From Gammaproteobacteria bacterium (GTDB lineage: Bacteria; Pseudomonadota; Gammaproteobacteria; JBCCGL01), in the NCBI GenBank assembly GCA_965277715.1, contig OZ255836.1, forward strand, positions 3,904,001 to 3,968,000: a stretch of DNA of 64,000 nucleotides. The letters are read 5' to 3'. Below are positions 1 to 64,000 of this stretch, in pieces; position 1 is the stretch's first letter; the number at the start of each line of letters is the position of its first letter. Below the pieces are notes generated by a model. It was not told the DNA's origin. It worked only from the letters and a program-made list of their open reading frames with translations, and did no database searches. The translations under genes and the position numbers were made by a program.

Positions 1-37
1 AGTAAAAGAAAATGAATGAAGTAAGATTCAAGTACGC

Positions 38-109
38 ATCTAACAAGCGCATGCAGCCGGACTTCGGCAAACTGACGCTTGCCTCAGCCGCTGATGCGGG
101 GCGTTAGCA
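38..109 (+). other. attC site
   Basis: ATCTAAC...GCGTTAGCA with imperfect inverted arms (CGCATGCAGC/GCTGATGCG, extrahelical G). Confidence 0.9.
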
Positions 110-114
110 ATCTT

Positions 115-591
115 ATGAATCGACGCAAGCTATTAGCAACATTAACTGGTTTAACTTTGATTGGTGGCCTTATTTTGGCGGCAACCCCGTTCGTGGGTTC
201 TCTGAGTCCAAATAAAGTTGCAAAAAGTAACGCAAAAGTAAGGGTGAAAATTACTGACATCCCTGAAATTGGTGCTTTCGAAGTTGATTACCGGTGGTAC
301 AAGGCTTTAGTCGTAAAAAAACCGGAAATGGCAGTCTTCCTAATGCCATATTACGACAACGCATACCGCTTGCCTGATCCAACATGGGAAAGGCCGTTTG
401 TTCCGTGCCATAACTTCATTACCGATGAGAAAGGTTTTTCCTGCAAAGATCCAAGTTTGCATGAAAGCTGGAATGCGCAAGCAACATGGGATTTCACGGG
501 CAAAACTAAAGGAACCTGGATGCCAAACCTGCGACAAGCTAAATTTATAATAGAAGGTAAGCATCTTGTTCTTAGCCCGGAGTACAACTAA
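115..591 (+). CDS. Cassette protein; Tat-type N-terminus, Rieske ISP (PetA)-like but without Fe-S boxes
   Basis: ATG 115 just after attC; NRRKLL plus hydrophobic helix plus PFVGSLSP; only two Cys, no CxH/CxxH boxes. Confidence 0.6.
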   Translation: MNRRKLLATLTGLTLIGGLILAATPFVGSLSPNKVAKSNAKVRVKITDIPEIGAFEVDYRWYKALVVKKPEMAVFLMPYYDNAYRLPDPTWERPFVPCHNFITDEKGFSCKDPSLHESWNAQATWDFTGKTKGTWMPNLRQAKFIIEGKHLVLSPEYN

Positions 592-592
592 T

Positions 593-703
593 TGCTAACA
601 AAGCAGTCAAATTGACAGCTTTTCCGTCACTTGTTTATGTGGCGGTCGCTACGCTGCCACAACACAATCAACTACAAAGCTGCAATTTACTGCGGCGTTA
701 GGC
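593..703 (+). other. attC site
   Basis: TGCTAAC...GCGTTAGGC; arms GCAGTCAAATTGACAGCTTT/AAAGCTGCAATTTACTGC. Confidence 0.92.
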
Positions 704-713
704 ATAAAGACTG

Positions 714-1091
714 ATGGGACTATTCAACAAAAAAAATCCTGAAACAGATTGGGATCTAGAACATCTTACTGATCAACAACTACATGATCTTCCGCTGTTC
801 GAACTTCAGAGGATCCGAAACAAGCGATGGGCGCATGGCCTTGATGAGTTGCAGAAAAGAGCAGAGGACGAGTTAAAGCGCAGAGACCCACGAGAAAACT
901 GGGAATGCCTTAGATGTGGCAATAAAGCATACCACCAAAAAGAAATACGTGTATCCGGTGGTTTAACATCGTCATGGCTGAACCTTGAAACAGAAAAATA
1001 TCACGCGCTAATCTGTAATTATTGCGGAAAAACAGAATTTTATAGTGTGCTAAGAGGCGGTTCTTTAACATTAGACTTTTTGGGGGGTTAA
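714..1091 (+). CDS. Cassette protein with C-terminal zinc ribbon (COG3478-like)
   Basis: CLRCG...ICNYCGKTEFY pattern. Confidence 0.75.
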   Translation: MGLFNKKNPETDWDLEHLTDQQLHDLPLFELQRIRNKRWAHGLDELQKRAEDELKRRDPRENWECLRCGNKAYHQKEIRVSGGLTSSWLNLETEKYHALICNYCGKTEFYSVLRGGSLTLDFLGG

Positions 1092-1092
1092 T

Positions 1093-1164
1093 GCCTAACA
1101 AAGCAAATCACCTGGATAAAATTTCCGCTGCGCTCCAATTTTCCCAATGTTTGCGGCGTTAGGA
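1093..1164 (+). other. attC site
   Basis: GCCTAAC...GCGTTAGGA with inverted arms. Confidence 0.9.
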
Positions 1165-1183
1165 CTTAAGGAGAAATCAACAG

Positions 1184-1229
1184 ATGACGGATGATTCAAT
1201 AAATAGCATTGATCAAGCAATTGAAAAAC
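1184..1229 (+). pseudogene. 5' stub of a cassette gene, truncated by a RAYT-element end
   Basis: AAGGAG SD plus ATG 1184 (MTDDSINSIDQAIEK), then abrupt switch to the 250-bp repeat. Confidence 0.65.
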
Positions 1230-1479
1230 GGATAATAGGACAGGCACTATATAGATAAGTGCAAAGATACCCCGAAAATCGAAAACGGTACCCAGGATAG
1301 CCAAACCTGTGTTTTTTCACCTATTTGAAAGATATTCGGTGTAATGATCTAACTATTGAGCCTTGTTTTAATGAAAAACATTTTTTCAGGCAAAACAAAA
1401 ATAACCCATTATTAGTGAGTTGGGAAAATCCAGAAAATTGGAAGAGTAAAGCGGTTGAATGACTATCCGGTATCAGCAG
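1230..1479 (-). repeat. 250-bp copy of the downstream end of the RAYT-like element
   Basis: Near-identical to 3201-3450 (about 4 transitions); includes the last codons of the transposase (ADTG*). Confidence 0.92.
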
Positions 1480-1713
1480 GGATCATTCAGGACAGGCACT
1501 GATGGACGTAAATAGACTGCAAAAAGGGCGGTTTGTACACGTATAAATTCTTGTAAAGCGGAGAGTGCTATATGACAATCTAAAGCCGAAGATTTAGGGA
1601 GTCGTTCCAGCACTTTTTTGTCTGTTATTTGCGATTTTTGTAGGTTTTTGTCATGTTAATCAATATTTTAGTCTGTTTTTATGAACTCAGTCTCCCGAAA
1701 TTATCGCGATTCC

Positions 1714-1762
1714 ACATAATATTGTTATCGAGGATTCGTTCCTTGATAATAGGCTGTTATGT
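1714..1762 (+). other. Atypically short attC-like site (49 bp)
   Basis: ACATAAT...GTTATGT; arms TTATCGAGGA/TCCTTGATAA; GTTATGTGA is complementary to TCACATAAC at 2509. Confidence 0.6.
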
Positions 1763-1790
1763 GAAATTCAAATAGATGGAGTCATAAATT

Positions 1791-2516
1791 TTGACAGAAG
1801 ATGAACTTAAATCTCTGATTTATCTATCCAGCATCCCTATCAAGAGTATTGGGTATGACAAGATGCCTACTGGAATTGCATCATCTTGCATAATTGAATA
1901 TTCGAACAAGCACATTCTTCTAACAGTTCAACATGCAACTGGAGATATGAAAAATTGGTGCCTTGAGCTTAAATATGAAAAAGGAAAGGGAGTTCAAGTA
2001 AAGCCATTGGGAGCAATGAACTTCCTTTCATCTATTAACGTACAAAACGGTGAGTCTAAAGATATTGACTTTTCATATGTTGAAATTGACAAGGCACTAA
2101 TACCCTACTGGCAAGAAATTGATCCAAAGTCTGGCGATGTACTAAACGAAGCTCCGAGGTTAATGAGTAATATTGACTTCGACTTACTGCCCACTGAAGG
2201 TGAATTTTACGGGTTTTCAGGCCAAGTTATGCCTGAGTGTGTTGGCAATGCACTTTATACAGAGTATAAAATATACACCGGATTGAAATACGTTGGAGAT
2301 GAAGGGGAATATTATAAATTTGAACTTCCTGATGCACACCCAGGGCATGAGCACTTCAAAGGATGCAGCGGTGGCCCAATAATTGATACTCAAGGGCGAG
2401 TAGTTGCATTGGTTTGTAAGGGAGATATAGCTAGTAATATTGTGTATGGCATCTCTTTAAAACGCTATGAAATTGTACTTAATGTGACTTATGGCGAATT
2501 ATCAGAGATCACATAA
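1791..2516 (+). CDS. Cassette: trypsin-like serine protease
   Basis: Triad motifs LTVQHA, DFSY, GCSGGP; stop lies in the attC core. Confidence 0.8.
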   Translation: MTEDELKSLIYLSSIPIKSIGYDKMPTGIASSCIIEYSNKHILLTVQHATGDMKNWCLELKYEKGKGVQVKPLGAMNFLSSINVQNGESKDIDFSYVEIDKALIPYWQEIDPKSGDVLNEAPRLMSNIDFDLLPTEGEFYGFSGQVMPECVGNALYTEYKIYTGLKYVGDEGEYYKFELPDAHPGHEHFKGCSGGPIIDTQGRVVALVCKGDIASNIVYGISLKRYEIVLNVTYGELSEIT

Positions 2517-2614
2517 CAAGCGCCTGCAATCTGACCTCCGGCCACTGTCACCTTTTGTGCAAAAACCGCACAAAAGGCGCCAGTAACCTCCGGCAGTTGA
2601 GGCGGGCGTTATAT
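2511..2614 (+). other. attC site
   Basis: ACATAAC...GCGTTATAT; central hairpin TTTTGTGC/GCACAAAA. Confidence 0.92.
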
Positions 2615-2663
2615 TCGATATGGAATGCCACCAAAGTAGTCTCCGACGGCACTAAGGCTTAGT

Positions 2664-2990
2664 TCATTTGCTTACGTTAGAACCCATTGATTTATCGGTA
2701 ATTGTTTTTACAACATAAGTATAGGGGCCGTTAATTGGTTTTTCTGCAATCCATGCACAATACCATCCTGTGCCCCAATTCAGGCCAGTATTCCAGGTGT
2801 TGTTTGATGAGCTAGTATCCCAACACCAAGCTTTGGTTTCGTTTTGTGGGTTTGACGGGAAATCACTTTCATTGTAAACACGTAATTGGCCTTGCTGAGC
2901 TCTAAAGGGCGAGTTAGTGTCCCATTTAAGCCAAAGATTGCCTTGATCTTCATATGCTTCCAATGTCCAAGAAAATTTGTTAGTTGCCAT
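2664..2990 (-). CDS. Inverted cassette gene; Trp-rich 108-aa hypothetical protein
   Basis: GGAG SD upstream on the - strand; lies between GTTATAT 2608 and ATATAGC 3131. Confidence 0.75.
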   Translation of the reverse strand: MATNKFSWTLEAYEDQGNLWLKWDTNSPFRAQQGQLRVYNESDFPSNPQNETKAWCWDTSSSNNTWNTGLNWGTGWYCAWIAEKPINGPYTYVVKTITDKSMGSNVSK

Positions 2991-3130
2991 TGTTATTTCT
3001 CCAATTTCGTAAATAAAAAATGTGTGTGTTTAGCCTATAACAAAATGCTTTTGCTACAGAACAAATTGAATTATAAAGCGATTACCCCGTTGAAGATATT
3101 ACATGGCATTACACCTTAATCTTGCTTCCA

Positions 3131-3197
3131 ATATAGCAATCGGCTGCTGTCGGACTATCAAAAGTTCCGGCTTCGCCTCCACTTTTTCCAGCCGCAG
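3131..3197 (+). other. attC truncated by the RAYT-like element
   Basis: ATATAGC (degenerate core) AATCGGCTGCTGTCGGAC...CCGCAG, then element sequence instead of the R' end. Confidence 0.7.
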
Positions 3198-3208
3198 CAG
3201 GGATAATA

Positions 3209-4476
3209 GGACAGGCACTATATAGATAAGTGTAAAGATACTCCGAAAATCGAAAACGGTACCCAGGATAGCCAAACCTGTGTTTTTTCACCTATTTGAA
3301 AGATATTCGGTGTAATGATCTAACTATTGAGCCTTGTTTTAGTGAAAAACATTTTTTCAGGCAAAACAAAAATAACCCATTATTAGTGAGTTGAGAAAAT
3401 CCAGAAAATTGGAAGAGTAAAGCGGTTGAATGACTATCCGGTATCAGCAGCAATTACCCTGTGAGATAATGCCTTCCAATAACGTGATTCAAAGTGTTGG
3501 GTGTTGTTTAACCAGTTCTCTTTGTCAATGTTGAGTCGTTGCAATATTGGCGGCAGGTCTTGAGCAATATACCCCCGCTTGTCTTGCCGAATGGCTCTGC
3601 CCGTCCAGTCAACCAAAGTCAGATAGTCAGTAAAATTTAGCGGGATGCCGGTAGATGTGTCGTTAATGGTCTCGGAGAAATGCAGAAGTGGTTTTAATGG
3701 GGCATTGAACTGCTGTAGTTCTTCACCAGTGATTTGTTGTTGGACAGCCTGTCTGAGATTGAACTGGGGAGTGATACGCTCCTGAATACTGGTGTAATCG
3801 GCATTCTCGGGTTTGTCGGCGATACCAGCACGGACAGGGTTGAGGTCAACATAGACCATATTGGCCAATAAGGCTTCATCAGAGCGCAGTGCCTGTGATT
3901 TAAATCGGGCCTCCCAGAAATGGCCAGTGCACTCGTCTTCTTTGTTGGCCCGCCGGGCAATGGGTTCGTTAAGGCACTTCATAAACCAGCTTAAGCTGCT
4001 CAGACGTTGGCGCCAGGCGGTGACAATATCGCCAACGGCGTGATATTCAACGGTACTGAGGGTTTCCCCCGCCTGCATTTTTTGCACCAACAGGGAGCCT
4101 TTGTGCAGGCTTAACCAGCGGTTGATAACTTCCTGGTCAGTTAGTGTATCGATTTGTTCTGGGTTGAGTTTAACGGTGAGGTGGTAATGATTGCTCATGA
4201 TGGCGTAGGCGCACAGGTCAACGGCAAAGAGCGATGAGAGCAGCCGGATGCGGTCGACAATCCATTGCCGACGATGCTCATAGTCGCGTTGGGTCAGTGG
4301 ATCCAGTCCGCAGAGAAAGGTGCGCCGTACACAGCGCGATACGATGTGGTAGTAGGGGGTGTCTGATAGTGAGATTTGGTCTTTGCGGGGGCGGGTCATG
4401 GTCAGTTCCTTTAACGTTGGCTGGACGCCATCCTAAAAGAGAGTAAGGCTATCTGTCAATTATTTGATGCCTGTCC
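3209..4476 (-). mobile_element. RAYT-like Y1 transposase element with 9-bp inverted ends GGACAGGCA
   Basis: GGACAGGCA 3209-3217 and TGCCTGTCC 4468-4476 flank the transposase. Confidence 0.7.
3434..4399 (-). CDS. REP-associated tyrosine transposase-like (HUH/Y1) protein
   Basis: YYHIVSRCVRR, MSNHYHL (HUH), GHFWEARFKS, YVDLNPVRAG. Confidence 0.92.
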   Translation of the reverse strand: MTRPRKDQISLSDTPYYHIVSRCVRRTFLCGLDPLTQRDYEHRRQWIVDRIRLLSSLFAVDLCAYAIMSNHYHLTVKLNPEQIDTLTDQEVINRWLSLHKGSLLVQKMQAGETLSTVEYHAVGDIVTAWRQRLSSLSWFMKCLNEPIARRANKEDECTGHFWEARFKSQALRSDEALLANMVYVDLNPVRAGIADKPENADYTSIQERITPQFNLRQAVQQQITGEELQQFNAPLKPLLHFSETINDTSTGIPLNFTDYLTLVDWTGRAIRQDKRGYIAQDLPPILQRLNIDKENWLNNTQHFESRYWKALSHRVIAADTG

Positions 4477-4871
4477 CAGAAGCTCCAGAAGCTTTGAGTC
4501 ACTCAAGCATGATCAGTTATTGACAGCCCGAGCTTGGGCGATAAAAGAACTGTTTCGTGATTTTTGGACGTATAAGACAGCGGGTTGGGCAAAGCGTTTC
4601 TTTAGCGCATGGTATGCGTGGGCAATTCGGTGCCGATTGGACAGCATAAAGAAAGTGGCCAAGATGATAAAAACGCACATGCCGAACATATTGACATGGT
4701 TTAAGCACACAATAAGTAATGCCGTGTCAGAGGGTTTGAATTCAAAAATTCAGACGGTCAAATCGAATGCAAGAGGGTTTCGTTCGTTTGAAAGCTACCG
4801 GCGGAGTATTTTGTTTTACTGCGGAAAGCTGGATATGGAACCAGTGGCTTCACAATAATCGGGGAAGAACC
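4477..4871 (+). mobile_element. ISL3-family remnant (transposase C-terminus 4520-4858 plus right end)
   Basis: SNAVSEGLNSKIQTVKSNARGFRSF motif; terminal GAAGAACC 4864-4871. Confidence 0.88.
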
Positions 4872-4903
4872 CATAATTTGGGCAGGTTACAGCGACGTTA
4901 GCA
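4872..4903 (+). other. Right half of an attC interrupted by ISL3
   Basis: GCAGGTTACAGCGACGTTAGCA; GTTAGCAC is complementary to GTGCTAAC at 5280. Confidence 0.75.
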
Positions 4904-4923
4904 CAAATCAAATCGGAGTATTT

Positions 4924-5280
4924 ATGAAGAGCACCCTAATTTTATTAATATCTTTGTTTTTACCTTTGAATGTCATCGCCGAATGTCTTTTCCTTGAAAA
5001 TCAAACAGAAATCAAAGAAGTTTCAGCACTTAGAAATCAAGCAAATCTTGTCTTCGATGCAGAGGGAGAAAACTGTGAATCTATCACGGACAGAGATACA
5101 CGTAGTTCTTGTCAATGTAAGTATCGAAAAGAACCCTTAATCAAATTCAAAAAGCAATATGATGAGGTTCTTAGTAAAAAGCCAGAATATAGCGAAAGAA
5201 TGGTATGTTATGCTGATAATAACGGAGGAATTTCAGTGAACTTTATTGCTTACAAGCACATGGTTACCTGGTGTATTTAG
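4924..5280 (+). CDS. Cassette: secreted Cys-rich hypothetical protein
   Basis: GGAG SD, signal peptide MKSTLILL...VIA, six Cys. Confidence 0.8.
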   Translation: MKSTLILLISLFLPLNVIAECLFLENQTEIKEVSALRNQANLVFDAEGENCESITDRDTRSSCQCKYRKEPLIKFKKQYDEVLSKKPEYSERMVCYADNNGGISVNFIAYKHMVTWCI

Positions 5281-5384
5281 TGCTAACAAGTCAATCAACT
5301 ACACGCCTTTCAATTAAGTGGCGAGCGATGAGCAGAGAGGGATATCGTTGCATTGCCCTATCCGAAATCAATCGACTCGACTGG
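5281..5384 (+). other. Left half of an attC fused to the 3' remnant of a deleted cassette
   Basis: TGCTAACAAGTCAATCAACTACACGCCTT has no right arm; about 75 bp later a new GCCTAAC core has no matching GTTAGGC. Confidence 0.65.
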
Positions 5385-5510
5385 GCCTAACAATGAGCTG
5401 CAGCGGACGGCTAACCCTTTGTTTGATTTAAGTCTAGTAGTCAATTTTAAATGCTGTGGTATGGTTTGAGTCTCTGGAAGGATTAGCCGCCGCTGAGCTG
5501 GGCGTTAGCT
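5385..5510 (+). other. attC site
   Basis: GCCTAAC...GCGTTAGCT; arms AGCTGCAGCGGACGGCTAA/TTAGCCGCCGCTGAGCT. Confidence 0.92.
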
Positions 5511-5653
5511 TCCAATTTTGGCACCTGTATTATTTTGTATAACTCCCTGTAATATCGTGTAATGTTCTTTTGGTTAATTTTTGCTAGCTTTAATTTACTG
5601 TCTTCTTGGCAGTAATATTTTAGTTAACTTACAGAATATTATTGGAGGCAAGC

Positions 5654-6304
5654 GTGAATAAAGTATTTGATAAAGTAAAAAACACCACAACATTTATTGT
5701 TAATAATAGAGAACTAAAAATCCCAGGGGTGGGAAATGCAAATCAAGGCCGTCTGACCTCGAAGGTGACCCATGATTTTCCATTTAGCATTGAGCTTCTT
5801 GCGCCAATGATGATAGTTGGGTATCCGACTTACAGTGAATACAAAGATGGCGCTTGTGATCTTTTTAAGCCGTCCACATTACTTGGTGGTTACAAATATC
5901 AACGAAGTTACAGATTTTCAAACGGGGCTACATTTTCAAGCTTCCACAATATCAACTTTGATACGGAAAAAAACTCTTTAGCAGGGAATTTTAGCACAAA
6001 GAATTTCCCGGAAGATGCCCTTAAAGGCGACTGGAGTGTTTGTGATTTTATTGAGACATTCATTCCTCATGCTCCAGGCATTATTAAGAGTATTATGGCA
6101 GTACAGTGGAAAGATGGAGATAAGACTCTGCAAGCAATAATTGAATCGGAATATTACTTCAATCATAATAAGGAGCTTCCTTGCCTCCATTGGCGGCATG
6201 TTAAATTTGCTAACGAACACGATGGTAAAAACTATACTCAGTCGGAAAAGCTAACGGTTTTTAATAACCTTGAATTTGGTGAGCCAACAAACCAGTTTAA
6301 ATAA
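5654..6304 (+). CDS. Cassette: GFP-like beta-barrel protein with a non-canonical Ile-Val-Gly triad
   Basis: GGAGG SD plus GTG 5654; motifs collinear with copepod/amphioxus GFPs as recalled from memory (QGRLTSK, FSxxLL, GGYxxxR, FPED, C-terminal E). Confidence 0.72.
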   Translation: MNKVFDKVKNTTTFIVNNRELKIPGVGNANQGRLTSKVTHDFPFSIELLAPMMIVGYPTYSEYKDGACDLFKPSTLLGGYKYQRSYRFSNGATFSSFHNINFDTEKNSLAGNFSTKNFPEDALKGDWSVCDFIETFIPHAPGIIKSIMAVQWKDGDKTLQAIIESEYYFNHNKELPCLHWRHVKFANEHDGKNYTQSEKLTVFNNLEFGEPTNQFK

Positions 6305-6330
6305 GCTAACAATACGCTCTACCCGACGCC
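6304..6330 (+). other. Left half of an attC; right arm lost
   Basis: AGCTAACAATACGCTCTACCCGACGCC with no complementary arm or GTT downstream. Confidence 0.6.
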
Positions 6331-6454
6331 AAATGTTTTTTTACAGGCCAATAATAATTAATTTTCATATGGTGCGCTAGCTTGCCTATGTTTTTCTGCG
6401 AAAGCACCAATACCTCGTGAGCTGTAAACTACAGATAAATATAGGATCAAACAC

Positions 6455-7774
6455 ATGCTGAACAAATCAATAATACCTGCATTAGCTACCTTTTTTTTGT
6501 GCCTGACAATGAAGCTGGCGTACGCGAGCGAAGAAGTGAGAATTCTGGGTTTTGGCGGAACATTCGCTGGCGAAGCAGAGGGGGCTTATATACCAAAGTA
6601 CAAGGCAGCAGAGCGTTGTCTAGTGGAAGGTAATGGGGTGGATTATCCACAACCAATAATTACGCTACTCAAGACAGCTATAAATGATGAACGGGTGCTG
6701 AAGTGCGATCCTTCTCAAGATTCATCAGCAGGGATTGCGCTTGAAAAAGGGTCAAACAAAAACAGCACATGCGGCAATAAAACACAAAAGTGTACACTCA
6801 CCATACCAAAAAGGAATGGTGCAGATGACACCAAGGCTGTCAAACTAGTCTTCGATGATGTCGACAGGCTCGATAGTGCAAAAATGACACCCAAAGACTG
6901 GTTGATGGTAGGTAAAAAGACCATAGAAGCCCAAAAAAACTCGACTACCAAAGGTGTCGTGATCACTCACGGCACTGACACCATGGAGGAAACAGCCTAT
7001 ATACTAAGTCTGCTTTCAGAGATAAAAAAGCCTGTAGTACTGGTCGGATCAATGAGGGCGCCGAACCATTTAAGCGCTGATGGGTTAATGAATCTACTCA
7101 ATGGCGCAGCCACAGCGGGTGACAACAAGGCAAGCAGCATAATGCTGGTGATGAACGAGAGAATCTACGGTGCTCGGGATGTAACAAAGACCAACACCAC
7201 AAACGTAGGAACGTTCGAATCAAGAAATACAGGGCAACTGGGAACGGTATATTTTGGTGATGCTCGTTTCTACAATGAAGCCATTGATCGTAAGAGTATA
7301 ATGTGCGACGAAAGAGGGCAGCCACAATGCTTATCTATATCCCACTTGAAGTCCTTAAGTAATGAGGAAAGTAAATCCATACCTATCATATACGAGCAAG
7401 CGGGCGGAACCAATGGCCTGATAACCGCAGCAACAAGCGAAGGAGTAGAGGGCATTGTTATTGCGTCAACAGGCAATGGCGGAACGACACAAACAACGGA
7501 TGAAGAACTGAGTAAGGTTAGAACACCGGTATACGTTGCAGTGAGTTCACGCACAGGGAGTGGTAGAACCACTAATGTACCATGCATCAAGAAAACCGAT
7601 CAAACCACCGACTGTGATCCCGGTGACCCAAATCCCAATGTGAAAATATTTACTGCAGACAACCTGAACCCGCAGAAGGCAAGGATACTGCTTATGATGG
7701 CCTTGGCTGCAACTGAGGGAGAAAGCGTTGACGCGAGAATGGAAAAAATTATGACGTATTTTAGCATCTATTAA
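6455..7774 (+). CDS. Secreted type II L-asparaginase/glutaminase-asparaginase with Cys-rich inserts
   Basis: Signal peptide; GGTFAG, HGTDTMEETA, VLVGSMR, VTKTNT, LNPQKARILL. Confidence 0.88.
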   Translation: MLNKSIIPALATFFLCLTMKLAYASEEVRILGFGGTFAGEAEGAYIPKYKAAERCLVEGNGVDYPQPIITLLKTAINDERVLKCDPSQDSSAGIALEKGSNKNSTCGNKTQKCTLTIPKRNGADDTKAVKLVFDDVDRLDSAKMTPKDWLMVGKKTIEAQKNSTTKGVVITHGTDTMEETAYILSLLSEIKKPVVLVGSMRAPNHLSADGLMNLLNGAATAGDNKASSIMLVMNERIYGARDVTKTNTTNVGTFESRNTGQLGTVYFGDARFYNEAIDRKSIMCDERGQPQCLSISHLKSLSNEESKSIPIIYEQAGGTNGLITAATSEGVEGIVIASTGNGGTTQTTDEELSKVRTPVYVAVSSRTGSGRTTNVPCIKKTDQTTDCDPGDPNPNVKIFTADNLNPQKARILLMMALAATEGESVDARMEKIMTYFSIY

Positions 7775-8041
7775 TCCACGTCCAGTCGGACGGGTGTTGA
7801 AAATTAACTGCCTGAAGTTAATTTGTTAAATTAAATTTGACTATGTGCTACGACTATGGGTTTCCTGGAGAGTTCAAGCTTAAAGAGAGTGGGCAATCAG
7901 AAGCCGTAGGCTTTTTCTTGAGAGCATTTGAAACTCAAAAATACGACCTAAATAGCCTTGTGCCAAGTATTGGGGAGGCCCAAAGTCCAAGAGGGATTTT
8001 ATAAGGTTTTAAAGACGGGTGTTAATGAGCTGCTAGGTGAT

Positions 8042-8155
8042 GCATAACAAAAAGCTGCACCTGACAATTTTTGCTACGCTCAATTGTGTATGTCGCGTGG
8101 CTCCATTTTACACAATTTCTCTCCGCAAAAATTACAGGTGAGCTTGGCGTTATGC
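8042..8155 (+). other. attC site
   Basis: GCATAAC...GCGTTATGC; arms AAGCTGCACCTG/CAGGTGAGCTT. Confidence 0.92.
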
Positions 8156-8191
8156 GTCAAAACGAAAAAACCAGCTAAAGGCTAATAATCT

Positions 8192-8857
8192 ATGAGAGTT
8201 ACGACTTATATTGTCCGAAGGGGCAACACTCTAGTAAACATTTCTAAAGCATACGGAATCACGCTAGAAGAACTGATTGTTGAAAACCCTCAAATTCGCA
8301 ATCCAAATCTAATCCGCGTCGGGGAGCATATTCTAGTACCCCGGAGCCATGATGGCCCCAACCCACACGTAACCTTGGCTGAAGAGAATATTCCTCTTGG
8401 ACTGCCACTCTGGCATAGGATCGCGATGCGTGAAGAAGGCGTGTCAGAGGTGCCTGGAGCTGGAAATAATCCCAGAATTTTAGAATATCATTCCACCACT
8501 TCCTTGGGCCGGGCAGATGCTAGACAAGATAAAACAGCTTGGTGCTCATCGTTCGTTAACTGGTGTATCGAACAAACAGGAAGGCAAGGTACTGACAACG
8601 CGTGGGCACGCAGCTGGGAAAATTGGGGGCGTGATATAGAAACTTCAACTATTGGTTCTATAGCTGTTTTCTCGAGAACCAATTCAACTACTAATGGCGG
8701 TCATGTTGGGTTCGTAGCCCACGAAACAACGTCATCTGTAATTGTGTTGGGTGGAAATCAAGGTAACACCGCAAAAGAGTCAACGTACCCAAAATCTGGG
8801 AGGAAAGGTAAGTATTATTACAAGCTACTTTCATGCCGATGGCCAGAGGACGCATAA
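8192..8857 (+). CDS. Cassette: LysM plus TIGR02594-type (NlpC/P60/CHAP-like) peptidoglycan hydrolase
   Basis: LysM YIVRRGNTL...NPNLIRVGE; AWCSSFVNWC, GHVGFV, LGGNQ. Confidence 0.85.
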   Translation: MRVTTYIVRRGNTLVNISKAYGITLEELIVENPQIRNPNLIRVGEHILVPRSHDGPNPHVTLAEENIPLGLPLWHRIAMREEGVSEVPGAGNNPRILEYHSTTSLGRADARQDKTAWCSSFVNWCIEQTGRQGTDNAWARSWENWGRDIETSTIGSIAVFSRTNSTTNGGHVGFVAHETTSSVIVLGGNQGNTAKESTYPKSGRKGKYYYKLLSCRWPEDA

Positions 8858-8939
8858 CAATACCTTGCAGCCGGCCCACTTTCCGCTACTTCCCTACCGT
8901 CATTCGCTCCAAGTCGGCGGCTGAATGCAGGCGTTATGC
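8852..8939 (+). other. attC site
   Basis: GCATAAC...GCGTTATGC with inverted arms. Confidence 0.88.
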
Positions 8940-8994
8940 ACTCAAGTGTTTTCTGGTAGGTTTCTCTTTCTAATTTTAAGAATCAATCACAAGA

Positions 8995-9233
8995 ATGACA
9001 CTTTATGAGGCAATCGTCTGGTGCACTGGAATTGCGGGTGCCTTGATTCTATTTGGGTTGTTCAGAAAAGAGCTAGGGCGAGCAATTGACAGAGTGAAGG
9101 GCGTAACCGGGAAAAACTGGGCCATAGATATTGGGTCTGGTGCAAAAGAAACAGAGCCATCTAAAGATGCTTGCAAGATTGAACGGAACAAATTGGCAAA
9201 TGTTTTCTGGATTGGGCATGACCTACTTTGGAC
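8995..9233 (+). pseudogene. Cassette membrane-anchored gene truncated by IS66
   Basis: ORF stops at a TAA supplied by the IS66 left end; no closing attC. Confidence 0.75.
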
Positions 9234-9319
9234 GTAAGCGCCAAAGAATAGACGTCTAGCAATTACTCGGGTTGGTCCTCACACTGCACCACAGCAACCC
9301 AATACCCGCTAGGTGTAAT

Positions 9320-9637
9320 ATGAGTAATAAAGAACGCGCGTTGTACTGGCGCAATCAAATTGAACAATGGCAAGCATTCGGTTTGAGTGGTGCGCAGTTT
9401 TGCCAGGATAACGGCATCAACTTGAAGCCGTTTTACTATTGGCACCGAAAATGTTCGCGTAAAACTCTTCAAGCAGTGCAGAGTAACATGCCTGTAGCAG
9501 GCTTTACCCAAGTGATGGTGGCTGATAGGCAAAGGGCTGATCCGGGTTTGTGTTTTACGCTGGCCAATGGCTGTGCCATTTCTGGCATTACCGCCGCTAA
9601 CGTGACGTTAGTTGGCGCGTTACTGGCACAGTTATGA
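9320..9637 (+). CDS. tnpA: IS66 accessory protein TnpA
   Basis: WxxxIEQWQAFGLSGAQFC...FYYW HTH pattern. Confidence 0.88.
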   Translation: MSNKERALYWRNQIEQWQAFGLSGAQFCQDNGINLKPFYYWHRKCSRKTLQAVQSNMPVAGFTQVMVADRQRADPGLCFTLANGCAISGITAANVTLVGALLAQL

Positions 9638-10002
9638 AGGCCCGTTATTTACGGCCATCGCTCGATATTGCGCAGGTGTTTTTATACCGAGAGGCGGTGG
9701 ACTTTCGTAAGCAAAGCAATGGCCTTGCGGCCATTGTTGAGCGAGAGCTTGGCCACAACCTGTTTGATGGTGGCTTATACGTGTTCACCAATCGCCACCG
9801 CAACAAAATCAAATGTCTGATGTGGGAGGACAACGGTTTTGTACTGTATTACAAAGCCTTGGCCGAAGAGCAGTTTAAGTGGCCTGACCTCGATGAGGAA
9901 GTCATATCACTGACCGGCACACAAATAAACGGGTTGCTTGATGGCTATGATTTAGCCGCAATGAAAGGCCACAAAGTATTGCATTACGAGTCTGTTTTTT
10001 AG
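9634..10002 (+). CDS. tnpB: IS66 accessory protein TnpB
   Basis: VDFRKQSNGL, YVFTNRHRNKIKCLMWEDNGFVLYYK, FKWP. Confidence 0.93.
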   Translation: MKARYLRPSLDIAQVFLYREAVDFRKQSNGLAAIVERELGHNLFDGGLYVFTNRHRNKIKCLMWEDNGFVLYYKALAEEQFKWPDLDEEVISLTGTQINGLLDGYDLAAMKGHKVLHYESVF

Positions 10003-10069
10003 CCCGCTAAAGGGTGTAAAAACATTTTATTTTAATGATTTTTAGACGGTTATTGGGTATTATTACCCG

Positions 10070-11701
10070 ATGGTTTTAGCATCAGAAATTCAACAAAAAC
10101 AACGCAATTACACCGGCTTAACGGCGGCTGAATTAGTGATCGTGCTGGCAGAAAAAGAAGCCGAATTAACGCACCATAACCAAATTATTCAACGTCATAA
10201 AAACACTATTCGACGTCACACAAACACCATTAAAAACCGCGATCACTACATTCGTTTGCTGGAAGAACGGTTGCGTCTTTCCAAGGTTCAGAGGTTCGGT
10301 GCTAACAGCGAAAAGCTTGCCTTCCAGATTGACTTGTTTGATGAAGCGGAACTCGAACAAGCCATTGTCGACATTGATAACCAACTACCGGATGAGTTGC
10401 TACCTTAGCCTACGACCACGAACAAGAAAAAACGTCAACGCGGCTTCTCCAACCGTTTACCCCGTGTGCGCGTTGAGCTGGCCTTAAGCGATGAGGAAAA
10501 ATCAGGCGCTACACGCACTTTCTTTGTGAAAGTCAAAGAAGAACTCCAATACATTCCCGCACAACTCAACGTTTTAGAGTACTGGCAAGAAAAGGCCGTC
10601 TTCAGCTACGCAGGTGATGACCACATCATCGCCGCGCAACGCCCCATACACCCTTTAGGTAAGTGCTTTGCCAGCACGGCCCTGCTCGCCAACATCATGG
10701 TGTCCAAATACGCCGATGGGTTGCCCTTGTATCGCCAGGAAAGCATTTTAAAGTGTTATGGACATGCCGTGAGCCGCACCAACATGGCCAACTGGATGAT
10801 TCGCCTGGAAGATGTCTTAAAACCCCTGATGACCTTGCTGCGGGAAAGTCAAAATGCCGGTGATTATGTGCAAATGGACGAAACGCGTATCCAGGTACTC
10901 AAAGAAAATGGCAAAACCGCCCAATCCGATAAATGGATGTGGCTAACGCGCGGTGGCCCTCCAGCCCAGCCCAGTGTGTTGTTTGAATACGACCCCTCTC
11001 GTTCGGGCGAAGTGCCACAACGCTTACTGGAAGGTTTTCAAGGCACTCTGCAAGTCGATGGCTATTCAGGGTATAACGGGGTGTGCGAGCAGCAAAATCT
11101 GACACGTATCGGTTGCTGGGATCATGTGCGCCGAAAATTCATTGATGCCATTAAAGCCGCCGATAAAGCAAACACGAAAAAATGCCGTGCCTCGAAAGCC
11201 GATGTCGCCATCGGTAAAATCCGCAAGCTCTATCTCATTGAGAAAAAGATACAAGCGCTTGAACCCGCAGAAAAACAAAGGCTTCGCCAAGCACTTAGCC
11301 AACCGGTGTTGGAAGACTTCAAACAATGGCTGGATAAGCATATTACTAAGGTGGCTAAAAAGTCCCTTACTCGTAACGCCATGGACTATGCACTGAATCA
11401 ATGGCATACCCTCACAGGCTACTGTGATGATGGACGGTTACACATCAGCAACGTGCTGGCTGAAAATGCCATTAGGCCTTTTGCCGTGGGTAGAAAAGCC
11501 TGGTTGTTTGCCGATTCAACCCGTGGCGCCCATGCCAGTGCCACCACATGTTACTCATTGATCGAAACGGCCAAAGCTAATGGGCTTGAACCCTATGCGT
11601 ACATACTGCACGTCCTTGATCATATCGGCAGTGCCGATACTCTTGAAAAGAGAGAGGCCTTGCTACCTTGGCATGTCGTTTTGGACATTACCTTGGAATA
11701 G
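10070..11701 (+). pseudogene. tnpC: IS66 transposase TnpC with in-frame TAG at 10406-10408
   Basis: ORFs 10070 and 10466 share a frame; DETRIQVL, DGYSGY, CWDHVRRKF, SNVLAENAIRP. Confidence 0.9.
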
Positions 11702-11725
11702 AGGCTGATTTAAGGGCGCTTACTA

Positions 11726-12550
11726 TTTATCGACGACCTCGACCGCTGCGAAGAAGCCGTTGTCGTCAAGCTGCTGGAGAGCATCAAACTCTACCTCGGC
11801 AGCCAGCGCTGCGTCTTCGTCCTCGGCATCGACCCCAATGCCGTGCTGGGCGCGCTGGGCCGCTACTGGCAGCGCCCGCAGGAAGACAACCGCGAATACC
11901 TGGAAAAACTCTTCCAAGCCACCCTGGAAGTGCCCATTCCCGCGCCAGGCGAAGTGAAAACCCTGATTACTCAACAACTGAAGCAACACAAATTTCCCAA
12001 TATCACCATAAACGCCGAAACCATCGAACAACTGCTCGAACCCAACCCGCGCAAAATCAAAAACTTCCTCAACAGCCTCTGCGCCACCTGGTCGCTCTAC
12101 ACCCAGAACCAGGCCGACGACTATATCGACGACCAGCGTTTTATCCTGTTTCACTACCTGCGGCTCTACCATCGGTCTGTCTGGCGCCTGCTGGAACACC
12201 AGCGCTGGGCCTTGCAACTGCTGCACCGGGTACTCACCGGCAGTAACGCACCACTGCATGACGTGCCTAAGTACATTGGTGAAGCCGAGCAGGCGGTGAT
12301 GAAAGAAATGCTGTCGCGGGCGTTTAGCCATGTACTTAAAAACGTCGAATACGGTGATCACGACCCACTCAAACACCGGGGTGTCCCGCTGGAGCAGGCT
12401 GTGCAGTGGTTTATCGAACGCCAGGATCGCAAACGTTCAGACGAATACTTTATCGCGCTGTTTAAAATCATACACGAACACGAACACCTCAATGCCAATA
12501 TGGTTTTTCTAAACCCATCCACCCCAAAGGTAGATAACCATGCTGAATAA
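11726..12550 (+). pseudogene. KAP-family P-loop NTPase, 5'-truncated by IS66
   Basis: Open frame from 11726 reads FIDDLDRC...FVLGID...YLEKLFQ...NPRKIKNFLN; Walker A missing. Confidence 0.88.
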
Positions 12551-15500
12551 CCCCACCTACCAGCGCAACCAATTCCTCAGCGCCCTGGGTGACTATATGC
12601 GCTGGCTCTACCGGCGCCACCACCGCCTGCTGGGCCTGATAGAGGCCAGCGACGAGCCAGACCCGATCAGCCTGACACAGATATTTGTCCCCATGCGCGC
12701 CGGTGAGGAAGACATTGCCGACGACGACATGGCCACCCCGCAGGACGTGGCGGAAGAAACCCTGCCGGGGCGGGATGTTTGGTCACTGCTCGCAGACACT
12801 TCCTTCCTCGCCCTGTCTGGCCGCCCTGGCAGCGGTAAAACCACCCTGGTGCAGGCGACCATCCTCGAACTGTGCGGCGAACACTCCAGCTCCCTGCGGG
12901 CGGCGATGGCGGGCGAGCACGGTATCGCGCCGCTGCCGATCATACTGCGCACTATCCCCGCCATCGACACAATCACCACCCTGGAACAACTGCTCGACGC
13001 CTGGTGGCGTGAAGAGCAAAAAGACGCCGCCGCCGAAGGCATCACCCTCGACACCGGCCGCCTGCGCCAGTGGTTTGATGCACCGACAGACGCCCCGGCA
13101 GACGCCCCGGCAGACAAACGCTACCCGCTGCTGATACTGTTTGATGGCATCGACGAAGTCGGCGGCATAGAAACCCGCAGCCGCATCTATGCCCTGGCGC
13201 AAGACGCCCACCAACGCGGCCACCGGGTACTGATCACTGGCCGCCCCGCCGGGTTTCACGCCCTACAGACCGACGACCTCCCCCAGTCAACAGGGCCTGC
13301 AATGGCACCACTAAACCTGCACTACCTGCTGCCCCTCGCCTGGGAACAGATTCGGCAGTTTATCCACCAGTGGTACCAACTGCGCGGTGAATGGCGCAAA
13401 CAGCGGGATCGTGGCATCGCACAGTTTCTGGACGCCATGCGGGATTCCCAGCGGGCGTATTTACTGGTACTGGCCCGGCGGCCGATCTTTATCAGCCTGA
13501 TGGCCCTGGTGCACTGCACCCAAAACCAAATGCCCGATGGCCGCGCCCAACTCTACAGCACCATTATCGAACTCTACCTGGGCCGCCAGGAGCGGCACCG
13601 CCAACTGCGCTTTTCCGTTAGTGGCAGCGCCCTACCGCACTGGCCAGACCAGGAAAAACGCATGGTACTGGGCTACCTGGCCTGGCAGAGCCAACTCAAG
13701 AGCGCCGATGTGGAGGGTGCTTATGAAACCGGAAACCGCCGGGTAATCTGGCGCCGCAAGGAAATGCTGGAACAGATCCGCAGCCAACTGCAAAGTGGCC
13801 ATTACGGGCGCTTTGCCGCCATCAAGGCAGGCGATGCCGACAAACTGCTGGATTATTTTTTACACCCCTCGGGCCTGTTGGTCGAGCCTGCCGAGGCGCG
13901 CATCCAGTTCGCCCACCTGAGCTTTCAGGAATACCTGTGTGCCGACTTTCTCTTTACCCTGGGCGGCAGGCGCCTGCAAAAAACCCTCGAAGACCGCCTA
14001 TTGCCCAATCTACACAAGCCCGGCTGGGATGAAGTGGGGATCTTACTGCTGGCGATCATGCAGGAAAACGATAACCGCGGGCACTTTGAGCTATTGGGTT
14101 GGCTGGATTTGGCCCAGGTGGATCAGGCCAGTCTGTTCATACAAGCCTATACAGGTAACGAACTGTCGTTTACCGACCGGGAGCAGTTGCAATGGCTGCC
14201 ACTGGCGATGGCCGCCTGCCTGCTGCACCCCCGGTGTGACTTTGCCGAATCGCTGGCCAGGCGGGCAGAGCTGGCGGAACCGGGGCGGGCGTTGCTGCAC
14301 AAACTGTTGACAGCAGATAGCCTCAAAGCAGCCTGGCAGCCCTTACAACAGGCACTAGAAACTGATACACCCTGGGGTATTGACGACGTGGCGCAACACC
14401 CAATGGCTGAGAGTATGCTGAAATGCTGGAAGCATCCAAAGGATGGTAATAGTTGGGATGTTCTATCGGGTGAAGCGGAAGCCCATGCCAATGGACTGTT
14501 GAGTTTATTAAATGGAAGTGGTTGGGTAACGCACGATGACCGTTTTAACCCGCTGGCAACTGACTGGCAACCGTTGCTGGTCGATTGGCTGCACCGATCA
14601 ATAATAACACCGGGCGGTGACTGTTCACTGCTGTGGGCGCGGGATAAAGCACGGCTACCAATACCCACCAACACAGCCTATGAGGTTGACCATTTGCTGC
14701 CTGCTTATGGGAGGCTATGGGCAGAGGTTAGTGCGCAAGTGCCAATGGATGTGATGCTCTTGCAGGGAGAAGCATACGACGATTTTTTTTGGGATGTTTT
14801 TACCCAGGCATCCGTTTCTCTGTTACTGCACCCGCAGGATGACTTATTGCCACGGCCTCGTTTTGCAATGATGCTTTACCAGGTTACGCTGTTAAGCGAA
14901 GGTGCGGCTGAAGGCCGCACCTTCGCCGATTTGTCGCTGTCGCGGTCGCTGTCGCTGTTGCGGTCGCGGTCGCAGTCGCGGTCGCAGTCGCTGTTGCGGT
15001 CGCAGTCGCTGTTGCGGTCGCAGTCGCTGTTGCGGTCGCAGTCGCTGTTGCGGTCGCGGTCGCGGTCGCTGTCGCAGTCGCTGTTGCGGTTGCTGTCGCT
15101 GTCGCAGTCGCTGTCGCTGTTGCGGTCGCTGTTGCGGTCGCAGTCGCTGTCACTTTTGATAGACGATGTTGAATGGATTAGCCAGGAATCAACAGAAAAG
15201 CTAAAAAGCGTTATTGAGTGGATTAAACGTAAAAAACCAGATAAGGCGTTATTAACCCCCTGGGTATCGGCGCTGGAGCAATACGCCCACCGCTGGGCAG
15301 CGCTGGATTGGTTTAACCAGCAGTGTGAAGACCCACAACTGGCTGACCACCGTGGCCTTATCCATGGCCACCCGCTGCCGCTTAGCCTGGGGTTATTTGA
15401 CGATAAGGGCAGACCCCACGCTGAACAGCGGCGGCACCACTGGCTGGCCCTGCGGGAGTGGTTAGAGGATGATGAGGCCATGCTAGGATTTGTTTTCCCC

Positions 15501-15707
15501 AATGGCCTGGCAGACAATGATCGGCGGGTGATTCTCGATGATCTGGCGTTACTGCGCCAGCAACCCTGGTCACCGATAGCGTTTATCGATGCCGTGTTGG
15601 AAGACTGGCCACAACAAAGGCCCATTCTCGACTATCGCCTGGAGACGGCAGAAAAAAGACTGATGGATGCCACTGAGGGATTGTTACAACAACTGGAGGC
15701 GTTGTAA
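12540..15707 (+). CDS. NACHT-type STAND NTPase, 1055 aa
   Basis: Walker A GRPGSGKTT, Walker B LILFDGIDEV, ITGRP, FAHLSFQEYL. Confidence 0.9.
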   Translation: MLNNPTYQRNQFLSALGDYMRWLYRRHHRLLGLIEASDEPDPISLTQIFVPMRAGEEDIADDDMATPQDVAEETLPGRDVWSLLADTSFLALSGRPGSGKTTLVQATILELCGEHSSSLRAAMAGEHGIAPLPIILRTIPAIDTITTLEQLLDAWWREEQKDAAAEGITLDTGRLRQWFDAPTDAPADAPADKRYPLLILFDGIDEVGGIETRSRIYALAQDAHQRGHRVLITGRPAGFHALQTDDLPQSTGPAMAPLNLHYLLPLAWEQIRQFIHQWYQLRGEWRKQRDRGIAQFLDAMRDSQRAYLLVLARRPIFISLMALVHCTQNQMPDGRAQLYSTIIELYLGRQERHRQLRFSVSGSALPHWPDQEKRMVLGYLAWQSQLKSADVEGAYETGNRRVIWRRKEMLEQIRSQLQSGHYGRFAAIKAGDADKLLDYFLHPSGLLVEPAEARIQFAHLSFQEYLCADFLFTLGGRRLQKTLEDRLLPNLHKPGWDEVGILLLAIMQENDNRGHFELLGWLDLAQVDQASLFIQAYTGNELSFTDREQLQWLPLAMAACLLHPRCDFAESLARRAELAEPGRALLHKLLTADSLKAAWQPLQQALETDTPWGIDDVAQHPMAESMLKCWKHPKDGNSWDVLSGEAEAHANGLLSLLNGSGWVTHDDRFNPLATDWQPLLVDWLHRSIITPGGDCSLLWARDKARLPIPTNTAYEVDHLLPAYGRLWAEVSAQVPMDVMLLQGEAYDDFFWDVFTQASVSLLLHPQDDLLPRPRFAMMLYQVTLLSEGAAEGRTFADLSLSRSLSLLRSRSQSRSQSLLRSQSLLRSQSLLRSQSLLRSRSRSLSQSLLRLLSLSQSLSLLRSLLRSQSLSLLIDDVEWISQESTEKLKSVIEWIKRKKPDKALLTPWVSALEQYAHRWAALDWFNQQCEDPQLADHRGLIHGHPLPLSLGLFDDKGRPHAEQRRHHWLALREWLEDDEAMLGFVFPNGLADNDRRVILDDLALLRQQPWSPIAFIDAVLEDWPQQRPILDYRLETAEKRLMDATEGLLQQLEAL
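14934..15149 (+). repeat. Coding microsatellite, 36 x hexamer TYGCNG
   Basis: 216 bp of TCGCTG/TCGCGG/TTGCGG/TCGCAG/TTGCTG encoding SL/SR/LR/SQ/LL. Confidence 0.95.
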
Positions 15708-15749
15708 TGTTTGTAGTGTATGTGAGCACGGGTATCGTGTATTGCATAT

Positions 15750-15948
15750 AACTTTTGGTTGTTTTTGGCAACCGAAAGTTATCATGGTAAATATTTCAAA
15801 ATCGATGAAGTACCGAGCAAGTGGGCTCAGTTGCCGACGACTGTATTGATCTGTGGTGTTGTAGGGGTGTCGCTCGCGAAGTGTAGGTGTCTTTCTCTGC
15901 TGCATGCAGAGCGAGCGAGGTACTTTTTGCTAGCGCACAAAAAGTACC
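15750..15948. repeat. Two REP-like hairpins
   Basis: AACTTTTGGTTG/CAACCGAAAGTT 15750-15780; GGTACTTTTTG/CAAAAAGTACC 15919-15948. Confidence 0.55.
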
Positions 15949-16182
15949 CAAAAATGCACTTTTCGGTGCTCAATTTAAATTGATAGGTCGGTGGGGCGTG
16001 CGTTTAGCTTTGGTTTTCTTTTTTGTTGAGTTCATCACGCCCAAGAGATCCAGGCAGCTTATTGGTTGGCGTTGTCCCTGGCGTTATAAGTGAATTTGGC
16101 CTTTTCATTCGTACTCTTACCATCTGATTGGGGAGGTCATTTAGGATTGGTTTGTTATAGCGAAACCACCCACCAACAAAAG

Positions 16183-16950
16183 CTACCCTCCAGACCCACC
16201 TAACCGCTCATCTGCCCCCATCCGCCGCTCCAACCGGCGCACCCCGGCAGACACCACCAACACCAACAGCAAATACTGCAAGGCCACCACCGTATAAATC
16301 TCCAGTGGCCGGTACTCAGTCACCGCCAACTCATTCCCCCGGCGCAACACCTCAGACACTCCAATCACCGACACCAACGACGTCATTTTCAACGTAATCA
16401 CCAACTGATTACCCACCGCCGGCAGCGAGCGCCGAATCGCCTGCGGAAAAATCACGTAACGCATCTTATCCAGATAACTCAACCCCAGCGTGTCAGCGGC
16501 CTCAAACTGCCCCTTATCAATCGACTGCACCCCCCCGCGAAAAATCTCCGCCATAAACGCCGAGCCGTAAATCGATAACGCCAACATCCCCGCAGCAAAC
16601 GGCGGCAAATCGATACCCATCAAAATAGGCAAACCGTAATACACCCAAAATATCGACACCAGCGGTGGAATAGAACGAAACACCTCCACATACGAGCGAT
16701 AGATAACCTGCAACACCCGGTACGATGACAAACCCAGCAGGCTTATCGCAAAGCCAACGCTATTGGAAATCGCCACACAACACAGCGTGAGTAAAATCGT
16801 CCACGGAATACCGGAGAGCAAAAACAGCAAATTGACACGGCCCCGCTTAATACTGGGGTCGACCACATACCAACCCCACTCCTGCGAACTGGCACAGCCG
16901 CTGATCAACAGTACAAATAACAACAAACACACGAGCCGTTGGGTTGACAT
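16183..16950 (-). CDS. Polar amino-acid ABC transporter permease
   Basis: AEIFRGGVQSIDKGQFEAA EAA loop. Confidence 0.93.
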   Translation of the reverse strand: MSTQRLVCLLLFVLLISGCASSQEWGWYVVDPSIKRGRVNLLFLLSGIPWTILLTLCCVAISNSVGFAISLLGLSSYRVLQVIYRSYVEVFRSIPPLVSIFWVYYGLPILMGIDLPPFAAGMLALSIYGSAFMAEIFRGGVQSIDKGQFEAADTLGLSYLDKMRYVIFPQAIRRSLPAVGNQLVITLKMTSLVSVIGVSEVLRRGNELAVTEYRPLEIYTVVALQYLLLVLVVSAGVRRLERRMGADERLGGSGG

Positions 16951-16961
16951 GGGCTAACCTC

Positions 16962-17705
16962 TCAATGCGCAATAATCTGATCTAGAAACAAGCGCGTGCG
17001 CGCCTCGCGGGGTGAGGCAAAAAAGCGCGCCGGTGGCGCCTGCTCGACGATACAACCGCCATCCATAAACACCATTTGGTCGGCGACGCGCCTGGCAAAG
17101 CCCATTTCGTGGGTGACACACACCATCGTCATGCCGTCTTCGGCCAGCGCGATCATGGTGTCTAATACCTCGCTGATCATCTCCGGGTCGAGCGCCGAGG
17201 TCGGCTCATCGAACAACATAATCTTGGGCTGCATACACAGGCTGCGGGCAATCGCGACGCGCTGTTGCTGCCCCCCCGAGAGCTGATTGGGGTATTTGTC
17301 CGCCTGCTCGGGAATGCGCACCTGCTCCAGGTAGTGGTGCGCCAACGCCTCCGCCTCGCGCTGGGGCAGGTTGCGCGCCCGCATCGGCGCCAGGGTTAAG
17401 TTGCGCAGCACGCTCAGGTGGGGGAAGAGATTGAACTGCTGGAACACCATGCCAATATCGCGGCGTATATGTTGGATATGCCGGGTGTCGCTGTCGAGCG
17501 CCACGCCGTTGATTTTAATCGTGCCCTGTTGGTGGGTTTCGAGGCGGTTGATACAGCGGATCATCGTCGATTTCCCGGAGCCAGACGGGCCACACACCAC
17601 CACCCGCTCGCCCGCCTGCACTTTCAGATTAATGTCTTGCAGGACATGCAAATCGCCAAACCACTTATTGATAGCGGCCAGCTCAATAACTGTATTTTTT
17701 TCCAA
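16962..17705 (-). CDS. Polar amino-acid ABC transporter ATPase (GlnQ-like)
   Basis: [26 protein letters not shown]. Confidence 0.96.
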
Positions 17706-17797
17706 CGGGGTGCTCCCGGCAGGTTTGTATGTTTTTCTTGACGGAGTAATCTATGCTTTGCATTCTACCGTTATTGATAAATCGGCGTGAGGAAATT

Positions 17798-19147
17798 GTG
17801 AGCGATCATAGTGAACAGAACCGGGATTTTCACAAGCAGGGCTTTCAGGGCTACCGGCAGGTAAGCCATGCGGTTGCCGATGCCGAGCTGACCCATGTTG
17901 GCCCCGGTACACCCTGTGGTGAATATATGCGCCGCTACTGGCAGCCGGTGGCAATGTCCAGTGAGTTAACCGATCTACCGATGCTGGTGGGCGTGCTGGG
18001 TGAAACACTGGTGTTGTTCCGCGATGGCAGCGGGCGCACGGGCCTGCTGCACCGGCACTGCTCACACCGGGGCGCCTCGCTGGAGTACGGCATCGTCGCC
18101 GAGCGCGGCATCATCTGCTGCTACCACGGCTGGCACTACGATATCGACGGCACATTGATCCAGGCCGGTTCAGAGCGTGTGGGCAGCCCACTGTGCCGCA
18201 AAGTCGTGCACGGCGCCTACCCGACACACGAACACAACGGCCTTATCTTCGCCTACCTCGGCCCGCCAGAGGAAGTGCCGGATTTTCCGGTTTACGATAC
18301 CGAGTCCATGCCCGGCACCGAGGCTGTGCCCTTTTCAATCACCACCCCGTGCAACTGGTTGCAGGTGTACGAAAACACCCAAGACCCAATCCACGTGCTG
18401 CACCTGCATGCGCGCTCCAGCGGTGTGCAGTTTGGCGCTGCCTCCGGGGTTGAGCAGACCATCGACTACAGCGATACCCCGCTGGGGATGATGAATATCC
18501 AGGCGCGGCACGTCGGTGGGCATATCTGGGCGCGCACCACCGATTCGATTCTGCCCAACGCCAACCAGACCGGCGCCATCTTCGAGGAGGCCGAATGCCC
18601 CAAATACTTTCAACGGGTATCAATGCTGCGCTGGATGCTGCCGGTGGATAACACCACCACACGCACCATCGGCTGGCGCTTTTTCAGCCCGGCGCTGGAC
18701 CCGCGTGGGCAGTGCTGCAAAGAAAATGTCGGCAAAGAGTCTATCGACTTTGTTGGCCAGACTGCCGACGAGCGGCCCTACCAGGATCGACAACGCCAGC
18801 CGGGCGACTACGAGGCGCAAGTATCGCAGCGGCCCATTGCCATCCACGCCAACGAAAACCTCACCGGCTTTGATGCGGGCGTCGTGCGCCTGCGCGGCCT
18901 ATTGCGGCGGCACATCCGCGCCCTGCAAAATGGCGAGCCGGTTCCGCGCCCCGTACCACAGCCCGGCGGTATTCCCAGCTACTGCCAGGATACCGTCACC
19001 GCCTGGAAAGATAGCGCTGGGCAGGGCGAAACCGCCATTCTGCGCGCCTATGGCCGCCGCGTCGCCGACGCAGTATTATCGACAGACACACTGACCCCTG
19101 AAGCGCGAGCAGCGCGCATCCGCACCTTATGCGAGCAAGGCACATAG
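17798..19147 (+). CDS. Rieske non-heme iron oxygenase alpha subunit (phthalate dioxygenase/LigX-like)
   Basis: CSH...CCYHGW; ENTQDPIHVLHLH; GAGG SD plus GTG 17798. Confidence 0.9.
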   Translation: MSDHSEQNRDFHKQGFQGYRQVSHAVADAELTHVGPGTPCGEYMRRYWQPVAMSSELTDLPMLVGVLGETLVLFRDGSGRTGLLHRHCSHRGASLEYGIVAERGIICCYHGWHYDIDGTLIQAGSERVGSPLCRKVVHGAYPTHEHNGLIFAYLGPPEEVPDFPVYDTESMPGTEAVPFSITTPCNWLQVYENTQDPIHVLHLHARSSGVQFGAASGVEQTIDYSDTPLGMMNIQARHVGGHIWARTTDSILPNANQTGAIFEEAECPKYFQRVSMLRWMLPVDNTTTRTIGWRFFSPALDPRGQCCKENVGKESIDFVGQTADERPYQDRQRQPGDYEAQVSQRPIAIHANENLTGFDAGVVRLRGLLRRHIRALQNGEPVPRPVPQPGGIPSYCQDTVTAWKDSAGQGETAILRAYGRRVADAVLSTDTLTPEARAARIRTLCEQGT

Positions 19148-19216
19148 CGCTGCCAATAAACTAAACTTCAACACAATTCACCCATTACCCTTTACCACTT
19201 AAAAAGAGGAAATACC

Positions 19217-20008
19217 ATGATCAAAAAACACCTACTGGCCAGCCTGGCCGCCGCTGCTCTGCTGGTTTCCGGTGGTTCGCTGGCGGCAGAGCGCTCGATT
19301 CTCAATGACGTACTGGATAGCGGCGTACTCAAAGTCGGCACTACGGGTGACTTTAACCCTATGTCGTTCAAAGACCCGGAAACCAAAGAATACCGTGGCC
19401 ACCAGATTGACGCGGCGAAACAACTGGCCAGTGATATGGGTGTCGAAATTGAATTTGTCCCCACCGACTGGAAAACGCTGATTAATGGTGTGGTCGCGGG
19501 GAAATACCACGTCGTTATGACCGGCACCTCAATGACGATTGGCCGCGCCAAGGTCGCCGGTTACACCATCCCCTGGGGGCGCACGGGGTATCTGCCTTTA
19601 ACGCGCAAGGAACTGGCCGATAAATTTACCACCTGGGAAGATTTGAATAGCCCGGATGTCACTATTGGTTATAACCTGGGCACCTCGTTTGCCGATTTTG
19701 TCAAAACCCGTTTACCGAAAGCCAAGACCAAAGAGGTCGAGTCACCGGCACGCGATTGGCAGGAACTGTTGGCGGGCCGGGTGGATGTGACTATTTCCAG
19801 TAGCCTGGAAGCGGGACAATTACAAGCCACCCACGATGCTTTGGAGATTCCCTTTGAGTGGATCGCCAACAGTCTGCCGTTGTCGTTTATTGTGCCGCAG
19901 GGTGATCAGGTATGGTTGAATTTTCTCAATAACTGGATGCGTATGAAAATTGAAATCGGCTATTTCAAGGCGTTGAATGCCACTTGGGGGATTCAGGGGC
20001 AGGGTTAA
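19217..20008 (+). CDS. Amino-acid ABC substrate-binding protein (family 3, PheC-like)
   Basis: Signal peptide; LKVGTTGDFNPMSF. Confidence 0.88.
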   Translation: MIKKHLLASLAAAALLVSGGSLAAERSILNDVLDSGVLKVGTTGDFNPMSFKDPETKEYRGHQIDAAKQLASDMGVEIEFVPTDWKTLINGVVAGKYHVVMTGTSMTIGRAKVAGYTIPWGRTGYLPLTRKELADKFTTWEDLNSPDVTIGYNLGTSFADFVKTRLPKAKTKEVESPARDWQELLAGRVDVTISSSLEAGQLQATHDALEIPFEWIANSLPLSFIVPQGDQVWLNFLNNWMRMKIEIGYFKALNATWGIQGQG

Positions 20009-20031
20009 GCGGCATACTGCCTGAACACCCC

Positions 20032-20061
20032 CACCCCCTCTTTGATAAAGAGGGGGTGTTT
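20032..20061 (+). terminator. Hairpin, probable intrinsic terminator
   Basis: CACCCCCTCTTT-GAT-AAAGAGGGGGTG followed by TTT. Confidence 0.6.
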
Positions 20062-20153
20062 GACAGCGAAGCCACAAAACTAAGCATCGCCACTTTTTTT
20101 CAAAAGAAATTTAATGCGATGATCCACCACCTACACTGCCAACGAAAGCAACA

Positions 20154-21308
20154 ATGAAAATCAACCCCAACGTACATAACTGTACCCCGGCCCCCATTGC
20201 TGAAGCCTGGTCATGGGTAAAAACCCCCGATGCCGACTCACTGCTCAACTTATGCCAGGCAGTACCTGCCCACCTACCACCGCAATCACTGCTGGATCAT
20301 ATCGGTACAGCCATCGCTGCCGGTAAAGGCGCAATGTACACCGACATCGCCGGGATTCAGCCATTGCGTGACGCCCTGGCTGACAACATCCAAACACGTT
20401 ATGGCGGTGACGTGCGCGGCGAAGATGTAATGGTCACCGCTGGCTGCAACCAGGCATTTTGTGCGGTAATCGATAGCCTGTGCCGCCGGGGCGATAACGT
20501 CATCATGCCGCTACCCTATTACTTTAACCACGCCATGTGGTTATCGATTCGGGGGATTGACGTGCAAAGCCTGCCATTTGATGCAGATAACACCGACCCG
20601 GACTACACCCTCGCCGAACAACGTATCGACGACGACACCCGCGCCATTGTATTGGTTTCACCGAACAACCCGACCGGCGCCGTGTATACCCCGGCGTGCC
20701 TAAAACAGTTTCAGCAACTGGCTGAAGCGAAAGGCATCGCCTTGATTATCGACGAAACCTACCGCGATTTTGTCGATGAACAACAGACCCTGCACACACT
20801 GTTCAGCCAGCAAAACTGGCGAGACAGCTTTATTCATCTCTACAGTTTTTCAAAAGTGTACAGCTTAACCGGGCACCGCGTCGGCGCTATCGTCGCCGGT
20901 GAAAAACTGCGCGCCCAACTGGAAAAAATCCAGGATTGCGTGGCAATCAGCGCCCCGCACGTCGGCCAGCTTGCCGCCTTATATGGGTTGTTACACCTGG
21001 ACGGGTGGAAGCGCAAAAAAGCCAATGAATTGATGGCCAAGGCAGAGGCGATAAGGCGGGCGTTTCAACACCCGGACCTCAGTTATAAGCTAATTAGCGT
21101 GGGCGCCTATTTCGCCTATGTGCAACACCCTTTTGAAGAGGACGCCTGGGCGGTGGCAAAACGCCTCGCGCAGCAATTTGAACTGGTGTGCCTGCCGGGC
21201 AGCTACTTTGGTGGGGGACAACAACGCTACCTGCGGTTTGCCTTTGCCAATCTTGAGGTTGATGTATTTCCGCGTATTGTCGAGCGTTTGTTGCTCAGTC
21301 AGTCGTAG
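20154..21308 (+). CDS. PLP-dependent aminotransferase, class I/II
   Basis: SPNNPTG, DETY, SFSKVYSLTGHRVG. Confidence 0.93.
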   Translation: MKINPNVHNCTPAPIAEAWSWVKTPDADSLLNLCQAVPAHLPPQSLLDHIGTAIAAGKGAMYTDIAGIQPLRDALADNIQTRYGGDVRGEDVMVTAGCNQAFCAVIDSLCRRGDNVIMPLPYYFNHAMWLSIRGIDVQSLPFDADNTDPDYTLAEQRIDDDTRAIVLVSPNNPTGAVYTPACLKQFQQLAEAKGIALIIDETYRDFVDEQQTLHTLFSQQNWRDSFIHLYSFSKVYSLTGHRVGAIVAGEKLRAQLEKIQDCVAISAPHVGQLAALYGLLHLDGWKRKKANELMAKAEAIRRAFQHPDLSYKLISVGAYFAYVQHPFEEDAWAVAKRLAQQFELVCLPGSYFGGGQQRYLRFAFANLEVDVFPRIVERLLLSQS

Positions 21309-21452
21309 GGTTTTATAAATAACAGCGGTAGTGGGTTTTGAACAGTTGGGGAAAATAGTGCCAGTAGCAAAGCAACGGAATGTAATAAGTACTGAAGAAT
21401 ACCTGCAAGGAGAGCGTGTTAGCGATACTAAACACGCCTTAATGCATGGCGT

Positions 21453-22118
21453 TTAGTGCCCGGTTAGTATTTTTTGCAGCCACAGAGAAATATCGCCTAC
21501 TTGTTGCGGGCACACGCTGTGTTCCATTGGGTAGGTTTTGTAGTCTGGGGAGTAGCCTTGTGCCTGTAGTAATGCCAGGGCTTTTTGTCCCAATGGTTCA
21601 GGTACTACCGGGTCCATCGTGCCGTGAAAAATGCCGATAGGCAGCGCCGCATTGGCGGGGTGCAGGGCAATTGTGTCGTGTGTGGCGAAGTAGGTGGATA
21701 AGGCCATCAATCCCCCCAGTTTTTCCGGGTAGCTGAGGGCGGCCTGGTAGCCGACTGCGCCGCCCTGGGAAAAGCCTGCAAGGATGATTCTGTTTGCCGC
21801 GATGCCATTATCGGTTTCCCGTTTAATCAGTGCCTGTATCGCCTGGGCGGAGGCTTCCAGTTGTGGGGTGTCGATACGACGGTCGATGTTCATTTCAACG
21901 ATGTCATACCACGCAGGCATGACGTAGCCATTATTTATGGTCACGGGTATTGAGGGCGCATGCGGGAATATAAAGCGGGTGGGCAGGCCCGGTGGCAGGT
22001 TTAATTCTGGCACTAATGGCTCAAAATCGTGGCCGTCAGCACCGAGGCCGTGCAGCCAGATGACAGCACTATCGGCTGGGGTGGCAGGGTTGACTTCGAC
22101 ACAAGGGAGTAATGGCAT
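21453..22118 (-). CDS. Carboxylesterase/phospholipase
   Basis: WLHGLGAD, GFSQGG, HGTMDPVV. Confidence 0.93.
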   Translation of the reverse strand: MPLLPCVEVNPATPADSAVIWLHGLGADGHDFEPLVPELNLPPGLPTRFIFPHAPSIPVTINNGYVMPAWYDIVEMNIDRRIDTPQLEASAQAIQALIKRETDNGIAANRIILAGFSQGGAVGYQAALSYPEKLGGLMALSTYFATHDTIALHPANAALPIGIFHGTMDPVVPEPLGQKALALLQAQGYSPDYKTYPMEHSVCPQQVGDISLWLQKILTGH

Positions 22119-22258
22119 GGCAGTGTGATTTTGGCTATAGTTGGAATAAGTGAATATGTTAAACCTAAATGACGCAGTGCATTAAACATTCTCGCTATTA
22201 TTCAACTGGTTGTCAGGTTCAATCATTTATTCATTCACGCCAGGGAACCTCCCGTCCC

Positions 22259-23527
22259 ATGTCTGCATCAGCTAAAAGCACAGTTACCCACCGTGGTGCA
22301 ATTATTGCCTTTTCACTCGGTACGCTGTTTTTCGGTTACGCCTTTATCCAGCGGGTCTCACCGAGTGTGATGACTAACGAGTTGATGCGTGACTTTTCTG
22401 TGGGTGGTGCTGCGCTCGGTTCGCTGTCAGCGTTTTATTTTTATGCTTACGCCGGGATGCAATTGCCGGTGGGTATGCTTACCGATCGTTTTGGCCCGCG
22501 CAAGTTGATGAGCTGTGCGGCGGCACTGTGCGCCGTTGCCTCGCTGATTTTTGCATGGAGTGATTCGCTGTTTGTCGCTGCATTGGGGCGAACGTTAATT
22601 GGCGCAACGGTGGCGTTTGGCTTTGTCGGCAGTCTCGCCATCGCCGCTTATTGGTTTCAAGCAAAACACTACACGGTACTTGCCGGTGTGTTGCAGGCGG
22701 TGGGCATGTGCGGCGCTATTTTTGGCCAGGCGCCATTGCGTGAAGTGGTCGAGAGCCAGGGCTGGCGGGGCACGATGATGGCATTGGCCGCTGTTGCACT
22801 GCTGTTGTCGGTGTTGTTGTGGGTGCTGGTGCCGCGCCGTTCCCGTGTGCAGAGGTGCGTTGAAGTGCGCAGCGGTCTGTTTAGTGGTCTGCGTGTTGTC
22901 GCCAGCAATAGGCAAACCTGGTTTTGCGCCTTGATTGGTTTTGGTATGGCGGCGACGATGCTGGGGTTTGCCGGGTTATGGGCGGTGCCCTGGTTGAGCA
23001 GTGTGCACGGATATTCGACGGCGCAGGCTGCCGGTATTGCCTCTATGTTGTTTATCGGTTGGGCGGTTTTTTCCCCGTTGGTTGGTTGGGTCTCTGACTA
23101 CAGCGGGCGTCGAAATATTATTATGACGCTGGGCTCACTGCTGGGCCTGGCCGCTTTTTCATCAACGTTGTTTCTCACCCCACAAAATACACCGTTACTG
23201 ATGGTACTGGTGTTTCTCGCGGGCGTCGGCGGCAGTGCCATGACGGCGTGTTTTAGCGCAGTAAAAGAGCATAACCGGCTCGAATACAGCAGTACGGCGC
23301 TGGGCTTGATCAATATGTGCATCGTCGGTTCTGGTGCATTAATGCAGCCGTTAATTGGCTGGTTGCTCGATCTCAATTGGGCGGGTACGATTATCGACGG
23401 TGCACGCATTTACTCGGCGGATGCTTATACGTTGGCGTTTTCCAGTTTATTGGTTGTGAACGCGGCCGCCTTTATTGGTACATTGTTGTTGCGTGAAACC
23501 GGGTGTCAGCAAGTAAATAAAGACTGA
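22259..23527 (+). CDS. MFS transporter
   Basis: GMLTDRFGPRK motif A; about 12 hydrophobic segments. Confidence 0.92.
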   Translation: MSASAKSTVTHRGAIIAFSLGTLFFGYAFIQRVSPSVMTNELMRDFSVGGAALGSLSAFYFYAYAGMQLPVGMLTDRFGPRKLMSCAAALCAVASLIFAWSDSLFVAALGRTLIGATVAFGFVGSLAIAAYWFQAKHYTVLAGVLQAVGMCGAIFGQAPLREVVESQGWRGTMMALAAVALLLSVLLWVLVPRRSRVQRCVEVRSGLFSGLRVVASNRQTWFCALIGFGMAATMLGFAGLWAVPWLSSVHGYSTAQAAGIASMLFIGWAVFSPLVGWVSDYSGRRNIIMTLGSLLGLAAFSSTLFLTPQNTPLLMVLVFLAGVGGSAMTACFSAVKEHNRLEYSSTALGLINMCIVGSGALMQPLIGWLLDLNWAGTIIDGARIYSADAYTLAFSSLLVVNAAAFIGTLLLRETGCQQVNKD

Positions 23528-23553
23528 TTAATAGAAACCTTGTGAGAATTTGA

Positions 23554-24432
23554 ATGCAAACATTGACAACTGATAACTACGAAACCATCGGCGTTTTCCC
23601 ATTGAGCCATGCAGTGGGAGCAGAAATAGACGGGGTTGATATTGCCGCCGGCGTTAGCGAGAAACAGTTCGCTGAAATCCGCCGGGCATTTACTGACTAC
23701 AGCGTGATATTTTTTCGCGGGCAATCGTTAAGCCCGGATCAGCATATTGCGTTTGCGCAGCGCTGGGGCAAGATCAACGTCAACCGTTTTTTTCAACCCG
23801 TTGAAAGCCACCCTATCATTGCTGAAGTGCGCAAGGAGGCACACCAGAAATCCAATATTGGCGCCGCCTGGCACACGGATCACAGTTACGATGAAATCCC
23901 GGCGATGGGGTCAATTCTGTATGCACGCGCTGTGCCTGAGGTTGGTGGGGATACTTTATTTGCGAGTATGTACGCCGCCTACGAAACCCTTTCCGATGGA
24001 ATGAAAAAGATGTTGCACAGTCTGCGTGCCGAGCACTCCAGTCGCCATGTGTTTGGTGAGCAGGCGTATGTGGGCATAGACACGGATGATATTGGTGAGC
24101 GGCTTGGCAATATCTCTGCGGCCACACAGGATGCCGTGCACCCTGTGGTGATTCGCCACCCGTTGTCCGGTCGACCAGCGTTATATGTCAACGGTGATTT
24201 CACGGTTAAATTTGAAGGCTGGAGCCAGCAGGAATCACAACCGCTGCTGGATTTTTTGTATCAGCATGCGCGACAAAATGAATTTACCTGTCGCTTTAAG
24301 TGGCAACAGGGTTCGATGGCGATATGGGATAACCGTGCCACGCATCACTGTGCGTTAAATGATTATCACGGTGAGCGCCGGTTGATGCACCGTATTACTA
24401 TTGACGGTGAGGCGCTGTCTGCGGCGGTTTGA
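23554..24432 (+). CDS. TauD/TfdA-family Fe(II)/2-oxoglutarate dioxygenase
   Basis: WHTD, GGDTLF, WDNRATHH. Confidence 0.93.
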   Translation: MQTLTTDNYETIGVFPLSHAVGAEIDGVDIAAGVSEKQFAEIRRAFTDYSVIFFRGQSLSPDQHIAFAQRWGKINVNRFFQPVESHPIIAEVRKEAHQKSNIGAAWHTDHSYDEIPAMGSILYARAVPEVGGDTLFASMYAAYETLSDGMKKMLHSLRAEHSSRHVFGEQAYVGIDTDDIGERLGNISAATQDAVHPVVIRHPLSGRPALYVNGDFTVKFEGWSQQESQPLLDFLYQHARQNEFTCRFKWQQGSMAIWDNRATHHCALNDYHGERRLMHRITIDGEALSAAV

Positions 24433-24600
24433 TGTGGCCGTGTCGTAAAGGTGTGCTACTGTCGGGTGGCATGAGGTTTCACTCGTGATGCCTCAGTGTA
24501 TTTCTCTATCCTTTTGATAAGTGTTATTGGCCTTATCGCGGGCTTTTATAGGCAGCAACTGGAAGGCAGGTCCTCAAAGGTTGTTTAGACGTTATCGTCT

Positions 24601-25494
24601 TTATTTTATCGAGTTGAGCGTTAACGCTGATTGGCTAAAATCGAGCGCCGCATCGACACCGAGACGAAGGCTTGTGTTGATGGGGCCATGCCCCGATGTG
24701 AGGCCGAAAGCGATTGGGAAACTGGAGCCCTTGAGGGCATCCAACACGACGTCTGTAAGACCATTGTAAGGGTCGGTGCATTTGTGCATCGTCCCCAGAA
24801 CGAGGCCATTAATCATTTCCAGCGTGCCAGAATTGATCAGGTGCTGGAGCATTCGGTCTATTTTGTAGGGAGCTTCGTCAACGTCTTCGAGAAAGAGAAT
24901 TGTATTTTCAAGGTCGGGGCAAAACGGTGTTCCAATGCCCGTACAAAGAATCGAGAGGCAGCCACCGACAAACCGCCCGGAAGCGGTTCCGGGTCGGATA
25001 AATTCCAGCTGAAACGCCTGATCTTTTCCTTCAAAAATCGCCGCTCTTAGCGACTGTCGGTTGTATTGGCCTTCATGCGTATCATCCAATAGCTGGCGCG
25101 TTGCAATATTTGGCCCGTGAACACAGGAGACAGAAGGAAAACTGGCGAGGGCTGCCATATGCAGGGAAGTAATATCAGAGTGCCCAATCAGTAGTTTTTC
25201 TGAAACGGTATTTTGTGCGGGCAAGCCACGCAATAACCGGGCGCATCCATATCCACCACGAATGCAAAATATCGCTTTGATCTCAGGGTCAATCAGTGCG
25301 CGGTTGAGGTGTGCCTGCCGCTCGTAGTCTGAGCCTGCTAAATAGAAATAGTGGTCGGACGCTACTGAAACGGTTACGTTCAGTGACCAGCTTTTGAGTA
25401 AATCGACTGCTTTTTGCAGGAGCTCCCGGTCTGCGCTACGAAATTGTGACGCCGGCGCAATAATGGCAACCTGATCGTTTGACCTTAACAACAT
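24601..25494 (-). CDS. LD-carboxypeptidase (peptidase S66)
   Basis: RGGYG, GHSDIT, LFLEDVDE, SGH. Confidence 0.9.
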   Translation of the reverse strand: MLLRSNDQVAIIAPASQFRSADRELLQKAVDLLKSWSLNVTVSVASDHYFYLAGSDYERQAHLNRALIDPEIKAIFCIRGGYGCARLLRGLPAQNTVSEKLLIGHSDITSLHMAALASFPSVSCVHGPNIATRQLLDDTHEGQYNRQSLRAAIFEGKDQAFQLEFIRPGTASGRFVGGCLSILCTGIGTPFCPDLENTILFLEDVDEAPYKIDRMLQHLINSGTLEMINGLVLGTMHKCTDPYNGLTDVVLDALKGSSFPIAFGLTSGHGPINTSLRLGVDAALDFSQSALTLNSIK

Positions 25495-25581
25495 GTTGTC
25501 TGCCTCTATTAGGTACTTTGTAAGGGCGGCCCAAATGCGAAGTTGGGTGATTTTTCTGGCGTTTGGTATGGCAACGGATTG

Positions 25582-25706
25582 AACCTAAATTCCGCAGTTG
25601 AATCTACTGCGAGCACCTGATGCACAGAATCTAAAGCGCTTTTACCAGCATTTCATCTTCAGCACCTTAGACGCCCTCGCTACAATTCAACTGCGGAGTT
25701 TAGATT
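25582..25706. mobile_element. 125-bp MITE-like element with 22-bp terminal inverted repeats
   Basis: AACCTAAATTCCGCAGTTGAAT...ATTCAACTGCGGAGTTTAGATT (2 mismatches); related copies at 36009 and 58429. Confidence 0.7.
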
Positions 25707-25924
25707 GAAGATAATAGCATCCAGATTGTAAAACATAATTTTTCTCTGCCTCTATCGCCTACCTTCCTGTGAATAACCGGAGTGCTGGATTGGCGTATCG
25801 CCTTGCCCAGGTTGCTGCAAGCGTGGCACCTTGGTAGTGAAGAGGGGTGGTCAATCAAAAAAATACTCGTCAGATCAATGTGCAATACTCTCAAAATCGA
25901 CCGGGGTGAGCACTGTGAGCATTT

Positions 25925-26464
25925 ATGTCTAATGAATCCTGCATCTATGTAACAGGGCTGCCGGGTGCAGGGAAAACCACAGTTGGGAGGTATATAGCTA
26001 AGCTGCTGGCTATACCGATTTTAGATAAGGATGACTATCTGGAAGCGCTGTTCGAGACGCGTGGCGTTGGCGACATGGCGTGGCGGCATAAGCTAAGCCG
26101 GGAGGCAGATGTAATTTTTCAACGGGAAGCCAGGTCAATCAATAGAACGGTATTGGTTTCCCATTGGCGGCCAAAGGGTGCCTTGGCCGATTATGGCACA
26201 CCGTGCGAATGGTTAACCGCCACGTACAAAACAGTGATTGAAGTGCACTGCGATTGCCCAATCGGTGTAGCTGCCAGCCGTTTTACCAATAGAGTGCGGC
26301 ATAAAGGCCATGCGGACGAGACAAGATCCAGCGCCGAAATTGAGGCGTGGTTAAACGACTATGCCGATCATCTTCCTATCGGGTTAGGGGCGCGTTTTGT
26401 GGTGAGCAGTGTAAGCCGAACATGGCAGGATGAAATTAAAAACGCCTTTCAGGAACACGTGTAA
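25925..26464 (+). CDS. P-loop kinase (AAA_33-like)
   Basis: GLPGAGKTT. Confidence 0.8.
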   Translation: MSNESCIYVTGLPGAGKTTVGRYIAKLLAIPILDKDDYLEALFETRGVGDMAWRHKLSREADVIFQREARSINRTVLVSHWRPKGALADYGTPCEWLTATYKTVIEVHCDCPIGVAASRFTNRVRHKGHADETRSSAEIEAWLNDYADHLPIGLGARFVVSSVSRTWQDEIKNAFQEHV

Positions 26465-26634
26465 AAAACGCATATAGGTGGTCGAAATTCCTGCTAATGC
26501 GAGGCGTTATATTTGCAGGCGCATAGGATGTGATAGGCTTTTGCCGTTTCATTTTCCCCGCGCTGGGTTACGCCGGTTTCAGGTAGCCAGTGCGCTTATT
26601 AATAACGCCCGATGCTTTCGGAGTAAAAATAACC

Positions 26635-27390
26635 GTGAACCAAAAAAACAAAACCGCAATTGTTACCGGTGCTGGCACCGGCATTGGCAAAGCCGTGGCC
26701 GCAATGTTTCTGGCCAATGACTATTGCGTTGTTCTTACCGGCAGGCGCGAGGAAAAGCTACGCCAAGTTATCGATAGCGCCGGGGCCGGTGGGCGGGCTT
26801 TGGCTGTCGCGGCGGATGTCGCTTCGAGCGAGGATGTTGATAGAGTGTTCGACGCCTGTATCGATACGTTTGGGCGTGTCGATGTATTGTTCAATAATGC
26901 CGGTATCGGCGCGCCAGCGGTGGATATCGACGCGTTATCGCTGGAGGATTGGCATGCGGTGGTCGATACCAATATCGGTGGTGCGTTCTTGTGTGCCAGG
27001 CGCGCTTTTAAGGCGATGAAGATGCAATCGCCAATGGGTGGTCGCATCATCAACAATGGTTCTATATCTGCCTATACACCCAGGCTCAACAGCACGCCCT
27101 ACACTATGAGCAAGCACGCCATGAGCGGCCTTACCAAGTGCTTGGCACTGGATGGGCGTCGCTACGATATTGCCTGTGGGCAGATTGACATTGGCAATGC
27201 CGAAACCCCAATGGCGGCGAGATTGGGGCAGGGCACCGCGCAAGCGGATGGGCGCATCCTCGCCGAACCCTTGATGGATGTGCAGCATGTAGCTGAAAGC
27301 GTCCTGCACATGGCGGCGTTGCCACTGAGTGCCAATGTGCTGTTTATGAATGTGATGGCGACCAAGATGCCGTTTGTGGGGCGCGGTTAG
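26635..27390 (+). CDS. SDR-family oxidoreductase
   Basis: TGAGTGIG, NNAG, YTMSK. Confidence 0.93.
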   Translation: MNQKNKTAIVTGAGTGIGKAVAAMFLANDYCVVLTGRREEKLRQVIDSAGAGGRALAVAADVASSEDVDRVFDACIDTFGRVDVLFNNAGIGAPAVDIDALSLEDWHAVVDTNIGGAFLCARRAFKAMKMQSPMGGRIINNGSISAYTPRLNSTPYTMSKHAMSGLTKCLALDGRRYDIACGQIDIGNAETPMAARLGQGTAQADGRILAEPLMDVQHVAESVLHMAALPLSANVLFMNVMATKMPFVGRG

Positions 27391-27405
27391 TGGAAAAATA
27401 CCTCA

Positions 27406-27543
27406 GACATTGCCAAAGCCAAGGTGGGTCGCTGTGGCTACGGCATCGCCTGTTATGAAGATGGTGGGTTGATTGCGGGCGGTGTATTTTTGCGGCTTGA
27501 GGAAGATTGTTTCTGGCACGTGCAAGCCGATGGTGATCTATGA
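27406..27543 (+). pseudogene. Internal fragment of a GcvT-family aminomethyltransferase
   Basis: Manual translation DIAKAKVGRCGYGIACYEDGGLIAGGVFLRLEEDCFWHVQADGDL*; no start codon. Confidence 0.6.
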
Positions 27544-27929
27544 GGTTCTGTTGGTAAAGCTAGGGCTTGGCTAGAAAGAAACTCGTAGTGTGTCAGTGGT
27601 TTATTGCTCATTGGTTTACTCCTTTGTTAGTTTAACAAGAAGCCTTGATTCAATGATTATCCGTGATACGTTGAAATTATGAACTGTTGCAATGCACCTG
27701 TTGTAATTGAATAAGAACCAAGTTGACGCTTGGTTTTTCTTGTTTTTGTGCCTATGTTGCACCGCAGATCTGAAAAACATCAATAGCAGGAAAGTAAAAA
27801 AATCCAGAAATATTCTTGTGCTGTTTGAGGTATCGTGTAATGAATTACACCTCATCTAAGGATTTATCTTTTAAAGATTAAAAGAATATATCTACTGATG
27901 GAATACTGTGGAGTTAGCAAAAAGAATAC

Positions 27930-28149
27930 TAGTGTTGCAGAAAGCTTTTTTCACACACTGAAAACAGCATTAATTTACCAGCAAAGCTGGTCAACCCGAG
28001 AGGAGGCCAGACAAGCTATTTTTGAATATATTGAGGTTTTTTACAATCGCCAGCGATTACATTCTGCTAATGGCTATTTGTCACCCGTGGATTATTAACT
28101 GTCTAAAAAGATCGCTTAAACATGTGTCCGATAAAGTGTTGACACATCA
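27930..28149 (+). mobile_element. IS3-family remnant (integrase C-terminus plus right end)
   Basis: AESFFHTLK...EYIEVFYNRQRLHS...SP; terminal TGTCCGATAAAGTGTTGACACATCA. Confidence 0.85.
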
Positions 28150-28381
28150 ATATTGTTTAAATCTACTTTTGTCAAAGTATACAATTTTAATTAATGCATT
28201 AATAAATAGTTGAATTTGACGCCGCAAAAAGCGTGGCTCAAATTAACCAAATCGGTCTTTCCCTCGCTACAAGCGCCTAAACCCGACAGACCCCTGATAT
28301 GTATTAGCTTGCAACTAATTGTTCCAGAACGTTTTTTTCTGGAACAATTATTGGCTAATGCATGAGACATTATGTATTGAC

Positions 28382-29227
28382 TTATGTGCAAGTTAATATA
28401 TGGGATCTAGGTTCCAGTACACGGTCACAATGCACACAAATACGCTCGCCAGTTTCCAGTGTGAGTGCAGTGAGTGAGCCACCCCACACACACCCGGTAT
28501 CCAGTGGGTAAAAACCCGGTAGATCGATTGTGCCCAATGAGGCCCAGTGGCCAAAAATAATTTTTACAGGTTCAGTCAGTTGGTTGGGGTGTTTAAACCA
28601 GGCGCTAAGCTCTGCGGGCTGGCTGCCCGGTGGCCCGCTGTGCTGTAGGTCGAGCTGGCCATCAGCACGGCAATAACGCATACGGGTAAAGCTATTGACA
28701 ATAAACCGCAGCCGGTCATAACCACTTAACGTTTGTGACCAACGGTCGGGTTGATTGCCATACATCGCTGCAAAGAAATCGTGATAGTGTTCCCCGCGTA
28801 AAACCTGCTGCACTTCTGCAGCATAGCCCAGTGCCGCCTGCAATGACCAGCCAGGGTAGATGCCCGCGTGTGCCATGGCATAACCGAGGGTGGTGTCGTG
28901 GTGTAGTAGTACCTGGTGGCGTAGCCAATGCAACAATTCATCTCGTTGGCTGGACATGAGTATGTCATTAAAGGTGTCCCGTTTATGGGGTTTACGTGTG
29001 CCTACTGCCGCTGCCAATAGGTGTAGATCGTGATTGCCGAGCACACATACCGCACCACTGCCCAGCGAGTGAATAAATTGCAGTGTTTGCAGGGATTGGG
29101 GGCCACGGTTGATTAAGTCACCCGCGAACCAGAGTGTGTCATCGCTTGTCGAGTAGTCGAGCTTTTCCAGTAAACGCATGAGCGCATCGTAACAACCCTG
29201 TACGTCGCCAATTGCATAGGTGCTCAT
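28382..29227 (-). CDS. apaH: Symmetrical bis(5'-nucleosyl)-tetraphosphatase
   Basis: YAIGDVQGC, GDLINRG, LGNHD, DTGCVWG; operon context. Confidence 0.96.
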   Translation of the reverse strand: MSTYAIGDVQGCYDALMRLLEKLDYSTSDDTLWFAGDLINRGPQSLQTLQFIHSLGSGAVCVLGNHDLHLLAAAVGTRKPHKRDTFNDILMSSQRDELLHWLRHQVLLHHDTTLGYAMAHAGIYPGWSLQAALGYAAEVQQVLRGEHYHDFFAAMYGNQPDRWSQTLSGYDRLRFIVNSFTRMRYCRADGQLDLQHSGPPGSQPAELSAWFKHPNQLTEPVKIIFGHWASLGTIDLPGFYPLDTGCVWGGSLTALTLETGERICVHCDRVLEPRSHILTCT

Positions 29228-29241
29228 TTAGGCGGTTAGCA

Positions 29242-29625
29242 TTAATGCAAAGTACGGGGTGCACTCAACAGAAACTCCGGGATTTTGGCATCGAAGTGTT
29301 TGCCTTCATCAGACACCATTTGGTAGTTACCGCCCATGGTGCCCATCGATGTTTCCAGCATGGTCCCACTGGTGTATTGAAACCCTTCGCCAGGTTTGAG
29401 GTAGGGCTTTTCACCGACTACACCCTCGCCCTGCACTTCCTGTACCCGGCCATTGGCGTCGGTGATAACCCAGTGGCGGGCCATCAGTTGCGCGGGCACT
29501 TGGCCTTTGTTGCGAATGGTCACTGTATAGGCAAAGACGTAGCGGTCTTCATCGGGGGAGGATTCGGATTCGATGTAAACAGTGTTGACTTCCACATCGA
29601 TATTTTCACGCATTTCTTCTGACAT
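29242..29625 (-). CDS. apaG: ApaG
   Basis: RHWVITD, GEGVVG, YTSG, PRTLH. Confidence 0.96.
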   Translation of the reverse strand: MSEEMRENIDVEVNTVYIESESSPDEDRYVFAYTVTIRNKGQVPAQLMARHWVITDANGRVQEVQGEGVVGEKPYLKPGEGFQYTSGTMLETSMGTMGGNYQMVSDEGKHFDAKIPEFLLSAPRTLH

Positions 29626-29727
29626 AAATTGAGATACCGGAGACACTAATAATGGGTTTGAACGAATAATTTGCTCGTGACAAAAGTATAACACGGGTAA
29701 AGAGGGTGTCTTAAAGCGAGCGCATAA

Positions 29728-30549
29728 TTATGCTGATGCGCTCAACTGGCGTGATAGTGCCGCAAACTGCGCCAACAGTAATGTCTCTGCCCGCACTCCC
29801 GGTTCAATCCCGCAGGCTTCAATTTGTGCAGATGAAAGAATGGGTTTCAGGTTGTTGCGCAAGGTCTTGCGGCGTTGCGCAAATGCGTGGCGCAGCAGTG
29901 TTTCAAATGCCTTTATATCACCTATATCCACAGGGGGGTGTGAGTGTGGCTGCAAACGCACTACGGCAGAATCCACTTTGGGCGGTGGGTCAAATGCAGC
30001 CGCTGGCACCTGCAGTAAGGGCTCGACCTGACAATGGTACTGACAGATTACCGACAAGCGCCCATAGTCTTTACTGTTGGGCTGTGCGGCGAGGCGCAAC
30101 ACCACTTCCCGCTGTAGCATAAAGTGCATATCACGTATGCGATGGCGAAATGCCAACAGGTGAAACAGCAGCGGCGTGGAAATATTATAGGGTAGGTTTC
30201 CAATTACCCGCAGTGCCTGGTTATTGTCGATTGCGGCAAAGTCAAACTGTAGGGCATCTGCCTGGTGAACAGTGAGTTTACCCGCTGCGCCTGTCAATGC
30301 GGTGAGCCGTGGGATGATGTCACGGTCGAGTTCGATTACATGTAAATGGTTGAGTTGTTTTAGTAGCGGTATTGTGAGTGCACCAAGGCCTGGGCCTATC
30401 TCGACAAAGCAGTCGTCGGCCTGGGGGTTTGCAGCGGCAATAATCTGTGCAATCACCGAACCATCGTGCAGGAAGTGCTGGCCAAAGCGTTTGCGTGGTT
30501 GGTGCTTACGTGGGTTTGCTGTTGCACACAGTGGCGCGGTTTTCATCAA
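29728..30549 (-). CDS. rsmA: 16S rRNA adenine dimethyltransferase
   Basis: [23 protein letters not shown]. Confidence 0.97.
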
Positions 30550-31520
30550 TGTGGCTGGCAGATAGATAGGGCCATATCCACGGCGGCTTGTAAGCTGCCG
30601 CAGTCGGCACGCCCGCTACCGGCAAGATCCAGCGCGGTGCCGTGGTCTACCGAGGTGCGCACAATCGGCAATCCAAGCGTGATATTCACTGCACGGCCAA
30701 AACCGGCGTATTTGAGTACCGGCAAACCCTGGTCGTGGTACATCGCCAGTACGGCATCGGCATTATCCAGGTACTTGGGGGTAAACAGTGTGTCTGCGGG
30801 CAGTGGTCCACTCAGCGTTAAACCACGCGTGCGCAGTGAGGCCAGGGTGGGTTCGATGGTGGTGATTTCCTCATCGCCAAGGTAGCCCCCTTCTCCGGCG
30901 TGTGGGTTTAACCCGCATACCAGTATATGCGGTTGCGCGATACTAAAGCGGTGTTGCAGATCGTGGTGCAAGGTGAGTAAAACAGTTTCCAGGCACTCAC
31001 GGTTGATGGCGGCGGCGACGTGCTTGAGAGGTAAATGTGTGGTGGCCAAGGCCACGCGAAAATTATCACTGGCCAGCATCATCACGGGATAACCACCGGT
31101 TATTTCAGCGAGGTATTCTGTGTGGCCACTAAACGCCAATCCACTTTGGTTAATAACGGCTTTATTAACCGGGCCGGTAACCAGCGCGGCAAACTCACCG
31201 TTAAGGCAGCCATTAGCTGCACGCTCAATGGTGTCGATAACGTAGCGGGCATTGCGTTTTTCAGTGATACCTGGTTGTACGGGGTGCTGCGTTGAAACAG
31301 GTAATACCCAGGCTGTTCCCGCTGCACTGGCCTGTTGGGGAATGCTGTCACATAGCTGCACGGAGAACGGCATATCGAGCTGTTGCGCCCGGGCAGACAA
31401 CACATCTGGATCGGCAATATACACCAGCGGTACGGGTTGTTTGCGTTGTGCCAGCATAACCACCAGATCAGGGCCAATGCCCGCAGGTTCGCCTGGCGTG
31501 ATGGCGATGGCGTTGCTCAT
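30546..31520 (-). CDS. pdxA: 4-hydroxythreonine-4-phosphate dehydrogenase
   Basis: [30 protein letters not shown]. Confidence 0.97.
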
Positions 31521-31552
31521 CGTCTGAAGAATCTGGTTTTCAGGTAATGACC

Positions 31553-32884
31553 TTACTGCACGGTGTTGTTGGTGGGGGCGAGTTCCGCCACGCGGTATTC
31601 AATATAGGCTTCAGCGCGCAGGCGCCGACGCCATAGTTGTTCCTCTTCGCCCGCTTTGCGGATACGCACGGCCTCGCGGGCCTGTGCGGTGAGCAATGTG
31701 TCGGTTTGGTCCTGTTCGCGCCGTTCGACCAGCTCGACGATATGCCAGCCGAAGGGGGTGCGAAAGGGCTCGCTGAGCTGGCCTGGCTGGAGGTTTTCCA
31801 GGGCTTCATCAAAGGCGCGTGGCATATCCCCAGGATTTAACCAGGCGAGTTCACCACCTGCCGATGCACTGCTGCTGTCCTCTGAGTGGGCAAGTGCCAG
31901 GTCGGCAAAGTCGTCACCCAGGAGCGCCCGTTCGCGCAGTTGGGTAATTTGGTCACGCGTTGCGTTGTTGTCGCGAATAGCATTGATTTTCAATAAAATA
32001 TGCCGCACTTTGGCCTGGCCGACCATATGTTGTTGTTGTCCCGAACCGGACTTATCGGCAATCCTGATAATATGAAAACCATTGGCCGTGCGCAGCGGTT
32101 CGCTGATGGTGCCAACGTCTTTACCCTCAATCGCCTCTGAATAAATGCTGGGCATATTGGCGAGTAGCATCGTGCCAATATAACCGCCGTCAAGTGCTTC
32201 GCTGGCGCTGGAGTGTTGTAACGCCAGCGTAGTAAAATCCTCACCATCGCGCAGTTGCTCAACGAGCGCCTGGGCCTGGCTGCTGGATGTAGCGATCTCT
32301 TCTGAACTGGCGCCATCGGGCAGGCCAATCAATATCCGCTGTAATGTGTATTCGACTTGTTGTTGACCGCTTTTTGCCTGCTTGGCCAGGTAGTCGTTGA
32401 TTTCCTGTTGGGATACGACAACCCTATCGAGCACCTCCTGGTTGCGCAGGCGGTGTATCACCATTTGGGTGCGCACTTCTTCACGCGCCTGGCGGTAGTC
32501 ACGCCCCTCAGCGGTGAGCGATTGGCGAAATTCTGACAGGCTTTGGTTGTTGTCTTCAGCGATGCGTCGCAACGCACGGTTCAACTCCGTTTCGCCGACA
32601 CGAATACCGATTGACCGGGCATGTTGCAATTGCACTTGTTGCTCAATCAACAGGGACAATACCTGGCGTTGAAAGCTTTTATCGTCTGGCAATTGTTGCC
32701 CACGCTGTATAACGCGCTGTTCGTACGTTGTCACGGCCGATGCCAGGTCGCTATGTAAAATGATATTTTTATTGACAACGGCAACGATACCATCAAGGGA
32801 TACTTCATCGGCGATGGCGCTGCCCGTGATAGGGAGACTGACAGCGGCCCAGAGCAGGGTTGCAGGTATAAGATGTGATTTCAT
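31553..32884 (-). CDS. surA: Chaperone/PPIase SurA
   Basis: Signal peptide, DGIVAVVN, two parvulin domains. Confidence 0.95.
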
Positions 32885-32906
32885 TTTTGGCAGTGACTGA
32901 TAGAGG

Positions 32907-35141
32907 TTAATAGAGTCGATCAGAGTAGTTGAGAATATCACGTTCCAGGCGCGAACCTACACTATCACCAACGCTACCCAGTCCCTTCATTACCAACTCG
33001 AAATAGAGGGTGGTATCGTTGTCCTCTTCGCCGTCGCCGTCTATGTCATTAATCAGGTGGCGGCGTGCGGCGGTGCGAAACGCCCAGCAGCAACTTTCAT
33101 ACTCAAGGGCCAGCCAGGTTTGAATACTGCGTTTGTCATCCAACGAATAGTTCCAACTGCCGCTGGCACGCCAGCTATCGCTCAGGGCAACGTTGAACGA
33201 CAGGTCGACCTGATCCAGTGCAAGGGCACGAAAGCGGCGCCCCAGTGACAGGCTGTTGCCATTGCTTGTGTAGCGCAGTCGTGTGGTGAGCTGTCTTGTT
33301 GACTGGCGCTCACTCTCTCCCTGCCAAATGGCGCTGGCATACCACGCGTCCCCCAGCGAAGCACCGAGATCAACCACCAGGTTTGAACGTTCGGTGGTCT
33401 CGACACTGTTGCCGCTCAATGCCACGCGGCGATCATCAAAAAAGATGATTTGACCAATCGTGGCGTGTGCCCATTCGCGCCCGCTGTTTTCCTGAAAACG
33501 TGTGGTCAATGCCAGGGTCAATTGATTGGCGTCGTTAACACGATCAGCACCCGAGAAACGGTTTTCCCGAAATAGTTGGGCGAGACTAAAATCGAAGGTG
33601 CCGGAATCAAATACCGGAATATCAGATTGGTCCTCAAAGGGTACGTAGAGATAAAAGAGGCGGGGTTCCAGTGTTTGCACGCCGCCCGGTGTAGTACGGT
33701 CAAATAACAGCCCGGTGTCCAGTGAGAAAACCGGGACATTGCGACTAATAGTATTTGGGTTATTGTCAGTGCCCTCAAGACTGTAGTAAGTGTGCCAGCT
33801 ACTGAGCGAGGGGGTTAAAAACCCATAAGGCGCTTCCAGTGGCAAGCTGATTCGCGGTTGTACGTTGAGCCGCTCCCCGGTGATTGAATCCTGCCGCTCG
33901 AAGTTGACTAACTCCGAGTCCAGCTCTAATGACAAACCGGCAGGCAGTGCCATCGTCGTATCAAATGTGATTTGTGGCAGGCGTTGGTAAGGTCTACTAC
34001 TGGTGGCTATCGTTTCATTAATCGTTTGAAACCGCTGTACCTGGATGCGAAACTGGTGACGGCTGTCCAGGTTGTTGCTTGCGTGACTGAGGTCAACACG
34101 CTGCTCCAGGTGCGTGAGACTACTCAGTTCGAACGATCCGCCAAAGTCGTTAAAATAGTTGGCATCAGATACACGGCTGGCGTCGATACTGCTGCGCCAG
34201 CCGGGGAATGGGGTGCCACTATGGCGTAACTGGGTGAATGTGCGTCGGGTGTTGGTTTGTATATCATTTTCGAGGAATTCATTGTCTAGCTGCCAATGCC
34301 CTATATTGTTCAGGTAGCGCCATTCAGATTGTATTTGCAGGCCACGCCGGGTCATGTTGTGAGGGGTAATTGTGGCGTCTGCCTGGGGGGCAATATTCCA
34401 ATACCAGGGCACACTGATCTCTACACCGCGTATTTCACTTCGGGCAATAACCGGTGGTAGAAGGCCGCTTTTGCGTGCATTGCCGATGGGAAACCTAAAC
34501 CAGGGTACATAAATGAAGGGTACACCTTTAAATGAGATTGAAACGTGTTTGGCGGTGCCCTCTGCTGCATTGGGATCGAGTTCCATTGAGCTGGCCGACA
34601 GTTCCCAGCCCGTTTCACCAGGGGGACAATGGGTGTAGTCGACGTCTTCAAACGCAACGACACCGGCTTCTGTGCGGATGATTTGTGCCGCCTCACCTCT
34701 ACCCTGTTGAGGCTGGTTGGCTAACAGGGTATTTTGATCCAGTCGAAAAGAAAATTCAGCGGGGCCGGTTTGTAGCGCTTTACTGTTTATGTTGACGTCA
34801 ATTGATTCGCTGTGCAGCGTAGTGCCCTGGTCGGTGTAGTGCACGCTGCCGCTGGCGGAAAGGTCGCCCGTGCTGGGGCGGTAGTCGACATGCTGTGCCT
34901 CCAGTTGTTGGGCATCCTGCTGGAGGCTGACATCGCCATTGAGCACCATGGCATCGGGGTCACTGCTGACAACGCTGTTGGCGTTAACGCTTATCTCACC
35001 CGCTGGTGTGGTGGCGACTCTCTGCGGCGGTGTCGGGCACAATCCTGCTGTAGCAGTGGGGGGCGTTGCGTTGGCCGACGCGATAACACTGATACAAATA
35101 AGCGGGAGTAACGTGTAAAAGATGGGAGTGAGTTGTTTCAG
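32907..35141 (-). CDS. lptD: LPS-assembly protein LptD, probable CTG start
   Basis: RKSGLL, YWNIAP, EYESCCW; signal peptide is only encoded if the frame is extended to CTG 35141. Confidence 0.92.
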   Translation of the reverse strand: MKQLTPIFYTLLPLICISVIASANATPPTATAGLCPTPPQRVATTPAGEISVNANSVVSSDPDAMVLNGDVSLQQDAQQLEAQHVDYRPSTGDLSASGSVHYTDQGTTLHSESIDVNINSKALQTGPAEFSFRLDQNTLLANQPQQGRGEAAQIIRTEAGVVAFEDVDYTHCPPGETGWELSASSMELDPNAAEGTAKHVSISFKGVPFIYVPWFRFPIGNARKSGLLPPVIARSEIRGVEISVPWYWNIAPQADATITPHNMTRRGLQIQSEWRYLNNIGHWQLDNEFLENDIQTNTRRTFTQLRHSGTPFPGWRSSIDASRVSDANYFNDFGGSFELSSLTHLEQRVDLSHASNNLDSRHQFRIQVQRFQTINETIATSSRPYQRLPQITFDTTMALPAGLSLELDSELVNFERQDSITGERLNVQPRISLPLEAPYGFLTPSLSSWHTYYSLEGTDNNPNTISRNVPVFSLDTGLLFDRTTPGGVQTLEPRLFYLYVPFEDQSDIPVFDSGTFDFSLAQLFRENRFSGADRVNDANQLTLALTTRFQENSGREWAHATIGQIIFFDDRRVALSGNSVETTERSNLVVDLGASLGDAWYASAIWQGESERQSTRQLTTRLRYTSNGNSLSLGRRFRALALDQVDLSFNVALSDSWRASGSWNYSLDDKRSIQTWLALEYESCCWAFRTAARRHLINDIDGDGEEDNDTTLYFELVMKGLGSVGDSVGSRLERDILNYSDRLY

Positions 35142-35232
35142 TGCATTTCACCGATGGTTATTTGTGTGAAGCATAACTGCCTTTTCAGATAAACTGAATC
35201 TTTCGGCAGTGGATAAATATGTGGGTTTTGAA

Positions 35233-35937
35233 ATGAGCACTGAAAATGACCGTTTGACTATGGAGGCATCCTGGAAGGCGCGCCTGCAAAGTGAGTTTCA
35301 ATTGCCCTATATGCAGGCGCTGCGCGATTTCCTGTTGGAGCGCAAGCGTGCCGGGGCCGTGATTTACCCACCGGGAAGCCATTATTTCCAGGCGATGACA
35401 CTCACCCCGTTTGATAAAGTCAAAGTCGTTATTCTCGGTCAGGATCCCTACCACGGGCCGGGCCAGGCGCACGGTTTGTGTTTCTCTGTATTGCCAGGTG
35501 TTGCGGTGCCGCCGTCGCTGGTGAATATTTATAAAGAAATTGCCAGTGACCTTGGTATCGAACCGGCTAAGCACGGCTTTCTGGAATCCTGGGCACAGCA
35601 GGGTGTGTTTCTGTTAAACAGTGTATTGACCGTTGAGCGGGGTAACGCGGGAGCGCATCAGGGTAAAGGCTGGGAGCGTTTGACGGATAGAATTGTGTCT
35701 TTATTGAGTGATGAGCGCGACGGTCTGGTATTTTTGCTATGGGGAAGCTACGCGCAACGCAAGGGGCAGATGATCGATCGCGATAAGCATCTTGTATTGA
35801 CAGCACCCCATCCGTCTCCGCTTTCTGCACACCGTGGTTTTTTTGGGTGTCGTCATTTTTCCCGTGCCAATGAATGGTTTCAGTCGCGTGGTGAGTCGGT
35901 TGTTGAGTGGGCGTTGCCTGGTGTTGAGACCTTGTAG
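35233..35937 (+). CDS. ung: Uracil-DNA glycosylase
   Basis: [17 protein letters not shown]. Confidence 0.97.
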
Positions 35938-36008
35938 AAATACATGTAGCGAGCCTCTCTTCTATGTAAAGCGTTGTTGAAAATGACACTTGATCCTTTG
36001 TTTGCTTT

Positions 36009-36057
36009 GTTAAACCTAAATTCCGCAGTAGATTCAACTGCGGAATTTAGGTTTAAC
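36009..36057. repeat. Palindrome with 21-bp arms; collapsed copy of the MITE at 25582
   Basis: GTTAAACCTAAATTCCGCAGT-AGATTCA-ACTGCGGAATTTAGGTTTAAC. Confidence 0.85.
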
Positions 36058-36249
36058 GCACGCTTGGCGCGCACCCGGCAGGTTATGCGCAAGCGCGGTA
36101 TACCGGCACTACTGGTACTCGATTTGGTGAATATTCTCTTAGCTGATAACGGATGATTCAACATAGGCCGAGTTTTTCGAGGGTAAATAAAAAAGCCAGG
36201 CCCGGCTGTTCTGGATGCAGTGGAACGCCTTGGTTTTTACCCGGTTTTA

Positions 36250-36606
36250 TTATGCCTGGCGCGCATAACGCGGGTAGTAAACACAACCAAAAAACAGCAG
36301 CAGGCTGAATACAATTTGTAAAACCCCTAATGTGCGGTCGATCTGACTGGTATAAACAATATCAATGCCCAGGGCGAAGTAAGCCAGTGATAAAAAACTG
36401 GTCCAGGCGTGGGTGTATACACGGGCATGGAGTAGGCCACGCATCGGGAATAACAGTGGCACCAGCAGTACGATGAGTAGCAGGGCGCGTGGCACGGCAG
36501 TTGGGGGTGATAACCAGGTGTGCCAGTTAAGTAGCAGGGCCATTAACCCAAAGTAGCCTGTCAATGTTACCCAACGCGCCAGTAATTTTTTATTCGCGGG
36601 TTTGAT
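36250..36606 (-). CDS. DUF2069-like membrane protein; start uncertain
   Basis: PLLFPMRGLL...YTHAWTSF; usual neighbour of arsC-wrbA. Confidence 0.8.
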   Translation of the reverse strand: MKPANKKLLARWVTLTGYFGLMALLLNWHTWLSPPTAVPRALLLIVLLVPLLFPMRGLLHARVYTHAWTSFLSLAYFALGIDIVYTSQIDRTLGVLQIVFSLLLFFGCVYYPRYARQA

Positions 36607-36615
36607 GGCGATACC

Positions 36616-37583
<968 letters not shown>

Positions 37584-37855
37584 TAGGTCGGTTTACTATC
37601 AACTATAGTGTGGGGTATATGTGGGGATTTTACACACTTGGCTGTGGCGTTGAGGCAGCAATTTGTCGTTACAGGTTAATTTTTTATTGGAATACAGTAA
37701 AAGGTTGACGATAAAGCTGTTACCATAATCGAAGAGACAGGAAACTTGACGTTGTGCAAGCCAAATGTTAGCTTTTACACAGTTTGCGCGAGTGGCGCGA
37801 CAGTGACTCACTTTAAAATATCATAAGTAAAAATACTACTCTCCGGAGACTTTAT

Positions 37856-38479
37856 ATGAAAACCCGCGCCCTTTTGAAACACATCGGACTGGTAACCGTT
37901 GCACTGACTGTAGCGATGGCCTGTGCGAGCACCCCCGACCCCGAGCCGGAACCTGCACCTGTGCCCACCTCTAACAATGGTATTAGTAGTGAAGCAGAGG
38001 ATGCTATTGCGCGTGCCAAGGCGGCACGTTACAGAGTCAATGGCTTAGGCTGTGAATGGAACGATACCGGTTCGTTGATTGACGAAGCCGAAGCCCAAGG
38101 TAAAGCAGGCCGCAATGTTATCGCCATTTCTATGGCGAACCAGGCTGAGGCAAGGGCGGTCAGTGCTTTGGAAGAGTGCCAGAAGCCTGCTGAGGCTGTA
38201 TCCAGTTCAATTAACTACACTGTATCCAGTGGCGATACCCTCTGGGGTATTTCGGCAATGAGTGATGTGTATGCCAACCCTTACCAATGGCCTCTGATCT
38301 ATCGCAATAACAGCGATAAAATCAAGGACGCTGATTTGATCTATCCCGGTCAGGTGTTTGACATTGATCTCAGCCCCAATAGTGCGCAGGTCGATGCGGC
38401 TATCGCACACGCCAAAAACCGGGGTGCCTGGTCTGTCGGTGCCGTGGAAGATGCCGATCAGGTATATCTGGGGCAGTAA
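37856..38479 (+). CDS. LysM-domain lipoprotein
   Basis: Lipobox AMAC; YTVSSGDTLWGIS...WPLIY...DLIYPGQ. Confidence 0.9.
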   Translation: MKTRALLKHIGLVTVALTVAMACASTPDPEPEPAPVPTSNNGISSEAEDAIARAKAARYRVNGLGCEWNDTGSLIDEAEAQGKAGRNVIAISMANQAEARAVSALEECQKPAEAVSSSINYTVSSGDTLWGISAMSDVYANPYQWPLIYRNNSDKIKDADLIYPGQVFDIDLSPNSAQVDAAIAHAKNRGAWSVGAVEDADQVYLGQ

Positions 38480-38503
38480 CTTTACATTTCCTGATAGACC
38501 CCT

Positions 38504-38538
38504 GCGAAAGGACCCTTATTGGGTCCTTTCGCTTTTTT
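38504..38538 (+). terminator. Intrinsic terminator
   Basis: GCGAAAGGACCC-TTATT-GGGTCCTTTCGC-TTTTTT. Confidence 0.9.
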
Positions 38539-38665
38539 GTGTTTGTCGATATGAAGGTTTTCAGGGCAGTAATCGACCAGCGCGAAAAAGGGCCACAATC
38601 GATCCGCCACGGTGATTGAGAAAGCTCCCTAAACCCAATCCCATCCGTTAATTGAGGCTTTTAGA

Positions 38666-40459
38666 ATGGTCGCTACGGCTTGCCCATTTCCCAAGGTGGG
38701 AAAGCTAACACTTGAACGCGTGTTGGCTGCATTGGTGCAAGAGGGATATATCAGCGAGGAAAACCAGCGTTTGCTGCCGGTGATTGGCAATAGCGGGAAG
38801 CATCGCAAGCTGCACGCTTTTGAGATTGTTGCAGAGCGTAACTGGGATAATGAACAGAAACCCGGCAGCAAGCTGGATACTAAGACACTTATCGAATGGC
38901 TGTCTGAAAAATCGGCGTTACCGGTATTTACCATCGACCCTCTCAAGGTCGATGTACAGGCGTTAACCTCGGTGATGTCGTATGCTTATGCAGCACGGTT
39001 TAATATTATCGCCGTTGAAGTGAGCCATACGCGTGTTACCTTCGCTACAGCGGAACCCTGGGAGCGTGAATGGGAACGTGAACTGAGCAATGTCCTTAAC
39101 AAGGATATTGCCCGTGTGCTTGTCAGTCCAGAGAATATTCGTCGCTATCTGCTTGAGTTTTATGCTTTATCCCGTTCGGTGCTGGGTGCCGAGCAGGATC
39201 AAAACGACGGTGGTGCCACGTCGATTCAAAACCTCGAACAACTTATGGATCTGGGGCGTGCCGGTAAGCTGGATGCCAACGATCAGCATGTCGTCAATAT
39301 CGTTGATTGGTTATTGCAATACGCCTTCCAGCAGCGTGCCAGTGATATTCATCTGGAGCCACGGCGCGATCAGGGTCAGGTGCGGTTTCGCATCGATGGG
39401 GTACTCCACCCGGTCTACGATATGCCTGGGCCGGTCATGGCTGCCGTCACCAGCCGCATCAAGATTCTGGGGCGTATGGATGTGGCGGAGAAACGTAAAC
39501 CCCAGGATGGGCGCATGAAAACGCGTGGTACTGACAGCCTGGAAATCGAGTTGCGCTTGTCGAGTATGCCCACCGCGTTTGGCGAAAAGCTGGTGATGCG
39601 TATCTTCGACCCGGAAGTGGTGCAAAAGAATTCGGCTGCATTGGGCTTCACCCAGCGCGAGAGTATGCTCTGGGAAGGCATGGTCGAGCGTCCACACGGT
39701 ATTATTTTAGTCACGGGGCCGACCGGCTCGGGCAAGACCACTACACTGTATTCAACCTTGAAACAGCTCGCCCGCCCCGAGGTGAATGTGTGCACGATAG
39801 AAGACCCGATTGAGCAGGTCGATGCCACGCTGAACCAAATGCAGGTGCAGCAAAACATCGGGCTGGATTTTGCCAGTGGTGTGCGCACACTGTTACGTCA
39901 GGATCCAGATATTATTATGATTGGTGAGATTCGCGATCTGGAAACCGCCGAGGTGGCGATTCAGGCAGCACTCACCGGGCATCTGGTGTTGAGTACCTTG
40001 CACACCAATGATGCGCCTTCGGCCATTATGCGGTTGTTAGAATTGGGTGTGCCACACTACCTGATTAATTCGACAGTGATCGGTGTGCTGGCACAGCGAC
40101 TGGTGCGCACGCTATGCCCACATTGTCGCAGTGTGGACAACGTTGACGAGCAGGAATGGAAGGACTTTGTGGCGCCCTGGAAGTCGGCACCGCCACAAAA
40201 TATTAATAAGCCACAGGGCTGTCTCGAATGCCGTGACACCGGTTTTTTGGGGCGCACAGGCGTTTACGAAATCTTTACCCTCAGCCCGGAGATTAAAAAA
40301 ATCCTGTCACCACAATGCAGTATTGATGATATCCGTGCACAAGCTTTCAAGCAGGGCATGATGCCACTGCGCATCAGTGGTGCGCAAAAAGTGGCCAAGG
40401 GGGTCACGACCATTGAGGAAATTCTTAAAGTTGCCCCAGCACCATTACCCGGACACTGA
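38666..40459 (+). CDS. GspE/PulE/PilB-family secretion ATPase, stand-alone
   Basis: ASDIHLEP, GPTGSGKTTTLY, LRQDPD, two CxxC. Confidence 0.93.
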   Translation: MVATACPFPKVGKLTLERVLAALVQEGYISEENQRLLPVIGNSGKHRKLHAFEIVAERNWDNEQKPGSKLDTKTLIEWLSEKSALPVFTIDPLKVDVQALTSVMSYAYAARFNIIAVEVSHTRVTFATAEPWEREWERELSNVLNKDIARVLVSPENIRRYLLEFYALSRSVLGAEQDQNDGGATSIQNLEQLMDLGRAGKLDANDQHVVNIVDWLLQYAFQQRASDIHLEPRRDQGQVRFRIDGVLHPVYDMPGPVMAAVTSRIKILGRMDVAEKRKPQDGRMKTRGTDSLEIELRLSSMPTAFGEKLVMRIFDPEVVQKNSAALGFTQRESMLWEGMVERPHGIILVTGPTGSGKTTTLYSTLKQLARPEVNVCTIEDPIEQVDATLNQMQVQQNIGLDFASGVRTLLRQDPDIIMIGEIRDLETAEVAIQAALTGHLVLSTLHTNDAPSAIMRLLELGVPHYLINSTVIGVLAQRLVRTLCPHCRSVDNVDEQEWKDFVAPWKSAPPQNINKPQGCLECRDTGFLGRTGVYEIFTLSPEIKKILSPQCSIDDIRAQAFKQGMMPLRISGAQKVAKGVTTIEEILKVAPAPLPGH

Positions 40460-40503
40460 TGGCTAACTGAACCCGTCAATACAAGGTAGACGGTGTACTG
40501 GAT

Positions 40504-41364
40504 TTAAATCGACAATGGCAAATGATGGGCCTGTTTTGCTGTTGCCTCCATCGCCATAATTGACTGGTAGTCATTGAGCGTTACCTGCCTGAAGCTGCTT
40601 ATATGCAGACGCTTGCGGTGGTGGTTGTCGAGTGTCGACAATGCCTCGTTAAATAAAGCGGTTATTTTAGTGGGGTCGATAAGCGGGTATTTATCCATAG
40701 GTAGCGCAAACGGTAATCCGGTGGTTTTCCCGGTAAATCCAATAACCCGCACGGCGTCCAGTAAAGCGGGAAAGGCATCCTCGATCAATGCCAGCGTGGC
40801 ACAGTCTATAGCGGCGACACCGGCACGCCCCTGGCCGACTGCACGTAGGCTATCGATATGCGCCCCGGAAATAAATGTGCTGGAAAAATAGTGTGTTTTT
40901 CCCTGCATCAACGGGCGCACTGCTGCGCGCAGCAGATTCATGCCGCTATTGGAGTCAGGGCCATTGATAATCACTGTCTTTCCGGCGCAGTCAGCAAGGG
41001 ATTGATCGTCACTGTCTGCAGGCACGATGATGGCGCTGCTGTAGCGTGACCCACTACAGCCCTGAACATCGAACACCGGTACACATAGAGGCTGTAGTGC
41101 ATCTGCATAAAGTGTGACTAAGGGATAGCCACAGGTCTGCCCAATCAACAGCTCGGGGGCGTTCAGAGTGGCTTTATCTGTGCCAAATTGCAGCGTGCTA
41201 TCCAGCAGAACATCACCGGGTAAATGTGTTTCCAGGCCTGCCAGCATGGCGCGGTAGAGTGCGGTCCACGCTGCGCGCAAATCATCGGTAAACGCATACA
41301 TGCCCCAACTACAAAAATACCTACAGGCTTTGGCCTGAGTGCCAGTTGGAGGCGTCTCATTCAT
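40504..41364 (-). CDS. PhnD/SsuA-like substrate-binding-fold protein without a signal peptide
   Basis: QTCGYP, NGPDSNSGMN, AAIDC. Confidence 0.75.
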   Translation of the reverse strand: MNETPPTGTQAKACRYFCSWGMYAFTDDLRAAWTALYRAMLAGLETHLPGDVLLDSTLQFGTDKATLNAPELLIGQTCGYPLVTLYADALQPLCVPVFDVQGCSGSRYSSAIIVPADSDDQSLADCAGKTVIINGPDSNSGMNLLRAAVRPLMQGKTHYFSSTFISGAHIDSLRAVGQGRAGVAAIDCATLALIEDAFPALLDAVRVIGFTGKTTGLPFALPMDKYPLIDPTKITALFNEALSTLDNHHRKRLHISSFRQVTLNDYQSIMAMEATAKQAHHLPLSI

Positions 41365-42268
41365 TGGCAAATGGGTGTATTGGTGAATCTATCGGTTTTA
41401 GCAGGTGTGCCAACAGCCAGTGGTGGTATCCACTGTAATAGTAGTGGTTATTTTTTTGCAGGGTACTGTCGCGGTTTTCGCGGTACAGTGCACCGAGCCG
41501 ATACCAGGGCGCGGTGGGGTGTTCGTGGTGGGTTACGTGGTAATTGTTGTTTAGAAACAGCAGACGAAAAAACCACCCGCATTCCACAATTACCGTGCGT
41601 TGCATTGTGCAGGCGGCTGCACGGTGCTCAAAAAACGAGCGCAACATGCTGAGGGCGTTAGCCAGGTAGGCAATGATTAAATAGTGCCACAGCGGAATCT
41701 GAAAATACACGTGAAGCCCGTACAGCAGACCCGTAATCAGTAGTAGGTGTAATGCCCATACACCAATAGCGGTCATTGACCCGGCGGTAATATCGCGCAA
41801 CAGTTTGCCAAAGAGTGCAACGGCTGAATGTGCCGGACCCAATAGTAATCGACCCAGTAGTGTCATCCTAATGGTGTGATAGTGACGCTGTAGTGCGTTA
41901 CTGTTTTTCCAGGTTGCCTGTGACACATAGTAGCTCTCCGGATCAATGCCGGGTGCGGTTAAGTTGTCTGTGGTGTGGTGCGCCATATGGGTTTGGCGGT
42001 ACACCGGGTAGGGGAATAGCAGGGTAATCGGCAGGTAGGCCAATAGGCTGTTAAACCAGGCAACGCGGGTCGGGTGGCCATGTAGCAGTTCATGTTGTAC
42101 TGAACCATGCAGAGCGCCAATCACCACCAGCAGTGCACCTGCGGGTAGTGGCCCGATTGTATGATAATACTGTAGGCAGGCCGCCCAGCAGGTATATACC
42201 GCAATAATCAACATCCAGGTAGGCCATTCAAATATCCCCTTGTTATCAAATAATGCGTTTATCCTCAT
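41357..42268 (-). CDS. Fatty-acid-desaturase-family membrane di-iron enzyme
   Basis: His boxes HELLH, HMAHH, HVTHH. Confidence 0.88.
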   Translation of the reverse strand: MRINALFDNKGIFEWPTWMLIIAVYTCWAACLQYYHTIGPLPAGALLVVIGALHGSVQHELLHGHPTRVAWFNSLLAYLPITLLFPYPVYRQTHMAHHTTDNLTAPGIDPESYYVSQATWKNSNALQRHYHTIRMTLLGRLLLGPAHSAVALFGKLLRDITAGSMTAIGVWALHLLLITGLLYGLHVYFQIPLWHYLIIAYLANALSMLRSFFEHRAAACTMQRTVIVECGWFFRLLFLNNNYHVTHHEHPTAPWYRLGALYRENRDSTLQKNNHYYYSGYHHWLLAHLLKPIDSPIHPFANE

Positions 42269-42573
42269 ACAGTACTATTGCTAATAGGTAGTCAATTTGC
42301 GTTTAAGCTTAGAAATTGCTGATTGGTGAGGCAATGTGGGAATGCACGCATTGTGCCGGATTTTATCGACAGAATAATAAGATGATTTATTTTGTAAACA
42401 TATGTGCTAATAATAAACAACGATGATTTTAGTGGACGATTTTTTGTGGGTGTCTTATGATTCTGAAAATTTAGCTGTGTTTCCCAGGTGTCACTTAATA
42501 GCTTGAATTTAAAATATTTTTCAGGTTTTTACGGAAATTATTCGCTATAACCCACTCATTAGAGGTGCCTCAG

Positions 42574-44118
42574 ATGACCCGTAGAAAAAGCCGTCGTCGT
42601 AGTGAAGCCGTCACCGTTACGGTAAAGCCTCCGTTACAACAGCTACGCAATCCATATGCCCCAATTGAAGCGCTCAGTGAGCAGGATCTGGATCTGATTC
42701 ACGATGGTTCGATGCGCATTCTTGAGGACATCGGTCTCGAAGTGCTCAACGAGCGCGCACTCGATCTCTATGAGGCGGACGGTGCCCGAGTTGACAGGGA
42801 TGCAGGCTGTGCCCCCGGCTGTGGTACAGGTCGGGTCTACCTGGATCGTGACAGGGTAATGGCACTGATTGCCATGGTGCCCACAGAATTTACCCTGCAT
42901 GCCCGCAACCCGGCGCGCAATTGCACTATTGGCGGTAACGCCATCAATTTCACCACGGTTGCCAGCGCGCCTAATAGCGCTGATCTGGACAATGGCCGCC
43001 GCACAGGCAACTTTCAGGATTATTGCGATTTTATGCGGTTGACGCAGGATTACGATGTCATCAATTTTCTCAGTGGTTATCCTGTCGAGCCTGTCGATTT
43101 GCCACCTGCCAGTCGCCATCTGGATGCCACCTTTGCGGCGTTGACACTCACCGACCGCGCCTTTAGCTGTTACTGCCTCGGTGGTGGCCGTGTTAACGAT
43201 GGCATCGAAATGACGGCGATTGCACGCGGCGTCGACCGTGAAACATTAAAATCCCAACCGAGTATTATCACCGTGGTCAACACCAATTCGCCATTGCGGG
43301 TCGATGGCCCTATGCTCGATGGTCTGATAGAAATGGCGGAAAACGGCCAGCCCACCATCGTCACACCGTTCACCCTGGCGGGGGCCATGTGCCCGATTAC
43401 GCTGGCGGGGGCACTGGCGCAACAAAATGCCGAGGCACTGGGGACGATTGCCCTGTCGCAAATCGTCAACCCAGGGGCGCCGATGGTGTTTGGCGGGTTT
43501 ACCTCAAACTGTGATATGAAAAGTGGCGCCCCGGCGTTTGGTACACCTGAATACACCCGCGCCGCCTGGGCGGGTGGTCAGCTCGCCCGGCGCTACAAGC
43601 TGCCGTATCGTTCGTCTAACACCAACGCGGCGAATACACCCGATGCGCAGGCGGCGTGGGAGTCGCAAATGTCACTGTGGGGCGCGGTAATGGGGCATGC
43701 CAATGTCGTTAAACACGGTGCCGGTTGGTTGGAAGGGGGCTTATGCGCCTCGTTTGAGAAATTTATCCTCGATATTGAAATGTTACAAATGATGGCAGAA
43801 ACACTAAAACCCATCGACGTGAGTGAACAGACAATCGCGCTGGAATCGATTCGCCAGGCGGGCCACGGCGGGCATTTTTTTGCCACCGATCACACAATGG
43901 CACACTATGATTCCGCCTTTTACACGCCCATCGTATCGGATTGGAGCAACTTCGAAACCTGGGTTGAAAATGGCAGTAAAACAGCGCTGCAACGCGCCAA
44001 TGAAATCGTTAAACAGCGCCTGAAAGCGTACCGGGAGCCACCAATGGATGCGGCGGTAAAAGTCGCATTGCAGGATTATAGGGACACGCGCCGCGCAGAG
44101 ATTGCCGCAACACAATGA
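42574..44118 (+). CDS. Trimethylamine methyltransferase (MttB) superfamily, non-pyrrolysine
   Basis: NTNSPL, PFTLAGAM, DMKSGAPAFGTPE, HGAGWLEGGL; no in-frame TAG. Confidence 0.92.
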   Translation: MTRRKSRRRSEAVTVTVKPPLQQLRNPYAPIEALSEQDLDLIHDGSMRILEDIGLEVLNERALDLYEADGARVDRDAGCAPGCGTGRVYLDRDRVMALIAMVPTEFTLHARNPARNCTIGGNAINFTTVASAPNSADLDNGRRTGNFQDYCDFMRLTQDYDVINFLSGYPVEPVDLPPASRHLDATFAALTLTDRAFSCYCLGGGRVNDGIEMTAIARGVDRETLKSQPSIITVVNTNSPLRVDGPMLDGLIEMAENGQPTIVTPFTLAGAMCPITLAGALAQQNAEALGTIALSQIVNPGAPMVFGGFTSNCDMKSGAPAFGTPEYTRAAWAGGQLARRYKLPYRSSNTNAANTPDAQAAWESQMSLWGAVMGHANVVKHGAGWLEGGLCASFEKFILDIEMLQMMAETLKPIDVSEQTIALESIRQAGHGGHFFATDHTMAHYDSAFYTPIVSDWSNFETWVENGSKTALQRANEIVKQRLKAYREPPMDAAVKVALQDYRDTRRAEIAATQ

Positions 44119-44128
44119 AACTGCCCGA

Positions 44129-44980
44129 ATGAAACTACAAGAGCGCGTCGCACTGTTTCAGGAACGCCTTAGCCAGGTCATTGCCGGGAGTGGCCTCAAT
44201 CGTGCCGCCTTCGCCAAATCGGTGGGGGTTGACCGCTCTACGCTGTCGCAACTGATGGCGGCAGAGAACATACGACTACCGCGTGCCGACACAGTGACCG
44301 CCATCGCCGAACAGTACCAGGTGAGTATCGACTGGCTACTGGGCCTCTCGCAGGCCGGGCCGCTGGGCATGGATATGGTGCCCGGCCCACTGGAACTGGA
44401 GGATTTCAAAAACTCCTCCATCCACGACACCTTTCTTGAATGGTATCGCAGCGCCAGTGGTTATAAAGTGCGCTACGTGCCGACAACGCTGCCGGATCTA
44501 TTGAAGACCGAAGCGGTGGCAGAGTATGAGTTCAACCGCTACGGATTTGGCAAGGTCGATCAGTCGGTCCGCGATAACCAACTGTTGTTACTACAGCAAC
44601 GCCATCCCGGCAGTGAGCTGGAAGTGTGCCAGTCGGTGCAGGTATTGCGCGGTTTTGCACTGGGTGAGGGTGTGTGGGTCGGGCTTTCGGTGCAGGATCG
44701 CATTCACCAGTTGCAACGGATGATTGAGCTAACCGATGAACTCTATCCGGGGTTTCGCTGGTTCCTCTACGATGGCAAGGAAACCTGGTCGGCACCGTTT
44801 ACCCTATACGGCCCATTGCGTGCGGTGTTGTTTGTTGGTCAACTGTATGTGTTGATTAACAGCATTGACCATATCAGAAAACTAACCGGGCGGTTCGACC
44901 ACTTAATTAGAATGGCGGTGGTTCAACCACATGAAATATGCGGGCAACTGGAAAGCCTGATTAAAGAAATCAGACCGTGA
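44129..44980 (+). CDS. XRE-family HTH regulator
   Basis: AAFAKSVGVDRSTLSQL...VSIDWLLGL. Confidence 0.85.
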   Translation: MKLQERVALFQERLSQVIAGSGLNRAAFAKSVGVDRSTLSQLMAAENIRLPRADTVTAIAEQYQVSIDWLLGLSQAGPLGMDMVPGPLELEDFKNSSIHDTFLEWYRSASGYKVRYVPTTLPDLLKTEAVAEYEFNRYGFGKVDQSVRDNQLLLLQQRHPGSELEVCQSVQVLRGFALGEGVWVGLSVQDRIHQLQRMIELTDELYPGFRWFLYDGKETWSAPFTLYGPLRAVLFVGQLYVLINSIDHIRKLTGRFDHLIRMAVVQPHEICGQLESLIKEIRP

Positions 44981-45066
44981 AGGTGGTTGAGAATACCCCT
45001 GGCACACCGTCAATAGACGTTAGACGGTGTACTAAATAAACGCCGAAAAATCAAAGAGCACTGATT

Positions 45067-46386
45067 ATGTCAAAACACTATGATGCAATTATCATTGGCG
45101 CGGGCATTATTGGCACTGCAACGTCTTACGCGCTGGCAAAAAAAGGCTGGCGGGTACTGACTATCGATAAACTGCCCACCTGTGGCTACGGTTCAACGGC
45201 GGGTTCCTGCGCCATTGTTCACCCCTATTACTCCACCCTCGACGGTTCGGCGATGGCCTATGAAAGCCATTTTTACTGGAAGCAATGGGCTGAATTTATC
45301 GGTGGTGACGATGTTGATGAGCGCGGTTTGGCGCGTTATATCAACTGCGGTTCACTGGTGATGAAAACTGAGCAGAACGACTACCTCCAGTACACCTGTG
45401 ATCTGATGGATCAACTGAATATCCCCTACGATGACCTGACCCCGGAGCAGGTTATCGAAAAGCTGCCGATTATGACCATGGACTCCTTTGCCCCGGTAAA
45501 GCAGCCAGACGACCCACAATTTGGCGTAGCCAATGCGACCCCGCTACAGGGCGCGGTGTTGTTTCGTGCGGCGGGTTACATCACCGACCCACAGTTGGCA
45601 ACCCACAACATCATGCGCGCCGCCGAAGCCGCTGGCTCACAGTTTCGCTACGGTGACCGCGTCAGTGAAATCCGCCGTGAAATCTGCCCGTCGGGTGAGC
45701 GCGTGTGCGGGGTGACCCTGGAGAACGGTGAACGGCTCGACACCCCCGTTGTGCTGAATGCCGCCGGTCCCCATTCGTATTTGATTAACCAACTCGCCGA
45801 TGTTGAAAAAGACCTGAAAATCAAAACCCGCGCATTGCGCCACGAAGTCGCGCACGTGCCGATGCCGGAGGGGTTTAAGGGTGAATTTGAGTGTGTCACC
45901 TCAGACAGTGACACCGGTGTCTATACAAGGCCCGAGCATGGCAATCACCTGTTAATCGGCAGTGAAGACCCCGCCACCGACAAAAAAAACTGGGTCGACC
46001 CGGATAACTTCAATCCGCATTTTAGCGAACAGTGGAATACCCTGGTATTGCGTACCTGTCAGCGTATGCCCTCGCTCGGTGTGTCCACGCAAATGCGCGG
46101 TGTTGTCGAGCTGTACGATGTCAGTGACGACTGGATTCCCATCTATGACAAATCCGATCTCCCCGGTTTTTATATGGCGATTGGCACCAGTGGTAACCAG
46201 TTCAAAAATGCACCAATCGCGGGCGAGCTGATGGCGGAGATTATCGCCGCCAGCGAAAACGGCAATGACCAGGACAGTAACCCGGTCGACTTTCATTTGA
46301 AAAACATCGATTACACATTTAACAGTGGTTTTTATTCGCGCCTGCGGGCAGTGAGCAAAGACAGCCGTTTTTCAGTATTGGGTTGA
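45067..46386 (+). CDS. FAD-dependent oxidoreductase (DAO/sarcosine oxidase beta-like)
   Basis: IIGAGIIG, YDVSDDWIP, GTSGNQFK. Confidence 0.9.
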   Translation: MSKHYDAIIIGAGIIGTATSYALAKKGWRVLTIDKLPTCGYGSTAGSCAIVHPYYSTLDGSAMAYESHFYWKQWAEFIGGDDVDERGLARYINCGSLVMKTEQNDYLQYTCDLMDQLNIPYDDLTPEQVIEKLPIMTMDSFAPVKQPDDPQFGVANATPLQGAVLFRAAGYITDPQLATHNIMRAAEAAGSQFRYGDRVSEIRREICPSGERVCGVTLENGERLDTPVVLNAAGPHSYLINQLADVEKDLKIKTRALRHEVAHVPMPEGFKGEFECVTSDSDTGVYTRPEHGNHLLIGSEDPATDKKNWVDPDNFNPHFSEQWNTLVLRTCQRMPSLGVSTQMRGVVELYDVSDDWIPIYDKSDLPGFYMAIGTSGNQFKNAPIAGELMAEIIAASENGNDQDSNPVDFHLKNIDYTFNSGFYSRLRAVSKDSRFSVLG

Positions 46387-46409
46387 ATAAATAAACTGAG
46401 AGAATATCC

Positions 46410-48830
46410 ATGAAAACACATACTCAAGTCGTCATTATTGGTGGTGGTGTAGTCGGTTGTAGCGTGCTGTACCACCTCACTAAATTTGGCTGGAAAGACG
46501 TGATGTTAATCGAGCGGTCAGAACTGACCTCCGGTTCCACCTGGCACGCGGCGGGCGGCTTTCACACCCTCAATGCCGATACCAATATGGCGGCCCTGCA
46601 AGGCTACACCATTGAGCTATACAAGGAACTTGAGGCGGCCTCTGGCCAGTCGTGTGGCCTGCACCACGTCGGTGGACTAACCCTGGCAGGCACCCCCGAG
46701 CGCTGGGACTACCTTAAATCGGCGCGTGCCATGCACCGCCATATGGGCTTGAATACCGAACTGGTCGGCCCTGAAGAAATCCGTCGGTTATCACCGATTA
46801 CCAATACCGATGGCGTGCTCGGCGCATTATACGATCCGCTAGATGGTCACCTCGACCCCTCTGGCACCACCCACGCCTATGCCAAAGCGGCTCAACAGCA
46901 AGGTGCTGAAATCGTGCTGCGCAATCGCGTACTGGAAACCAACCCACGCGCCGATGGTGGCTGGGAAGTCGTGACCGGACAGGGCACTGTTATCGCCGAG
47001 CACCTGGTCAATGCCGGTGGCTTATGGGCGCGTGAAGTGGGTGAAATGGCGGGTATTTACCTGCCACTACACCCAATGGAGCACCAATACTTAGCGACCG
47101 ACGATATTCCCGAGGTGTATCAGCACAGTAACGAGTTACCACACGTTATGGACCCTGAAGGTGAGAGCTATCTGCGCCAGGAAGGGCGTGGCCTGGTGAT
47201 CGGTTTTTACGAGCAAAACTGCGACCCGTGGGCGGTCGGTGGCACCCCGTGGACCTTTGGTCACGAATTGTTGCCAGACAAACTGGAGCGCATTGGTGAT
47301 TCCCTTGAGATCGCCTACCGGCGTTTCCCCGTGCTGGCGAGTGCCGGGGTGAAAACCATTATCAACGGGCCGTTTACCTTTGCACCCGATGGCAACCCGC
47401 TGGTGGGGCCGGTACCGGGGTTAAAAAATTACTGGTCTGCCTGTGCGGTGATGGCCGGTTTTAGTCAGGGCGGTGGTGTGGGGCTGACGCTGGCCGAGTG
47501 GATGGTCGAAGGCGAGCCATCGCGTGATGTATTCGCCATGGATGTCGCCCGTTTTGGCGATTACTGTACCCGTTCATACACACGCCTGAAAGTGCGTGAA
47601 AATTACCAGCGACGCTTCTCAGTGTCCTACCCTAATGAAGAACTGCCCGCCGCCCGCCCTTTGCACACAACACCCGCCTATGGTGTGTGGCAGCGGCAAA
47701 ACGCAGTGTTTGGTGCGGCTTACGGTATGGAGCATGTGAATTACTTTGCACCTGAAGGGGAGGCGGCGTACGAAATACCTTCCTTTCGTCGTTCCAATGC
47801 CTTTGCGACCGTGGCAGAGGAGTGCCACGCCGTGCGTACCGCTGTGGGTATTAATGAAATTCACAACTTTGGAAAATACCAAATCAGCGGTGTGGGGGCA
47901 CACGCCTGGCTGGATACAGTGATGGCGGGGAAAATCCCGCCCGTCGGCAGGTTGGCATTGAATCCCATGTTAAGCCCTAAAGGCAAACTGATCGGGGATT
48001 TTACGGTCGCGCAAGTGCGTCAAAATGTTTTCCAGGTCACCGCCTCATTTTCTGCCCAGGCGTTTCACTTGCGTTGGTTTTGGCAGCACCAGCCAGATGA
48101 TGGCAGCGTGCAGATCGAGAATATTTCACAGTCGCGCATTGGCTTTCAAATCGCTGGCCCCAATGCGCGGACATTATTGCAGCGCGTGACGCGTGCCGAT
48201 GTATCAAACCAGGCTCTGCCGTTTTTATCGGTGCGTGAAATCGATGTGGGGCAGTGCAGTGCTATCGTTCAGCGGGTGAGTTACACGGGTGATCGTGGTT
48301 ATGAACTCTACGTACCTGCCAGCCAACAGATCGCCTTATATACGCAGCTACACCAGGCCGGGCAAGACCTCGGCCTGCGACCTTTTGGTATGCGCGCCAT
48401 GATGAGTCTGCGTTTGGAAAAATCATTTGGCTCGTGGATGAACGAATACAAACCTGATTACACGGCCCTGGAAACTGGCATGGATCGGTTTGTCGATTAC
48501 CACAAGAAGGCTGATTTTATTGGTAAACAGGCGGCAGTTGATGAAAAGGCACACGGTGTAAGCCGTAAATTGTGTACATTTATTGTCGATGCCAATGATG
48601 CCGATGTTGTGGGTTATGAGCCCGTCTGGCACAACGATGAAGTGGTGGGTTTTGTGACATCGGGTGGGTATGCGCACTACACGCAGAAGAGCGTAGCGTT
48701 TGGTTTTGTGCCCGTTGAGTTGGCGGCTGACGGGTTGCAGGTGGCGATTGAAATACTCGGTGAACGCCGGTCGGCGGTGTGTTACTCGCAACCGTTATTT
48801 GATGTGGGTAGGCAGCGGGTGTTGGGGTAA
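46410..48830 (+). CDS. Dimethylglycine/sarcosine dehydrogenase-like (DAO plus GcvT)
   Basis: LTSGSTWHAAG, FAPDGNPLVG, SYTGDRGYE, SLRLEK. Confidence 0.93.
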   Translation: MKTHTQVVIIGGGVVGCSVLYHLTKFGWKDVMLIERSELTSGSTWHAAGGFHTLNADTNMAALQGYTIELYKELEAASGQSCGLHHVGGLTLAGTPERWDYLKSARAMHRHMGLNTELVGPEEIRRLSPITNTDGVLGALYDPLDGHLDPSGTTHAYAKAAQQQGAEIVLRNRVLETNPRADGGWEVVTGQGTVIAEHLVNAGGLWAREVGEMAGIYLPLHPMEHQYLATDDIPEVYQHSNELPHVMDPEGESYLRQEGRGLVIGFYEQNCDPWAVGGTPWTFGHELLPDKLERIGDSLEIAYRRFPVLASAGVKTIINGPFTFAPDGNPLVGPVPGLKNYWSACAVMAGFSQGGGVGLTLAEWMVEGEPSRDVFAMDVARFGDYCTRSYTRLKVRENYQRRFSVSYPNEELPAARPLHTTPAYGVWQRQNAVFGAAYGMEHVNYFAPEGEAAYEIPSFRRSNAFATVAEECHAVRTAVGINEIHNFGKYQISGVGAHAWLDTVMAGKIPPVGRLALNPMLSPKGKLIGDFTVAQVRQNVFQVTASFSAQAFHLRWFWQHQPDDGSVQIENISQSRIGFQIAGPNARTLLQRVTRADVSNQALPFLSVREIDVGQCSAIVQRVSYTGDRGYELYVPASQQIALYTQLHQAGQDLGLRPFGMRAMMSLRLEKSFGSWMNEYKPDYTALETGMDRFVDYHKKADFIGKQAAVDEKAHGVSRKLCTFIVDANDADVVGYEPVWHNDEVVGFVTSGGYAHYTQKSVAFGFVPVELAADGLQVAIEILGERRSAVCYSQPLFDVGRQRVLG

Positions 48831-48957
48831 AGGTAGTGAAATAATTGAGCGCGTGCAGGATGATCTGGAAATGGCTGAGTGAATTAGCATCCGTTTGTTG
48901 GTGAATTTACATTGATAAAACGATTGAATAACTATCAGGTGATTTAGGTGTGCGTGA

Positions 48958-50433
48958 TTACGCACGGTTTTTTCTTCTGTGTAAATCAAATAGATGGAGA
49001 AGCAGTGACACAATAATGATCGAAAATAATATTGCTGCAATTGGGCGTTCGATAAAATCCAATGGCGTTTCGATACGGGCGAGACTGGCACGAAATTTTT
49101 GATCCATAATGTCACCGAGTACCATCCCCAGTATCAACGGTACAAGTGGTAGGTTTAAGCGTTTCAACAAGTAACCAAAAAAACCGAAAACACCACAGAT
49201 AATGCAATCGATGGCCGAGTTTCGCAGCGAGTAGACCCCGACAAATGTGAGCGTCAATATACCCATGCCAATAAACCGGGTGGGTATTTGTAGCACCTTG
49301 GTAATGTGTCTACTGGTTATCAGTAAAAAGACCAGAATAAGTAGATTGATAAAAAACAGACAGGTGTAAAGGCTGATGAGAAAATCGGGCTTTGTATGAA
49401 ACAACGCTGGCCCTGGAATAATGCCGTGTACATAGAAAACTGACAGCATCATAGCAGTCAATGCCTCACCGGGTATTCCAAGCGCCAGTAAGGGAATCAT
49501 CGCCGCTGCAGGAACGGCGTTATTGGCCGTCTCAGAAGCGATTAGCCCCTCGCAGGAACCTCGACCGAACTGTTCAGGTTTTTTTGATAGTTTTTGAGCC
49601 AGAGAATAAGCAAAAAACTGAGCTAGAAACTCACCAACACCAGGAATAATCCCCATAATGACACCGAAAATCGCAGAGAATAGCGTCGTGATTTTATTTT
49701 TTGCAATATCGACAAACCCTGATAATCGGCTGCCACGGATTTTGAGTACTTGTGTTGGTTTATGGGGCTGCGTTAACAATATGAGTGCCTGTGATAAAGC
49801 GAATATCCCAAGTAGCACCACAATTAAATTAATCCCGGGTGAGAGCCACTGCTGATCAAATGTAAAACGTTGTGAATAGCGGATGGGTTCAAGGCCAATG
49901 GTGTTTAAAAAAATACCGAAAAATAATAACATGCCTGCTGCGAGCGATTGGCCACGATGAGAAATTATCACCAGTACAGCACCCAATAACGCAGCCATAA
50001 AAATATCTCTTGAACCAAATAGGGGCGCCACTTTGGCGATCAGAGGTGATGTAGCAATTAGGCAGATTACTGAGAAAATACCACCAAAAAACGATGCGCA
50101 GTACGCCAATGATAAGGCCTTTGATGCCTGTCCCTTTTGTGTCAACGCATAACCGTCGTAGCAGGTAAGTGCATTTACCGGCGTACCTGGCGTATTAATT
50201 AGAATAGCGGGAATGGCACCACCGTACATTGAGGCGCCATAAATACCCAGCAACAGAGTTAGCCCGACTAGTGGATCAAGGCTAAAGGTGGCGGGCAATA
50301 AAATAGCAATTGCAACCGCTGGGCCAACACCTGGAATAGCACCAATTAAAATGCCGCCAAGCGCCCCAATGAATAAAGCACAAAATACGTCAATGCGTAG
50401 AATCGAAGTAATACCAGTAATTAACAATTCCAT
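48958..50433 (-). CDS. TTT transporter large subunit (TctA family)
   Basis: YGGAIPAILINTPG, ASETANNA, LALGIPG. Confidence 0.93.
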   Translation of the reverse strand: MELLITGITSILRIDVFCALFIGALGGILIGAIPGVGPAVAIAILLPATFSLDPLVGLTLLLGIYGASMYGGAIPAILINTPGTPVNALTCYDGYALTQKGQASKALSLAYCASFFGGIFSVICLIATSPLIAKVAPLFGSRDIFMAALLGAVLVIISHRGQSLAAGMLLFFGIFLNTIGLEPIRYSQRFTFDQQWLSPGINLIVVLLGIFALSQALILLTQPHKPTQVLKIRGSRLSGFVDIAKNKITTLFSAIFGVIMGIIPGVGEFLAQFFAYSLAQKLSKKPEQFGRGSCEGLIASETANNAVPAAAMIPLLALGIPGEALTAMMLSVFYVHGIIPGPALFHTKPDFLISLYTCLFFINLLILVFLLITSRHITKVLQIPTRFIGMGILTLTFVGVYSLRNSAIDCIICGVFGFFGYLLKRLNLPLVPLILGMVLGDIMDQKFRASLARIETPLDFIERPIAAILFSIIIVSLLLHLFDLHRRKNRA

Positions 50434-50482
50434 AGAGCTTACTCCATTAATAACTATTCGCCATTAATCTATTGCTTTGCTA

Positions 50483-51049
50483 TTAGAAGTAGACCAACAT
50501 AATATTTCGCAATGCATCGGGTAAGTAGTGATAGGCAGTACCACCGGGTATTTTTGCCTGTAAAAGTGACTTAAAGAGCACGACAACGACAATCCCAAAT
50601 GCGGCAGCAGTCGCTACATCACGCCGCCGACGAAAACCGCTGCGAATAACTAAAAAGCAGCAAAACAGTATCGTTGTGGGCAGATACCCCAATCGAGGCA
50701 CAATAAAAACATAAGTGAAAAAATAGGCAATGTATTCAAGTGGTAATAGCCAGTTTTTACATGTAGACAACGGTGCATACAATCTGTGGTCGACACCTAT
50801 GGTGCGTAGCGACTTAACCAGCAGGCCGATGGAAAACAGGCTCCACCCAATAAGTGCCACAGCTGGCCAAAAACGTGGCTGGGAAAAAAAACTAACACCG
50901 TTAAACCACGTTGTTTGCCAGGGTATAAGAATCAGAAAAAAGAGCGACAGGAATACCATTAATACTGCAAAAAAAACCATTGCAAAGGGATGTGGCCTGA
51001 TGGCCACATCGCCTACATATGTGCGCGCATGGGTTGGTTTATTTTGCAT
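50483..51049 (-). CDS. TTT transporter small subunit (TctB family)
   Basis: Four TM segments, PRFWP, LGYL; position in operon. Confidence 0.85.
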   Translation of the reverse strand: MQNKPTHARTYVGDVAIRPHPFAMVFFAVLMVFLSLFFLILIPWQTTWFNGVSFFSQPRFWPAVALIGWSLFSIGLLVKSLRTIGVDHRLYAPLSTCKNWLLPLEYIAYFFTYVFIVPRLGYLPTTILFCCFLVIRSGFRRRRDVATAAAFGIVVVVLFKSLLQAKIPGGTAYHYLPDALRNIMLVYF

Positions 51050-51071
51050 AGAATAGAATCACTGTACGTGA

Positions 51072-52010
51072 TTATTTGCTTAGCAGCTCACCAATTTTAA
51101 GTGTAGTGGAACGATCTGCATTGATAATTTCCGTAGCCGCTGCCGCATCCTGCCAGTAAATTTGAGCGCCAGTCTCGGTAGCAATTTTTTGTGCCTTATC
51201 ACTCAAAACGGTTTTCTTTGCCACTGCAATAATTTTATCTTTTACCGCTTGTGGCGTGCCCTTTTTAACAAATAAACCGTTCCACAAGGCGATGTTTAGC
51301 GAGGGAACTATTTCGTGCATTGCCGGGACATTCGGTATTTTGGTGATTCGGTCGTGGGTAATGGTGGCGAGTATTTTTACTTTATCGAGGCAGGGAAGGA
51401 TCAACTGCAATGTGGTATTGATGACATCGGCATCGCCTGATGCGAGTGTATTGCAATCCAGTGCATCGAAGGCGGCTTGCGCTCCCCACTCAAAACCGAG
51501 TTTTTTTGCAGCGGTAAGTGACACTTTGGTTGGCACCAGTGGTGCACCGAAGTGACCGAGTGCGACTTTGTTACTTTTTGCATGTACTGCCAATCCTTGC
51601 ATACTGTCGTAAGGGGCGTCTTCGTTAGTGGCCAAGACAAAGGGGTAGGTAAGAAAAATACCCAGCGGTTCAAATGTGTCTTCATTCAAACCGTCGATGC
51701 CTAATCGCGGGCCGATCACCGGAACGCCGATCACAAATGAACCTATGACAGTGCCATCAGCGGGTGCATTGGCGACTTCCAGCGCACCGGGGAATGGCCC
51801 ACCACCACCACCGGGTTTATTGACGACAGCGGCGGCGACGCCGTATTCAACTTGAAAACGCTCAGCTATCAATCGGGTCAGCGTATCCTCCAGGTCACCC
51901 GGAGGAAAAGGTACGACGAAGGACACAGGTTTTTCTGGGTACACAGCCAAGGTGACTGACGAGACAGTGAATAGCGCGGTGGCAATAAGATAACACAGTG
52001 TTTTTTTCAT
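51072..52010 (-). CDS. TTT substrate-binding protein (TctC/Bug family)
   Basis: Signal peptide; YPEKPVSFVVPFPPG, NKPGGGG. Confidence 0.9.
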   Translation of the reverse strand: MKKTLCYLIATALFTVSSVTLAVYPEKPVSFVVPFPPGDLEDTLTRLIAERFQVEYGVAAAVVNKPGGGGGPFPGALEVANAPADGTVIGSFVIGVPVIGPRLGIDGLNEDTFEPLGIFLTYPFVLATNEDAPYDSMQGLAVHAKSNKVALGHFGAPLVPTKVSLTAAKKLGFEWGAQAAFDALDCNTLASGDADVINTTLQLILPCLDKVKILATITHDRITKIPNVPAMHEIVPSLNIALWNGLFVKKGTPQAVKDKIIAVAKKTVLSDKAQKIATETGAQIYWQDAAAATEIINADRSTTLKIGELLSK

Positions 52011-52024
52011 TCGTTTGTCCTCAA

Positions 52025-52244
52025 TTGCTCGGTATACATTTGCTCGGTATACATTAACGATTGTTGTATCCGAACGGATGCTTAGCTCTTATGTGTCAAA
52101 ATTTAGTCAGATTGCATGTTTCTCTGTGAATAGAATATTTTCAGTATTTAGAAAAAATCTAATACGTTGAAACATATACTGATTTATAGACTATATTTAG
52201 AAAAAAATCTAAATACGCTGAAACATATACTGATTTATAGACTA
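52025..52244. repeat. Tandem duplications in a divergent promoter region
   Basis: 2 x 15 bp TTGCTCGGTATACAT (52025-52054); 2 x about 50 bp (52145-52193 and 52194-52244). Confidence 0.85.
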
Positions 52245-52294
52245 TTATTTATTTTTAAGTGTCAATATTTTGTTAAAAAAATGATTTTCTCACT

Positions 52295-53557
52295 ATGACG
52301 ATGTGTAACCCCAATGACGATGGCTATGCTGATCTTGCCGATTACGATAATTATATCGATGGTGTGCCGCATAGAACCTTCACGCGCTTACGCGATGAAA
52401 ACCCATTGTCGTGGTCAGATTTTGTCGGGGGGAAAGGTTTTTGGAATATTGTTCGCCACGCAGATATTTTGCGTTTGAACCGCAATTTCAAATTACTCAG
52501 CTCTGCGCAGGGTATCCGTATCGATGACCAATCGCAGGAAGAGTATTTGGCAAGACGTACCTTTCAGGAGTTAGACCCGCCTGACCATACAAAAATGCGT
52601 ATTCGCGTTGCCAGTGCATTTTCAAAACCGGCGATGGCCCGTTTTGAAATGCAGGTACACGCCTTGTGTGAACGCATTCTGGACACGGCTTTTTTGCGCA
52701 CTGAATTTGATGCGGTTAATGACATTGCTAGAGCATTACCAATGTATGTGTTGGGAAAGATATTGGGTGTTCCCGAGTGTGATCTCGACTGGTTGGTCAG
52801 CAAAGGTGATGCCTTGATCGCCAATACTGACCCGGACTATACCCAGCATGTAGTGGATAAGACCGATACTGAAGCCTACCGGCTTATGCCATTTCGATCA
52901 CCAGCTGGTGCTGAGTTATATACCTACGCACGGGCGCTGATTAATAACAAAATTGATAGGGGTGAAGATACAGGGGTACTGGGTATATTGCTGGAGGCTG
53001 ATGCGGATGGAAAAGTTATTTCAGAAACTGAATTACGCAATTTTTTCTGCCTGTTGGTGGCTGCGGGTAACGATACTATCCGCTATACACTGGCTTCATC
53101 GCTGCACCTGTTGGCAAACCAACCCCACTTGCTTGATCAAATGCAAAAGGCCGATGCGACTGCTTGGAAGACAATCCCTGATGAAATGATTCGCTGGGCA
53201 TCGCCGACATTTCATTTTCGACGCACTGCCACAGCAGATTTTGAAATGCACGGTAGTCAAATAAAAAAAGGCGATAAAGTGGTGCTTTGGTTTGTGTCTG
53301 GTAATAGAGATGCAGCTGTATTTGAGAGACCATTTGAAATCGACTTGTGGCGTTTGCATAACCCACACCTTGCGTTTGGCCAGGGTGGGCCGCATGTGTG
53401 TTTGGGGATGTGGTTGGCGAGATTGCAAGTGCGCGTGTTGTTGCAGATATTTGTGCAGCGTGTTGCGAAGATTGAGCAAACGGGGAAGTCTGCTTATCTG
53501 CGTTCTAATTTTGTAGGTGGCATAAAAAAACTGCCGGTACGGATTACCTTGCGATAG
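52295..53557 (+). CDS. Cytochrome P450
   Basis: AAGNDT I-helix, EMIR, FGQGGPHVCLG. Confidence 0.95.
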   Translation: MTMCNPNDDGYADLADYDNYIDGVPHRTFTRLRDENPLSWSDFVGGKGFWNIVRHADILRLNRNFKLLSSAQGIRIDDQSQEEYLARRTFQELDPPDHTKMRIRVASAFSKPAMARFEMQVHALCERILDTAFLRTEFDAVNDIARALPMYVLGKILGVPECDLDWLVSKGDALIANTDPDYTQHVVDKTDTEAYRLMPFRSPAGAELYTYARALINNKIDRGEDTGVLGILLEADADGKVISETELRNFFCLLVAAGNDTIRYTLASSLHLLANQPHLLDQMQKADATAWKTIPDEMIRWASPTFHFRRTATADFEMHGSQIKKGDKVVLWFVSGNRDAAVFERPFEIDLWRLHNPHLAFGQGGPHVCLGMWLARLQVRVLLQIFVQRVAKIEQTGKSAYLRSNFVGGIKKLPVRITLR

Positions 53558-53579
53558 AAATTTTTGTTGGGAGAGTGGG

Positions 53580-54866
53580 ATGAATAACGAACGATTAAGG
53601 GTACTTTTTTGTGACCATTTGAGTTTGGCTCGTGGGAAATATCTCAGCGTCAACAAAATGAATGATACAACTACCCGCCTGTGCCAGGGGGTGTATGCAC
53701 TTACCTACAGTAAAAATTTAGTGCCTGCACCCGGCGGTAGTTTGTTGCAGGGGTTGCACGATATGGTTTTGAGCTATTCGGCGAGTGACATCCGTGATTG
53801 CTGGCAGGCCGATACCAAAGTAGTTATCGCCGATCAGCTGGACAGTGCGGGTATTGCCCTGCCTATGTGTGGCCGCAGCTTGCTCAAACGCACTGTGGCA
53901 CAGTGGGTTGATAAAGGGCTTATGCCCAAGGTAGGTGTTGAGTTGGAAGCATTTGCCTTTGTGCGTGATGAACAGAGTGGATTACAGCCATACCATACTC
54001 CCGGTGCCTTTGTTTATGGTACTGGCCCGATGCTTGATCCAAATGGTTTTTCTGATGCTATCTGGTCAAAAGCCAGTGAGCTGGGGTTTGCGCTGGAATC
54101 AATGAGTAGCGAATTTGACGCCCCCCAGTTTGAATTTACCCTGAAATATAACGATGCCGTCAAAGCCGTCGACGATACGTTTCTGTTTCGCCAAATGGCC
54201 CGTGAGGTCGCTTATGAGCGCGGTATTGTGCTGACTTTTATGCCAAAACCTATCGATACGTTAGGCGGCAGTGGCGTACATATTAATATCAGTTTCAACG
54301 ACGACGCTGGCGAGAATATTATTCTCGATGACAAGGGTGTTCACGGGTTAAGCGATATTGCACAGGGCAGTATTGCGGGTTTGCTCCACCACCACACTGC
54401 GCTGGCGGGGTTAATTGCACCAACGGTCAACTCTTATCAACGTTTGCGGCCAGCCAGTCTTGCTGGGTACTGGAAAAACTGGGGCATCGACCACCGTGGC
54501 GTCACGGTACGTATAGCTAATGATACGCCGCAATCGGCGCGTATTGAACACCGTATGGGAGACGCTGGTGCTAACCCCTACACACAGGTTGCTGCAATAT
54601 TGCAGGCAGCGCTGTTGGGTGTCGAGCATCACTATGTACTTCCACCGCCCGAATCGCGGGATTGCCTTGAGTCACAAGATGCTACCTGCGGTGTAGGGGA
54701 GAGCCTGTCTGGTGCATTGGATGCATTAGAAAACGACTCGGTGTTTAGCACAGCAATAGGAGAAATGCTGATTGGAAATCATATCGGTATTAAGCGCGCC
54801 GAAATAGATGAAGTCAGTAAGGGCTGTGACAGTAATGTACGTGATTATTATATTTATTATATTTAA
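53580..54866 (+). CDS. Glutamine-synthetase-like (gamma-glutamyl ligase)
   Basis: GVELE, QFE, FMPKP, GSGVH, NSYQRL, RIEHR. Confidence 0.9.
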   Translation: MNNERLRVLFCDHLSLARGKYLSVNKMNDTTTRLCQGVYALTYSKNLVPAPGGSLLQGLHDMVLSYSASDIRDCWQADTKVVIADQLDSAGIALPMCGRSLLKRTVAQWVDKGLMPKVGVELEAFAFVRDEQSGLQPYHTPGAFVYGTGPMLDPNGFSDAIWSKASELGFALESMSSEFDAPQFEFTLKYNDAVKAVDDTFLFRQMAREVAYERGIVLTFMPKPIDTLGGSGVHINISFNDDAGENIILDDKGVHGLSDIAQGSIAGLLHHHTALAGLIAPTVNSYQRLRPASLAGYWKNWGIDHRGVTVRIANDTPQSARIEHRMGDAGANPYTQVAAILQAALLGVEHHYVLPPPESRDCLESQDATCGVGESLSGALDALENDSVFSTAIGEMLIGNHIGIKRAEIDEVSKGCDSNVRDYYIYYI

Positions 54867-54894
54867 CCTAAATTAATTAAAAGGGGGTTAACCC

Positions 54895-55593
54895 ATGCAA
54901 GTGTCAATCACCACGCAGTCAATACAATTTTCCAGTGATAATAGTCATCTGTACAATGCGTATCTCGCATCACCTGTACAGCCGTCGCCTCAACAGGATA
55001 TAGGGATCATTCTGTTACACGATTGCTGGGGAATGTCACAGCATTCACATGAAATTGCCGAAAATTTTTCGCGATATGGTTGCACTGTATTACTGCCCGA
55101 TCTTTACGATCAAACCCCGCCCACTACGCAAGCCCAGGCTGATGAGATGATGTACCAACTCGATTGGCATCAGGCGGCCAAGCATGTTGTGAATGGTGCT
55201 GCCCGCTATTTGATGACGCGCTGCACACGTGTTTGTGTTGTCGGTTTATCTATGGGTAGTGGCATCGCTATAATGTCTGCGACATTAAATACTCTTATTA
55301 ATAAATATGCTTGTTTTTATGGTTTACCCGAGTTGGTGACGTTACCGGTTGAGCGAATTAGTTCGCCGGTACAGGGACATTTTGTTGAATCGGAGGAAAA
55401 TGATTTATGGTGCCCACCAGATAGAGTACAGACGTTTATCGATTCGATGGCAGAGCACAATAAACAACTCGAAATACACTGGTACAAAGATGCGATGCAT
55501 GGGTTTATGAATCACCGTAAAACAGCGATGTATTGTGCTCAAGCGTGCAAACTAGCGACTGCCCGCACCTTGAAATTTCTAAATGCAACATAA
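54895..55593 (+). CDS. Dienelactone-hydrolase-family protein
   Basis: LHDCWG, LLPDLY, GLSMG, HGFMN. Confidence 0.85.
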   Translation: MQVSITTQSIQFSSDNSHLYNAYLASPVQPSPQQDIGIILLHDCWGMSQHSHEIAENFSRYGCTVLLPDLYDQTPPTTQAQADEMMYQLDWHQAAKHVVNGAARYLMTRCTRVCVVGLSMGSGIAIMSATLNTLINKYACFYGLPELVTLPVERISSPVQGHFVESEENDLWCPPDRVQTFIDSMAEHNKQLEIHWYKDAMHGFMNHRKTAMYCAQACKLATARTLKFLNAT

Positions 55594-55595
55594 CT

Positions 55596-56261
55596 ATGGT
55601 TGATCCGAAAATAGCGGTGGGGCAACCCCGAGGCCTCTATATCGTGATGACCGATATTGACAATACACAGCGTGATGAATTTAACCGATGGTATGACAGT
55701 GAGCATCTTGCTGATGTGGCCTCAAAGCCGGGGGTATTATCAGGTATGCGTTACTTTGCCGGTGTGGCGGGAAAGGCCGATGGTCGGCAAGGTTGGCCAC
55801 AATATGTGGCAATGTATGAACTGCTTGATTGTGCTGTGGTGGAACACCCCTCGTTTGAACTGTTAGACACCCAACCGAGTGAGTGGAGTCTGCGCATGTC
55901 TCCCCGAGTCATTGGCCGTAATGTGCAACGTTATTTGGCGGAACTGCGGGTGAGCTGTAATGGTTGTGAACCGGGACAACCCTACCCACAACAGCTTGTG
56001 ATTGAGCGTGGGGATTCTGCACCTTCACCCCATGAACTGGATATATTGGTTAATAAGACCGAGAATAGTTTTTTTCGATACTATCGTGTACTTGAGGGCA
56101 ATAGTGACCACTTACTCATTTATGCGCCCAAGCAATTATCACAACATCTTTCCCCTTACTTGCGCAACCATGCTCCAGGGTCACCGTGTGTATACCATGC
56201 TGGAAAGGTATACACACGTGAAAAACGAGACCAACAAGGCGTGACAGAAAATGAACTATGA
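55596..56261 (+). CDS. EthD/DUF4286-like hypothetical protein
   Basis: EFNRWYDSEHL...PGVLSGMRY...YVAMYEL. Confidence 0.6.
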   Translation: MVDPKIAVGQPRGLYIVMTDIDNTQRDEFNRWYDSEHLADVASKPGVLSGMRYFAGVAGKADGRQGWPQYVAMYELLDCAVVEHPSFELLDTQPSEWSLRMSPRVIGRNVQRYLAELRVSCNGCEPGQPYPQQLVIERGDSAPSPHELDILVNKTENSFFRYYRVLEGNSDHLLIYAPKQLSQHLSPYLRNHAPGSPCVYHAGKVYTREKRDQQGVTENEL

Positions 56262-56772
56262 ATCCGTACTGACACCGGAAATGACATTGGGGCCATTTTT
56301 CCCTCAACAATTACTGGATAAAAAATCCAATAGCTTGCAAGGTTTTGTCGATGGGTGCCCGATGGAGAAAATTGACCTGTCTGGCTGCGTTTACGATAAA
56401 GATAAACAAGGCGTGCAGCGCTGTTTACTCGAAGTTGAAATAATAGGCGCTCTGTGCCAAAACACGCATACAGTGGCGCGCACGCTGACGAATAATGACG
56501 GTTGCTATCAGTTTTTTATACAGAAACCGGTACAGGCAGCATTGCAACTGACGATTTTCTGCTCGGGAATTAATCGCCTATTAACGGTGATTTATTTTGC
56601 TGACGCGCTACCTGACTATGGTCATTCAGACTTCTTTCATTCTGCCGGTTCTCGGCAAACGCTATTGATAGCCCAGCCAGATAACACCAAACAAGCGTCA
56701 CCAGGGTGGTGTGGCTACCGGTTTGATATACGCTTGTGCGGAGAGAATGAAACCCCGTTTTTATTGGAATAG
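56251..56772 (+). CDS. Protocatechuate 3,4-dioxygenase alpha-like, divergent
   Basis: TPEMTLGPFF, YRFDIRL, ETPF. Confidence 0.75.
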   Translation: MNYESVLTPEMTLGPFFPQQLLDKKSNSLQGFVDGCPMEKIDLSGCVYDKDKQGVQRCLLEVEIIGALCQNTHTVARTLTNNDGCYQFFIQKPVQAALQLTIFCSGINRLLTVIYFADALPDYGHSDFFHSAGSRQTLLIAQPDNTKQASPGWCGYRFDIRLCGENETPFLLE

Positions 56773-56773
56773 G

Positions 56774-57457
56774 ATGATGCAGCCTCCCCATAGCCGTATG
56801 AATATCGATGCTAACAATATTGCTCGCGTCAGCGCCGGGGATACCCACAGTATGGCGCGTACCCCTACTCAACCACTGCTAGCCGTTGGTTACGGTGATA
56901 ACCCTGCATCACGCTCTCCACTGCCTGCTATACGAGCTGACGAATATGATTTAACAGGTCTGTACGAAGAAAAAAACCGTGCCAGTGGCGATTATGTATG
57001 GGTTATAGGGCGTGTTGTTAATCAGAGAGGCGATCCACTGCCTGGACAATTGTTAGAAATGTGGGCAGCCAATTGCTATGGGCAATATGTGCATGAAATT
57101 TCGGCTGAGGAAAACCGTGATCCGTATTTTGCGGGTTGCGGTCGCACTTATACTGATGACCAGGGTTGCTATCAATTTATTACCCCGAAACCGGGTGCTT
57201 ATCTTGCCGCCCAAAAAATAAACTGGTGGCGGCCACCGCATTTGCATTTGTCATTGTTAGGTTCGGGAACACGACTAGTGACGCAAATGCTATTCCCCGG
57301 TGATCCGTTAAATGCACTCGATTTAACGTTGCAAACGATACTTGACACGGCAATGCAATCCAGGGTTATCGCCAAACTACTGGATACGCAACAACGATCT
57401 GATGGGCGAACCGTGCAGCGTTATCGATTTGATATAACCGTATGGGCCAAGCACTAA
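56774..57457 (+). CDS. Protocatechuate 3,4-dioxygenase beta-like
   Basis: Iron-ligand motifs GQYVH, PGAY, WRPPHLH; LVTQM, GDPL. Confidence 0.8.
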   Translation: MMQPPHSRMNIDANNIARVSAGDTHSMARTPTQPLLAVGYGDNPASRSPLPAIRADEYDLTGLYEEKNRASGDYVWVIGRVVNQRGDPLPGQLLEMWAANCYGQYVHEISAEENRDPYFAGCGRTYTDDQGCYQFITPKPGAYLAAQKINWWRPPHLHLSLLGSGTRLVTQMLFPGDPLNALDLTLQTILDTAMQSRVIAKLLDTQQRSDGRTVQRYRFDITVWAKH

Positions 57458-57605
57458 GGAACGTGTACGAAATAAACACTGGGGTTCGTCAATGCATCGA
57501 TTTACCTTATATCTGAATTGGCTTGAGTGTGTTATTAAAAAATGGCACATTATTGAAATAACATAATAAAAGCGGAAGTTATTTCGTGCACGTTCCTTAT
57601 CGAGG

Positions 57606-58403
57606 TTAAGTGTGTTGCCCAATAAACCTCAGCACGAGGTTATTGCAGACATCAGGCTGCTCCCAGAATACTGCATGGCCTGCCCCAGGCACGGCAGTGA
57701 ACTGACAATCTGGAATCGGTTTGGCCAATAACTGCATTAATGCGGGCGGGGAGAGCAGATCGGCTTCTCCGGCAATCATAAGTACAGGCATACGCAGGGT
57801 TGCCAGCCGTGCATAATCCATTGCTTGGCGTAGCGGTTGGTGTAGGTCGATGGCTTCTGGTCTACGACTATTGTGCTCAATTTCCAGCCAGCGGCGCACA
57901 CCTTCAGGGTTAAACCCACGGTATGTCGGGCCAATTTCACGCAACTCGGCGGGTAGTGCCTGCATGGCAGCAGGCCATATTCGTTGTTGTATATTTACAT
58001 AAGCCTTATCTTTAACGCCACCCAGTGTACAGGCAGCTACCAGGCTAATTACCTGAGCAGGGTAGGTTGATGCATAGTCCAGCGCAACGATAGCGCCTGC
58101 CGCTATTGATACCAAATGAAAATGCTCAACCCCCAAATGCGTTACCAACGCATGTAAGTCATCACAAACATCGACAGTAAGTACTTTGGATGCGTCAGAT
58201 TGTGATCGACCCCAGCCCCTTCGGTCATAAACAATGCAACGATACCCCGCCGCAGTGAAGGCAGGTAATTGATTGTACCAACTGTCACAATTGCCAGATG
58301 CTGCGTGTAATAAAACGATGGCTGGTGTGTCGGCCGCTCCCCCGCTGTCCTGATACCAGAGGCGGGCGCCGGAAAAATTAAAATAGGGCATCAAAAGTTC
58401 CAT
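57606..58403 (-). CDS. Alpha/beta hydrolase
   Basis: YDRRGWGRS, AGH; nucleophile elbow degenerate (SIAAG). Confidence 0.8.
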   Translation of the reverse strand: MELLMPYFNFSGARLWYQDSGGAADTPAIVLLHAASGNCDSWYNQLPAFTAAGYRCIVYDRRGWGRSQSDASKVLTVDVCDDLHALVTHLGVEHFHLVSIAAGAIVALDYASTYPAQVISLVAACTLGGVKDKAYVNIQQRIWPAAMQALPAELREIGPTYRGFNPEGVRRWLEIEHNSRRPEAIDLHQPLRQAMDYARLATLRMPVLMIAGEADLLSPPALMQLLAKPIPDCQFTAVPGAGHAVFWEQPDVCNNLVLRFIGQHT

Positions 58404-58428
58404 AAAGTGCTGAGGTTATTAGCGCCTG

Positions 58429-58464
58429 TTTAACCTAAATTCAACTGAGGAATTTAGGTTTAAA
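58429..58464. repeat. Short palindromic member of the AACCTAAATT family
   Basis: AACCTAAATTC-AACTGAG-GAATTTAGGTT. Confidence 0.75.
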
Positions 58465-58707
58465 GACAGAATTCAGGTATAACGGCATAAGTAGTCTATT
58501 TATTGGCCGCTGGCATCATTATTGTGTTGGTGAGGTAAACACAGGCTCGATATCAAAGTATTTGAGAATGGGCACAATGGGGCTAAATATACTCGTTGTA
58601 TCAGACCTTTTCATATGTCGGCCCACTGCTTTGTTATATTTTGTGAAAAAATCACATTTATGCAGGTTTTTTCTCAAGAGTTAACCTCGGTGGGTTATTT
58701 TTGTAGG

Positions 58708-58980
58708 TTACCTATATTCCGATTTTATCGCCTCAGTGTGCTCGCCCAAAGCGGGTGTTTCACGGGCGATAAAATCGCGCCCAGCACGTTGTGCCGCCGG
58801 GCTGACAACATGCTTTGCACCCGAGGGGGTAGGCGTTTCACAGCGCCGTAACTGGGAGTGCGTGGCCAGGCCGCTGACATCGTTCAGGTTGCCGTAGGCG
58901 ATATCAGCCGCGTTGAGTTTTTCTACTACCTTCGTGTGCGCATAGGCGGCAAATACCGGGCGGATAACCGCGTCCATCAT
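58708..58980 (-). pseudogene. C-terminal fragment of a CaiB/BaiF CoA transferase
   Basis: LNAADIAYGNLN...PALGEHT; N-terminal majority absent. Confidence 0.75.
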
Positions 58981-59005
58981 TGCTACGGTGGATCACATCA
59001 AACAA

Positions 59006-60160
59006 TTAAAACGACTTGGGTAACCCCAGTACATGCGTGGCGACATTAGACAATATTAAATTTGTCGAGATGGGGGCCACTTGGTAAAGGCGGGTTTCCC
59101 GGAATTTTCGCTCGACATCGTATTCGGTGGCAAAACCATAACCACCGTGGGTTTGCAGGCAGGTGTCAGCCGCTGCCCACGAGGCCTCTGAGGCCAATAG
59201 TTTTGCCATATTTGCCTCTGATCCACACTTCTCACCGGCATCAAATAGCGCGCAAGCATGTTCGACCATCTGCGCGGCGGCCTGGGTTTGCACATAGGCG
59301 CGGGCGATGGGAAATTGCACGCCCTGGTTTTTACCAATGGGCGCACCAAACACCTCGCGGTTGTTGGCGTAGTCGGTGGCTTTTTCGATAAACCAGCGCG
59401 CATCGCCGATACACTCTGCGGCGATCAAAATGCGCTCGGCATTCATGCCGTCGAGAATATAGCGAAAACCTTTGCCTTCCTCGCCCAACAGGCTCCCGGT
59501 GGGCACCCGTAAGTTATCGAAGAACAGCTCGGTGGTGGCGTGGTTGAGCATGGTGTCCAGCGTCTGAATCGTCAGCCCATTGCCGCGTGCTGTGCGTATA
59601 TCCACTAAAAAAACCGACATGCCATCGGTGGTTTTGGCGCATTGCTCGCGTGGGGTTGTACGTGCAAGTAACAACATTAGATCGGAGTGTTCGGTGCGTG
59701 AGATAAACACCTTTTGGCCATTGATCAGGTAACTGTCGCCATCGCGCACCGCGTGGGTGCGAATGCGCGTGGTATCCGTACCACTGCCTGGCTCGGTAAC
59801 GCCAAATGCCTGCAAACGCAATTCGCCCGAGGCGATAGCGGGCAGGTAGTGGCTTTTTTGTGCATCACTACCGTGCCGCAGTAGGGTGCCCATAGTGTAC
59901 ATCTGGGCATGGCAGGCGCCGCCGTTAGCACCACTGCGCTGAATTTCCTCCAGCACAGCACAGCCTGCAGCCAGATCGAGCCCGGATCCACCGTAGGCCT
60001 CGGGAATCAAAGTGGCGAGATACCCGGCGTCGGTGAGTGCGTTGATAAATGCAGTGGGGTACTGTTTTTTGGCATCCAGCTCACGCCAATAAGTGCCAGT
60101 GAAATCCGCGCACAACTTACTGACGGCTTCGCGTATTTCCGGGTAGGTTTGTTGCTTCAT
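59006..60160 (-). CDS. Acyl-CoA dehydrogenase
   Basis: VTEPGSGTD, NGQKVFIS, QTHGGYG. Confidence 0.95.
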   Translation of the reverse strand: MKQQTYPEIREAVSKLCADFTGTYWRELDAKKQYPTAFINALTDAGYLATLIPEAYGGSGLDLAAGCAVLEEIQRSGANGGACHAQMYTMGTLLRHGSDAQKSHYLPAIASGELRLQAFGVTEPGSGTDTTRIRTHAVRDGDSYLINGQKVFISRTEHSDLMLLLARTTPREQCAKTTDGMSVFLVDIRTARGNGLTIQTLDTMLNHATTELFFDNLRVPTGSLLGEEGKGFRYILDGMNAERILIAAECIGDARWFIEKATDYANNREVFGAPIGKNQGVQFPIARAYVQTQAAAQMVEHACALFDAGEKCGSEANMAKLLASEASWAAADTCLQTHGGYGFATEYDVERKFRETRLYQVAPISTNLILSNVATHVLGLPKSF

Positions 60161-60175
60161 AATCGGTTTAATGAC

Positions 60176-61024
60176 TTATTCAGAGTTTGGATCAATACCC
60201 GCCTTTTTCAACAAAGCGTATAGCCGCTCTTTTTCTTGAAGTGCGGCTTCTTTTTGCCTGTGCGCCTCCTGTTCGTTTTTTAGCGCGGCTTCTTTCTGCC
60301 TGCGTTCGTCGTTCATCGCCTTAACCGCCTCGCTTAGTGAACGCTGCCGGGACTTTTCCTCCCGGAGAATATTCTGTCGGGCCTGGTAAAGGTGGTAATC
60401 CTGCTCTTTCTCTGAAAATCGTTTCAATATGGCCATCGCCTGCCTCATTTCTTCGGTATCAAGTTCTGTGGGAAGTACTTCCCACTTGTCTGCATCCTTA
60501 AAAAAATACATCCATTGGTCTTTCGCTTCAAGGTTGTGGTGCCGTCGCCACTTTTCCAGTTCCAGTACATGGATAGCGCAGTGAGGCGAAAGCACACGCT
60601 GCTGTTCAAGATCCGCCATTTGAAAGCGGTGGTGATAACAGTCACTGTCCTTGAATAGGTTTTCACCCAATAGCCAGATGGATATCGAGGGTTGCAGCTT
60701 GTGATAGTCCTGCCCACTCTGGATCTGCGCACCGTAAATATCACTCCAACAATACAGCATTCGCTCCGGTAGATAGGGGAATACATTTAATTGTAGCTCC
60801 ACCTGATAGGTGTTATTGGCCGCATCACGGGCTTTTATATCGACTATGGTGAGTTTGTCTGACAGGTATTCTTTTTCATTGTAAGGGTTGAGGATTTCAA
60901 CGTCTGTGATGGGACTCTCAGGGGTGAGTACGCCATTGAGAAAGTGAATCAGCAGTGGGGTATTTTCCGGTGCGCCCAGGATGGCTTTAAAGACACAATC
61001 AATTTTTGGATCAATGAGGGGCAT
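60176..61024 (-). CDS. Rpn-family PD-(D/E)XK nuclease, copy A (282 aa)
   Basis: DCVFK, IVDIKARD...QVELQ, RMLYCW. Confidence 0.9.
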   Translation of the reverse strand: MPLIDPKIDCVFKAILGAPENTPLLIHFLNGVLTPESPITDVEILNPYNEKEYLSDKLTIVDIKARDAANNTYQVELQLNVFPYLPERMLYCWSDIYGAQIQSGQDYHKLQPSISIWLLGENLFKDSDCYHHRFQMADLEQQRVLSPHCAIHVLELEKWRRHHNLEAKDQWMYFFKDADKWEVLPTELDTEEMRQAMAILKRFSEKEQDYHLYQARQNILREEKSRQRSLSEAVKAMNDERRQKEAALKNEQEAHRQKEAALQEKERLYALLKKAGIDPNSE

Positions 61025-61062
61025 GGTGTGTTTGTTGGCGGCGCTATAGTCGGTTTAATGAC

Positions 61063-62037
61063 TTATTCAGAGTCGGGATCAATACCCGCCTTTTTCAACA
61101 AAGCGTATAGCCGCTGTTTTTCTTGAAGTGCGGCTTCTTTCTGCCTACGCTCTTCCTGCTCCTTTTTCAATGCGGCTTCTTTCTGCCTACGCTCTTCCTG
61201 CTCCTTTTTCAATGCGGCTTCTTTTTGCCTACGCTCTTCCTGCTCCTTTTTCAATGCGGCTTCTTTTTGCCTACGCTCTTCCTGCTCCTTTTTCAATGCG
61301 GCTTCTTTTTGCCTGCGTTCGTCGTTCATCGCCTTAACCGCCTCGCTTAGTGAACGCTGCCGGGACTTTTCCTCCCGAAGAATGTTCTGACGGGCCTGGT
61401 AAAGGTGGTAATCCTGCTCTTTCTCTGAAAATCGTTTCAATATGGCCATCGCCTGCCTCATTTCTTCGGTATCAAGTTCTGTGGGAAGTACTTCCCACTT
61501 GTCTGCATCCTTAAAAAAATACATCCATTGGTCTTTCGCTTCAAGGTTATGGTGCCGTCGCCACTTTTCCAGTTCCAGTACATGGATAGCGCAGTGGGGC
61601 GAAAGCACACGCTGCTGTTCAAGATCCGCCATTTGAAAGCGGTGGTGATAACAGTCACTGTCCTTGAATAGGTTTTCACCCAATAGCCAGATGGATATCG
61701 AGGGTTGCAGCTTGTGATAGTCCTGCCCACTCTGGATCTGCGCACCGTAAATATCACTCCAACAATACAGCATTCGCTCCGGTAGATAGGGGAATACATT
61801 TAATTGTAGCTCCACCTGATAGGTGTTATTGGCCGCATCACGGGCTTTTATATCGACTATGGTGAGTTTGTCTGACAGGTATTCTTTTTCATTGTAAGGG
61901 TTGAGGATTTCAACGTCTGTGATGGGACTCTCAGGGGTGAGTACGCCATTGAGAAAGTGAATCAGCAGTGGGGTATTTTCCGGTGCGCCCAGGATGGCTT
62001 TAAAGACACAATCAATTTTTGGATCAATGAGGGGCAT
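61063..62037 (-). CDS. Rpn-family nuclease, copy B (324 aa)
   Basis: Same as copy A plus three extra 14-aa repeats. Confidence 0.9.
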   Translation of the reverse strand: MPLIDPKIDCVFKAILGAPENTPLLIHFLNGVLTPESPITDVEILNPYNEKEYLSDKLTIVDIKARDAANNTYQVELQLNVFPYLPERMLYCWSDIYGAQIQSGQDYHKLQPSISIWLLGENLFKDSDCYHHRFQMADLEQQRVLSPHCAIHVLELEKWRRHHNLEAKDQWMYFFKDADKWEVLPTELDTEEMRQAMAILKRFSEKEQDYHLYQARQNILREEKSRQRSLSEAVKAMNDERRQKEAALKKEQEERRQKEAALKKEQEERRQKEAALKKEQEERRQKEAALKKEQEERRQKEAALQEKQRLYALLKKAGIDPDSE

Positions 62038-62075
62038 GGTGTGTTTGTTGGCGGCGCTATAGTCGGTTTAATGAC

Positions 62076-63029
62076 TTATTCAGAGTCGGGATCAATACCC
62101 GCCTTTTTCAACAAAGCGTATAGCCGCTGTTTTTCTTGAAGTGCGGCTTCTTTCTGCCTACGCTCTTCTTGCTCCTTTTTCAATGCGGCTTCTTTCTGCC
62201 TACGCTCTTCCTGCTCCTTTTTCAATGCGGCTTCTTTCTGTCTACGCTCTTCCTGCTCCTTTTTCAATGCGGCTTCTTTTTGCCTGCGCTCTGATTCTTT
62301 CTGTCTGCGTTCGTCGTTCATCGCCTTAACCGCCTCGCTTAGTGAACGCTGCCGGGACTTTTCCTCCCGAAGAATATTCTGTCGGGCCTGGTAAAGGTGG
62401 TAATCCTGCTCTTTCTCTGAAAATCGTTTCAATATGGCCATCGCCTGCCTCATCTCTTCGGTATCAAGTTCTGTGGGAAGGGCTTCCCACTTGTCTGCAT
62501 CTCTGAAAAAATACATCCATTGGTCTTTTGCTTCAAGGTTGTGGTGCCGTCGCCACTTTTCCAGTTCCAGTACATGGATAGCGCAGTGGGGTGAAAGCAC
62601 ACGCTGCTGTTCAAGATCCGCCATTTGAAAGTGGTGGTGATAGCAGTCACTGTCATTGAATAAATTTTCACCCAATAGCCAGATGGATATCGAGGGTTGC
62701 AGTTTGTGATAGTCCTGCCCACTTTGAATCTGCGCACCGTAAATATCACTCCAACAATACAGCATCCGCTCCGGTAGATAGGGGAATATATTTAATTGCA
62801 GCTCTACCTGATAGGTGTTATTGGTCGCATCACGGGCTTTTATATCGACTATGGTGAGTTTGTCTGAAAGGTATTCCTTTTCGTTGTAAGGGTTGAGAAT
62901 TTCAACGTCTGTGATGGGATTCTCAGGAGTGAGTACGCCATTGAGAAAGTGAATCAGCAACGGGATATTTTCCGGTGCGCCCAGGATGGCTTTAAAGACA
63001 CAATCAATTTTTGGATCAATGAGGGGCAT
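62076..63029 (-). CDS. Rpn-family nuclease, copy C (317 aa)
   Basis: Same as copy A plus two 14-aa repeats and one 7-aa half repeat. Confidence 0.9.
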   Translation of the reverse strand: MPLIDPKIDCVFKAILGAPENIPLLIHFLNGVLTPENPITDVEILNPYNEKEYLSDKLTIVDIKARDATNNTYQVELQLNIFPYLPERMLYCWSDIYGAQIQSGQDYHKLQPSISIWLLGENLFNDSDCYHHHFQMADLEQQRVLSPHCAIHVLELEKWRRHHNLEAKDQWMYFFRDADKWEALPTELDTEEMRQAMAILKRFSEKEQDYHLYQARQNILREEKSRQRSLSEAVKAMNDERRQKESERRQKEAALKKEQEERRQKEAALKKEQEERRQKEAALKKEQEERRQKEAALQEKQRLYALLKKAGIDPDSE

Positions 63030-63067
63030 GGTGTGTTTGTTGGCGGCGCTATAGTCGGTTTAATGAC

Positions 63068-64000
63068 TTATTCAGAGTCGGGATCAATACCCGCCTTTTT
63101 CAACAAAGCGTATAGCCGCTCTTTTTCTTGAAGTGCGGTTTCTTTTTGCCTGTGCGCCTCCTGTTCGTTTTTTAGCGCGGCTTCTTTTTGCCTACGCTCT
63201 TCCTGCTCCTTTTTCAATGCGGCTTCTTTCTGCCTACGCTCTTCCTGCTCCTTTTTCAATGCGGCTTCTTTTTGCCTGTGCGCTTCCTGCTCCTTTTTCA
63301 ATGCGGCTTCTTTTTGCCTGTGCGCTTCCTGCTCCTTTTTCAATGCGGCTTCTTTTTGCCTGCGTTCGTCGTTCATCGCCTTAACCGCCTCGCTTAGTGA
63401 ACGCTGCCGGGACTTTTCCTCCCGAAGAATGTTCTGACGGGCCTGGTAAAGGTGGTAATCCTGCTCTTTCTCTGAAAATCGTTTCAATATGGCCATCGCC
63501 TGCCTCATTTCTTCGGTATCAAGGTCTGCGGGAAGCGCTTCCCACTTGTCTGCATCTCTGAAAAAATACATCCATTGGTCTTTCGCTTCAAGGTTATGGT
63601 GCCGTCGCCACTTTTCCAGTTCCAGTACATGGATAGCGCAGTGGGGTGAAAGCACACGCTGCTGTTCAAGGTCTGCCATTTGAAAGTGATGGTGATAACA
63701 GTCACTGTCCCTGAATAGATTTTCACCCAATAGCCAGATGGATATCGAGGGTTGCAGCTTGTGATAGTCCTGCCCACTCTGGATCTGCGCACCGTAAATA
63801 TCACTCCAACAATACAGCATTCGCTCCGGTAGATAGGGGAATATATTTAATTGTAGCTCCACTTGGTAGGTGTTATTGGCCGCATCACGGGCTTTTATAT
63901 CGACTATGGTGAGTTTGTCTGAAAGGTATTCCTTTTCGTTGTAGGGGTTGAGAATTTCAACGTCTGTGATTGGACTCTCAGGGGTGAGTACACCGTTGAG
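63068..64000 (-). CDS. Rpn-family nuclease, copy D; start beyond the window
   Basis: Frame open to the window edge; four more 14-aa repeats than copy A. Confidence 0.88.
   Translation of the reverse strand, partial: LNGVLTPESPITDVEILNPYNEKEYLSDKLTIVDIKARDAANNTYQVELQLNIFPYLPERMLYCWSDIYGAQIQSGQDYHKLQPSISIWLLGENLFRDSDCYHHHFQMADLEQQRVLSPHCAIHVLELEKWRRHHNLEAKDQWMYFFRDADKWEALPADLDTEEMRQAMAILKRFSEKEQDYHLYQARQNILREEKSRQRSLSEAVKAMNDERRQKEAALKKEQEAHRQKEAALKKEQEAHRQKEAALKKEQEERRQKEAALKKEQEERRQKEAALKNEQEAHRQKETALQEKERLYALLKKAGIDPDSE

Follow-up and report, generated by a model that had tools for sequence, protein, structure and literature searches.

The 64,000-nt stretch of gammaproteobacterial DNA analysed here (the window) carries a 216-aa ORF whose product belongs to the GFP-like superfamily, a membership confirmed by sequence comparison and by a predicted structure. 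The protein is not of a new kind: it is a member of the non-tyrosine 'buried charge-network' branch of GFP-fold proteins already described, in bacteria and fungi, in a bioRxiv preprint (2 Aug 2026), a computational study cited here for its main text. Its gene is cargo of an integron-type cassette, the own attC site of which is now truncated, within an array of low GC content in a gammaproteobacterial chromosome. Taken as a whole, the observations are best explained by a Val-type subclade of that branch, common to bacteria and fungi and carried by mobile elements; we hold this explanation to be probable. What is new with respect to the main text of the preprint is the attC-array setting, a prophage-borne homologue and the bacterial Val-type group.

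The ORF and the fold of its product

The ORF is as a previous reading, made from the DNA letters without database searches (the sequence-only reading), had described it, with GGAGG followed by a GTG start, and the homologues, which begin at the same aligned position as the window protein, agree with that start.

5644..5648, + strand: Shine-Dalgarno GGAGG, 5 nt ahead of the GTG (sequence)
5654..6304, + strand: ORF of the 216-aa GFP-fold protein (24.7 kDa, pI 7.05, no hydrophobic segment), from the GTG at 5654 to the TAA stop at 6302-6304

As in the family described in the preprint's main text, a signal peptide is absent; the product is most likely soluble and cytoplasmic.

When compared with PDB sequences by phmmer, the window protein matched 183 distinct sequences at E<=10, the first being ccGFP 9 (E 1.8e-8, residues 20-195 of the query on 28-207 of the chain), and the best 60 of the 183 were all fluorescent proteins (FPs), chromoproteins or constructs named after one. 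A family profile reached avGFP-derived and asFP499 chains at E 1.7e-7 to 3e-7. In the AlphaFold2 model (pLDDT 95.3, pTM 0.88) the strands, 12 segments according to DSSP, surround a helix at 46-54, giving a predicted barrel with a central helix. Foldseek with this model found at least 500 PDB matches at E<=1e-3; the matches listed were all FPs or chromoproteins, with TM values of 0.73-0.81 and only 17-23% identity to the window protein. Since sequence (phmmer, profile) and predicted fold (AlphaFold2, Foldseek) agree, the proposal of a prokaryotic GFP-superfamily protein is upheld. The likeness to copepod and amphioxus GFPs, proposed in the sequence-only reading, stands as a likeness to GFPs and not in its choice of relatives: the best solved ones are cnidarian, and amphioxus proteins come in only at E ~4e-4 to 1e-2. 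One row among the best 60 PDB matches is named only 'pD5-14 D component'.

In the search against Pfam GFP (PF01353) that had been suggested as a check, no Pfam family matched the window protein at E<=10, PF01353.27 included; that version recognizes just 5 of 41 family members, with a best E of 0.01. PF01353.28 is precomputed in the protein database for 40 of the 41 homologue matches, one of them a sequence identical to the window protein. The ESM Atlas (recognition 1480) returned only unnamed Planctomycetota clusters, at 0.90-0.91, and was uninformative.

Chromophore position and charge network

The residues that matter for comparison with GFP and with the preprint's founding protein (the founder) are encoded as follows; conservation refers to a table of 59 relatives of 190-300 aa.

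5813..5821, + strand: codons I54-V55-G56, chromophore-triad position (alignments to solved FPs)
5903..5905, + strand: Arg84, equivalent of the GFP catalytic Arg (alignments to solved FPs; Arg in 58 of 59 relatives)
6053..6055, + strand: Glu134, charge-network residue (59 of 59; E134 is named in the preprint's main text)
6152..6154, + strand: Tyr167, charge-network tyrosine, the founder's Tyr168 (56 of 59, the others being gaps in truncated rows)
6194..6196, + strand: Arg181, predicted second buried arginine, the founder's R182 (55 of 59)
6245..6247, + strand: Glu198, taken as equivalent of the catalytic Glu, the founder's E199 (54 of 59; structural alignment of the preprint)

In the phmmer alignment the chromophore 'X' of ccGFP falls within M52-G56 of the query, where it is set opposite M53, and Arg84 stands opposite the conserved Arg of FPs. 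In the family-profile alignment V55-G56 are opposite the W/Y-G of the triad, and R84 is opposite the R of 'QERT', in avGFP-derived chains; the avGFP residues concerned are Y66, G67 and R96. The I-V-G triad had been placed on the right codons, and the Gly (5819-5821) and Arg equivalents that the sequence-only reading took to be kept do align to those of solved FPs. It had also counted the Glu at 6245-6247 as kept: the codon is right, and Glu is replaced by Q, K or S in 5 of the 59 relatives. Alignments to solved chains end ahead of E198 (at profile residue 189-204), and in the preprint the founder's E199 is structurally aligned to GFP E222.

The table of homologue triads, another check that had been put forward, gives Val at position 55 in 49 of the 59 relatives and Tyr in none, the others having M, T, F, L, A or I, and Gly at position 56 in all 59. 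R84 and E198 are retained even in rows that are 24-32% identical to the window protein. All five core residues (R84, E134, Y167, R181 and E198) are present in the window protein, in columns kept in 54 to 59 relatives, and they correspond one to one to R87, E134, Y168, R182 and E199 of the founder as given in the preprint's main text. The same holds for P58, S61, W152 and Q196, equivalents of the founder's Pro64, Ser67, Trp152 and Gln197; W152 is kept in 59 of 59 relatives and Gln196, ahead of Glu198, in 53. With the family of the preprint the window protein also shares the eleven-strand barrel, a non-Tyr residue at the chromophore position and the Gly and Arg of the core, with E198 as its probable Glu; it differs in its place in the tree, a bacterial Val-type group adjoining the fungal branch and distant from the Met-type founder.

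The aromatic residue (Tyr) of fluorescent GFP-like proteins is missing, V55 being at the centre of the triad. A visible p-hydroxybenzylidene chromophore is impossible because Val replaces the obligatory Tyr, and the product is most likely without visible fluorescence. It thus has in common with fluorescent and chromogenic GFP-like proteins the fold (TM 0.73-0.81), a detectable homology and the Gly and Arg of the chromophore-forming core, but it departs from them by Val in place of Tyr, by a charged network, presumably buried, instead of a mostly hydrophobic pocket, by a prokaryotic host and a gene borne by a mobile element, and by an identity of 17-23%.

Relatives in bacteria and fungi

Among 89 candidates, the homologue search retained 41 proteins at E<=1e-3, which are 48-100% identical to the window protein; 43 matches were obtained in the library of 1.84 billion representatives, two of which, Ig-repeat or otherwise repetitive, are likely false. 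The nearest named eukaryotic relatives are fungal (57-60% identity), with a protein of Aspergillus welwitschiae at 57-58% (E 5.2e-73) and the lichen-associated fungus Sclerophora among the named hosts; closer ones are bacterial, namely Microcystis (70%) and B. pseudomallei (64%). One relative, on a 13-kb contig, reaches 88% identity; another comes from a contig of 297 kb, and the Microcystis record is 10 kb long. The preprint (bioRxiv, 2 Aug 2026) names a member from A. welwitschiae in its main text, as well as Lepraria and Acropora. In the tree the Val-type bacterial group, which comprises 30 rows with moderate support and has Microcystis and Burkholderia as named members, adjoins the fungal clade; for Met-type relatives the identity to the window protein is 31-39%. 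The group by the fungal branch has named members in Cyanobacteria and Betaproteobacteria, and the host of the window is gammaproteobacterial. In public records, a homologue from the Burkholderia pseudomallei cluster already bears the label 'green fluorescent family protein'.

Among GTDB species genomes 21 pattern matches and no confirmed relative were found, and the family is therefore absent from representative genomes at that sensitivity; tblastn of 72,556 plasmid records and 50,697 phage records gave no match. Metagenome contigs yielded 101 pattern matches and two relatives, one with a frame shift and one with a frame break after ...KPSTLLG that is consistent with an intron; both look eukaryote-type, without bacterial context.

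For a long time the GFP barrel was regarded as peculiar to animals. The statement of the sequence-only reading that characterised GFPs are metazoan is out of date since the preprint of 2 Aug 2026, the main text of which places a dark, non-tyrosine branch in bacteria and fungi. What the window adds to this branch is its vehicles, namely a gammaproteobacterial array of attC cassettes and, through a homologue, the cargo slot of a P2-like prophage. The main text of the preprint, which calls mobility 'not established', makes no mention of integron, attC, prophage, Microcystis or Burkholderia, and our literature search found no paper joining 'integron', 'gene cassette' and 'GFP-like'.

Possible chemistry of the barrel interior

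We infer that the working part of the protein is the interior of the barrel and not its surface. A GFP-type backbone cyclisation of I54-V55-G56, giving a non-aromatic imidazolinone, is a possibility to which we attach slightly less than even weight. The I54-V55-G56 turn would be preorganised and would cyclise, R84 acting as the electrophilic activator and E198 serving as the base; the product would be dark in the visible and UV-absorbing, and the second Arg, the Glu and the Tyr would tune it. Cyclisation without an aromatic residue is possible because aliphatic-triad variants exist: GFP Y66L, reportedly the subject of Rosenow et al. 2004, and the blue FP with a Leu-Leu-Gly chromophore of PDB 6jc5 (entry title). 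Like the window protein they combine an aliphatic central residue with a barrel that keeps Gly, Arg and Glu, the last being a probable equivalent in the window protein, but they are laboratory mutants of Tyr proteins, whereas the aliphatic state is here natural and conserved (Val in 49 of 59 relatives).

Alternatively, with a probability somewhat short of one half, there is no post-translational chemistry. I-V-G would then stay an ordinary peptide, and function would lie in the buried network of two Arg, two Glu and a Tyr, which could be a redox or proton-coupled site, could bind a small molecule or could give pure structural stabilisation; or else the barrel would be a binding module like nidogen G2F. 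The variability of position 55 (V, M, T, F, L, A or I in the 59 relatives) speaks for it, as do several results in the main text of the preprint: the five network residues are invariant in 22 complete members and belong to the decile under the strongest constraint, whereas M, V, I, T and F all occur at the triad position; and the network is stable in models and in molecular-dynamics runs, without an open cofactor cleft. In the preprint's own models the network residues are buried and in contact inside the barrel. The preprint argues from its data that the charge network, and not the triad residue, bears the strongest constraint, so that R84 and E198 could be conserved for the network alone. 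However, G56 in 59 of 59 relatives, together with R84 and E198 kept down to 24-32% identity, is exactly the set that GFP needs to cyclise. The G2F domain, likened here by description, is also a dark GFP-fold barrel with a role other than light emission, but it is a metazoan extracellular protein-binding domain and is not known to keep the Gly/Arg/Glu core, which tells against a module of that type. The preprint's main text used G2F only as a remote structural analogue.

Setting cyclisation in a wider frame, non-Tyr GFP-fold barrels might be an old microbial invention, spread on integron cassettes and prophages, including transfer between bacteria and fungi, and still self-cyclising to a dark non-aromatic heterocycle (a buried cofactor or UV absorber) for selectable protection against stress or phages. 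We regard this scenario, in all its parts, as unlikely; if it were true, animal fluorescent proteins would be a late recolouring of that chemistry. The window gene, being small, intronless and easily expressed, suits a test of whether self-cyclising chemistry predates fluorescence.

On the side, the following were counted against the best explanation: E198 is not universal, PF01353.27 gives no match, the 3' half of the attC belonging to the cassette is missing, no integrase was found among the 39 other window ORFs scanned, and PADLOC found no defence-family match.

The attC array

Seven complete attC sites lie between positions 38 and 8939 of the window. They were defined by eye, alignment and folding, a strict attC scan having caught two of the seven and one pattern search none. 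All share the invariant TAACAA...GGCGTTA in the alignment and all fold with their R boxes paired, five with z-scores of -2.2 to -7.4 and two weakly (z -1.2 and -1.3).

38..109, + strand: attC site 1 (alignment, folding)
593..703, + strand: attC site 2 (alignment; fold z -4.16)
1093..1164, + strand: attC site 3 (alignment; fold z -1.17, R boxes pair)
2511..2614, + strand: attC site 4 (alignment; fold z -6.40)
5385..5510, + strand: attC upstream of the GFP-fold gene (R'' GCCTAAC ... R' GTTAGCT), ending 144 nt before the start codon
5505..6310, + strand: surviving GFP-fold cassette (149-nt leader, ORF, R''-type core; GC 0.366)
5595..5615, + strand: candidate terminator-like hairpin followed by a T-run, in the leader, 39 nt ahead of the GTG (pattern scan)
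6304..6310, + strand: AGCTAAC, R''-type core of the cassette's own attC, 3' half missing, overlapping the last base of the stop codon
8042..8155, + strand: next complete attC, past another gene (fold -27.7 kcal/mol, z -7.37)
8852..8939, + strand: attC site 8, the last seen (alignment; fold z -1.33, R boxes pair)

The bottom strand of the attC upstream of the gene forms a bulged hairpin (-20.1 kcal/mol, z -3.23, none of 200 shuffles as good), and its recombination point, G|TT at 5504|5505, sets the start of the cassette. AGCTAAC at 6304-6310, a heptamer with four occurrences on the + strand of the window, and GTTAGCT at 5504-5510 are exact reverse complements of each other; the cassette start TTAGCT and the AGCTAA at 6304-6309 are complementary at 6 of 6 positions. 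The same 6/6 complementarity of a start to its own attC is found in three cassettes, starting at 104, 698 and 8150, and fails (4/6 and 3/6) in two units that carry insertion sequences or repeats. Six co-oriented ORFs have an R'' core at -5 to +3 nt relative to their stop. No attC fold was detected in 6305-6454 (z +1.76). The description of the ORF as lying between matching attC cores is thus correct for the two cores, which are exact reverse complements, and has to be amended for the sites, a complete attC being present upstream only, with just an R''-type core downstream.

The cassette has a GC content of 0.366, against 0.426 for positions 1-9000 and 0.515 for 12001-64000. Insertion sequences are present in the array. 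No tyrosine recombinase was found among the 39 other window ORFs scanned; the integrase is expected to the left of position 1, outside the window. Rfam gave no match at E<=0.1 on 1-12000, and a promoter scan of 5280-8200 yielded 4 sites where 5.6 were expected, with no + strand site preceding the ORF. The array resembles integron cassettes or a CALIN, which we take to be a cluster of attC sites without integrase: its short ORFs share one orientation, and only a few bases behind each comes an attC that has RYYYAAC and GTTRRRY cores and forms a bulged hairpin. It differs in that the own attC of the GFP-fold cassette is truncated and fused to the next unit, integrase and attI being outside the view. 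The idea of a mobile gene holds for the platform, with its seven attC sites and an intact one upstream of the gene; with its own attC truncated and no integrase found among the window ORFs scanned, the cassette can be called no more than putatively mobile at present.

A 4419-nt contig from public runs corresponds to window positions 4844-9262, with 0 differences and even depth. No RNA run was listed among the sequencing runs. In the public-run data, the joints 106>41 and 1288>9234 are of low depth or short-sided. For another sequencing run, 84% of which was covered, no contig spanned 5201-6000, a gap to which we attach no meaning.

A prophage-borne homologue and what carriage suggests

Two loci encode a protein 226/227 identical to the representative of the B. 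pseudomallei cluster, itself 64% identical to the window protein. In a P2-like prophage this gene follows immediately on a set of tail genes, namely H, G, sheath, tape measure, phrog_76 and phrog_52; it has a GC content of 45% against 59-72% for its flanks, and an integrase is at the far end. This Burkholderia-type homologue is a moron of the P2-like prophage.

Integron and prophage vehicles provide a mechanism for the patchy spread of the family. Carriage on both suggests that the gene is an accessory, conditionally useful trait. That it protects its host or its element against phages, or against UV or oxidant stress, as a single-gene defence or fitness cassette, is a more precise proposal that we judge quite unlikely. 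It agrees with the presence of the gene as cargo in two unrelated vehicles, with the sharp low-GC island right after the gpD-like phrog_52, with the phage-associated and toxin-antitoxin neighbours of the founder in the preprint's main text, and with the light-exposed hosts named, Microcystis and Sclerophora here, Lepraria and Acropora in the preprint. But a cargo position alone gives no function, PADLOC found no defence-family match for the window protein, and in the preprint adjacency to defence or mobile elements is not significantly enriched over matched controls.

The neighbouring gene and the origin of the sequence

The attC-to-attC interval of the GFP-fold gene is shared with a second gene.

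6455..7774, + strand: asparaginase-like ORF, 439 aa (Pfam Asparaginase 1e-43, Asparaginase_C 1.1e-15)

It is very doubtful that the two form one two-gene cassette (5505-8149) and act together, even if no complete attC separates them and both are contiguous in the independent 4419-nt contig. The R''-type core at the stop of the GFP-fold gene is fully complementary to the cassette start, which marks a cassette that was once separate; the GC content is 0.442 in 6311-8149 versus 0.366 in the GFP part; the asparaginase-like protein has, by eye, a hydrophobic N-terminus, the GFP-fold protein none; and the prophage homologue has no asparaginase neighbour.

Finally, that the bacterial assembly took in a gene of eukaryotic (fungal or cnidarian) origin or the GFP of a cloning vector has next to no probability: the nearest named eukaryotic relatives are indeed fungal, but bacterial ones are closer, the gene is intronless with GGAGG and GTG, its flanks hold bacterial attC sites and bacterial genes, the 4.4-kb public-run contig covers it evenly without differences, and an identity of 22-23% to solved FPs means that it is not a vector GFP. 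As to the host, the best match to the SurA of the window, in gammaproteobacterial genomes, was only 41-42% identical.

The window ORF product is a GFP-fold protein

The ORF at 5654-6304 (+) comprises 216 codons, from a GTG start, which coincides in the alignment with the starts of the homologues, to a TAA stop at 6302-6304. The positions that the sequence-only reading had given for the triad, the Arg and the Glu all agree with the sequence:

5644-5648, +, Shine-Dalgarno GGAGG, 5 nt ahead of the GTG at 5654
5813-5821, +, codons of the I54-V55-G56 triad
5903-5905, +, Arg84 codon
6245-6247, +, Glu198 codon

The protein (24.7 kDa, pI 7.05) has a maximum 19-residue hydropathy of 1.16 and is therefore without signal peptide or membrane segment. 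A terminator-like hairpin followed by a T-run lies at 5595-5615 in the cassette leader, 39 nt 5' of the start codon.

As judged from sequence comparison and a predicted structure, the product is a GFP-fold protein, as had been proposed from the sequence. A phmmer search against all PDB chain sequences gave 183 distinct sequences at E<=10. Each of the 60 listed is a fluorescent protein, a chromoprotein or a construct bearing such a name (one of these rows carries only the name 'pD5-14 D component'). In the best match, Corynactis ccGFP 9 (E 1.8e-8, query 20-195), the mature chromophore 'X' falls within query M52-G56, set opposite M53, and query Arg84 lies on a conserved Arg. When a profile of 41 relatives was compared with avGFP-derived chains, V55 fell on the central triad residue, G56 on the triad Gly and R84 on the Arg of QERT. 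The AlphaFold2 model, built from the family alignment (mean pLDDT 95.3, pTM 0.88), has barrel strands surrounding helix 46-54. With it, Foldseek returned at least 500 PDB matches at E<=1e-3, those listed being all fluorescent proteins or chromoproteins (TM 0.73-0.81, identity 17-23%). The expected Pfam match failed to appear with PF01353.27, which was silent at E<=10 for the window protein and matched just 5 of the 41 relatives (best E 0.01); a precomputed PF01353.28 match is on record in the protein database for 40 of the 41 proteins of the word-indexed search described below. One weak match of the window protein, P0073 (689 aa), is a tandem GFP-domain protein with three PF01353 stretches (E 5.9e-29).

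A rare family, recently described

In a word-indexed search of 5.8 billion proteins, 89 candidates were examined and 41 were at E<=1e-3, with 48-100% identity to the window protein. An exhaustive search of 1.84 billion cluster representatives gave 43 matches at E<=1e-3, of which 21 reached E<=1e-10 and 6 reached E<=1e-30; among the 43, no fewer than two, P0061 and P0075, are repetitive proteins and likely false. These low counts indicate that the family is rare. No confirmed relative of the gene was found among 185,579 GTDB species representatives; its absence there is consistent with a strain-level accessory gene. Members occur in Microcystis aeruginosa CS-338/01 (P0083, 70% identical to the window protein), in many Burkholderia pseudomallei strains (64%; one such record is already named 'green fluorescent family protein') and in the fungi Aspergillus welwitschiae (57-58%), A. 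niger, A. neoniger and Sclerophora amabilis. In the tabulation of homologues suggested by the sequence-only reading, Val predominates at position 55 and Tyr does not occur there.

Residues at key positions in an alignment of 59 relatives (190-300 aa each; window protein numbering)
Position 55 (tyrosine position): Val 49, Met 3, Thr 3, Phe 1, Leu 1, Ala 1, Ile 1, Tyr 0
G56: 59/59
R84: 58/59
E134: 59/59
W152: 59/59
Y167: 56/59
R181: 55/59
Q196: 53/59
E198: 54/59

A full-text search revealed a single directly relevant paper, the computational preprint of Schneider & Zimmer (bioRxiv 10.64898/2026.07.29.741452, 2 Aug 2026). According to its available text, bacteria, fungi and corals contribute 22 complete barrels to the family, in which Gly, Arg and Glu are retained, the tyrosine position is M, V, I, T or F, and a buried R87/E134/Y168/R182/E199 network is invariant and accompanied by S67, W152 and a Q197 cap; the function is stated to be unknown. 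The main text describes a Val-type fungal branch, 33-36% identical to the Met-type founder, and the A. welwitschiae member is named. Residue by residue, the window protein conforms to this definition and, given also its 57-58% identity to a protein of that species, belongs to the kind described in the preprint. That Arg and Glu would face the central helix is taken from models of other members in the preprint. The original finding was real and its interpretation largely right, but this kind of protein is, from the preprint's available text, already described, if for a few months only. The additions to it are the attC array, a prophage homologue and a bacterial Val-type group beside the fungal one.

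This group appears in a rapidly built maximum-likelihood tree with 54 rows, which omits P0002, whose sequence is that of the query, as well as the truncated P0039, P0040, P0041, P0042 and P0092. The Val-type clade (45 rows, SH-aLRT 100, long stem) contains 30 short proteins (216-253 aa, support 89), among them the window, Microcystis and B. pseudomallei proteins; 11 longer ones (support 97), including those of Aspergillus and Sclerophora; and four (P0034-P0037, support 98) with a hydrophobic N-terminal extension of ~40 residues, which resembles a signal peptide, so that some members may be secreted. Met-, Phe-, Leu- and Thr-type rows fall outside the clade on long branches, their placement being unsure according to a tool warning. 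The bacterial group is 57-60% identical to the named fungal proteins, and identity is 50-60% across the longer-protein groups. As the main text of the preprint names neither Microcystis, Burkholderia nor Cyanobacteria, the bacterial Val-type group is an addition unless it figures in the supplements.

The gene lies in an attC array and its own attC is truncated

Seven + strand attC sites are found in the first 9 kb:

38-109, +, attC
593-703, +, attC
1093-1164, +, attC
2511-2614, +, attC
5385-5510, +, intact attC upstream of the GFP-fold gene
8042-8155, +, next complete attC, 3' of the asparaginase-like gene
8852-8939, +, last attC seen

Their alignment shows TAACAA close to the 5' end and GGCGTTA close to the 3' end, both without variation, and the cores conform to RYYYAAC and GTTRRRY. 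In this region TAACAA lies 59-113 nt upstream of every GGCGTTA (7/7); the remaining 55 kb contain 10 copies of GGCGTTA. The bottom strands fold as hairpins with paired R boxes, each interrupted by one small internal loop and by bulges of a single base (z-scores -7.4, -6.4, -4.2, -3.2, -2.2, -1.3 and -1.2), and R''-type cores start -5 to +3 nt from the stops of six co-oriented ORFs. A circular cassette requires its start to complement its own R'' core; in the cassettes that start at 104, 698 and 8150, the six bases that follow the recombination point do so at 6/6. GC is 0.426 in 1-9000 versus 0.515 in 12001-64000. No tyrosine recombinase was found among the 39 other window ORFs scanned; given the orientation of the sites, intI is expected left of position 1, and the array is thus one of two things, a complete integron or a cluster of attC sites lacking an integrase.

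The GFP-fold cassette starts at 5505 with TTAGCT, directly past the recombination point of the intact upstream attC. AGCTAAC, of which there are just 4 copies on the + strand of the window, overlaps the GFP-fold stop codon (6304-6310) and is the exact complement of the cassette start. Of the matching attC cores first proposed, this complementarity stands; the downstream attC beyond AGCTAAC is gone, 6305-6454 having no attC fold (z +1.76; 193/200 shuffles fold at least as well). The unit that follows, inside the array, is:

6455-7774, +, asparaginase/glutaminase-like ORF, 439 aa, with a hydrophobic N-terminus and ~125 residues ahead of the asparaginase domain

Its GC is 0.442 versus 0.366 for the GFP-fold part. 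We read the GFP-fold gene as a formerly separate cassette that lost the 3' half of its attC and became fused to the unit behind it. That the arrangement is real follows from public runs X1 and X2, in which a contig of 4419 nt is window 4844-9262 without a difference; these runs may represent the sample that gave the window.

Another R''-type core left on its own, TGCTAAC(AA), is found at 5281-5287. The ORF that stops directly before it, 4924-5280, encodes 118 aa with a hydrophobic N-terminus; attC 5385-5510 begins ~100 nt further on, and 5283-5384 does not fold as an attC. A Zn-ribbon DUF2082 protein (714-1091) and a LysM-CHAP peptidoglycan hydrolase-like protein (8192-8857) are encoded by other cassettes. 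Insertion sequences carried by the array are a weak IS200-like Y1 ORF (3434-4399, -), an ISL3 fragment and an IS66-family element. This element (9272-11701) lies ~330 nt past the last attC seen and has a TnpB-like ORF and a transposase in two pieces (10070-10408 and 10466-11701). Two different cassette intervals share a direct repeat of 250 nt at 98% identity (1230-1479 and 3201-3450), the second copy abutting the Y1 ORF. Public-run contigs end at 1259, 3230 and 9262, as they would at the edges of repeats; in those of X1 and X2 there are a low-depth joint 106>41 across attC 38-109, absent from a third run (X3), and a joint 1288>9234 with 29 nt on one side.

A homologue in a P2-like prophage

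Two IMG/VR contigs, L048 and L049 (97% identical over 18.2 kb), encode a protein identical at 226 of 227 residues to the B. pseudomallei cluster representative:

L048 10001-10684 (and L049), GFP-fold homologue, immediately after the tail genes in a P2-like prophage

It is preceded by P2-type genes (tail fibre, fibre assembly, sheath, tape measure, phrog_76, phrog_52), forms a 45% GC island amid 59-72% GC DNA, and has a phage-type integrase ~8 kb away at the contig end; no attC motifs occur at it. Tail-gene position, GC island and integrase together picture it as a prophage cargo gene (moron). Past it lie a hairpin and several ORFs without any Pfam or PHROG family.

Possible function

The analysis shows the fold, the triad, the conservation of interior residues and the mobile contexts. 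The functional part of the protein would be the barrel interior. The I54-V55-G56 triad would perhaps undergo GFP-type cyclisation to a non-aromatic heterocycle, dark in the visible. We hold this possible, a little short of probable; the exact residue set required by GFP is kept, with E198 as the probable equivalent of its Glu. A study of the GFP Y66L variant reportedly dealt with an aliphatic triad position. The title of PDB entry 6jc5 speaks of a chromophore formed by an aliphatic triad in a GFP barrel, so that aliphatic-triad barrels can form one. We tentatively give like weight to a backbone without chemistry in which the charge network is the functional unit, towards which the preprint leans in its available text (bioRxiv 10.64898/2026.07.29.741452). 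A role in defence or stress protection is suggested by the cargo positions alone; PADLOC gave no match for the protein, and the same available text reports no enrichment.

Host chromosome around the array

Otherwise, the window consists of ordinary Gram-negative chromosome (SurA, LptD, PdxA, type IV pilus ATPase, transporters, amine-catabolism genes). SurA reaches 41-42% identity at best, to gammaproteobacterial genomes, and the host is, from such comparisons, a gammaproteobacterium without close relative in the collection searched. Between IS66 and the core genes, 11843-15707 encodes a 1055-aa NACHT/STAND NTPase, which may be a defence gene (PADLOC matches are weak: mad8, 8.8e-6); its start is overlapped by a 235-aa ORF without family. 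At 61063-64000 are three tandem ORFs for PD-(D/E)XK nuclease family transposases (PDDEXK_2), the last extending beyond the window.
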